Below are positions 1 to 44,860 of a stretch of 44,860 nt of DNA, in pieces. The position numbers were made by a program, and so were the translations under genes. The stretch comes from Macrostomum lignano (lineage: Eukaryota). The stretch's first letter is position 1; each line of letters starts with the position of its first letter. The stretch covers positions 1 through 44,860 of the forward strand of contig NIVC01004469.1 in the NCBI GenBank assembly GCA_002269645.1. Reading direction: 5' to 3'. The notes beneath the pieces are model-generated. The model was not told the origin of the DNA. It did not search any database and saw nothing but the letters and a program-made list of their open reading frames with translations.

Positions 1-12
1 GAGATAGAAAAA

Positions 13-1499
13 TGCTAGAGATGGGATATTTAGAGACGGATGTTCAAAGATGGGAATATTCAGAGATGGGATATTTAAAGATAGGATATTAAAAGACGGC
101 GATATTCAAAGATGGGAAATATTCAGAGATTGGATATTCAGAGATGGATATTCAAAGATGGATATTCAGAGACGGGATATTCACAGCTGGGAAATATTCA
201 GAGATGGGATATTTAAAGATTGGATAAATCAGAGATGGGATATTCACAGTTGGGATATTCTGAGATGGAATATTCACAGTCAGGATATTCAGAGATGGAT
301 AATCAGAGATGGGATATTCACAGTTGGGGTATTCAGAGATGGGATAGTCACAGTTGGGGTATTCAGAGATGGGATATTCACAGTTGAATATTCAGAGATG
401 GGATATTCACAGTTGGAATATTCAGAGATGGGATATTCAGAGATGGGATATTCACAGCTGGGATATTCAGAGATGGATATTCAGAGATGGATATTCTGAG
501 ATGGGATATTCAGAGATGGGATATTCTGAGATGGGATATTCTGAGATGGGATATTCACAGCTGGGATATTCAGAGATGGGATATTCACAGTTGAGATATT
601 CAGAGATGGATATTCACAGCTGGAATATTCAGAGATGGGATATTCAGAGATGGGATATTCACAGTTGGGATATTCAAAGATGGGATATTCAGAGATGGGA
701 TATTCAGAGATGGATATTCTGAGATGGGATATTCACAGCTGGGATATTCAGAGATGATATTCAGAGATGGATATTCACAGTTGAGATATTCAGAGATGGG
801 ATATTCAGAGAGGATATTCACAGTTGGAATATTCAGAGATGGGATATTCACAGCTGGGATATTCAGAGATGGGATATTCAGAGATGGATATTCTGAGATG
901 GGATATTCACAGCTGGGATATTCAGATATGGGATATTCAGAGATGGGATATTCACAGTTGAGATATCAGAGATGGGATATTCACAGCTGGAATATTCAGA
1001 GATGGATATTCAGAGATGGATATTCACAGTTGGGATATTCAAAGATGGATATTCAGAGATGGATATTCAGAGATGGGATATTCTGAGATGGGATATTCAC
1101 AGCTGGGATATTCAGAGATGGGATATTCAGAGATGGATATTCACAGTTGAGATATTCAGAGATGGGATATTCAGAGATGGGATATTCACAGTTGGAATAT
1201 TCAGAGATGGATATTCACAGCTGATATTCAGAGATGGATATTCAGAGATGATATTCTGAGATGGGATATTCACAGCTGGATATTCAGATATGGGATATTC
1301 AGAGATGGATATTCAGAGATGGGATATTCTGAGATGGGATTCTGAGATGGGATATTCACAGCTGGGATATTCAGAGATGGATATTCACAGTTGAGATATT
1401 CAGAGATGGGATATTCTGAGATGGGATATTCTGAGATGGGATATTCAGAGATGGGATATCACAGTTGGGATATTCAGAGATGAGATATTCACAGTTGGA
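13..1499. repeat. 15/16-bp tandem satellite (GATATTCAGAGATGG[G] interspersed with GATATTCACAG[C/T]TGG[G])
   Basis: Units are directly visible. The GYSEM/DIQRW ORFs are translations of the repeat. Confidence 0.97.
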
Positions 1500-1513
1500 T
1501 ACTGCATACTCAC

Positions 1514-1608
1514 CCGACCGCCGCTCTCGCTAGTATTGATGAGCACAGTTTGTCAGGCAGGCAGTCGCCATGCAGCTTAGCCACGGCGTCAGTGCACTCC
1601 TTGCGAGG
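1514..1608 (-). CDS. PACS: PACS-like exon at the start of the conserved C-terminal region; apparent 1-nt frameshift
   Basis: Acceptor tcatctgcag|CCT and donor CGG|gtgagt. Reads PRKECTDAVAKLHGDCLPDKL, then in another frame VLINTSESGGR, resembling PACS [33 protein letters not shown] (recalled). Confidence 0.7.
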
Positions 1609-2798
1609 CTGCAGATGAGCGAAAAAACTTATTTAATTGCGGAAATATTGGCATGATTTAATAGCGGCACTGTTAGAAAAATGTATAATAATAAAATTGT
1701 TCCGATAAAGCCAACAAAAATTAATGAGTATAGTTAAAAGCACTTCCCGTTTTAAATTTGAGCAACAATAGGCGCAAAATATCACACGCTGTTTCTGTTA
1801 AATTTACGAGCAAAGCTATCCTAACGCATTGATGACTCTATCATTATTAGAGATAAATTTGTTATATTAATCCAAAATTCAGCAATTCAGATAAACAATT
1901 AGTTTTACCTCGCCAAAGAACGAATCATTCAGATTAAAATCCAACTGGAAAGCCTGCTGAAGTATCAGAAAATACGAAAATACAAATCAGATGAATTTGT
2001 AAAAAATGAGCCACTTTTTTCACTTTGCACTACTCTTAGTAGAAAGGCTTGGAAGTAGTATAAAAAAAATAAAAAAGCTATAATCAATCTAGCCATTTTT
2101 GTTTTTATATCCTCTGACGTCATCGTCAGTTCTCAGTCAAGCGAGAACCCCCCCCCCTAAAAAAACAAGATATTTCCCGAATCCCCAAGAACACGCAAGC
2201 AGCTATCGATGGCTCTTTAAGAATGATTGATGACACGCACACTTTTTAAGTCGATCCTGAAAATGCAAACCAGAGAGGTAAGCCGCGTTTTAAATGAGCA
2301 CAGCCCGCATTCCAGTTGCAATATCAATTGGAAAGCTTCCGGGGGAGGGGTGAAATTTTTTATATCAAAAAACATCAAATATTCCTCTCCATTCGCGACT
2401 TTCTGTGAGTCCTTTTTTCGGAAATTATCAATATGAAAATACAGTAGATCATAGAGCCTCGCTGCAGTCACTCAACTGCCACTCAGGGTTAAAAGTACAG
2501 ATTTTTACAGCATGAATCAGTTTAAAATAGAATGTTAAAGTTAAACTACTATAACAAGCATACTCAAGGTTTGCCAAAATCGTTAGGATGAAATAAACAG
2601 AGTTACATCATCAGTTCAGCATCAACTTCGGAGCATTGTGTTAAAATTTTAAAAAACTTGAAACAAAAAATTATATAAACAGTCGTATACAGAAAGACAG
2701 TGTACAAAATATGATTGGCTTTGCACTGTATAGAACGGATTGCTAATCTAGTCATTGACATAAACAGACCGACATGACGGACGACGAATCGACATGAA

Positions 2799-3398
<600 letters not shown>

Positions 3399-3420
3399 GC
3401 AGCGGACGCACAACACCTAC

Positions 3421-3671
3421 CGCCCCAAGCACGCTAGAACCTGGCGCAATCCATGCGGATTCAGCAGCTCCTGTTGGGTGACCAAAGATCGCCGCCTGCC
3501 AGCTGGCGAAGAGTTTTCAGGAGCTGCGGTGGCGGCGCTGGCGGCAGCTTGGGGAAGAGGAGGAGCAGCAAAGGGGATTCGCAGAGCGGCGCAAGAGGCG
3601 GTATGGGAGCGAGCCCGGTGCCTGTGCTGCCCCTTCTGCTGCTGGCGCACACTGGCATGCTGGCGCTGGTC
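3421..3671 (-). CDS. PACS: Probable PACS-like internal exon (low-complexity, DQRQHASV...LRQVLACLG)
   Basis: Acceptor aatattcag|GAC and donor CG|gtaggt. Only one frame is open across it, and it starts in phase 0, matching the preceding exon's phase-0 donor. No family motif recognised. Confidence 0.6.
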
Positions 3672-3988
3672 CTGAATATTATGATTACATATTATAAGTT
3701 TCTATGGATTGATCTACAATAAAAAGGCAAAATAAGCTCGGGAATGCAAACAGCTAGACTACAAATCATATATGCATACGCAAAAGCTGAGGCGCTAGCA
3801 AGTCAACTCAAACATGCTGATTTATCTAAAACTAATTCAAATGGTAACTATGATAAAAATGCTCGTATGGCAAAGTGCGGCAAGGTACTTAATATGCATG
3901 CGCAGGTGATAAGAGAACTAGTCTTAACTAAAATTTAGTTATAACACTGACTTCTAATTCTAAATTTTCTAAAATATACTCCAGTACG

Positions 3989-4472
3989 CCCCTGTAAATC
4001 TGAATCTCACCCCTGTAAATCTGAATCGCATCTCTTTACACCTGAATCTCACCATTTACATCTGAATCTCAGCTCTGTACATTGAATCTCACCCCTGTAA
4101 ATTTGAATCTCACTCCTGTACATCTGAATCTCACCCCTGTAAATCTGAATCTCACCCATGTACATCTGAATCTCACCCATGTACATCTGAATCTCACCCA
4201 TGTATATCTGAATCTCATCTCTGTACATCTGAATCTCAGCCCTGTATATCTGAATCTTACCCCTGTAAATCTGAATCTCACCCCTGTACATCTGAATCTC
4301 ACCTCTGTACATCTGAATTTCACCCCTGTACATTTGAATCTCACCCCTGTGAATCTGAATCTCACCCCTGTAAATCTGAATCTCATCCCTGTAGAATCTC
4401 ACCCCTGTACATCTGAATCTCACCCCTGTAAATCTGAATCTCACCCCTGTAAATCTGAATCTCATCCCTGTA
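3989..4472. repeat. 21-bp minisatellite (CTGAATCTCACCCCTGTAAAT)n
   Basis: Directly visible. It gives 7-aa periodic ORFs on both strands. Confidence 0.96.
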
Positions 4473-4730
4473 GAAAAGATGCTACAAAAGACTCCCGTGT
4501 AAAATAGCTAGTTGGAAATCTTAGTGCAGCAAGCTCAACAATCAAATAATGTGATAAATATTACACATAAAGCATACACTGCATATATATATATACATAT
4601 GACAGTAATGAACAATTCATTTTTATCACGCATGAAGAGATTGTGAAGAAGCAAAGTTTTAACAAGCAGAAGATTCTTTATAGTGCAGTGTAAATCTCAC
4701 TACATAATAGTCTAATGGAAATTTACTTAC

Positions 4731-5327
4731 ATCAGTAACAGACAAGACACTCTGGGATGCCTGTTGCTGTGGTGATAACAGTAACTGAGATGGTGGCGGC
4801 GGCGGCGGCTGCTGAGGCTGCGGATGAGGCTGCGGATGAGGCTGCGACTTACTAGAAGTTGGCACGCTAACAGCAACTCCTCCAATAGCCGCCGATGTTG
4901 CTGCAGTGACAGCAGGCTGGGAGCAGGGCAAATCTTGCTGCGAAGCTCGACGTGTCGCAGCTGTTGCCAACGATGAAGGGTCAGGCAAAGCAGGGGGTGC
5001 GAGCTCAGCTGGCACCGAAGCAGTGGCAGAGGGCACAGCATCAAACCCGGTGCTAGCAGAATCTGCGCCAATCAAAAAATCGGTTGGCTCCATCGATGCC
5101 TGCAGCAATTTCTGATCCCCTATTGGAGAGTGAGAAGTCAGATGCTGCTGCTGCTGATGCTGAGTCAGTCGAGTGTGAGACGATTGTGATCCAAAATAGC
5201 GTCTAACCCTGGGCTTTGGCGTTGATCCAACGCTGATATCATCGTCATCATCTAGGCTGGAGCTGGAGTCTGGCGGCTCAATGTCTTCTAGATCGTTCCA
5301 TAGCGACTCCTCTTGGTGCAGCTCCAA
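4731..5327 (-). CDS. PACS: PACS-like exon: acidic cluster plus STPKP motif, followed by a Q/P/A-rich region
   Basis: Acceptor aaacctacag|TTG and donor GAT|gtaagt. ESLWNDLEDIEPPDSSSSLDDDDDISVGSTPKPRVRRYF resembles PACS LYDSLE..PSDSGPE..ESILSTPKPKLKPFF. 597 nt, phase 0-0. Confidence 0.85.
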
Positions 5328-5586
5328 CTGTAGGTTTGGGTGTAAATTATACGATTGGTTAGGGGGCCCTGGAATTATTATCTTCAGGCAGGTACACTGT
5401 CTGCGTCTTGGCCCAACTTGCCCCAAGACCAATGTAGGTGTTTTTAGGATTTTTCATTCGGGTACACTAGCTGGCTTTAGATAGTGTTGAATCTAATAAA
5501 ATTACGATACATTTTCAGAATTTCAAAAATTTGAACAAAACACTGCTTTCCCAATGTAGGTTTTAGAGAGAAAAATGATTGTAAAA

Positions 5587-6829
5587 GCGCAGACCTAGAG
5601 ACACAGAAGCAGACACAAGCGCAGACCTAGAGACACAGAAGCAGACACAAAGCGCAGACCTAGAGACACAGAAGCAGACACAAGCGCAGACCTAGAGACA
5701 CAGAAGCAGACACAAGCGCAGACCTAGAGACACAGAAGCAGACACAAGCGCAGACCTAGAGACACAGAAGCAGACACAAGCGCAGACCTAGAGACACAGA
5801 AGCAGACACAAGCGCAGACATAGAAGCAGACACAAGCGCAGACATAGAGACACAGAAGCAGACACAAGCGCAGACATAGAAGCAGACACAAGCGCAGACC
5901 TAGAGACACTGAAGCAGACACAAGCGCAGACATAGAAGCAGACAAAAGCGCAGAAGCACAGAAGCAGACACAAGCGCAGACATAGAGACACAGAAGCAGA
6001 CACAAGCGCGGACATAGAAGCAGACACAAGCGCAGACATAGAAGCAGACACAAGCGCAGACCTAGAGACACAGAAGCAGACACAAGCGCAGACCTAGAGA
6101 CACAGAAGCAGACACAAACGCAGACATAGAAGCAGACACAAGCGCAGACCCAGAGACACAAAGCAGACACAAGCACAGACCTTGAGACACAGAAGCAGAC
6201 ACAAGCGCAGACACAGAAGCAGACACAAGCGCAGACACAGAAGCAGACACAAGCGCAGACACAGAAGCAGACACAAGCGCAGACACAGAAGCAGACAAAA
6301 GCGCAGACACAGAAGCAGACACAAGCGCAGACATAGAGACACAGAAGCAGACACAAACGCGGACATAGAAGCAGACACAAGCGCAGACATAGAAGCAGAC
6401 ACAAGCGCAGACCTAGAGACACAGAAGCAGACACAAGCGCAGACCTAGAGACACAGAAGCAGACACAAACGCAGACATAGAAGCAGACACAAGCGCAGAC
6501 CCAGAGACACAAAAGCAGACACAAGCGCAGACCTTGAGACACAGAAGCAGACACAAGCGCAGACACAGAAGCAGACACAAGCGCAGACACAGAAGCAGAC
6601 ACAAGCGCAGACACAGAAGCAGACACAAGCGCAGACACAGAAACAGACACAAGCGCAGACACAGAAGCAGACACAAGCGCAGACCTAGAGACACAGAAGC
6701 AGACACAAGCGCAGACATAGAAGCAGACACAAGCGCAGACCTAGAGACACAGAAGCAGACAAAAGCGCAGACAAAGAAGCAGACACAAGCGCAGACCTAG
6801 AGACACAGAAGCAGACACAAGCGCAGACC
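5587..6829. repeat. 32/24-bp satellite (GCAGACCTAGAGACACAGAAGCAGACACAAGC and 24-bp variants)
   Basis: Directly visible. It explains the SALVSASV and LRLCLLLC ORFs. Confidence 0.97.
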
Positions 6830-7074
6830 AAATACACACACAGCAGTCAGTAACACAAAGCCGTGGATGATCAAAAGATTATAAAAAGGTGTCATACGAA
6901 CTAGAGCATCGTTACTAAGCTCTTTTTCCGGCAAACGCTTCAAAGCTGCCTAATACGCGTACAATTTTTAGATTTACACACCATAGGGCGCAGATGCGAG
7001 TGTTTCAAATGCAAAACCCGGCCGGGCATAAGGACGGAATATTGTTCACTCGACAGGGCGAGAAGTGCAAGCGG

Positions 7075-7125
7075 TAGAGAGAGAGAGAGAGAGATACAGA
7101 GAGAGAGAGAGATAGAGAGAGAACG
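7075..7125. repeat. (GA)n microsatellite, interrupted
   Basis: Directly visible. Confidence 0.85.
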
Positions 7126-7599
7126 GCGAGAGACATTCGAGAGAGACAGCTTTAACGGGGCAGAGGGATGAAATCAAAGGACACTAGAGAGAGATAGCGT
7201 AAATATATAGGGAGAAAGTCGAACGGCGAAAGTTAAATTCAGCAGATTCGGCAGCAAGGCCTCTCTAGACAGCTTCAAGAGTAATAAGTTGTGCTTGCAG
7301 CTGCTACTGTTTAAATTGCTCTGGGATAAAATGTCAGAACTTTTTGGACACCCCAAGTAGTTACATAGTTCTAGTTATGAAAAGTTTGAACCAATTTTTC
7401 TAAAATTTTGTCTCCCATTTTAAGGCTGAATACTGATATAAGTACAAAACATCATCACGTGATCAATTCCATAAGCTTCTGGATGCAACCTGGCACACCT
7501 TAAGCGACATTGTCACAAAATCGGCGAGAGACATTACTGCCAATTCCGCCGACTCCCCTGAACAGGCACACAAACGCGCGGATACGTACGCAGTCATAC

Positions 7600-7789
7600 T
7601 TTATTTATCGTTAGGCATGTACACTTCACTTCTCTACACTTCACTTTTGGCCCTCAAGGCCGTTAATTGCACGAGCAGAGCCAAGCCGAGATTCCAATTT
7701 AACCCCAAAATTAATGTGACTGCACTTGGAATCGAGCCTGAGCCGCTGGTACATCAGAGCACCACGCTAGACCACTAAGCTACGCCCCC
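7600..7789 (-). mobile_element. tRNA-derived SINE-like element, copy 1
   Basis: Minus strand begins GGGGGCGTAGCTTAGTGGTCTAGCG (A-box-like) ... GGCTCGATTCC (B-box-like) and ends in an ATAAATAAA tail. A second related copy lies at about 16.3 kb. Confidence 0.65.
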
Positions 7790-8200
7790 AATTAAGGATT
7801 AAAAATTTCTAGGACAACTTTTCCATGCCCTTTCTGTAAGAAAAGGCCCATACGCCATTGCCTGAAATTATGTGCTGTTTTAACAAAAGATTGGTTCAAC
7901 AAAATCAAAACAGCAACACTACATAGTAAGCATATGAAGAAGCCCAGTTGCTCCAAAAGTGATGGTTCTAGGCCTTCTTGGCTTAGGGGAAGCAAAATAC
8001 CGTCCCGAAATGCTCGCGTGCACAAATTGCAATCCAGAGGGACAGGAAAATCTCCTAGAATGAAGGCAGGCAGGGAAGGGAAACAACATGCAAACCAGGA
8101 GGGAGCAGGGGATGGTGATGGGGCCAGGGAGAGAGAGGTTCGACCCTGCGAAGCTTGGTAAGAACGGTGAAAAGTTTTCAGACCGACAGGCCATCTAAAA

Positions 8201-8202
<2 letters not shown>

Positions 8203-8239
<37 letters not shown>
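8203..8239. repeat. (AT)n microsatellite
   Basis: Directly visible. Confidence 0.95.
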
Positions 8240-8240
<1 letters not shown>

Positions 8241-8635
8241 TTGTATGTCTACAAATGTCTATCCGGGATAGGAAGGATCGAGAGTCAGAAGCTGGTACGA
8301 ACCAGCCGGACTGCCTAGCGGAATAAAAAATGGCGAAAACTGGCCCCAAACCGCTCTATCGTCTCTGTCTCTAGGGAAGAAAGTCTTCTTTTATATGAAT
8401 TCCAAAGCGGTTTCGCAGCTGACATCTGACATACATAGTAACTAAGAATCTGCAGAATTGGATAGACATAATTTGACAGACCAAGCTTTCGGCATTCTTG
8501 TACTAGAGTATATGTAGAAGATAGACTAGCAATCTTATCCCTCCGTTGGGTCCATAGAAAGGCATATATAATACTGATTTACCTCAAGCATTACATCAGG
8601 CTTTCTAGCCTGATAGATCTGCTTCCCACCTTAGC

Positions 8636-8850
8636 CATAACATCTCAGCAACTCTCCCCATTGAGCCATGGCATCTCAGCAACCCCCCCTTTGAGCCATG
8701 GCATCTCAGCAACTCCCCCCTTTGAATTTTGGCATCTCAGCAACTCCTCTTTGAGCCATGGCATCTCAGCAACTCCATCCTTAAGCCATGGCATCTCAGC
8801 AACTCCCTCCTTAAGCCATGGCATCTCAGCAACTCTCCCTCCTTAAGCCA
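8636..8850. repeat. About 30-bp minisatellite (TTGAGCCATGGCATCTCAGCAACTCCCCCT), about 7 copies
   Basis: Directly visible. It gives the LSHGISATPP periodic ORF. Confidence 0.92.
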
Positions 8851-9399
8851 TAGCACGTCAATAAGCTAGAGATTCAAAATAATGGAAAACAGGCCCGAAT
8901 TTAAATAAGACCCCAAGCTTTTCACCAAAGCAGCAACTGTAGCCTTCTAAATTGACGGAATTAAAGACAGGCAAAAATTGAGATTCAAAGACAAAAAAGA
9001 CAAAGCAAAGCATCAAAGCAAATCCAAAATCTAAGTAAAACTTAGACACAAGAGGCAGAGCTTACAAATCAAACGGTATTATTCATCAAAGTTAGCTGTA
9101 TATAGTACATATTAAAGCCAGTGTCTAGAGGCTCCCTTTAAATGAAAATCTCTTTGAATCCCATCGCAGGAAAAAGCAAGCTGATGCTTTGAATCTGCTT
9201 CTGTCTGGATAGTCGTCAAAAAAATCAAGAAATTTTCCGAGACAAATTTTTCGATAAAAAAATTTCTTAATCATGGACGCTGTCGCTGCTCGTCCAGGAA
9301 GCTGGGCCCCTGGTAACTAGCAACAAAATTTAATTAACTTCTAGACTGGAGGCTTCCTTCGGACTAGCATTTTTTTCATCAATCAACCGACCTTCAACT

Positions 9400-10554
9400 G
9401 TAACAGCAGCAGCCGCCTAAAGGACTTGAGGCCACTCTTTGTCAGGCCATCGAGTCCTTTGCAATTCCATAACAGCAATCCTGCCTGCTCAAGGCTTATG
9501 TCTCAAATAATCTCCACTCCATTCTCTTCTTATCTCACCCTTCTCGCATTTCTTCAATTTATACGCTCCTCTCTCCTCTCCTCTGTCATCTCTTCTCTTC
9601 TCCTCCATTATCTCATCTCTTTTCCTACGTAATTCCCCTGTCATCTCTCTTCTCCTCTGTCATCTCTCTTCTCCTCTGTCATCTCTCTTCTCCTCTGTCA
9701 TCTCTCTTCTCCTCTGTCATCTCTCTTCTCCTCTGTCATCTCTCTTCTCCTCTGTCATCTCTCTTCTCCTCTGTCATCTCTCTTCTCCTCTGTCATCTCT
9801 CTCTCCTCTGTCATCTCTCTTCTCCTCTGTCATCTCTCTTCTCCTCTGTCATCTCTCTTCTCCTCTGTCATCTCTCTTCTCCTCTGTCATCTCTCTTCTC
9901 TGTCATCTCTCTTCTCCTCTGTCATCTCTCTTCTCCTCTGTCATCTCTCTTCATCTCTCTTCTCCTCTGTCATCTCTCTTCTCCTCTGTCATCTCTCTTC
10001 CCTCTGTCTCTGTCATCTCTCTTCTCCTCTGTCATCTCTCTTCTCCTCTGTCATCTCTCTTCTCATCTCGTCATCTCCTCTCTTCTATCATCTCCACTTT
10101 TCTCCTCTGTCATCTCTTCTCTTCTCCTCTGTCATCTCTCTCCTCCTCTGTCATCTCTTCTCTCCTCTGTCATCTCTTCTCTTCTCCCCTGTCATCTCTC
10201 TCCTCCGTCATCTCCTCTCTTCTATCACTTCTCTCCTCTTCTGTCATCTCTTCTCTCCTCCTCTGTCATCTCCCTCTCTTCTCCTCTAGCTATGTCATCT
10301 CTTCTTTTCTCCTCTGTCATCTCCTCTCTTCTCTGTTCTCTTCTCTCTTCTAATATCTTCACTTTTTTCTCCTCTGTCATCTGTTCTCTTTCCCCCCATC
10401 ATCTCTTCTCTTCTCCTTCGTCATCTTTTTTCTCCTCTGTCCTCTCCACTCTTCTCTCTACTTTCCGCTCGCCTCTCTTTTCTCTTTTTTGACCCGCAGT
10501 CATGCGCTAGATTCTCAATCTAGCCCCCAAAGTAAGAAAAATTACCGACCCCTG
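9400..10554. mobile_element. hAT-type MITE, copy A (left end decayed, interior expanded)
   Basis: Right end AATTACCGACCCCTG matches the TIR of copy B. Subterminal segments (agcaatc..gctgctcaagg..tgtctc on the left, gac.cgca..catg.gct.gattct on the right) are shared with copy B. The left boundary is approximate. Confidence 0.55.
9636..10060. repeat. 19-bp pyrimidine-rich minisatellite (CTCCTCTGTCATCTCTCTT)n, with degenerate continuation to about 10480
   Basis: Directly visible. Confidence 0.95.
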
Positions 10555-10887
10555 CTATACGACATTATTTCCAAAATTCGTTTACTTCTGCTAGAATGAC
10601 TCATACCTCTGCAAAAATATATGCATAAATGTACAGTACAGTAGAAGTTACATAATCTCAACTTACCCCATAGTTATTCTCAGGCTTGAGTTTTCGAGAT
10701 TTCAATATAGTTGAAAAATTCTCGTCCATAAATAGTTTGAGCTTCTGACGCCATTCTTTCGGCTGAAATAAAAATATAATATTTAAATATATGATTATAT
10801 GAAACTCGAATCGATCTGAGAGAGTTTATTGAATTTAGGCTGTCTGGCTATAGTTGATAGATGCCAGATTTTGATTTGCGTCTAGAT

Positions 10888-11287
10888 CAGGGATCGGCAA
10901 ACTGCAGCCCGTCAAGCCTCTCTATCCGGCTCTTGGGTCCTTTTAAACTTCACAAATAGCAATCGGGGCTGCTCAAGGTTTTTGTCTCTTCTCAACTCTC
11001 TTCTCTACTCTTTGCCTTCTGCTCTCCTCTCTCCCACTTCTCTTCGGCCTCCCTCATCTCCTCTCTCCCTCTTCTCTTCTCTCAACTCTTCTCTTCTCCC
11101 CCCATTTCCTTTCTCCGTCTTCTTTCCTTTCTCATCGCCCCTCTCATCTAATCTGTCCTCTTAACTTTGCCTTTATCTCTAATCTCCTCTTTTTCTTCTC
11201 TCTCTCATTTGCTCTCTCATCTGACACGCAACCATGAGCTGGATTCTTTATCTGTCCCTTCAGGTAAAACAAATTTGCCGACACCTG
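10888..11287. mobile_element. hAT (Charlie-like) MITE, copy B, 400 bp
   Basis: TIRs CAGGGATCGGCAAACT ... AATTTGCCGACACCTG. Flanking 8-mers are GTCTAGAT and TTCTAGAT, a 7/8 TSD on the NTCTAGAN target typical of Charlie-group hATs. Confidence 0.8.
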
Positions 11288-11559
11288 TTCTAGATACATA
11301 GTGACATGGCTTGATTGACAGGTAGGATAAACCTTTGCCCGTGCCTTATCATTGATTGACGGCTAGTGTGTGGGGTTGGTGGATAGCGATTTTCTAAGAT
11401 AGCTTTTCTAATATCCCAAAACAGAGTATATCGGGCATATAGGAATAGCATGATGCATGCAGTTTTAAAGTTTTCGACATATGTTGTGCAACCACATCAG
11501 GGAGAAGACGCTAGGAGAGGGGAGAACAGGAAGAGTGGAGTTGTAAATGCGGCACAGAC

Positions 11560-12286
11560 CTTGGCACCGACAGCGGCTTCTTTCTTAGCTTTAGCGGCGG
11601 CTGCCGCTGCGGCAGCCACAGCCGCAGCTTCCTCGTCATCCGCGACAGCGTCTTCATCGTCGCTGGCTCCGAGGAACTCGTCGTCAGCTCTGCTATGGCC
11701 AGCAGTTGGCAGCCGGCCGGCAGTTCCAGGCACCGGGGCTGGCAGAGTCTCCAAGCGGACAACATGTAAATAGCCAATAGGCTGAGTCTGTTGATGCTTC
11801 ATCATCCCTGACTGCTGCTTACGCTGAGCAGACTCAAAGTCTGGCAACAATGGCAGCCTGGCGTCCAACAGTCGCATCTGTAGAATATCCGTCAAATTGA
11901 TGCAAGCAGCGCCCAATGTTTTAAAGCCGAGATTGCGATATTTTCTACGGCGCTGCAGCATCACTAGCAGCGGATTGTCGCGCTTGATAGCATGGGGATA
12001 TTGGATCTCTACTAGGATCCGACGCTCCTGAGCTCTGCAGCTGTCAGCATCGTCTGTACCAGCTGATGGAGGCTGCGGCGGTGGCGGAATCTGCTGCGAA
12101 CGAAGGGTTCGTTGAGCTGGCATCTTGATAGCCAGGTAGACTGGGACAGCTGGGGACGATGAGGATGCGGGAGCTGGCTGGCCACTTGGGTGATAATCAG
12201 ACAGAGTTCCACTTGGCACAGCTCCAGTTCTAGCGCATGTTGATTGACAGTTCAAGCAGAGCTGGTCAATCTCCATGTGTAATAGC
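11560..12286 (-). CDS. PACS: PACS-like exon 2: N-terminal C2-like cargo (furin)-binding region
   Basis: LAIKMPAQRTLRS..IQYPHAIKRDNPLLVMLQRRRKYRNLGFKTL resembles PACS [45 protein letters not shown]. Acceptor acctacacag|G; donor AAG|gtctgt (less certain). Confidence 0.9.
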
Positions 12287-12659
12287 CTGTGTAGGTTGAT
12301 TTGAATGCTTCATTTGGAGCTAAACCTACACTTGACTTTATTGCATATTCATGACAATATTTTGATACAACATGAATTGTAATATGTTGTAAATGAAAAC
12401 CAATGCATAAAAAAATGTAACCTTTATCATCTTATTTATTAAAGACTATCTGCAAGAGTTGTTAGACTAAAAGATAATCATATAAATGCACATGCAAATT
12501 TTAGATAAAATATAATAGATATTCCCTAGAATAGTATATGATATAGTAATTTTTAATAATTATTTAAGATGTTCATAAATTCTCTATCATAGTTTAAAGA
12601 TAAAATACAAACTTTTTGTTGCATATTCCTTTAACTTAAAATAACTTGAAAACCTTATA

Positions 12660-15062
12660 GATAAATAAAGCAAGTATTCCCCATACTCAGGATCATGTCA
12701 TGTATGCCAGAAATTTCCAGTGCACATTCGAGACAGCTGGCATACACTTGGCGCACAAAGTTTTTGAAAGGGTCTTCTGGCGTACACCTTGGCATATATA
12801 CAATTGGTGCACCCTGCATGGCACACACACATGGCACACATGAGGAGGCTACACCATGGCTACTGCAAAAGACAAAATCAAAGAACAAGCGTGAAATTTT
12901 GTACAAAGTTTAACAATGATTTTGCAAATATATTATAATGACAATTGACAACCATTGATTCATTTAAAATATTCTCTAAATTGTGTTTTTTTCTTCTTTT
13001 TCTTCTTTATTTATGAAATTAAAAACATAAATCTTCAAATGTTCAATTTATAATCTTTACTTACAATTATACAAAACGTTACAACTTACAATATATCGTG
13101 ATTTTGTGTATATCGCACATTTTTTACATTAGGATTAGGACTGGCGCACCTAGCACACTTGTGCATTTTGCCTGGCATACCTGGCGCACACCAAAAATGT
13201 TTTTGGGGTGGCTTCCAGCATACACATAGCATGATCCTGACTATGGAATATTCCCCAATATAAAAATATCTATTTAATCAAAAGGCACTTTTTTATTTAA
13301 AATGAAATAAGACTCAAGCTAAAATTGTCAATATAACTTGTTATTAAAATTTAAAGGACAATATATGATCAAATTCTTAAATCCCCTTTCCCAATATTTA
13401 TAAAACACAAATAAATCATCTTATTTAAAGGCCTAAGCAATATACCTAACATCCTAACCAATAAAATAAAGTTAAAATTAGTTAAAACTATTTTGGGTTA
13501 AAACATTTGTAATATTTTGTATAGCTAAGGACAAATAACTGGCAATTTCCTAGATTTGCACATTTGATTATTTTTTGTTTGAAATTGCGCATTTAAATTG
13601 GCATGTAGTCTATGGTCCTCATAGTCTATAGTCTATAGAATAAAGGTCTGAGGATAATAAGAGTGAAAGCAATGGCAAAGGGAAGGGATTATTAGCTGCG
13701 AATATCGAAGCTGCGAATATCGAAACTCAAAACATGGCCAGTAGACCTCCAGTGCCTACAACAATTGTGCTGCCTACAACTATTGGGTGCAACACTACTA
13801 CAGCATTTAATACCCCTTAATACCATTTAAGAAACAAACTATTGACATTACAAAAAATTTTTTTATATTTAACTACTAGTTCTTAATTTGTTCTGTTGCC
13901 CATTTGTTTTTGCATTATGTAAATGCGCAATTTCAAATGGAAAATAATTAAATGTGTGAATCTAGGAAATTGCCCAAATAACCAATTATATAATACAATA
14001 AATAACTTTTTTCATTTTTATTGACCTAGTATATATAAAAATAGCATTTGACAAAATAGTTACATTAAAAAATAAATCACAATATTTCTTTGCCATTAGG
14101 CTATGATGTAGAACAAAAACCAATCTGGCAATGTTGCAGTTTGTTTTGCATAATTATTTTTACTTTTGAATATGCGCCAACAAGAGTAAACAAGACAAAG
14201 TTATGTCGCGAGTCTTATCATACATTTAGTGCAAAGGGAATGTGCCATCCATCAGATTCAGTAGCTTGGCAGCAGGTACAACCCACAGTCAGGAAGGTGG
14301 TAAATTCCACGCAAAATTGCAGTGCACACAAAGGAATTTTCTGGCGCACACGGCACACAGTGAGAGCAAAAAAATTTTTTTGTGTGCTGTCTGGCACACA
14401 CGGCGCACAATGAGAGCAGAAAAAATGTGTGCCATCTGGTATATATACACACATGACTCTTGGCGCTGTTGCATTTGGCACACAGTCTATACATCTACAC
14501 AGTAAAATCTTAGTTCACATGTAAAGTGTATTGTTTATATACAAATTATACAATCAATATTATGACAATCATTATTTTATTAACGTAAATGAAAAATTCA
14601 AAAATACATAAAATTTAAATTTCAAAATATGATTCTTATTTTTACGATTAATACAACTACTAGGCCTAATACAAGGCGCATTTCTTTTTTCTTGGTGCAC
14701 ATGCTGTTTTTACTTGGCGCATGGTGCACAATAAAAAAATTTTCTGTTGAGGCGCACATGGCGTACCTTCCTGACCATAGGGTACAACCTCAGCAGTTGT
14801 GGGATTATAAATTGTTGTGCAGCTGGATGTCTTGCCATGACTTGCAAAATATTGTATATCTTAAGCAATTCTAGATTGGGAAATATTGAGCAGTGTAAAA
14901 GATTGCTGCCTTCATCCCTCACTAAAACTTGCCTAAAAGTGTCTATGGCCTTTTAGGATAATGTGGCATGACAAGTCAGCACAAATTTAAACCCTCCATG
15001 ACATGTTGGCATGTATTCAAAAGTAAAAATAATTATGCAAAACAAACTGCAACATTGCCACC
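12660..15062. repeat. AT-rich region with three successive imperfect inverted-repeat pairs (foldback/MITE-like)
   Basis: Arm pairs seen at 12674-12697/13230-13251, 13541-13595/13920-13974 and 14126-14182/15004-15060. Confidence 0.7.
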
Positions 15063-15282
15063 AATTCATTATATAGAATTATTTGATTTTTGGTATGAAC
15101 AATGACTCAAATTAGAACTATTTGAATAAAATATAAATTAAAAATCAATATACACTTTGACATACAGATGGGCAATAAGTAGTCCTTGAGTATACAATTG
15201 ACAGGCACCAGAAAAGCTATAATCCAACCAAAAATTGTGAATGCGAATTATAAAAAATAGTAACATTTTAAGCAAGGCCTAC

Positions 15283-15377
15283 CTTGGAACAACTGATGGT
15301 GACGACTTCTCATTGTCCCAAAATGCTGAGATCCTGTCGCAATATGGCTTTTTTGCATTAGTGCTAGTCGAAGTCAT
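15283..15377 (-). CDS. PACS: PACS-like first coding exon (MTSTSTNAKKPYCDRISAFWDNEKSSPSVVP-R)
   Basis: ATG at 15377 and donor AG|gtaggc in phase 2, completing an Arg codon with exon 2. FWDNEKSSPSVVPRLL resembles PACS ATWEVDRSSPSCVPRL. It is not in the ORF track. Confidence 0.85.
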
Positions 15378-16285
15378 CGTGGAAAAATTAATGCTTTTGG
15401 TTTAAAATTTGCTCTCTAACTGGTTAGTGCCTCATTAAATAATTAATCAGAATATAAATTAATAATTTCGACCACTGCCCAGCACAAGGCGAGATATTAT
15501 CTCAGCAACAAAGCGTGTACTTAAAGAGAAGCAATAATGTGCATGTATATGTATGAGAAAATAAATAAATAAATAAAATTTATGTTTAAATGTTCAAAAC
15601 AATGCCATTAGGCATAAACTGATATAGTGAAAAACGATGCTTTAACGTATCGTCGACTTTCATGACCCGAAGTCCTGTCTAAAGTTTCTTAGAAAACTAT
15701 TATTAAAAAAAACAGAATCACGTGGGTGGTCAGAAATACTAACTAATAAGGATAGTTTTTGTCAACATGAAAAAATAAAACCTTTAAAAAAATATTTTTC
15801 ACACAAATGCAATTTTCATTACCTTGTCTGCTGTTATTACCGAAGTATTTGTTATGATAAACAAGCCCGTTACGCGCACGTGTTTTAATCGCCCGGAGTT
15901 TTATTTTACGGATTTTACGGAGTAAGTTCTAATCCCAGGCTCGATCGCTAACGTTCTTCAAACCAGGTAAAGCACACCATTATGTACAATATGCACGTGT
16001 ACTTGTACTTGTGGAATTCAAAAAGTTGTAAGTTTTGGAAGACAATTATAATGCTGCAAGCAAAAACGATCCAAAAAATTACTCTGATTTTGCTCTGAAA
16101 AGAAGATTTTGCCAGCTAATTTTAGTTAAAAGTACGTATAATGGACCGCCTGATATCGGACTAATATAGCTGCAGCAGTATGACACACACGTATAGGCCA
16201 AATATTGCATTCCGAAGTCTATGCACCAGCCGCGGGCTCACAGAGGAATATTCTGGCTAAAAAGTAAGAAGTACAGCGGCCTTAA

Positions 16286-16420
16286 TTTTATTTATCGTTA
16301 GGCATTTATTGCACGAGCAGATACAAGCCGAGTTTCCAATTACTCGTAATTTGCACCAAATTTGAATCGAGCCTGGGCCACTGGTATATCAGAGCGCCAC
16401 GCTAGATCACTAATCTATAA
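16286..16420 (-). mobile_element. tRNA-derived SINE-like element, copy 2
   Basis: Shares tttatttatcgttaggcat, ttgcacgagcaga..caagccgag.ttccaatt and gaatcgagcctg.gcc.ctggta.atcagagc.ccacgctaga.cactaa with copy 1. Confidence 0.6.
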
Positions 16421-17713
16421 CCAGGGACTAACTCTTTATCTATCAAGGCATCGCTCATCAGTATTGCATCTGTTCAGTCCAGACCGCGGATACTACTATT
16501 AGTAAGTGCGCAGCGCGTCGTAATTTATTTTTCAAGTAAATTTAAGTAAGTCAGCTGCTTCAAAGTCCATATAGGTTTAATTCCAGGCTCAATCAAATCG
16601 ATTTGGGGGCCGCCCACAGAAACGCGCCTTTAACTGATGAATGCTTTTTAAATCTCAAACTTCATGGCATAGTTTAAGCGCATACTGACGGACAATGAGA
16701 CACCCATACGACTAACAGAGGATAGACTTAGAAGCTACAGATCGAATAATCGATGTAATATATAATCCACTGTGATAAACTAGCTCATTTAGTAGCGATT
16801 GGACAAAACAGTTGTTTAAAATTGAACCATCTTTACCACTGTGCAAAGATGCGTGATTCGGCATAATCAGTTTGATTATAAAACTGTAGATTAATACGCA
16901 GGTAAAGAAAAGCCTGATAAGAGAAAGTTTACCTTTATTGCTTGTAGAGCTTTAAGACTCCAAGAAATTCTACTGCTTCGTCAAATACTTGCTTTCTGAA
17001 AACCTTCAAACAGGCATTTTTTACATAGATTGTACTCCCCAAGACAATTATCATGAACGGAGCATTGGTAAGGGGAATAAATTTGCAATAAAATCGGATA
17101 AACGCACGCACTGATGCTTTAGGAGTTGAAATTACCGACAAAATTAGTTTGAATTTTCAAACTATCGACGAGAAATTTAACTTAAACAGCAAGATAAAAA
17201 GCATTGGCTATAGACGAAATAGCATTGAAGTGTATGGTAGTGAGAAAATTTTGCATAGCTTAAAATTACGAGTAAATAAACATTATTCATATTGAATCAT
17301 CAAGTTACAAACAGGTTGTAGCTCGTAACTCATCGACGAGCGTTCTATGTTGGTAACTATAAGCTAAGCGAGATATTGGAGCATGCAGCGATAAAATTCA
17401 TTTAATAAGCTGAACATTTGGAATAAGAGAAAACTACAATGTACGTCGTATTTACTGGTACGAACTGGAATGCTTTAGGTCAGTCTGTCTTCGAATCTAT
17501 ACTTGTATAGGATCATTGTCGGTGCCCTGTTTGGTGAACTGAAGGACCAAATTAGCCTCTTCGTCGGTTGATGAAGCACCGGAATGACAAATTAATCCGA
17601 TACTAAGTCGTGCGAGCTCGCACTTGAATTAGCGGCAGTCGATGTCTTCCACCAAAATCAACGGCTTCAGAGTTTTCGCCGCGTCGGTGACCCTGCAGGC
17701 ACCAGCTAGCAAG

Positions 17714-19453
17714 TCACAGCAGCAGTTCCAGCAGTTCGACGATCCAGACTAGCGTAAGCCCCAGCCACATCGATAGCAACCCACCAATTTGGCTGAGCGT
17801 CGAGGCCAGAGTTCGTACTGGCTTGTCTCGCATTTGAACCACCGTGAAGTCTCGACGAGAGATCTTGAGCGTCAGAAAGCTTCGAGACACCAGACCGTGT
17901 TGCTTAACAAGCTCAGTTGCTTTAAGATTGTTGCCTGAAACAATCTGTTTTGCTACTTGGAGATAAATTTGTTTGATTAGATTCTCTTCCATCTCAGCTT
18001 GATTGACCTTAGTTCCACCCGAATAATTGACAGCTGGTATTGTAGCGTTCCATTTCAGACCGGATTCGCGCCACAGCTCACTCTGAAACAGATGCAGCTG
18101 CATGGACTCGCGCGGCCATCGAGCTTGAGTTGTCCAAGTGTCGAATGTCAGCGAGCTACAAGGCTGGGGACAAGCTATGCCATCATCAGTATCAAAGAGT
18201 CCCAATAGGCCCCACCGACTTCTCAGAGCGGCATGAGCCAAGCCTTCAGGCGTAAAATGGTTGACATCGCCGTCCTGAAGGCGCTCACAGAATGCTGACG
18301 CGTTGGCCACGGAGTGAGGCAGAAATGCAAAAGTGCAACCACAGTGCCTCTCAATGTTGGCCTGTTGACGCGCTCTCTTGCACGCATCGCGGCTGTATCC
18401 GAAACTGTGACCAAGCAGACTTATGTGACTCGGAATCTCGTCTTGGCAACGTCCGTAGGGCGGTTTTAGCCTTGTCCAATTACTAGTGCTGAAACGGACT
18501 TCAGTCAGGGTGCCCGGGTAGACATTGAAACCTTCCTTGGAGATGTCGGGGAAGGTACCATTTTCGTGCAGGACCACTCGGGCCCCGGTGATCTGCGTGT
18601 TCGCGTCCATTGTGATGCAGTCGTCGCATGGCAGCCCGAGGTCGTGTCCCAAAAATAGGCGCATCTCCATCTCAACTACGGGGTCAAGAATTTCCGAGCG
18701 CAGCGCGAACGCGTAACAGTTGAGCCGGTTCTGATCGTGCACTAGTCGCCAAAAGCCGAGCGATTCGCAGGATGGACTGGACACGGGAGGTTCTCTCGAC
18801 GGGTCCAGACTACGAACCAGCAGGTAGCAGCTGCGAATCAGATGGTCCTTAGAGAAGCCCAGGTTCGAAGGCGAATGCCCGTGCGGCAGATTGGCAAAGT
18901 AGCCATTGAGAGAAAACAGTCCAGGCAAGTAAGTTGCAACCAAACGACTTTTTTCCGACGAAAGGTTCAGGCGCTGAACACTGAATCGCGATTGCAGTAC
19001 AGCGTTCCAGAACTTTCTCGGCGGTCGCCAACCGTTCTTATAGATGCGCTTCCGACCCTGAACTGACAGTGGAATCTGGTTGCACACCGTGATGGAAGGA
19101 AAGGCGGCGTCTGGACGCTCGGAGAACACAGGCATCTGGACAACGTCGTAGGCAAAGTAAAGCGAGACTATTTGGTAGAGATTCACTGAACAAGCTATTA
19201 CAAGAGCGGTAACGCAGAATAGCCAAAGACAGCGTAACAGTCTTGAATCTGCTGACACAATTCTTGGTATTCCGCGAAGGCTCGTGTTCCGACAGAATCG
19301 CAAGAGAATCTCCTTGGCCTCCTCATTTTTCGTCTTCTCGTTTGTCGGGTCCAATTTAGACGTCGCTTCGTCTTCTCTGTTTTGATAGCTGACATTGGTT
19401 TTAATCTTGCTATCGAGTTCGCTGTTAAAAGACGCTTCCGGAGCAGAAGACAT
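17714..19453 (-). CDS. DEG/ENaC (amiloride-sensitive/ASIC superfamily) sodium channel subunit, intronless, 579 aa
   Basis: FCRNTSLRGIPRI before TM1, FPSITVCN after TM1, Cys-rich thumb (YSRDAC..HCGC..CPQPC) and TM2 LSQIGGLLSMWLGLTLVWIVELLE. Confidence 0.95.
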   Translation of the reverse strand: MSSAPEASFNSELDSKIKTNVSYQNREDEATSKLDPTNEKTKNEEAKEILLRFCRNTSLRGIPRIVSADSRLLRCLWLFCVTALVIACSVNLYQIVSLYFAYDVVQMPVFSERPDAAFPSITVCNQIPLSVQGRKRIYKNGWRPPRKFWNAVLQSRFSVQRLNLSSEKSRLVATYLPGLFSLNGYFANLPHGHSPSNLGFSKDHLIRSCYLLVRSLDPSREPPVSSPSCESLGFWRLVHDQNRLNCYAFALRSEILDPVVEMEMRLFLGHDLGLPCDDCITMDANTQITGARVVLHENGTFPDISKEGFNVYPGTLTEVRFSTSNWTRLKPPYGRCQDEIPSHISLLGHSFGYSRDACKRARQQANIERHCGCTFAFLPHSVANASAFCERLQDGDVNHFTPEGLAHAALRSRWGLLGLFDTDDGIACPQPCSSLTFDTWTTQARWPRESMQLHLFQSELWRESGLKWNATIPAVNYSGGTKVNQAEMEENLIKQIYLQVAKQIVSGNNLKATELVKQHGLVSRSFLTLKISRRDFTVVQMRDKPVRTLASTLSQIGGLLSMWLGLTLVWIVELLELLL

Positions 19454-21966
19454 CGCTTTAGTTGAACACTTCAGAACTTTTAGACTTAAAATACAGACTT
19501 TTCATTTGTATCGTCAAGTTATATCGTGTAGCAGACTGTTGAGCATTTTATTCACACCTTCTTTTCTTTCTAGATGCGGGAGCGACGGCGTGACAATTTA
19601 AAAACCCTGCATGAGAGCTCCCAATCAGGGGGAATCCCATTGGTTCTTGAAATTTCATCTGCTGAGCTGCTGCTGCCTCGCAACCTCCCGCATTCTCCAG
19701 TCCAATGCATTTCATCCCATCCCCTCACAAAATGCATTCAACCCATGCCAGTAAACGCTTCCTTCTCACGCGTCAGTCCAAAATTAATGAGTATTCAATC
19801 AAAGGCAAACAACAGAATAGAGATTATATTGCAAGCTCAGAAGTCCGACTATCTGGTGCACTGCATGCAGCATTGTCAGCCCTTCAACTCTAGGGAGAGG
19901 AGACAAGAGCATTTTTCCAAGCCAGTCTTTTGTTTGGTTGTGTAACAGGTAACATTAGTAGAAATTCAGATTGTCAAGAGCATAATATAGAAATCTTGAG
20001 TGAGTCTTAGAAGACTGGTAAAGAAAATTACTGATAAAACTAAACGGCAGGGAGAAACTTGGCGACATGGACTTCTGGGAGTTATTATTTGCACAGAAAT
20101 CTTGCTCCATGATCATGCTAAGATATATTGAATGCAGTCCAGCCTAAGACGCGATAACTCACTTAGCCTTGCTTGCTTAAGTCTGTCCCTCTCATAGGCA
20201 CGACAATATATTTTACCACCTGAACGCATCTCATTTTCCTTTTCCCTTTTCTCCCTCGTCTCGCTTGAGTGTACTCGTCAAACAAACAGACTTGATTTTG
20301 GTTTGCACTGAGGGGAACCTTCTGGCAGAAAGTCTGTTGATTTCAAAGCTGTAAAATATTCTGAAACTAAGTTAAGCGTCACGTTGTGGTAGTAGTTGAA
20401 CCTCATGAGTAAGGGGATCCCCAGATCAGTATGTTCGTAGCCTCGTACCCCAGAAAGTAGCAAAGAATTGTGTTTGAGCTTTTATGAACTATATAGACAG
20501 TTAAAACTGATAGCTGTTGAACTGCCAAGACAATGGACATTTTACCAATGCCTTGTAAGTTGATGATAAACAAATTTTCTTCTTCGCTAAAAGAGAGAGA
20601 AAGGCAGATTTTCTGACAAACCAATTGTAACAAAGTAATTATATTAAATACTTTACAGAGAGGCAAATTTTTAGTGATTACAAAGCCTGAGAAAGAGATT
20701 CTGAGCTTATGCCTAACTTAGCTTCAAAGCAAATGCCGTCTGTCCATGGGTGACTCGAACTGCTTTGATTAAATTTGAACTACTTTAAGGTGCTTCTATG
20801 TATAATTATTAGTTGAAGATGACTCCAAACTAGTTCAATGCGACAATACTTGATGGTGACTGGCCCTTTGTGCGACTGTGCTATCGAAGTGTATCTTTAA
20901 CTGTCGAGGTTGCTTCTACCAGAAGAAAATAATTTGAAGAAACCTAGCTATTATACGTAGGTAAAACAGCATACCAGGAGAAGACAATGCAATAATCCTA
21001 AGCGAAAAAAACTCCTGTATTCCTGTGTTTTTTTGGCGCGCAGGTACTCATTTTGGAGCCCTAAAGCAAGATTATTGTTTTCTATAAAAAAGCATTGGCC
21101 TGTCCTCTCACAGCTTTTACTGAGGGGGGACACATATCCTTCCTGTTCCCCGATGGCGAAGGCCCCTGCAGTAATCTATGCATGCATTTAGAATTTCAAT
21201 ATTGCTATTTGAATGGCTACTGCTCCATAAAAGCAAAGCCCGAGGTCAATGGATAAAGCTCTGTCATATTCTACCTTGCATAGTCTATCGAACCCAGAGA
21301 AGCACAGCAACCCTTTAAATGCATTCCTGTGTATCCATGTTCGCATCTTATATTGTTCTGTTTACCCCTTGCCACTGTGTTGGTGGTAAACTCGTTTAAA
21401 CTGCGGGTTGAGGTGGCTGGCTTGGCTGGGGTGGGTCAGTGGGATGCATGCAGGCCCAGGGTCGGTGTACTGGGGGCTGCTCAAGCGCGGGTGTTATTTA
21501 TTTAGTCTTGTCTCCGCCTGTGAGTCTTTGGTTTGCTCAGATTCGCAACAATAAATTCGTCTGCAAATTTTGGTTCGCGCAGAGGTTTGGTTTCGTGCCA
21601 CCACTGTCTTGCCATTTTTTCCTTTCCCTGCGGTTTGATGATTTTCTGCTGCGAATTTTCGTCTCTCGCGGAGATATTCGAATAGACCCTATATTTTAGA
21701 AAGCTAGCTAGACTCAGTAGCGTGCATGATGAGGGTAGAAACGCACAGTCATATTGCCGCGTGTTGAACAACAGGCCAGAGAAAATGTGCAGCAGCCTCT
21801 TTGCACAGGGTCTGTTTTCCTGCTTTTCTATAGGTCTCAGATTGTTCTTGAGAACAATAGCTCTAGGAGTTCAAATAAAACGCCTTCTATTCAAAAGCAG
21901 GAAAAGCAGTAGTCGAACATTCCTTTTTGGCGGAGAACTTTTGCAGAGAAAAAGCCAATGTGAACA

Positions 21967-22774
21967 ATGCTGCCGATTTTGATTCTGATTGTTTTTCTGG
22001 CCGGAAGCAGTGAAGCTGCTGACACGGAGGTGAAGTCGGTGGAGTACTGCATCGTGGGCGCTGGTCCAGCCGGGCTGCAGCTGGCGTACTTCATGCAACG
22101 CGCCAAGAGGGACTACGTTGTGATCGAGAGGGCAAGCATCGCCGGCTCGTTCTTCACGGTGTACCCGCGCCACGGCAAGCTGATTAGCATCAACAAGCGC
22201 TGGACTGACTCCTCTAACACCGAGTACACTCTGCGGCACGACTGGAACAGCCTTATTAGCGACGATCCGAGTCTCCAGCTGCGGCACTACAGCAACATCA
22301 TGTTTCCACAGAAGGAAGTGCTCGTTAAGTACTTGAACGATTATAAAACCAAATTAGGCCTCAAAGTCGACTTCAACACCCCCGTGGCTTCCGTCGAGAA
22401 GCTCGCCAGAGAGAATTTTCGCTTGAACACTACCGGTGCCAGGAACTACTCTTGCAAAGTGGTTGTCATGGCAACCGGTTTACCAAACCTACGAAAGCCG
22501 GACTTTGTGGGAGCTGAGCACACCGTCGGCTACGACAAGGTGTCCGTGAACGCGTCCGACTTTGAAGGCAAACGGGTGCTGATAATTGGTAAGGGCAACT
22601 CGGCATTCGAGACTGCTCAACACATTTACGGCAACACTCGGTTCCTGCACATGGCTGGAAGGCATGCCGTCAGGTTCGCCTGGAGCACGCACTACGTTGG
22701 AGACGTCCGAGCTGTCAACAACGAGCTGCTGGACACTTATCAGCTGAAGTCGTTGGATGGCATGTTTGAGAGCG
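21967..22774 (+). CDS. FOXRED2: FAD-dependent oxidoreductase domain-containing protein 2, exon 1
   Basis: Signal peptide; GAGPAGLQLAYF, YPRHGKLISINKR, LRHDWNSL, IIGKGNSAFE and THYVGDVRAVNNELLDTYQLKSLDG. Donor AGCG|gtgagt. Confidence 0.93.
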
Positions 22775-23593
22775 GTGAGTTGCGCAAATCAGCTAACTTA
22801 TACAAATCGTAAATTTGTTTTTGGATGGCAAAAAACCGAAGAATTCGTGCATGCATTCCTTAAACATTTCTAAGAATATGCTATAAAGTACAGGTTTGAG
22901 GTTGCAGTCATGCGGGAGAGGCAGAAAACTCCAAGATTCCAGTGCTACCTGGCATTTCAATATTTACCTAACCATCCAGAATTTGCTTAACGCTTCAGAC
23001 TCTCCAGAATATAAATAAGAATTTTTAAGCCGTTCCGCATCGCCAACAGTCGGTTCGGGAGAAAAAATCCTCATCGTTGAAGAGACACTTTTACTGAGGC
23101 TTGGCTATTTGCTTAGGTCACAGGTATTCTACAAGACTAAGCAGTAGAATTTTTATCAATCGCTTTTTTGATTAAAAAAACTTTGCTTATATAGTTTTTT
23201 TCATATCTTACACTCGTTATGTCATTTATCAAATAATTTTATATTCGCAAATGGCACTCATTCTAAAGCCGGTGCGGAAATAATGCAGTAATTTTATTAA
23301 AGTACTCGTTGTTGCAAATTGGCAAATCATATTCTTCTTCAGAACCTATGAGTATGAATTCTTGACAATTACAGATTCATTTTTAATTTCAAGATGTCAC
23401 TTTCAAAGAATATTATTCACGTTATTCATTCCTAATATTACTATTGCCTTGACTTACCTGACGACAAGCGCCTAGCAAGACACATCTGAATAAAAAACTC
23501 AACAGGTTCTCTTATAGCTAGTTGATCGCCGATAAGCTTCATCGCGGGTGGTTGTTGAAAATCTATAGGCAAGCTTGCTCCAAAATCATCCAG

Positions 23594-24080
23594 AATCCAT
23601 AGGAATCTCCCGACGTTCAACTGGCGAGTTCTGTCTTCAACCGCCGGAGGGCAACCCTAGTGACGGTCTGGAGACCCGGATCAAGGAGCAGCAGTATTGC
23701 TACGACAATATCATTCGAGCCACCGGCTTCACCTGGGATGCTGACGTCACGGCGCCCCTGGGTCAGACGTCGACCCACCGGAAAAAGTACCCGCGCATCT
23801 CCCACCAGTTCGAATCGTCCGATGTGCCCGGGATTTTCTACGCCGGCACGATGACGCACGGCTTGGACTTTCGCGAGGCTGCCGGCGGTTTTATTCACGG
23901 ATTTCGCTACACGGCTCGAGCGTTGCATCGCTACTTGGAGAATCGTCGTCATGGAAACAAATGGCCGGGAACGCGGAGACCATTGATGGGTTTGATTGAC
24001 GCACTAGTGAAACGAATCAACGAAGGCTCTGGTACCTACCAGATGTTTTCCTTTCTCAGCGATATTGTTCTGGTGGACAA
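23594..24080 (+). CDS. FOXRED2: FOXRED2 exon 2 (acceptor ambiguous, 23594 or 23603)
   Basis: YDNIIRATGF, KKYPRI, AAGGFIHGFRYTARALHR and RINEGSGTYQMF. Donor AA|gtgagt. Confidence 0.88.
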
Positions 24081-24536
24081 GTGAGTTTAAATGCTTTAAT
24101 TATTACTATCAGTAGCGGAAGCCTCACCATAGCTTCTATGGTAGTATTGAAAAGGAGCGCACTGCTCGAGCCCCCTAAAAAGGTTGGCGAAACCGCATGT
24201 CACCTTCTGGCTTCAATAAAGTTTCGCGCGATTTACACCTATAGGATCGCGGTATCGCTGTACATCCTGCATACGACACCATTAAATCAGGTCATTTTTT
24301 TCAATACCACCCCCCCTTAGCAGAATTTTATCCGCGGGGTCTAAACAGAAATACTTTTTAGTTCTAATTTTATTGCTCGTTGGATCCTTACACTTTTGGA
24401 ATAGGATGGGAAGAGGAAAAGACAGGAGGTGCAGCTTCTGGAGAGAGGATCGGAAATACCCTGGCCCAGCGACCGCCCCGATGAGTAGACTAAACATCTG
24501 TTTTTTGCACTAAATTTATCAACTTTTTTAAAACAG

Positions 24537-24784
24537 AGACCGAACGAGTTTCACCCTGCTAGAGGAAGTTCCATCGCACACGCTTCACATTCTGCCACGC
24601 ATCACTGGGCATCCAGTCGACGAGGGCACCGACGTGATCGTGTTCCAGTTCGAGTACGGAAAGAATTTCTCAGGCGCCAGAGCTGACACGTTTCACGAGA
24701 GACGTGCCGGCTGCGATATCGCTTTTGGCTACGAGTGCAACTTCTTGCACCCGGTGCTGTATCACTACAAGCGGCTGCCTAACA
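24537..24784 (+). CDS. FOXRED2: FOXRED2 exon 3 (not in the ORF track)
   Basis: Acceptor ttttaaaacag|A. Reads DRTSFTLLEEVP..FEYGKNFSG..NFLHPVLYHYKRLPN. Donor A|gtgagc. Phases fit both neighbouring exons. Confidence 0.9.
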
Positions 24785-24909
24785 GTGAGCCGCTTCTCTG
24801 CTGACAGTAGTTATTGCAGAGTTCGAACCATGGGTGTATAATAGAGTGCAAGCAACAGGTGCATAAGGATAAGTGGAGGAGAGGGTGAGAAAGAGCTTGG
24901 TTGAAAAGG

Positions 24910-24959
24910 AAAGCCTGAGAGTCTGAAGACAGTCTGAAAGGAGAGTCTGAGAAGGACAG
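24910..24959. repeat. 14-bp minisatellite (GGACAGTCTGAGAA), left part
   Basis: The same repeat resumes at 33823, so it is the retrotransposon target. Confidence 0.75.
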
Positions 24960-25188
24960 TGTTAGTCTAGGAAAACTGAGTCAAGTCATGTTTGCAAGCG
25001 AAGGAGAATACCATTGAAAGATCTCTACCGAAGTGACGAAAGGTATTTATTTGACTACATAACACGAAACCACGTACATTGGTAGACAAACGCCATCCGA
25101 TTGGCTGGGGGTTAAAACCATGCACACTGGCAAGCACAAATGTACACAGGTAGGGGTAAAACGATAGCGCGCAAGAATTATCAGTCAC

Positions 25189-25222
<34 letters not shown>

Positions 25223-25260
25223 AGTGAAACAACATGAAAAACCAAAGTACAACCCCAACA
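24960..25260 (-). repeat. 3' LTR (301 bp, (GA)15)
   Basis: TGTTAGTC...CCCCAACA. The PPT-like TTTTGGGGGAAGCAG abuts it on the minus strand, and it contains AATAAA on the minus strand. Confidence 0.95.
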
Positions 25261-25312
25261 CTGCTTCCCCCAAAAGCAGCAAAACAAAAACAAAAGAAAC
25301 CAAGACCTGTCC

Positions 25313-28300
25313 TTAGACCTTATAACAAACAGGTTTACGAGGCCGCAAATCATACGAGCTTTGGGGCTGGAGAGTCTCATCTCCAGAACTCAGCGGGGAG
25401 TCACAGTCAGTCACCTCAGGTTCACGCAGCTCCGAGTCAGAGCCAGCCTTGGCACCCTGAATCGATAGCCCAGCCTGATCCTCGGATCCAGCCGCCTCGG
25501 TCAGCCGCCGATCGGCCTCCGCCTCCGGGCGGCAGCTCCATTGGTTTGCGTGCGCCATCCGCAGTCCACCGTCTGGTAGGTCAGCTGAGGTCACCAGAGC
25601 TGTGTTCCGGCCGTGCTGCACGATGAACTTGGCCGGAACCGGAGCCGTGCCAGGCCGAGCCCTCAGCCAGATGGAGTCACCCACCTGCTCGGTCATCGTC
25701 AGCGGATGGCGCAGCCGGCGTCCCCACATGAGAATGTCCGGCGAGCTGGAACGATTCCCGCTAGGCCTGCTGGTGCGAATGGTTAGGAGCAATTTCTGCA
25801 GGAACTGGTCAAATGGGACCACTTTCGTCCACGTCTTCAGCCCGCCTTTGAGACTCCTCACCAACCGCTCAGCCTGCCCGTTCGATGCCGGATGGTACGG
25901 TGGGGTGTGCATCTCCTGGCAGCCGACACTGTTCAGCCACTGCGAGACTCTTTCCGACCTGAACTCGGGCGCATTATCCGACACTAGCGTCCGAGGCACT
26001 CCATTTCTGGCGAACACCGCTCTCAGCACTCTCAGCACACTGCCTGCAGACCTGTCTGGGACCTGGACAGCTTCTGGCCAACCCGAGTATGCATCAGACA
26101 GCAACAGTAGCAAGCCCACTCCTGGCACCTCACAGTGGTCCATGTGGACCCGGGACCACGGCTCGCTCTCGGATGGCCAGATGTCAATTTTCCGCTGAAC
26201 CACCGGCCGTCTTTCAGCGCACAGCTGACACCGCTCAACAAACTGACGGACATCGCGATCCAGTCCAGGCCACCAGAACTCCTTAGACACATGGGCCTTC
26301 GTATTTTCCGCGCTCGGGTGCACCTCATCATGCGCGGTCTCCAAAATGCGCCGCCAGAGAATGGTCGGAGGCACCACCCTGGTACCATGGATGACCAGCC
26401 CGTTCTCCACAGACAACGCTTCCCGACACGCTTTGTACGGCCGCTCCAGCTGAGAGACCTGACCCCACCGGCCTGTCCTGATTCTCTGCTGGAGTCTTTG
26501 AAGCAGTGAACACCGGGAAGTACTTTCTCTCAGCTCCTCCACGGTAACCAAGCCTCCGTCAGTGATCAACTCAGTCTGATGAACAGACTCCGTCTCAGGA
26601 TCGAGGTTTTCAAAGCTCAGCCTTGATAGAGCGTCAGCATCCTGCATCTTCTTTCCCGGCACATATTCAATCTCGTAATCATAAGCCGATAGCCGCAGAG
26701 CCCACCGGGTTAGTCTGGCAGAAACAGTCTTTGGAAGATTCTTGCAAGGATTCAGAATAAACTTCAAAGGCTCGTGATCGGTCTGCAGAATGAATTTCCT
26801 CCCTAGCAACATTTTTCGAGCTCGTTCAACCGCCCAAACAATAGCCAGCGCTTCTCTCTCGATGTTTGAGTAGTTGGTTTCTGCCTGTGTGAGCGCCCTG
26901 GACATGAACATGACGGGATGTCCAGACTGGACCAGCACCGCGCCCAAGGATTTCTCGCTCGCATCAACTCGAAGACAGACAGGCGCGGAAACATCAAACG
27001 GCTTGATGCACGGGTTTGAGGCCAGACTCCTTTTGACCTCCGAAAATGCCGCCTCAGCCACCGCGTTCCATTCAAAGACCCGGTCACCGCGGCGAAGCTC
27101 CTGAAGAGGCCGACATTTCTCAGAAAAGTTTGGAACCAGCCGTCCATAAAATTGAGCCAGTCCTAGAAATCTCTCCAAATCTTTCTTGGTCTTCGGCACC
27201 TCGACATCCATCACACGTTTCACCATGCCCGGATCGGGTTTTATTCCTTCATCATCAATAATGTGACCAAGAAACTTCAGGCTGTTGGCTTCCATCACGC
27301 ACTTCGCCTCGTTGATCTTGACATTTGCGGCCTTTAACTTGTTGAGCACCTGCTCCCTAATTTTCTGCAACTCTGCCCGGCTCGCAGCACCGATCAGCAC
27401 ATCGTCCTGATATACTATGACACATGGATGGTCTCCCAGGAGCTTTTCCATCACACGTTGAAAAACAGATGGCGACACCTTAATGCCATACGGCAACCGG
27501 TTAAACCTGTAGCAACCAAACGGAGTGTTTATGGTGGTCACCGCTTTCGATTCCTCATCCAGGGGAACCTGATAGTACCAGGGGAACCCGATAGGTCCAA
27601 CCGACAGAACAGCTTCTTGTTGGCTATTTTCGAAAAGGCTGTCTCAATCGAGGGAGTGAGGAAGGTCTGGTCTTGAACCAACCGATTAACAGCCGAATAA
27701 TCTCCACAAATTCTCACGGATGCCCGATCTGACTTCACCGTCACCACAATTGGACTGCCCCATTCCGACGACATCACCTTCTCAACGATTCCAGCACTTT
27801 CCATCAGGTCCAGCTCCTTCTTAACCAAGTGCTTCAGCGCTAAGGGCAGTTCTCTGGCTGCCTGGAAAATTGGCCTAGCTCCAGCACAAAGACGGATTTC
27901 TCCCGTAGCACCAGATATTCCCAACAAGCTCTCATACCTGTTGCTGGCGGCTGACTCATCAGAACTGGCATGGTGCACCGGTGCGAGGACCAGCAGATTC
28001 CGGCCGAGCAGCCCAAACTCCTGTTGGCAGTCGATGACGGGCAGCTCTGCCGCCTTGAAGCGGCCGATGTTGCCAGTGGTCTCCACCAGGCATTCCAGAA
28101 CGCCCATCTGTCTCATAACGTGTCCGTCATACGCGAGCATGCGCGACTTCGCCGACTTCAGCGGGGGCCTTCCGAGCTCATTCCAGATCCTTCGTGAGAT
28201 TAACGAGCAGGAGGCACCGCTGTCCTTCTCCATCAGTACTTCTCTGTGATTGATTTTCACAGTGCAGAACTCGGCAGGCTTTCCTTCTCCACAGTAGAAA

Positions 28301-29220
28301 ACGGGCTCATCACGATAGGAGTCTTCTGGACTCAGCTGAGTGCCGACTGCTTCACCTGGGGCAGCGAAGTGGGTCCTGGCACCGCGGCACACACGGGCAA
28401 AGTGGCCAGCCTTTCCACATTGATTGCAGGTGGCTCTCAGGGCTCGGCAGTCAGCGGGCTTCTGGTGCGATCTCAACCCGCAACGCTGACAGCGCTGGTG
28501 TCCGAAGTTCTGCTTCTGCCTCATAACCGGATTAACGTTGACAGAGCCGGAGCTATCCGGATGGCAGTGAGCTTCATCAGCCGTAGTCAGACCCGCGGTC
28601 GACAGCGACCTAGCCTGGTGCACCACCGAATCCACGAGAGTCGAGTGAGCAGCAGCCTGGGACCCAGCTGAAAAGTTGCTGACCATCAGCAGCTGCTGAA
28701 CATATTCTGTGACCTGATCGACCGTCAGTTCTTGAGTCACTTCACGCTCGAGCACCTTGTTCCTGATGTTCGAGTTGGCCAGACCGGCAATGAGCCGCAT
28801 CTTGATGAGCGCTTCGGCGGGGTCCGCTCCTTCCTTTTTCAGGCTCTCGAACTCGCATACGACGGCTTGCTCCCTGAGACGAGCGGCATAGCTGGTGACG
28901 GTTTCGCCTTCGGCCTGGCGCATAGACATGAAGGCTGTCCTCTCAGCGATCTGCAGTTTCTTCTTGGGCTCCACAAACGCCAGTAGGCATTGCTTGATTT
29001 CAGACCATTTCATCGCAGACGGGGTTTTTGGAGCAACCAGCTGCTTGACTTTTATGAGCTCAGCGACCCCGAGGCAGCCCATGAAAGCGTCGGTCAGCGC
29101 TCGTCTCTCGTCGGTATCTTCGACTCCTTTGGATCTGGCCTGGGCGTCAAATACTTCAACCCAGGCGCGAAGCTCATCTATATTGCTCAACGGCAGCGTC
29201 TCTCTCAATTTGATGCTCAT
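25313..29220 (-). pseudogene. gag-pol copy 1, split by a +2 nt frameshift at about 27585 between PR and RT
   Basis: ORFs 27538-29220 and 25313-27541 match the two halves of the 1301-aa ORF. CCAGGGGAACCCG here versus CCAGGGAACCG in copy 2. Confidence 0.9.
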
Positions 29221-29242
29221 GATCCTGCTTGCGACGCAAAAA

Positions 29243-29541
29243 TGTTAGTCTAGGAAAACTGAGTCAAGTCATGTTTGCAAGCGAAGGAGAATACCATTGA
29301 AAGATCTCTACCGAAGTGACGAAAGGTATTTATTTGACTACATAACACGAAACCACGTACATTGGTAGACAAACGCCATCCGATTGGCTGGGGGTTAAAA
29401 CCATGCACACTGGCAAGCACAAATGTACACAGGTAGGGGTAAAACGATAGCGCGCAAGAATTATCAGTCACGGGAGAGAGAGAGAGAGAGAGAGAGAGAG
29501 ACAAGTGAAACAACATGAAAAACCAAAGTACAACCCCAACA
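29243..29541 (-). repeat. Shared middle LTR (299 bp, (GA)14)
   Basis: Same sequence as the outer LTRs. PPT on one side, PBS on the other. Confidence 0.95.
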
Positions 29542-29593
29542 CTGCTTCCCCCAAAAGCAGCAAAACAAAAACAAAAGAAACCAAGACCTGTCC

Positions 29594-32500
29594 TTAGACC
29601 TTATAACAAACAGGTTTACGAGGCCGCAAATCATACGAGCTTTGGGGCTGGAGAGTCTCATCTCCAGAACTCAGCGGGGAGTCACAGTCAGTCACCTCAG
29701 GTTCACGCAGCTCCGAGTCAGAGCCAGCCTTGGCACCCTGAATCGATAGCCCAGCCTGATCCTCGGATCCAGCCGCCTCGGTCAGCCGCCGATCGGCCTC
29801 CGCCTCCGGGCGGCAGCTCCATTGGTTTGCGTGCGCCATCCGCAGTCCACCGTCTGGTAGGTCAGCTGAGGTCACCAGAGCTGTGTTCCGGCCGTGCTGC
29901 ACGATGAACTTGGCCGGAACCGGAGCCGTGCCAGGCCGAGCCCTCAGCCAGATGGAGTCACCCACCTGCTCGGTCATCGTCAGCGGATGGCGCAGCCGGC
30001 GTCCCCACATGAGAATGTCCGGCGAGCTGGAACGATTCCCGCTAGGCCTGCTGGTGCGAATGGTTAGGAGCAATTTCTGCAGGAACTGGTCAAATGGGAC
30101 CACTTTCGTCCACGTCTTCAGCCCGCCTTTGAGACTCCTCACCAACCGCTCAGCCTGCCCGTTCGATGCCGGATGGTACGGTGGGGTGTGCATCTCCTGG
30201 CAGCCGACACTGTTCAGCCACTGCGAGACTCTTTCCGACCTGAACTCGGGCGCATTATCCGACACTAGCGTCCGAGGCACTCCATTTCTGGCGAACACCG
30301 CTCTCAGCACTCTCAGCACACTGCCTGCAGACCTGTCTGGGACCTGGACAGCTTCTGGCCAACCCGAGTATGCATCAGACAGCAACAGTAGCAAGCCCAC
30401 TCCTGGCACCTCACAGTGGTCCATGTGGACCCGGGACCACGGCTCGCTCTCGGATGGCCAGATGTCAATTTTCCGCTGAACCACCGGCCGTCTTTCAGCG
30501 CACAGCTGACACCGCTCAACAAACTGACGGACATCGCGATCCAGTCCAGGCCACCAGAACTCCTTAGACACATGGGCCTTCGTATTTTCCGCGCTCGGGT
30601 GCACCTCATCATGCGCGGTCTCCAAAATGCGCCGCCAGAGAATGGTCGGAGGCACCACCCTGGTACCATGGATGACCAGCCCGTTCTCCACAGACAACGC
30701 TTCCCGACACGCTTTGTACGGCCGCTCCAGCTGAGAGACCTGACCCCACCGGCCTGTCCTGATTCTCTGCTGGAGTCTTTGAAGCAGTGAACACCGGGAA
30801 GTACTTTCTCTCAGCTCCTCCACGGTAACCAAGCCTCCGTCAGTGATCAACTCAGTCTGATGAACAGACTCCGTCTCAGGATCGAGGTTTTCAAAGCTCA
30901 GCCTTGATAGAGCGTCAGCATCCTGCATCTTCTTTCCCGGCACATATTCAATCTCGTAATCATAAGCCGATAGCCGCAGAGCCCACCGGGTTAGTCTGGC
31001 AGAAACAGTCTTTGGAAGATTCTTGCAAGGATTCAGAATAAACTTCAAAGGCTCGTGATCGGTCTGCAGAATGAATTTCCTCCCTAGCAACATTTTTCGA
31101 GCTCGTTCAACCGCCCAAACAATAGCCAGCGCTTCTCTCTCGATGTTTGAGTAGTTGGTTTCTGCCTGTGTGAGCGCCCTGGACATGAACATGACGGGAT
31201 GTCCAGACTGGACCAGCACCGCGCCCAAGGATTTCTCGCTCGCATCAACTCGAAGACAGACAGGCGCGGAAACATCAAACGGCTTGATGCACGGGTTTGA
31301 GGCCAGACTCCTTTTGACCTCCGAAAATGCCGCCTCAGCCACCGCGTTCCATTCAAAGACCCGGTCACCGCGGCGAAGCTCCTGAAGAGGCCGACATTTC
31401 TCAGAAAAGTTTGGAACCAGCCGTCCATAAAATTGAGCCAGTCCTAGAAATCTCTCCAAATCTTTCTTGGTCTTCGGCACCTCGACATCCATCACACGTT
31501 TCACCATGCCCGGATCGGGTTTTATTCCTTCATCATCAATAATGTGACCAAGAAACTTCAGGCTGTTGGCTTCCATCACGCACTTCGCCTCGTTGATCTT
31601 GACATTTGCGGCCTTTAACTTGTTGAGCACCTGCTCCCTAATTTTCTGCAACTCTGCCCGGCTCGCAGCACCGATCAGCACATCGTCCTGATATACTATG
31701 ACACATGGATGGTCTCCCAGGAGCTTTTCCATCACACGTTGAAAAACAGATGGCGACACCTTAATGCCATACGGCAACCGGTTAAACCTGTAGCAACCAA
31801 ACGGAGTGTTTATGGTGGTCACCGCTTTCGATTCCTCATCCAGGGGAACCTGATAGTACCAGGGAACCGATAGGTCCAACCGACAGAACAGCTTCTTGTT
31901 GGCTATTTTCGAAAAGGCTGTCTCAATCGAGGGAGTGAGGAAGGTCTGGTCTTGAACCAACCGATTAACAGCCGAATAATCTCCACAAATTCTCACGGAT
32001 GCCCGATCTGACTTCACCGTCACCACAATTGGACTGCCCCATTCCGACGACATCACCTTCTCAACGATTCCAGCACTTTCCATCAGGTCCAGCTCCTTCT
32101 TAACCAAGTGCTTCAGCGCTAAGGGCAGTTCTCTGGCTGCCTGGAAAATTGGCCTAGCTCCAGCACAAAGACGGATTTCTCCCGTAGCACCAGATATTCC
32201 CAACAAGCTCTCATACCTGTTGCTGGCGGCTGACTCATCAGAACTGGCATGGTGCACCGGTGCGAGGACCAGCAGATTCCGGCCGAGCAGCCCAAACTCC
32301 TGTTGGCAGTCGATGACGGGCAGCTCTGCCGCCTTGAAGCGGCCGATGTTGCCAGTGGTCTCCACCAGGCATTCCAGAACGCCCATCTGTCTCATAACGT
32401 GTCCGTCATACGCGAGCATGCGCGACTTCGCCGACTTCAGCGGGGGCCTTCCGAGCTCATTCCAGATCCTTCGTGAGATTAACGAGCAGGAGGCACCGCT

Positions 32501-33499
32501 GTCCTTCTCCATCAGTACTTCTCTGTGATTGATTTTCACAGTGCAGAACTCGGCAGGCTTTCCTTCTCCACAGTAGAAAACGGGCTCATCACGATAGGAG
32601 TCTTCTGGACTCAGCTGAGTGCCGACTGCTTCACCTGGGGCAGCGAAGTGGGTCCTGGCACCGCGGCACACACGGGCAAAGTGGCCAGCCTTTCCACATT
32701 GATTGCAGGTGGCTCTCAGGGCTCGGCAGTCAGCGGGCTTCTGGTGCGATCTCAACCCGCAACGCTGACAGCGCTGGTGTCCGAAGTTCTGCTTCTGCCT
32801 CATAACCGGATTAACGTTGACAGAGCCGGAGCTATCCGGATGGCAGTGAGCTTCATCAGCCGTAGTCAGACCCGCGGTCGACAGCGACCTAGCCTGGTGC
32901 ACCACCGAATCCACGAGAGTCGAGTGAGCAGCAGCCTGGGACCCAGCTGAAAAGTTGCTGACCATCAGCAGCTGCTGAACATATTCTGTGACCTGATCGA
33001 CCGTCAGTTCTTGAGTCACTTCACGCTCGAGCACCTTGTTCCTGATGTTCGAGTTGGCCAGACCGGCAATGAGCCGCATCTTGATGAGCGCTTCGGCGGG
33101 GTCCGCTCCTTCCTTTTTCAGGCTCTCGAACTCGCATACGACGGCTTGCTCCCTGAGACGAGCGGCATAGCTGGTGACGGTTTCGCCTTCGGCCTGGCGC
33201 ATAGACATGAAGGCTGTCCTCTCAGCGATCTGCAGTTTCTTCTTGGGCTCCACAAACGCCAGTAGGCATTGCTTGATTTCAGACCATTTCATCGCAGACG
33301 GGGTTTTTGGAGCAACCAGCTGCTTGACTTTTATGAGCTCAGCGACCCCGAGGCAGCCCATGAAAGCGTCGGTCAGCGCTCGTCTCTCGTCGGTATCTTC
33401 GACTCCTTTGGATCTGGCCTGGGCGTCAAATACTTCAACCCAGGCGCGAAGCTCATCTATGTTGCTCAACGGCAGCGTCTCTCTCAATTTGATGCTCAT
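29594..33499 (-). CDS. Intact Gag-Pol polyprotein, 1301 aa (Gag with zinc knuckles, PR, RT, RNase H, IN)
   Basis: CNQCGKAGHFARVC knuckle; PR DSGA; RT YQDD; RNase H DAS..NYSNIEREALA; integrase zinc finger (H..H..C..C) and D-D-E (HMD, SDNAPEF, AER). Confidence 0.97.
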   Translation of the reverse strand: MSIKLRETLPLSNIDELRAWVEVFDAQARSKGVEDTDERRALTDAFMGCLGVAELIKVKQLVAPKTPSAMKWSEIKQCLLAFVEPKKKLQIAERTAFMSMRQAEGETVTSYAARLREQAVVCEFESLKKEGADPAEALIKMRLIAGLANSNIRNKVLEREVTQELTVDQVTEYVQQLLMVSNFSAGSQAAAHSTLVDSVVHQARSLSTAGLTTADEAHCHPDSSGSVNVNPVMRQKQNFGHQRCQRCGLRSHQKPADCRALRATCNQCGKAGHFARVCRGARTHFAAPGEAVGTQLSPEDSYRDEPVFYCGEGKPAEFCTVKINHREVLMEKDSGASCSLISRRIWNELGRPPLKSAKSRMLAYDGHVMRQMGVLECLVETTGNIGRFKAAELPVIDCQQEFGLLGRNLLVLAPVHHASSDESAASNRYESLLGISGATGEIRLCAGARPIFQAARELPLALKHLVKKELDLMESAGIVEKVMSSEWGSPIVVTVKSDRASVRICGDYSAVNRLVQDQTFLTPSIETAFSKIANKKLFCRLDLSVPWYYQVPLDEESKAVTTINTPFGCYRFNRLPYGIKVSPSVFQRVMEKLLGDHPCVIVYQDDVLIGAASRAELQKIREQVLNKLKAANVKINEAKCVMEANSLKFLGHIIDDEGIKPDPGMVKRVMDVEVPKTKKDLERFLGLAQFYGRLVPNFSEKCRPLQELRRGDRVFEWNAVAEAAFSEVKRSLASNPCIKPFDVSAPVCLRVDASEKSLGAVLVQSGHPVMFMSRALTQAETNYSNIEREALAIVWAVERARKMLLGRKFILQTDHEPLKFILNPCKNLPKTVSARLTRWALRLSAYDYEIEYVPGKKMQDADALSRLSFENLDPETESVHQTELITDGGLVTVEELRESTSRCSLLQRLQQRIRTGRWGQVSQLERPYKACREALSVENGLVIHGTRVVPPTILWRRILETAHDEVHPSAENTKAHVSKEFWWPGLDRDVRQFVERCQLCAERRPVVQRKIDIWPSESEPWSRVHMDHCEVPGVGLLLLLSDAYSGWPEAVQVPDRSAGSVLRVLRAVFARNGVPRTLVSDNAPEFRSERVSQWLNSVGCQEMHTPPYHPASNGQAERLVRSLKGGLKTWTKVVPFDQFLQKLLLTIRTSRPSGNRSSSPDILMWGRRLRHPLTMTEQVGDSIWLRARPGTAPVPAKFIVQHGRNTALVTSADLPDGGLRMAHANQWSCRPEAEADRRLTEAAGSEDQAGLSIQGAKAGSDSELREPEVTDCDSPLSSGDETLQPQSSYDLRPRKPVCYKV

Positions 33500-33518
33500 G
33501 ATCCTGCTTGCGACGCCA
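33500..33518 (-). promoter_or_regulatory. Primer-binding site TGGCGTCGCAAGCAGGAT
   Basis: Starts with TGG a few nt inside the 5' LTR boundary. Its complement ATCCTGCTTGCGACGCCA resembles a tRNA-Ser-type 3' end (inference). Confidence 0.75.
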
Positions 33519-33521
33519 AAA

Positions 33522-33750
33522 TGTTAGTCTAGGAAAACTGAGTCAAGTCATGTTTGCAAGCGAAGGAGAATACCATTGAAAGATCTCTACCGAAGTGACG
33601 AAAGGTATTTATTTGACTACATAACACGAAACCACGTACATTGGTAGACAAACGCCATCCGATTGGCTGGGGGTTAAAACCATGCACACTGGCAAGCACA
33701 AATGTACACAGGTAGGGGTAAAACGATAGCGCGCAAGAATTATCAGTCAC

Positions 33751-33784
<34 letters not shown>

Positions 33785-33822
33785 AGTGAAACAACATGAA
33801 AAACCAAAGTACAACCCCAACA
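33522..33822 (-). repeat. 5' LTR (301 bp, (GA)15)
   Basis: TG...CA, followed by the GACAG TSD. Confidence 0.95.
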
Positions 33823-33930
33823 GACAGTCTGAAAAGAAGAGTCTGAGGACAGTCTGAGAAGGACAGTCTGAGAGGGACAGTCTGAGAAGGACAGTCTGAG
33901 AAGGACAGTCTGAAAAGGACCGTCTGAGAA
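33823..33930. repeat. 14-bp minisatellite (GGACAGTCTGAGAA), right part
   Basis: About 7 units are directly visible. Confidence 0.88.
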
Positions 33931-34046
33931 GCAGATATTGAAAAGAAGTAGTTGAAAAATGAAGAAAATTGGGGAAAGTTTAAAAGCCAAATAGCAAAAA
34001 ATAGTTGCGACATTTCATAATACGACCGTTCAACCGCATTAAACAG

Positions 34047-34351
34047 GACAGCAGATGTTCAACGAGAGCCTGAAAACCAACAATCTCAAGCTGCCTGAGC
34101 CTCATGCAACGCTGCATCTCATGGAGGACTTCTTCACCAACTTCCGTCAGGACAATCACCTCGTACCTTTGGTCGCTTTCCTCGAGTCCGCTCTGGGAAG
34201 GCCGCTGACGCCGCCATCTATGGAGCAGTGCCTGAGGCTGACGCTGCGTCACGGCGAAGCGCCAGAGTACTGCACCGAGGCAGCGAACAGATGGTCCGTG
34301 GCCGAACTGATGAGCGGAGGGAGAGGAGCGACGGGCGTCTCCCGTGCTTGA
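34047..34351 (+). CDS. FOXRED2: FOXRED2 terminal exon 4
   Basis: Acceptor attaaacag|GA in phase 1. LPEPHATLHLMEDFFTNF..HLVPLVAFLESAL..CLRLTL..PEYC resembles FOXRED2 LPRPTAIHHIVEDFLTDW..HILPLRRFLENCL. Confidence 0.87.
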
Positions 34352-35373
34352 TTGATCTCGCAAGCCACGAGTGTAATTTTATTCTCCAACTTGGTTTTCA
34401 TTTGAAGTTGAAAGCCAATATTAGTCTTTAAAGGCACAGACCCTATCAGAACATAGAAGCACTTCGTTTTAATTTTTTAAACTGGTGTGGGATCAATATT
34501 TACCTTCGTCTCATATTTACTTATTTTATTAGTATTATATTGCGATACATATCATATTTGCAAATTTGACTTAAACTCAATCAGTAATTACACTCATACC
34601 TTTCAATATAAGAAAAAATAAATCAGGATCACTCTAAAACATTTCTCAAAACTGAATTCTTGACTTACTGGTTGACCTGGAACTGCGCTTAAATGAAATG
34701 TATAGTTATTTTTGACAAGACACATTTTCTCTAGTATGCATAAAAAAGATTATTTTAATCACGATGAAGGTCACAGATAGTGTTATTATGCATCTTTGCG
34801 CAATTAATAAAAATGGAAAAACCGCGGAATTTCCACGGTTTTTGGACCAACTATATTGCTGATAAAGTACTAGCTATCTAAAGAACGCATATAATTATGG
34901 AAGTTTTATTAGCTCCTTGTTTTAGGTAGCTAAGTATGTGACTTCAAGAATAAAATTAGACTTGAAACTCATCAAACTGAACTTTCGTGCGTAATGTCTA
35001 AATATACTTTTACAGTACATTCAGCCTTATAAATAAGTAGTATACGTTTTTTTGACACAAAGCCGATTTCCTTATGGCGAAATACATAGTAAGTACAGGC
35101 CCAAAAAAATGGCAGAGTCCGAAATTTGCCGTGCACGCAAACTAGCTTTTACGCAATGAATTAACCAATTAGCTGAATCACTTTTACGCAAACACCTGTC
35201 TATCCACCTAAATTCTATCCGCAATGAATGCTGCTAATTACAAGCCCAACCAAAATTCAATTTGACACAAAGCTTATTTCGCGTATAACTTAACGCATTT
35301 AAATTCTTCTTTTCAAGCAGTATTGTATATTTCAACTAGATACAAACACAATTTGACGCACAAATTAGCGAGT

Positions 35374-35936
35374 TTACAAATATTGAGGCAGCACTCGTAA
35401 AACAAAATTGCGTAATTTAGCATACAAGTATCGAAACGAACCAGTGCGAATTATATTCCGTTTAAAAACGCTTCGAATAAAACACTCTAGGTTTCCTCTG
35501 GTAGTCAACTTATGAAAAATATAAAAAATTACCCAAAATCCACAACTTCCACTCTGTGGGTCTTGGATAGCAAAGCGACTATAACACCAATTTTTCGAAT
35601 TTCCACATTCTTTTCCTAGCCATTTTGCTATTCTTGGCAATGGTACTAGACCAAGAGAATCAAAATATTCACCAAGTCGTTTGCTACCGCGACCTGCTCG
35701 ATGACCATAAACCCAAACGCATACCCAATGTTTTCCGGGCAGGTTGGAGACGTCAGTATTAACGATAAAAAATAGTTTTTACCGTCTAAAGGTAAGCGTC
35801 TAAGTCCACCAACAAAGTTTTGAGGAAAAACACCAAGAAATACAACATTTAAAAAATGTGCGCACAATTTCGATACAACATTGCGAAGGAAGCGATCTGT
35901 TACACCACGATCTAGGATAGAATCAATTACTTCCAT
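35374..35936 (-). CDS. Adenain-like cysteine maturation protease (one frameshift at about 35770)
   Basis: Adding one T to the T6 run gives FLGVFP..YFFIVNTDVSNLPGKHWVCVW..EYFDSLG..IQDPQSGSCGFW, with the His/Asp/Gln/Cys catalytic motifs. Confidence 0.9.
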
Positions 35937-37248
35937 ACTGTGCCAGGAACAATGTCGCGAAGTTCAGTAAGTTGCAGTTGCTTGTCAAATATACCTCCAA
36001 ATATGACGTTGTACACGGTACTAGTTGCAGCATTGAAGCGTAACTCTAGTTTTACATTTCCTTCCTTATACAGTTGCACTCCCCGTCCGACACCAGGTTC
36101 ACTTCCAAGACTGAATGCAAAAATTGAGTAACCATTGGCGTAATCCAGCATATTAAATCCAATATCTCGTCCCTGTAGATAGATTCCAAGCTGTTGTAGC
36201 AAAAAATTATACTCTGTCACACAATCATCTCCAAAGTTTGTCTGCAGCGGACGCGATGGTACCGAGTCTCCATTCACAAACACACCAATGCTGCTCACAT
36301 TTGCATGCTCAAAGTTGAACGGATTTGTGTCCATGCTTCCATTGAATGCCTTGTTGCTTACGATTGCCATCAATAAAAGCCGTGGTACCCCACTAGGAAA
36401 CAAATTTTCATGCGTATGGCTAGACGATCCTCGGGTATAGTAAACGTACCAAGGCTTAGACTTCGGTGCGGATATAATGCATTGTGACTTTTAAGTCCAT
36501 GAGCATGTGCACTGATAACACTCGGCGAGGGTTGAACAAACCGCAATCGTAGTTCTGCACGCAAAAACTTGATCTCATAGTCTTTTAAAACCGCACCAGC
36601 TTCTAATTTTGACCCGCTCAGGACAAATTTACTTTTTGCCGGTATGAGCTTGATCCGTAGTGGTGTCTTTGATAGTAGATACCGAGGCTGACGAAACAAA
36701 TCCAAGAATAACGGCCCCGATACAGTGCACCGCCTATTGTTAGCAATGAGCGCCTGCCTCTTTGTTCGTCCATCGTTTTCACTTGTTGCATTCATTTTAC
36801 CAGCTGTATCCTTGTAAAACCCCCACGGCAGTAAACCAGCCTTCTGAGCTGTATGTCCATATTCCAGTAATGTAAGAAGCATAGCCTTGTATGGATACAT
36901 AAAACTACCACCTTCAACTACAGTATCGCCAATAGTAAATTGAACGTCCTCAAACAATGTTCCAATAACCAAATTATTCAAACAAACAAAATTTTTCGTT
37001 GCATCTATAGGTTCACCTTCACTATCACTAACGCTGAAGCATACCGTGAGCACAGTTTCTTGTAGATCCAAATACAAATCGCCTGCAGGCACAACTTCAA
37101 ATTCGATAGGTGATCCTTTTGTAATACCATGTTGCGGTTGAATGTTAGTATATCGATTATCCAAAACACTAAACTGAACAGGACTTTGATCAAATAGCGA
37201 CAATTCACTTTTAAGAGCAGCAATATCAGGTCCAAGCAAATGATTCAT
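35927..37248 (-). CDS. Double jelly-roll major capsid protein (PY/hexon-like; one frameshift at about 36430)
   Basis: KSELSLF..PIEF..YLDLQET..YPYKAML..WGFYKDTAG..LFLDLFRQPRYL, then with one extra G ENLFPSGVPR..AFNGSMDTNPFNF..GYSIFAF..VKLELRF. Confidence 0.9.
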
Positions 37249-37249
37249 G

Positions 37250-37741
37250 CTACTTTTCAAACAGACTAAAAATTTTCTTGCTTGCAGTAGCAGTTCGACG
37301 TTTTCCTATACCACCGGTCTTCTTGCGTTTTCTTTTGTTCACGCGTCCCTTTCCACACTGTCTTGTTCGTCGTTTCTTTTGCCGTTTCTTCTTTCCTAAG
37401 CTTATAGCCACTCCACTGGTTCTTTTCCTTCGCTTTGGTCTCGAAACTGCAGTTGTATTAAACATCTCTTCGCTCGATTCTGTGTCCAAGTGACGCTTCC
37501 GACCCATACCAATTTTTGCTGTCGCACTTTTCAAATACTCCAGACCACGATCCAAGAAATCTTTCTTTGCGTTGCGTAGTACAGGATACACCAATCTGTC
37601 CGCCAAATTTGACAAAAAACCGTAACCTTCGTAAACAGGAATGCCATATCCACCTCCACCTTCAGCAGATCTATTCGGACCAGAATAAAAAGCAAAAATA
37701 GGATCCATTTCAACAGTCTTCTCTTCGTCATGCAATCCCAA
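37250..37741 (-). CDS. Basic K/R-rich core-like protein with a GxG motif (pVII-like, inferred)
   Basis: GGGGYGIPVYEGYGFLSNL plus an Arg/Lys-rich C-terminal half. It lies between INT and MCP. Confidence 0.7.
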   Translation of the reverse strand: MGLHDEEKTVEMDPIFAFYSGPNRSAEGGGGYGIPVYEGYGFLSNLADRLVYPVLRNAKKDFLDRGLEYLKSATAKIGMGRKRHLDTESSEEMFNTTAVSRPKRRKRTSGVAISLGKKKRQKKRRTRQCGKGRVNKRKRKKTGGIGKRRTATASKKIFSLFEK

Positions 37742-37749
37742 TTCATGTG

Positions 37750-38910
37750 TTACTTATACACTTTAGAAAATAGTTTAGCAGTCTTTGCGTCAAGATCATT
37801 TTCGTTTAACCACTGACTTCTTGAGATTGGCATACCTTTCCATTTTACTAGATACAGACGACTTCGATTTTTCGCTCGATCAGTTTCAATAACTTTTTCA
37901 ATTTCATTAGGTGTTTCATCTGTCTCGTTTACCAACATTAGTTCCGCTTGGTTAAACCTTCCTTTCAGCACTTCAAATCCATCTTCAGGGTCCACTAATT
38001 CGTACATTGGCGGGTCTGTCAAGTGTACACGATGAATGCGATATTTTGAATTACTCCAAGTCGTAGTGTATCCTTTTTCAAATGTTCCTCGACGTCGTGT
38101 AATTCTAACCCAATCACCAACTTTAAATTTATTCTCATTCTTTTTAGTGTACGACTTCGCAAACATTTTGTCCCACAAAATTCCTTGTAAATGCGGGTCT
38201 GTCTCTACCCGTTTTGGTGTTTCTCCACTCAAGGATCGATGAGGACTAGAGTTGAAATTATCTTCCAATTGCGGTAAAATGTCAAACCATCGAGGTAAAT
38301 TTTTTGCTCGAAAGTATCGTAATAGACGTTCCTTTAACGAGCGGATAAATCGTTCAGCCATGCTTGCCTTGTAATTGCTTTGGCTAACAAAAAATCGAAC
38401 TCCTTCCTGTTTCAGCATTTGACGTGTAGCTCTTCCGAGAAACTCCATACCAGCATCACCTTGTAAATAAACAGGCTTAAAACCACTTCGAAAAATCTCT
38501 AGTAATACTTGACTAACTTCTGAAGGCTTCTTTGTACGCAATGGTCTTAGTCGTACAACTCTAGTAAAACAGTCGATAAGAACAAGTATGTAACGATAAC
38601 CTCGATTTTCCGTCTTGTATTGAGGTAAATCTGCCAAATCGATTTGAAACTGAAACTTTGCAACTGGTGGCACACTAATTTTTGGAGTTGGAAAGTTTCG
38701 TCGTGTTTTTCGAAATAAATGATGCTCATTTGTTGATCGCACCCAATTATCAACTTCGCGCTTTGCAACTTTGTTCGTAATCTGTGGAAACTTTTTACGT
38801 ACTTCACGAACAAGTATAATCTTGTTACCACTAAATGAAGTAGGCCTGTTCAAGTTAAAAAAAGCATCCGTCAAAAATTCTTCAATTTCCTTACGCACTC
38901 GCTTCATCAT
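37750..38910 (-). CDS. Retroviral-like (rve) integrase with C-terminal chromodomain
   Basis: QIDLAD, LIDCFTR, QGDAGMEF and AERFIRSLK. C-terminal IEKVI..YLVKWKG..SQWL. Confidence 0.95.
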   Translation of the reverse strand: MMKRVRKEIEEFLTDAFFNLNRPTSFSGNKIILVREVRKKFPQITNKVAKREVDNWVRSTNEHHLFRKTRRNFPTPKISVPPVAKFQFQIDLADLPQYKTENRGYRYILVLIDCFTRVVRLRPLRTKKPSEVSQVLLEIFRSGFKPVYLQGDAGMEFLGRATRQMLKQEGVRFFVSQSNYKASMAERFIRSLKERLLRYFRAKNLPRWFDILPQLEDNFNSSPHRSLSGETPKRVETDPHLQGILWDKMFAKSYTKKNENKFKVGDWVRITRRRGTFEKGYTTTWSNSKYRIHRVHLTDPPMYELVDPEDGFEVLKGRFNQAELMLVNETDETPNEIEKVIETDRAKNRSRLYLVKWKGMPISRSQWLNENDLDAKTAKLFSKVYK

Positions 38911-39079
38911 CAGTTAGATTGATGCTAGTCGTTTGACAGTTGCAACAAAAGAACGAAGCCTCGATCGAATCTCCGTCAGTATCCTCGTTGTGCTCCTTTC
39001 CCAGAAACGGCACACATTCAGATTTTATGCAAAAAAACTCACAGAGACGAATCAAAAGTTTTTGGAAGATAGATGACAT
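38891..39079 (-). CDS. Small hypothetical Cys-containing protein (62 aa) overlapping the integrase start
   Basis: ATG start, co-oriented, fills the gap in a tightly packed gene array. Confidence 0.45.
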   Translation of the reverse strand: MSSIFQKLLIRLCEFFCIKSECVPFLGKEHNEDTDGDSIEASFFCCNCQTTSINLTDDEASA

Positions 39080-39191
39080 GGTTTGTCTTATTAAACTATA
39101 TATTTTTCATAAACAAAAAATTAACCTTTTTAAAAAGCTTATAGTGCTCGAATCAATTTTGTTAAAACGTAATCTGTAATTTTAAAACAAC

Positions 39192-39881
39192 TTAATTCAG
39201 TGTTTGATAATTTTCAAACAGACTAAGATCCTCCTTTGCAACAGTTTTTGGAGCAGACATTAGCTCGTTTCGTACATGACGCCCGATTTGGTTTGCTGCG
39301 ATTCCACGTTTTCGAAGAAAGTCTAAAAATGTTTTTAGTCCACTAGGCGGTTGAGTCTCGTGTCGCTTAAGCGGTCTGTCTCGAACAACATATTCCATGA
39401 GATCTTGTATCTCGGCATCAGTCAAATTAGCCAGCATTGGTTCTGCATTCTTGTCCATGTCCGAAAATAGGTTTTGAGCGAGAGCTTCGAAACGTGGTAA
39501 AAAAACTTTAGGAATTTCCCTTGATTCGCTGGCATATGAACTTCTTACAGTAGTCCCTTTGCGAACAAGTGACAGATTGTCCTCGTCTCCAGTGCGATAG
39601 ACTTTGCGCAATTTTAAAAGTTTGTCTTCCAATCTGCTTCGTTTCAATTGAGCTGTGTAATTTGGCTCCTTTTCCATTTCCTTGTCCAAGTTATCCATTT
39701 GGTCTCTCATTTCCACCATATTTTTTGCCAGAGCATCTTGCGGTGCGTCTAAAACTTCAGTTTTTCGAGGTGTCTCAGCAGTTGGTGACGATCCTTGCTC
39801 TGCACCTTGACATGCAGATTGATACACAGATTCAGGTACTAGATACATTCGTTGAAAACTACTACTCTCGTTAGTTCGCAT
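39192..39881 (-). CDS. Hypothetical Maverick protein, 229 aa (MYLVP motif, predicted helical)
   Basis: ATG-initiated, co-oriented and abutting both neighbours. Confidence 0.7.
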   Translation of the reverse strand: MRTNESSSFQRMYLVPESVYQSACQGAEQGSSPTAETPRKTEVLDAPQDALAKNMVEMRDQMDNLDKEMEKEPNYTAQLKRSRLEDKLLKLRKVYRTGDEDNLSLVRKGTTVRSSYASESREIPKVFLPRFEALAQNLFSDMDKNAEPMLANLTDAEIQDLMEYVVRDRPLKRHETQPPSGLKTFLDFLRKRGIAANQIGRHVRNELMSAPKTVAKEDLSLFENYQTLN

Positions 39882-39891
39882 TATATTCCTA

Positions 39892-40320
39892 CTACTTTCG
39901 TTGAATTGATCGTATTAAATTCGCTGCTCCCGCGGCGGTACCAACTACTCCAGACGTTATCCCAAGCGCAGTGCTTATAGCAGGTAGAGCGGCAATAATT
40001 GGAGCCAAAAAAGGTAAAAATCCTCCGTGTTGGACAAGTATTTTCCTTTTTGCAGTAATTGGAGTCTTCTGTTCCAAAAGCTGGCGTATATATCTGCGAT
40101 GCTTCTCAAGTCGTCTTTTGTTACAGTTACTAATTTTAATACGTCCACTAATAATATTAAACAGAAAGTCTACTAGACATCGTATCTCCGACTCTGAAAG
40201 TGTTTGTAAAAAACTTTTTCTCTGCTTTGGATGCTTTAGCCGATAAACAATTTGTAGTAAAAAAGCACACTGACACAATGAGCGAGCATTTTGTTTTCCT
40301 TTTTCTGTTAGTTCGCTCAT
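39892..40320 (-). CDS. Adenovirus pX/mu-like basic core protein
   Basis: Basic helical body, then QHGGFLPFLAPIIAALPAI, resembling adenoviral pX GGILPLLIPLIAAAIGAVP. Confidence 0.75.
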   Translation of the reverse strand: MSELTEKGKQNARSLCQCAFLLQIVYRLKHPKQRKSFLQTLSESEIRCLVDFLFNIISGRIKISNCNKRRLEKHRRYIRQLLEQKTPITAKRKILVQHGGFLPFLAPIIAALPAISTALGITSGVVGTAAGAANLIRSIQRK

Positions 40321-40376
40321 TCTTACAAAACAAATTCACAAAATTTTCTATTACACAATTAATCTTTGCTTATAAA

Positions 40377-41381
40377 TTAGTCCGACCTATGTTTAAAATG
40401 CAGTACGACAACAACGTGTGCTCCCGGATCAAAATTAAACGGTTTTCCGCGCTGGTCCGATAGTCGAATCGAAATCTCGTGAATTTGTTGTCGATTTGTT
40501 TTCAAGTAGTAGGGTGTTTGCAATGCACTGCTATCGCGTATAAGTTCTCCGTTTTTCTTTTGTTGGAGTTCCACAACTCGAAGCAACGGTACTGATGTAC
40601 TTCCCACTGCTTGATACTCGATTATATCTGTGTAACAGTACATGTAAACCGTTTTACTAGGCATCGGAGAAGGTAGCACAGCATCCAAGTAGGTTTTGTT
40701 AATGCGCCAAACACGATTTCTCAACCAATATTGGTGTACTTTGATGTACACTTCTCCTTCCGTTTTTCGAAGATAGTCTCCATGCGAAACAAGTCGTATA
40801 GCTTCACCAGGCGATAGAACACAATAAAAAACATAATAGTTCTCAGGTACTAGCGCTAGAGTATTGTCGAGACTTTTTATCAAATCCAAGTATGAACCAT
40901 CCGGTGGTTGTACACTACCAGCGGCAGGTTTTGATAATTTTTCCGAGACAAGTCCAGAAAGTTTCTTCCAAGAGTCAAATTTGAAAGCGTCCATAAATGT
41001 AACTGGTAGTTCTAATCCAATAGTTTTTTCGCCTGAATTTCGTAAAAGCCAGGCAAATTTTTCATCTGTACCAGACGGTTGCCAGGAAACGTAAGCATCC
41101 AAGTCTGCCTCTGCCCAAACACGACCCCAATAGTTTTTCTTTAATCGTATTATTGAGTCAATGTCCGCAAAATATGGAACTTCAAATCGACGCTCACGAT
41201 GAGCATTTGGCGTCGTAATTGCTCCATGGCACAGTAATTCAACTAGTGCAACCTCGAAGAATCCGTTCAATAAATTTATTGGTTCAGTTAGTCGCACTCG
41301 AAATTCATTAGGCGAGTTGGTTTCGTAACTGATATCGTTTGACGGCAAAAAAACGTAAAAACTCATTTTGAAATAAAACAC
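40377..41381 (-). CDS. Minor capsid protein (penton, PX)
   Basis: FYVFLPSN..N..F...L..PI.L..FEVALVEL at the N-terminus; YCYTDII..VG..PLLRVV..PYY..ISIRLSDQRG..VVLHF at the C-terminus. Confidence 0.88.
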   Translation of the reverse strand: MFYFKMSFYVFLPSNDISYETNSPNEFRVRLTEPINLLNGFFEVALVELLCHGAITTPNAHRERRFEVPYFADIDSIIRLKKNYWGRVWAEADLDAYVSWQPSGTDEKFAWLLRNSGEKTIGLELPVTFMDAFKFDSWKKLSGLVSEKLSKPAAGSVQPPDGSYLDLIKSLDNTLALVPENYYVFYCVLSPGEAIRLVSHGDYLRKTEGEVYIKVHQYWLRNRVWRINKTYLDAVLPSPMPSKTVYMYCYTDIIEYQAVGSTSVPLLRVVELQQKKNGELIRDSSALQTPYYLKTNRQQIHEISIRLSDQRGKPFNFDPGAHVVVVLHFKHRSD

Positions 41382-41423
41382 AAACTAATATTGACAACAG
41401 TTTATAATTTGCTTATAATAATA

Positions 41424-42113
41424 TTACACAAACTTTGCATCACATTCACGAGTATAGACAACTTGTTCATCACCAGAAAATATTCCTGTTCTCAATCGTA
41501 AAAAATCTGGTGTCACTTGCCGCAGGTCAATGAATAAATATGAAAAAGGTTTGTTATTTGTTGCGTCTTCATACACATTCACTAGAAACCTACTATTACG
41601 CGGATACATTTGTCGACCGAGATGTTCAACTGTGGTTCGATCGCGCACACTACGAGTTAGACAAATATAACTAGCTGATAAACTTCGCATGCGTGCTTCT
41701 GGATCAGACTTGTTAAAAAGACCTTGACAAAGGTACAGACAAGTCAAAGGGATATGATGCGCATGCTTTGTAAACATACTAGTAAATTCTGGCAACTTAG
41801 CAATCTCGCTTTGCAAGTCGTCAACAACAACCAAATCGTGTGGTAAAAAACGATTAATCATCTGTGGTGTGAATTCGGGTACAAAAACAATAGGGTCAAG
41901 ACCGCTTTTTTGCCAGCATGTTCTAATTCGTTGTTGATCGTCTGGTTTCAAACTTGATCCATGGCACCAAACAAGACGGCACGGTTTTTTATCAAATAAT
42001 TCTTTTCGTTCAGTCAACAAACGCAACGTCCATTCAGTTTTACCCGAGTTTGAAGGTCCAGCAATAATAAATGTAGAATCGTGAGCTAGTTGCATATTGT
42101 ATGGCTGCTGCAT
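41424..42113 (-). CDS. A32/FtsK-like DNA packaging ATPase
   Basis: Walker A GPSNSGKT, Walker B VVVDDLQ, FTKHAHH and YLFIDL. Confidence 0.93.
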   Translation of the reverse strand: MQQPYNMQLAHDSTFIIAGPSNSGKTEWTLRLLTERKELFDKKPCRLVWCHGSSLKPDDQQRIRTCWQKSGLDPIVFVPEFTPQMINRFLPHDLVVVDDLQSEIAKLPEFTSMFTKHAHHIPLTCLYLCQGLFNKSDPEARMRSLSASYICLTRSVRDRTTVEHLGRQMYPRNSRFLVNVYEDATNNKPFSYLFIDLRQVTPDFLRLRTGIFSGDEQVVYTRECDAKFV

Positions 42114-42115
42114 TT

Positions 42116-42534
42116 TCAAGCACCAAAGCGTTGCTTAACTTGCATAACCTTGGTAACCAACTTCGCAGCTAGTTTTTCTTTCCAACCAGTAGACGGATCG
42201 TGGGCAATCTCTCGTGCACCAGATTCTAATAGCTTATCAGCTTTTAACCTCTCTTGCACGTCAGAATTTTTATCATAGGCCACGTCGTGAAGCATGCACA
42301 AATTGTCAAGCCGATTAATTCCTCGTTGTCCTTTTGCTAGCCTAGCTTGCAGTTGCGTACCTGGACCACAAAACTGATATCCGCCGGGTAAATGTGCTTC
42401 AAATGGTAAATGATTAATTAACCAATTTACGACACCATAACCTTGTTGCTTTTTATTAATCTTTCTAATAGATTTCTTCTTTTACGAATGCTCTTCTTTT
42501 TCTTTTTAAAACCTCGATCTTTCGCTGGAGACAT
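42116..42534 (-). CDS. Parvovirus-VP1u-type phospholipase A2 with a Lys-rich N-terminus (one frameshift at about 42482)
   Basis: HLPGGYQFCGPGT (Ca-binding loop) and GINRLDNLCMLHDVAYD (catalytic HD and downstream D). The ORF track shows only the last 61 aa. Confidence 0.88.
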
Positions 42535-42649
42535 TTTTACAACATATATTTTAGGCATAAATTTTTAAAATTGCTTATAGTATTTACAAAGCTCTCGCAT
42601 AGTGCACCAATCACCAAAGAAAAAAATCAGTTTATTATTATTATTATAC

Positions 42650-43132
42650 TTATTGGCCAGTGCTGCCAAAGCCGCCAAAGCCGCGCCGCTTGGTCGGCGG
42701 CTCAATCATCCGAATCGAATTGTCTGCTTCAGTCACATAGACTGAAGCAAGCACGGCCTGCTCCAGAACCAGTTGTGCAATACTGAGCCCGGCATAGTAC
42801 TCAAAGTCTTCCGGACTGTAATTAAACAAGACTATACAGATTTCACCAGTATAGTCGGGGTCGATTACGCCACCGCCAACAAATAAGCTGTGCAGAGCCA
42901 TGCTGGAACGTCCCGCTATCCTGCCATAGGTACCAGGCGGTAAGCGAATTTTGAGTCCGGTTCGCACACTCCGGGACTCGTAGGCCGGAATGGTACCATC
43001 GACGCCAGCGCAAAGATCATACCCGATCGACCCGACAGTTTTTCGGGTCGGAATCGTTGCCGAATCGTATAGACGTTCAACTAAAAGCTTACGATCAGTT
43101 AGTTGTTGTTGCTGCTGCTGCTCGGGATTCAT
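42650..43132 (-). CDS. dut: Trimeric dUTPase
   Basis: All five motifs are present: GYDL, GRIAGRSS, GVIDPDYTGEI, IAQLV and RGFGGFGSTG. Confidence 0.95.
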   Translation of the reverse strand: MNPEQQQQQQLTDRKLLVERLYDSATIPTRKTVGSIGYDLCAGVDGTIPAYESRSVRTGLKIRLPPGTYGRIAGRSSMALHSLFVGGGVIDPDYTGEICIVLFNYSPEDFEYYAGLSIAQLVLEQAVLASVYVTEADNSIRMIEPPTKRRGFGGFGSTGQ

Positions 43133-43427
43133 GTCGATTCTTGTAGCTGAAAGTTTAAAAAAAAGTTTTTTTTTCTTGAAACATGAACGATAGCACTACA
43201 TTTACGTCTACTACAAGCACAAGCTTAGTCTTGAGAATCTAACTATAAAAAATATACTTTTTCAAATAATTAAACACAATTAAAAAAGTGCTAAAATTAT
43301 AATTTAAACGAATGCCGGTATCATTTATTTATTGTAAATAATGATCAATGAAAAATTAATGATGGTTACAGTCTTCTATAGCATGCTATTACTTTGTACA
43401 ACAAAAGAGATCAGAGCATATTGTTAA

Positions 43428-44543
43428 TTAATTAGCCAAGTGCCAGTGTCCAAAGGGTAGCGAATTAATTGAACTTGTCCAGGATCGCTTCGTATCGAAG
43501 AAGCTTAGTGCAAGTTTTCTTTGTTGCATCAAAAAAAACTTTCTGTTTTCGAGAACGAATGGACTGTATGCGCGAAAACACAAGTTGTCGCTTGTGTAAG
43601 ACTCTTAAATAGTCTTGATGCTTTAAACTGCTCTGTGCGGCTTTAGAAGCAGTACTGCCCAGCTTTGCGACCGATTGAGACTGGAACTTTAAACGATTGC
43701 TGCTTAACCAGACCGGACCGGACTGGACCGGACCGGACTGGACCGGACTCCCCGCCCGCCGCCGCCGCCGCGCCGCCGCCACCACCACCACCACCACCGC
43801 CGCCACACACCACCACGCCGCCACCACCACCACTGCCGCCGCCCGCCCCACACCACCGTGGGACGTATTTGTTGACAGTGTGCTTGCATGGCTTTTGCGA
43901 TAAACGCAGAGCATCAGTCTAGCTGCTCGATTGCTCTATATTGCCAATTACTACCTCGAGATTGAAAATTGCAATTTATTAACAACTGATTAATAACGCG
44001 TGCGAACCAGTCATTGTAGGCCTCGGGAGATAACAGCATGTCACTGTTTGCAATCGTCTCATCAAATGATATTGTCGCAATGTTGGTATTAAAATAGACC
44101 GAAATGATCTCTTCGCTGCTCGAGCCATCGTTGTCGTCTGCTGCTGTTTTCGGTCGAAATAGTGTCACTTTCAAGTGAAAGCAGACTCTTATTAATAAAC
44201 TGGGTGAGCCAATTTTTTCCAATATTTTAAATATGGTTCTCTAAAGACGCAATCAACTCGCCAGGAAGTAACTCGCCAGAGCTGTTGCCTTGTTCAAGAG
44301 TGGGAGTAAATTCGACAAAATTTACCCGACCACGATGAGCTGACTCGCGCAAAGCGATGGACCACCCATCTGGTGGGTTTTCGTCAGGTTTTGCAGCGAT
44401 CCGGTCAGTAATCGTTGCGGTGAAAAACAAGCACCATGCGAGTGAGCATGCAGCTCGGCTTGATTACTGAACTTTTTTCTGCAGATTTGGCATTGTGCAC
44501 GCGGCATTTGTGCACCTAGCTCGACAACGAGCGTATCGAGCAT
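43428..44543 (-). pseudogene. Protein-primed DNA polymerase B remnant: N-terminus and C-terminus only
   Basis: N-part: C2H2 finger CQIC..HAH and FQSRGSNWQYRAIEQL. C-part: LKHQDYLRVL..IRSRKQKV..KLALSFFDTKR..SLPFGHW. Several frameshifts; no exonuclease or polymerase motifs in between. Confidence 0.78.
43705..43862. repeat. GC-rich low-complexity tract: (GACCG/GACTG)n followed by (CCG)n/(CCA)n
   Basis: Directly visible. Confidence 0.9.
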
Positions 44544-44860
44544 AATATTAATAGATGATCCGGTTTGTCATTTGCGGCTGTAAGAAAAATGATGATTTGG
44601 TTAGTTATAGGTATAGCTGACACGTTTACTATTAGAGAAAACAATTGGTAAATAAATAAAAAAAGACAAAATGTTTTAAAAGAATGCATCGCAACTGCGA
44701 TTGACAGCAATTTTACTTGTTAAGTTTAGTTATTAACAGAGATTAAAAAATCCTTGACATGGTTAAGAATATTATTCAATTCATGAGTGTTTTGAACGCC
44801 CATAACAAACTTTTTCGAAAAAAATATGTATACAAAAAAGCCTTGGTTTTGATGCTGATC

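Follow-up and report, generated by a model that had tools for sequence, protein, structure and literature searches.

A probable short-form phospholipase A2 gene without a pX tail, and proposed entry factor, in a multi-copy Polinton/Maverick family of Macrostomum lignano

The window analyzed in this study, i.e., the whole stretch of 44,860 nucleotides of contig NIVC01004469.1 (Macrostomum lignano, GCA_002269645.1), contains an element of the Polinton/Maverick (adintovirus) type, the features of which are listed in Table 1. All of its genes are on the minus strand and follow one another in the order dUTPase, phospholipase A2 (PLA2), ATPase, penton, core gene with a pX motif, ORF at the PZ place, integrase, basic core gene, capsid, and protease; beyond the protease lies an element end with AGTAGT at 35036. 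This is the one end found in a test for the Maverick criterion of terminal inverted repeats with (AGT)2 or (AG)3 ends and a target duplication of 6 bp, and the other end lies outside the window. PMC8097293 reports ends of the AGTAGT type, and a comparable set of genes, in vertebrate Mavericks.

Table 1. Features of the element in the window. Residue counts are among 153 relatives of the PLA2, the conservation of which is partly circular (see text).
Feature	Position	Strand	Remarks
PLA2 domain frame	42116..42481	-	121 aa stop to stop; terminates right behind the enzyme domain, without pX tail
Short basic frame	42427..42534	-	35 aa from ATG 42534 in the window, other phase; likely 5' end of the PLA2 gene
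Frame break in the window's copy of the PLA2 gene	~42479..42484	-	run contigs differ here
Calcium-binding loop, residues 35-41	42359..42379	-	G39 in 152/153, G41 in 147/153
Catalytic HDxxY, residues 65-69	42275..42289	-	H65 in 153/153, D66 in 152/153, Y69 in 151/153
AD pair with second catalytic Asp, residues 81-82	42236..42241	-	A81 in 153/153, D82 in 152/153
GxG motif before the first, amphipathic helix	42434..42442	-	candidate maturation-protease site
TATAAGCA box	42572..42579	-	45 bases before ATG 42534
dUTPase	42650..43132	-	upstream of PLA2; PF00692, E 1.6e-29
Packaging ATPase	41424..42113	-	profile of 7 related-locus ATPases, E 1.2e-6
Probable penton (minor capsid protein)	40377..41366	-	profile of 5 related-locus pentons, E 6.5e-5
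Core protein ending in pX motif	39892..40320 (ORF 39892-40335)	-	PF05829, E 2.5e-6; putatively PM/GasderminX-like, by position
229-aa ORF at PZ place	39192..39881	-	by position only; gene order of PMC8097293
rve integrase with chromodomain	37750..38910	-	PF00665, E 4.7e-8; PF00385, E 1.7e-6
Basic GxG-rich core protein at PW/Cupiennin place	37250..37708	-	putative name, from gene order
Major capsid protein	35927..37248	-	broken near 36430 in the window; jelly-roll fold
Cysteine protease (adenain-like)	35374..35936	-	broken near 35766 in the window; tblastn
Element end, AGTAGT start	35036..35139	.	probable terminal inverted repeat, ~104 bases
Probable polymerase remnant	43437..44240	-	far shorter than whole PolB

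The PLA2 frame has no ATG upstream of its HD motif. A Lys/Arg-rich frame from ATG 42534 overlaps it in a different phase, and the KKKSIR stretch that an initial annotation of this DNA had described as repeated is indeed found in both frames; the peptides quoted there likewise all fall in the minus-strand frame 42116-42481. The single-letter run at the break is four long in the window and not the A5 run that had been named. The gene looks hidden because this copy, or this assembly, has a frame break. It was right to call it a PLA2 gene, but the gene is no rarity: it belongs to a described class with 1,382 relatives at E ≤ 0.001 (phmmer, 1.84 billion representatives). Six of the eight nearest relatives have basic leaders at least 19 residues long, and 5-11 of the last 35 residues are K/R.

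Assignment to the parvovirus type is based on the profile match that had been proposed as a check: PF08398 (Pfam) matches the frame with E 2.5e-9 and 37.7 bits, above the curated cutoff of 23.9, over profile positions 4-70 of 80. The combined pattern of loop, HDxxY, and AD occurs once in the window and in none of 100 shuffles. HDXXY, a YXGXG calcium loop, and a second Asp define the parvoviral PLA2 motif, and in VP1u of parvovirus B19 mutation of the H, the D, or loop residues abolishes activity, as described in PMC3626588. Residues H65, D66, Y69, and D82 agree with the HD..D motif of the initial annotation; its YxGxG loop, on the other hand, reads FxGxG in the window, with a Tyr two residues earlier. 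Among 153 relatives (the best 150 of the 1,382 plus three from another search, picked by likeness to the query, so that conservation is partly circular), 76 have Y and 72 have F in the aromatic column of the loop, and the columns of the GxG site hold G14 in 129 and G16 in 133. A GxG at this candidate site was found in 92 of 115 relatives, compared with 147 of 970 background windows, and the first helix behind it has a helix moment of 0.50. Four relatives (P0009, P0022, P0041, and P0144) have two matched PLA2 stretches in one protein.

The predicted fold points in the same direction. An AlphaFold model (86 sequences) has a mean pLDDT of 84.7 and five helices, and the best matches of an Atlas search with the PLA2 were PF08398 clusters. 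The best PDB fold match in both programs was rice PLA2, a weak one (E 0.4; Z 7.4 versus 7.0 for an unrelated helical chain), and among the viral fold matches were a PLA2-like protein of an entomopoxvirus (E 3.6e-4) and numerous parvoviral VP1 proteins, including densovirus ones; a PDB sequence search with the frame gave no match at E ≤ 1. Judged from the sequence, the frame 42116-42481 is very probably a parvovirus-type PLA2, and the gene very probably reads through in its family.

Sequencing runs bear directly on the break. The region is present in 20 of 24 listed runs, from eight studies, with a best word share of 0.97, and two differing sites predict a word loss of 2.9%, near that of this share. 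Contigs were aligned from four of the 20 runs, representing four studies (one run may be the source of the window), and compared with the window up to 43500. In each of the four, the contigs that span the PLA2 break depart from the window there and read through, at full covering depth; the capsid and protease breaks are read through in all four as well. Together with the TATAAG box that PLA2 shares with other structural genes, this supports the link of the PLA2 frame to ATG 42534 made in the initial annotation. No listed contig has the window's form at the break, including those of a run with 211 contigs that retains other minority variants. The PLA2 break is therefore not family-wide but either an error of the assembly or confined to this copy. 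Among the differences listed, no length difference touches the PLA2 stop, and the sole variant shown in the PLA2 frame, present in one run, falls on a third codon position and, as a single site, is uninformative on selection.

The same contigs indicate that the element is repeated in the genome. In all four runs loose ends occur near 35036, where the flanks vary, and at 35139, where a single sequence is common to them; the variety of flanks in each run at about 35036 suggests several insertion sites. Differing flanks are the better sign of several insertions than depth: element/flank depth ratios of about 10-14 in three runs are not copy numbers, and in run X9, possibly an RNA run, the flank is deeper than the element. 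Further loose ends, in three of the four runs, lie at 41335-41367 near the start of the penton gene; they suggest that some copies, or another element, have only that short stretch in common.

Is the copy in the window misassembled, or a true relic? It is a possibility to be taken seriously, if a tentative one, that the window holds a real decaying copy, in which case the breaks are private to a dead insertion, other copies are unbroken, and the identity of the gene is unchanged. Contigs lose rare variants, and a truly broken single copy would fit this. Among the differences listed, at least nine single-letter ones, besides at least seven length ones, are common to all four runs inside the element; in addition, the polymerase region looks deleted, and 96% of vertebrate Maverick loci are degraded according to PMC8097293. 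On the other side stands the lack of the window's break form in any listed contig, even in the run with 211 contigs, and the fact that four of the seven listed length differences touch single-letter runs of at least four, which make up 12.5% of positions; this pattern fits long-read error, and natural slippage too. It is very improbable that programmed frameshifting or splicing connects the two frames, or that the enzyme frame has a non-ATG start, the window being correct and functional. Their overlap in an A-rich stretch would allow it, but the sequence itself reads through in four of four runs, no joint at the PLA2 break is among those listed in the run contigs, and the capsid and protease breaks behave alike, so that the read-through contigs largely rule it out. 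Hardly credible at all is the chance arrival of a VP1u fragment from an endogenous parvovirus or densovirus, or of a host PLA2: the fold matches do include densovirus VP1, but no parvoviral capsid or NS1 family was found among the 30 ORFs scanned, and the best relatives in viral contigs (45-55% identity) are beside an integrase, ATPase, or protease in 11 of 11 loci (L011-L021), a gene context that rules this origin out.

The adintovirus-type cassette that had been assumed around PLA2 was recovered in the form of integrase, ATPase, penton, and capsid-fold neighbors. Pfam recognized none of the capsid, penton, ATPase, and protease, and a PDB sequence search with the ATPase gave nothing relevant. 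The capsid has jelly-roll fold matches to 112 PDB chains at E ≤ 1e-3, a 442-aa relative covers both of its broken frames, and in nine of the 11 related loci (L011-L021) protease matches by tblastn directly follow the PLA2 gene. An Atlas search with the pX-bearing ORF gave leads only. PM and GasderminX are taken here to be the same protein, as are PW and Cupiennin, and the frame 43914-44240 presumably resembles the front part of PolB. A weak tblastn trace at 43437-43677 (E 6e-5, in a search of 1.7 kb) leads to the end of a related-locus polymerase; the region 43437-44240, which has low-complexity GGC/CCGGT sequence in its middle, seems to have suffered an internal deletion. The element belongs to a multi-copy Polinton/Maverick (adintovirus) family with a full virion module around PLA2.

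The TATAAG sequence occurs eight times on the minus strand of the element, and four of the eight sit 45-54 bases ahead of an ATG, namely, those of PLA2 (42534), penton, the pX (PM-like) gene, and the basic core (PW-like) gene, the distance being 50-54 bases for the last three. The binomial tail for this spacing is 3e-4 for a range of 30-70 bases, or 1e-6 for a range chosen post hoc. The ATPase, the PZ-place ORF, the capsid, and the protease are without a box and follow closely behind upstream genes, e.g., the ATPase ATG comes two bases after the PLA2 stop; the dUTPase and integrase have no TATAAG at that place. The box, presumably a promoter, supports a start at ATG 42534 and a PLA2-ATPase unit among the structural genes. 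A literature search on Maverick promoters gave nothing relevant. A fifth TATAAG, at 39143, lies 64 bases before a cysteine-rich ORF of 55 aa (38912-39079, minus strand) that has an acidic middle and abuts the integrase start.

PLA2 in elements of this kind was first noted by Yutin et al. (2013; PMC3671162) and has been reported further in PMC5803895, PMC11296320, and 10.64898/2026.07.28.741253. As described by Starrett et al. (2021; PMC8502044), PLA2X is a PLA2 with a C-terminal pX and is characteristic of Alpha modules, while GasderminX and Cupiennin are found in Beta modules. The gene in the window resembles PLA2X as a parvovirus-VP1-like PLA2 in a Polinton virion module, with 45-55% identity in 11 viral contigs; unlike PLA2X, it ends after the enzyme, has the pX (PF05829) on a separate gene at 39892, and is accompanied by a fish-like capsid instead of an Alpha module. 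The C-terminal pX on the same protein, the defining trait of PLA2X, is absent. In the related loci the gene runs into the protease, whereas in the window element it runs into the ATPase. PLA2X and protease form one open frame in 2 of the 11 loci (L011, 3547-4578; L018, 9959-11023) and are separate in others. The reading of the initial annotation thus stands with respect to the adintovirus type of the cassette, but it overlooked the lack of the pX tail and a capsid class that is not typical for PLA2.

The tail is likewise missing from the eight nearest relatives, the tree support for this group being weak to moderate. Among the 153 relatives, 116 extend more than 50 residues further and 19 end within 10; all eight nearest relatives end at most two residues from the query's stop, and the long-tailed forms are their sisters. 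The tail-less group of nine (query plus eight) has a FastTree support of 0.89 and an IQ-TREE support of 52.7/60 (52 of 154 rows), and its inner four have 80.8/84 with IQ-TREE. The PLA2 ends where 119 of 134 extended relatives have a GxG (background, 147 of 970 windows). A profile of the pX gene and four relatives matches 24 of the 153 PLA2 relatives, mainly over the part with the pX motif, and none of the eight tail-less relatives.

The capsid is 33-34% identical to four fish (cichlid) proteins (BLASTP E 1e-38 to 1e-42), and BLASTP against five capsids of PLA2X loci gave no match at E ≤ 10, a profile link being distant. By sequence, and with the class resting on stand-in proteins, the capsid is therefore fish-like (Beta/group 1) and not Alpha (Mayetiola-class); fish elements appear in the Beta panel of Figure S2 of PMC8502044. 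The weak polymerase trace described above leads to a polymerase from a locus of the PLA2X type; an Alpha-type polymerase may thus be combined with a Beta-type capsid module. The vertebrate Mavericks of Group 1/Beta, as presented in PMC8097293 and PMC8502044, have in common with the window element the AGTAGT end, integrase, ATPase, two capsid proteins, protease, and ORFs at the PM, PZ, and PW places. The window element differs from them in carrying PLA2 and dUTPase, in having all genes on one strand, in the position of the penton between the ATPase and the PM-like gene, and, in this copy, in having only a polymerase remnant. Scans of viral contigs with PLA2, capsid, and relatives of both revealed no second genome with a tail-less PLA2 and a fish-like capsid, and ten metagenome loci, 1-2.5 kb long, were of the other type or degraded; the combination is thus shown for this element only. 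The open-licence literature, the figures and supplements of which may hold such a case, was found to describe no Beta/group 1 module with a tail-less PLA2, and the main texts of coral and nematode Polinton papers (PMC11131425, PMC10748475) contain no phospholipase.

Two other systems are informative for comparison. The 'CAP' protein of a Spodoptera frugiperda Maverick is, like the present one, encoded by a Maverick gene and has a PLA2 with conserved catalytic and calcium residues, and PMC5803895 argues that it is a true phospholipase; unlike the present one, it comes from an insect Maverick and carries the PLA2 N-terminally, and the likeness is by description only. Parvoviral VP1u PLA2 (group XIII; PF08398) has in common with it HDXXY, the calcium loop, the second Asp, and the same predicted fold. 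It is, however, an N-terminal extension of the capsid protein of an ssDNA virus, while here the enzyme is encoded by a separate small gene and the loop aromatic is F.

A possible history, put forward here tentatively, is that a Beta/group 1 Maverick took its PLA2 from an Alpha/group 2 PLA2X and dropped the pX tail at the point at which relatives have a GxG, its own core gene supplying the pX, and that the enzyme came under a structural-gene promoter ahead of the ATPase. If this is true, a multi-copy family with virion genes that read through in current samples carries both classes of proposed membrane-entry factors and provides a natural split-gene test of cell entry by non-enveloped animal Mavericks.

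Taken as a whole, the gene is probably a short PLA2 form, lacking the pX tail, that is carried by a multi-copy Polinton/Maverick (adintovirus) family, and a proposed entry factor. The protein is most likely a minor virion protein, and by analogy a role in virus entry is favored, with some reserve. PLA2 would be expressed together with the morphogenesis genes, and its basic leader may mediate nuclear import or DNA binding, through which it would be packaged. The element's protease may cleave at the GxG and so free the amphipathic helix and the enzyme, although the site lacks the M/I/L demanded by the adenain motif (MIL)XGXG (10.1101/341131). At entry, the calcium-dependent enzyme would attack the endosomal/lysosomal membrane, as parvoviral VP1u does, and the pX part of PLA2X would be supplied instead by the separate gene 39892-40320. 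That the PLA2 implies selection for infectious particles, as proposed in the initial annotation, is a reasonable conjecture. Adintovirus particles from insect cell lines are mentioned as unpublished work in PMC8502044.

An active enzyme need not be a virion entry factor, and it is conceivable, if unlikely, that it has an intracellular task, such as membrane remodelling or particle release, or is cargo of an element that mainly transposes. No phospholipase is among the eight conserved genes that PMC8097293 gives for intact vertebrate Mavericks, so that this capsid class can do without PLA2; besides, the protein lacks the pX tail, and a replication helper, dUTPase, adjoins it. Yet PLA2 has the TATAAG box and its spacing in common with the penton and core genes, and not with dUTPase and integrase; it abuts the packaging ATPase, and in 9 of 11 loci its relatives directly precede the protease. 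The preprint 10.64898/2026.06.19.733378 also describes phospholipase as common in group 2 and counts it as a capsid-associated gene.

The infectious spread of animal Mavericks is still argued largely from gene content, and PLA2 alone adds little to this because such genes are widespread and described. The domain family and the element type are known; the split arrangement was not found in the literature. A stand-alone PLA2 with a separate pX gene, in a capsid class without a known PLA2, would mean that the entry module can be split and swapped between classes. No enzyme assay of a Maverick PLA2 was found in the literature, and the small size of the domain makes a first one straightforward. What appears to be a PLA2 pseudogene is none at the family level; as four independent runs lack all three of the breaks in virion genes, calls of a 'dead element' from a single assembly can mislead.

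Lastly, some other features were observed. The basic core protein (37250-37708, minus strand) has several GxG, one of them before an amphipathic stretch that resembles the start of the PLA2 domain. Outside the element, an LTR retrotransposon (protease, RT, RNase H, and integrase) is present at 24960-33822 in two apparently tandem copies, which over 4.6 kb are 99.8% alike; a repeat of 299 bases recurs at 24960, 29243, and 33522, as if the middle LTR were common to both, and one copy has a frame of 1309 aa, the other being broken near 27540-27640. Host genes comprise a DEG/ENaC-family channel in one frame of 595 aa (17714-19501, minus strand), a flavin oxidoreductase in at least two pieces (21964-24084, plus strand), and a PACS C2-domain frame (11497-12309, minus strand). 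Positions 1-1500 consist of a degenerate tandem repeat with a strong GC skew.

Follow-up and report, generated by a model that had tools for sequence, protein, structure and literature searches.

What copies a Polinton/Maverick element whose polymerase gene has lost its middle? The question is raised by the last kilobases of contig NIVC01004469.1 (C4469) of the 764-Mb Macrostomum lignano assembly; the whole contig, 44,860 nucleotides long, is the window analysed here. The original prediction described a zinc finger, an FQSRGSNW..MLCVY segment, a G-rich and pentamer tract and an LKHQDY..IRS..KLALSFFDTKR..PFGHW segment running to a stop at 43428, all of which are present. It took them for the N and C termini of a Maverick polymerase (pPolB) fused across a microsatellite. 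Having compared the window with related copies in the same genome, we consider it probable that the locus is a member of a recently amplified Maverick family in which pPolB has been stripped of its catalytic part while the terminal-protein frame was kept, and which likely relies for its copying on the polymerase that rare full-length relatives encode.

The element and its genes

The Maverick fills the final 9.8 kb of the window (Table 1), from a terminal repeat at 35036 to the end of the contig, which truncates it. Sibling copies with the same deletion continue for ~4.9 kb beyond this point to a right repeat; between termini the element measures 14.7–15.3 kb on seven contigs, and ~14.7 kb is typical of the family. 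Both of the ~104-bp terminal inverted repeats were observed on sibling contigs. The expectation that the rest of the virus is complete holds for the siblings; the contig of the window terminates inside the element.

Table 1. Features of the Maverick in the window
Feature	Position	Strand	Remarks
Target-site duplication, 6 bp, left copy	35030..35035	n/a	matching right copy beside the right terminus on C4161
Left terminal inverted repeat, ~104 bp	35036..35139	+	103/104 identical to left repeat of full-length relatives; measured on sibling C3539
Likely adenovirus-like cysteine protease gene, approximate ends	35370..35937	-	187 aa open in siblings; no listed ORF of 100 aa or more in window
Likely major capsid protein gene	35927..37248	-	name from size and position; no Pfam match
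rve integrase with chromodomain, 386 aa, open	37750..38910	-	PF00665 (over cut-off), PF00385
Adenovirus protein X-like core protein, 142 aa	39892..40320	-	PF05829, E 2.3e-6
Likely minor capsid protein, 329 aa, open	40377..41366	-	name from size and motifs; no Pfam match
Likely packaging ATPase, 229 aa, Walker A visible	41424..42113	-	name from size and motifs; no significant Pfam match
Likely parvovirus-type PLA2-like gene, approximate ends	42115..42534	-	139 aa open in siblings
dUTPase, 160 aa	42650..43132	-	Pfam; within block 12% divergent from full-length relatives
pPolB relic, last ~66 codons	43428..43628	-	behind a stop in the family's usual frame; T-run frameshift in 30/30 copies
Deletion junction, at 43629	43623..43635	-	3,163 nt gone relative to full-length relatives; 1-nt overlap; out of frame
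G-rich and pentamer tract, native Gly-rich linker from terminal protein to vOTU	43707..43857	-	tandem arrays
Zinc finger and predicted terminal-protein domain, ~aa 1-207	43890..44507	-	frameshifted in window; open in 27/30 copies
Ser189 codon, G-S-x-W loop, predicted priming (linking) residue	43950..43952	-	invariant in 15/15 aligned domains
TATA-binding-protein-like gene, 3' end	44781..44860	-	PF00352, E 2.2e-7; 185-aa frame in siblings; contig stops here

The capsid, penton and ATPase candidates are open frames of fitting size and motifs for which Pfam returned no significant match. The names capsid, ATPase, protease and PLA2-like are likely ones, drawn from size, gene order and motifs; in particular, we take the genes at 35370..35937 and 42115..42534 to be a protease and a PLA2-like gene from their motifs. 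The major capsid candidate is split into two ORFs in the window and forms a single 440-aa frame in four of the five siblings checked. No second polymerase frame occurs anywhere in the deletion-family element.

Two deletion copies carry apparent internal tandem duplications, of ~1.8 kb around the capsid gene on C877 (L025) and of part of the right arm on C593 (L036). The TATA-binding-protein-like gene lies directly upstream of the polymerase gene (L004:1080-1634, PF00352 in two stretches), is preceded by a splice-acceptor-like site and is 99% identical in the full-length relatives; a figure legend in PMC8502044 mentions such genes for related non-animal viruses. Elsewhere in the window, a tandem pair of gypsy-type LTR retrotransposons occupies 24960-33822, with the middle LTR in common, three 301-bp LTRs and units that are 99.8% identical, one with an open 1,301-aa frame and the other split. 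Two further frames look host-like: we take the 579-aa one at 17714-19453 (-) to resemble a DEG/ENaC channel and the 281-aa one at 21967-22812 (+) to resemble a flavin-dependent oxidoreductase.

A single out-of-frame deletion

Against a full-length relative the window aligns as two blocks joined at 43629, with 3,163 nt absent between them and one base of overlap, so the fragments are indeed the two ends of pPolB. The deleted section held the protease, exonuclease, endonuclease VII and palm. The left break falls at about codon 291-293 from the ATG, just ahead of a Y-D-C-F motif at 294 that we presume to be the vOTU catalytic site, and the right break lies ~66 codons short of the end of the gene. 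The deletion puts the two ends out of frame with each other, and translation would end at a stop one codon beyond the join. A 24-nt motif spanning the junction is found exactly on 30 contigs (reversed control, 0), and the breakpoints have an imperfect 8-nt likeness that is offset from the join by three bases. Because the frameshift in the C-terminal relic is present in all 30 copies, the family goes back to one founder.

The repeat tract, once proposed as the site of the fusion, is not that site, and its proposed part in mediating the deletion finds no support. The poly-Gly/pentamer tract is also part of the full-length frame and ends ~78 nt short of the break, and Gly- or Ala-rich linkers occupy the equivalent place in related families of the same genome at ~40-55% identity; it is thus a domain linker, not the junction. 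Its length varies between copies, with 88-114 nt between fixed anchors. In three related polymerases (L114, L115 and L116, on C2529, C889 and C272) the poly-Gly linker starts with L-R-G-G. L-R-G-G is the C-terminal motif of ubiquitin, after which OTU proteases cut, and at the start of the linker it makes a candidate release site for the terminal protein.

The retained frame is open in most copies

The deletion family has an open frame of ~300 aa comprising zinc finger, terminal-protein domain and linker. Of the 30 junction copies, 21 have it open for 293–301 aa, up to the stop one codon beyond the join. In another six the domain reads through without a break and the frame shifts in or after the G tract, and in three, the window included, it is broken earlier. 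The single-base indels that the original prediction had to bridge are present in the window. They are specific to this contig, and 27 of the 30 copies have an unbroken N-terminal part. Compared with C593, the window lacks 29 bases in 43000-44860 and three in 35036-42999, with few substitutions, and two sibling copies over the same 9.8 kb are two gap openings apart. Since the indels are concentrated in the last 1.9 kb and few between siblings, they look like low-coverage errors at the contig end. The start at 44543, as first assigned, is in frame in the window only; siblings begin at the ATG matching 44507.

Other data sets contain the same sequence. A contig from an independent 2024 run covers the open frame over L004 1121-2528 (1,408 bases) with zero differences, and short-read contigs of other studies carry deletion-family alleles on either side of the junction. 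One of these (X18, 2728-3534) crosses it, with a short side of 30 letters, one under the threshold of the tool, and was hence left out of the tally. Among the matches listed, contigs of X15, X18 and X3 break off at the junction with full-length flanking sequence. In the four runs compared with L004, of 24 available, three presumed RNA and one unlabelled, read cover was flat and is silent on transcription; the single joint in them, at L004 320-505, was considered as a splice and rejected, being on one contig and having non-GT..AG ends.

The retained domain resembles a terminal protein

The order of domains in polinton pPolB, as given in sections of a preprint by Krupovic and colleagues (bioRxiv 10.1101/2024.03.18.585575), is terminal protein, vOTU, exonuclease and palm, and the vOTU is predicted to release the terminal protein from the normal polymerase. 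The same sections describe the PRD1-like terminal protein as a sheet of four to five strands with two helices, with a linking Ser or Tyr between helix 2 and the last strand and a Gly or Pro nearby, and name the little-finger/PAD domains of Y-family polymerases, including 4IR1, as the best PDB matches of terminal proteins.

We modelled aa 1-215 of a natural open copy together with 14 relatives (15 sequences). The model has a pLDDT of 79 and a PRD1-like beta/alpha order (E49-55, E63-69, H83-101, E106-121, E134-142, H163-186, E192-207). G188-S189 is invariant in all 15 rows and sits in the loop 187-191, which connects the long helix to the last strand. When 48,161 PDB representatives were searched by structure, ranks 1-9 were all Y-family polymerases, 4IR1 included (Z 5.4-7.0, rmsd 2.8-4.5, 97-118 residues aligned, mostly in the C-terminal little-finger region). 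All nine Z scores are below 8, a range the tool calls common, and unrelated folds appear from Z 5.2; the modest scores are offset by the fact that the identity of the matches had been predicted beforehand (bioRxiv 10.1101/2024.03.18.585575). Compared with viral models, the domain scored best against a C2H2-domain protein from an adintovirus (E 5.8e-9) and the PolB of a MELD virus (E 1.2e-5). On this evidence the retained domain is predicted to be a terminal protein of the PRD1/adenovirus type, with Ser189 as the linking residue.

Other searches added little. Foldseek against the PDB gave no match to the model at E <= 0.001, nor did sequence searches for proteins of near length, with a single sequence or with the alignment. 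A PDB sequence search returned, among the matches listed, Gly-linker matches only, an Atlas search with the domain gave no usable match, and a domain search over 1.84 billion representatives gave four matches. Of these four, P0002 and P0004 look like gene-model chimeras from the M. lignano genome; P0004 was also rejected as a second N-C fusion, its halves lying ~3.2 kb apart on C272.

With the break one or two codons ahead of the catalytic Cys of the vOTU, the ~300-aa product resembles the piece that the vOTU would release. Substitutions give no separable sign of selection on it since the deletion. Against the full-length copy, dN/dS is 0.27 in the terminal-protein domain and 0.08 in the dead C-terminal relic (the dUTPase, PLA2-like, PX and ORF229 genes were left out for want of anchors in the full-length copy); since even the dead relic stands at 0.08, the differences in the terminal protein predate the deletion. 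Within the deletion family, variants in the domain amount to one synonymous and one non-synonymous change. The family appears too young for either measure to inform on selection after the deletion.

The deletion family has spread recently

We read 52 termini and sorted them into classes by 6-mer target duplication. Junction-type copies fell into 17 classes, 16 of them two-sided, with 0.09 matches expected by chance; full-length copies fell into two and a third, rearranged form into one. Seven contigs (six distinct sites) have both ends, a matching duplication and the junction in between, and the 30 junction contigs over 17 sites include duplicate haplotypes. Three contigs (C4161, C4450 and C84) have mismatched end duplications, which suggests that the assembler swapped flanks between near-identical copies. 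Mean divergence between deletion copies is 0.08% (19 copies, 171 pairs, ~4.7 kb), which indicates a very recent burst. The same junction thus recurs at different insertion sites, and the proposed lineage, amplified without a polymerase yet with virion and integrase genes as open frames, is borne out; that this amplified family is real we regard as practically certain.

Full-length relatives share its ends

All 13 candidates for a 1-kb probe from the deleted part were scored: three matched in full at 100% (C2373, C1136 and C84, at two sites), four matched in part at 98-99%, and six were weaker. C1136 and C2373 have an uninterrupted polymerase frame of 1,411-1,412 aa, and the C1136 protein matches PF03175 (DNA_pol_B_2) and PF02945 (endonuclease VII). 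These relatives have the catalytic pPolB domains that the deletion family has lost, and the latter is therefore a non-autonomous derivative, not an autonomous Maverick. The anticipated sibling with a full PolB and matching terminal repeats is found: the repeats of the two forms are identical at 103/104 and 104/104 positions. As in a satellite or defective-interfering genome, replication ends are thus held in common with a helper candidate in the same host, on three full-length contigs at two sites. The 17:2 ratio of sites is no more than compatible with a lowered yield of the helper or with packaging in virions. The terminal proteins of the two forms are 94% identical, with ~6% of residues different. 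Mutual complementation of the two forms was considered and rejected, all 14 other genes tested in the full-length C1136 being free of stops.

Divergence between the two forms amounts to 119/984 sites immediately right of the junction, 152/7,567 further right and 95/2,954 to the left. The high value just right of the junction indicates that none of the full-length copies sampled is the direct parent, and, as it is the deletion form that departs from the other two forms in this block, the family is a mosaic.

The third form, 8.5 kb long with the same ends, is found on C4827, C300 (twice) and C2428, at one insertion site. It keeps most of the polymerase gene, minus ~1.15 kb of the middle (the exonuclease/endonuclease part), is without integrase and most virion genes, and has stops and frameshifts. 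Deletions do therefore occur in this family, and this one did not spread.

One deletion copy contains a nested element near the capsid/protease border (C4072:14540-22994, L101-L102), flanked by a 6-bp duplication. It is 8.4-8.8 kb long, with repeats of ~1.2 kb and termini that run opposite to the usual Maverick start; the same termini occur on C24, C37, C811, C1165, C1166 and C2932. Its pPolB is a different one, spread over several frames, and neither a capsid nor an integrase frame reaches 150 aa, making it a polymerase-only counterpart. The genome as a whole is rich in Mavericks, with at least 119 PF03175 matches (91 of 974 candidates scored) in several families and many frames above 1,100 aa.

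How the family may be copied

In the scheme we propose, a single deletion removed the protease, exonuclease and polymerase domains and left the predicted terminal-protein frame open. In a cell with an active full-length relative, the polymerase of that relative would replicate excised deletion copies from the common terminal repeats, and the integrase of either element would then reinsert them. A shorter genome, spared a 1,400-aa protein, could gain copies more quickly. Under the self-synthesis model excised copies need a protein-primed polymerase and the family encodes none, so the enzyme would have to come from a relative; judging from gene content, we find it quite likely that it is supplied in trans. 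That the element makes its own ~300-aa terminal protein and uses it for priming is a more tentative suggestion, less likely than not. Put together, these parts would make a satellite Maverick, with the polymerase polyprotein divided over two genomes, that primes its ends with a stand-alone terminal protein it makes itself, takes only the catalytic polymerase from its helper, brings its own capsid and integrase, and has outrun that helper 17 to 2 in sites. We consider this full version unlikely; if true, the split behind the separate terminal protein of adenoviruses would be happening again in a living lineage.

The alternative that fares best, with somewhat less than an even chance, is an ordinary non-autonomous derivative whose helper gives both primer and polymerase, the terminal-protein frame being open only through recency. 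Copies 0.08% apart are too young for decay, no selection signal can be separated, and mobile polB-less polintons are reported from butterflies too (bioRxiv 10.1101/2025.02.07.637071). Most break positions would also spare the domain, and since any break past ~codon 207 (85% of the gene) does so, its retention may be incidental. However, the break lies at the very border of terminal protein and vOTU, stop included, where the target between the end of the domain and the catalytic Cys is an estimated ~6% of the gene (88 of 1,411 codons). Furthermore, stand-alone terminal-protein genes have arisen independently in adenoviruses and in a coral polinton (bioRxiv 10.1101/2024.03.18.585575), and the capsid-less deletion form of the same family is at one site only.

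It is improbable that no viral polymerase is needed, the element being cut and pasted by its own integrase and gaining copies through host repair or replication. The open integrase frame and clean 6-bp duplications would suit such a route, which, with 17 sites against two, need not invoke a few active helpers as our preferred scheme must, and the butterfly preprint, in the sections that treat it, leaves open how polB-less polintons are mobilised (bioRxiv 10.1101/2025.02.07.637071). Yet the genome contains full-length relatives whose ends are practically identical, the block next to the junction derives from a different lineage, as fits recombination between co-replicating elements, and self-synthesis by pPolB is the accepted model (PMC6431247).

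We hold it very improbable that slippage in the tract fused both ends of pPolB into a short hybrid protein, the N-C fusion originally envisaged. One frame in the window does pass from MLCVY through the tract to LKHQDY, and the last ~35 codons of the relic (window 43431-43545) share the frame of the terminal-protein gene behind two stops, leaving room for an unseen splice. But the tract belongs to the full-length gene and the junction lies outside it; the deletion is out of frame; the through-frame is absent from 18 of the 19 other copies scanned, the exception, C814, being also broken upstream; and no GT(A/G)AG donor occurs in L004 1601-3000. The shared frame of the last codons is probably chance, at 1 in 3.

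An assembly artefact in which a collapsed repeat conceals several kb of polymerase can be all but dismissed, for although the window is at an error-rich contig end, many copies stop at contig ends and some flanks are swapped, one exact junction lies in unique sequence on 30 contigs, 14.7-15.3 kb elements span both termini on seven, and short-read contigs from elsewhere carry deletion-family alleles on both sides.

Comparison with known systems

The replication of Mavericks in animals is still a model and not an observation, and their priming protein has only lately been predicted, as the N-terminal domain of the polymerase. The M. lignano family offers a natural dissection, with recent copies that have primer, integrase and virion genes but lack a polymerase, and complete relatives whose ends match theirs. 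Because the terminal proteins of the two forms differ by ~6%, the supply of polymerase in trans and the ownership of the primer can be asked about directly in animals. If the primer is a mere leftover, this is still an unusually well-resolved case of a polymerase-less Maverick outnumbering its helper.

Non-autonomous Polintons are reportedly part of the 2006 description of Polintons. In its overall plan, the element is closest to the Alpha adintovirus type of Polinton/Maverick as presented in parts of PMC8502044. It is alike in its terminal repeats, 6-bp duplication (named as a Polinton/Maverick feature in PMC3014272), rve integrase, PLA2-like and protein X-like genes and likely capsid, ATPase and protease genes, and in having full-length relatives with an OTU-type PF03175 pPolB. 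Unlike that type, the amplified M. lignano form is without the defining polymerase; all that is left of the gene is the terminal-protein domain with its linker and a dead remnant of the C terminus.

Internally deleted DNA transposons and defective-interfering genomes likewise keep their cis ends, miss the enzyme and outnumber the complete element, and among DNA transposons non-autonomous families outnumber autonomous ones as a rule, according to portions of PMC3014272. The M. lignano form differs from them in retaining nearly all of its genes, virion module and integrase included. In literature other than most subscription journals and Repbase, we found no report of an amplified polymerase-less family that retains its terminal protein, and passages of PMC8502044, PMC11296320, PMC6431247 and bioRxiv 10.1101/2024.01.15.575659 do not describe this arrangement.

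The closest parallel for mobility is the polB-less polintons of Pieris mannii and another insect group (bioRxiv 10.1101/2025.02.07.637071). As described in parts of that preprint, these are also repeat-flanked and apparently mobile, with close polB-bearing relatives in the same species, but their loss of polB is tied to LINE or gypsy cargo (the LINE case with two variants), whereas M. lignano has a clean deletion, at 17 sites, with an open terminal-protein frame. For the retained gene, the parallel is with the stand-alone terminal proteins of adenoviruses and of a Stylophora coral polinton, which have the same terminal protein/vOTU split border, predicted fold and position of the linking residue in the sections of bioRxiv 10.1101/2024.03.18.585575 that cover them. 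That work links stand-alone function to helical extensions. The retained M. lignano frame ends in a low-complexity linker. Adenovirus and Stylophora genomes still encode a polymerase, which for the deletion family resides on another element. Mobile polB-less polintons are thus already known; what M. lignano brings together is a clean deletion at the border of terminal protein and vOTU, an open primer frame, 17 sites against two, and a helper candidate in the same genome.
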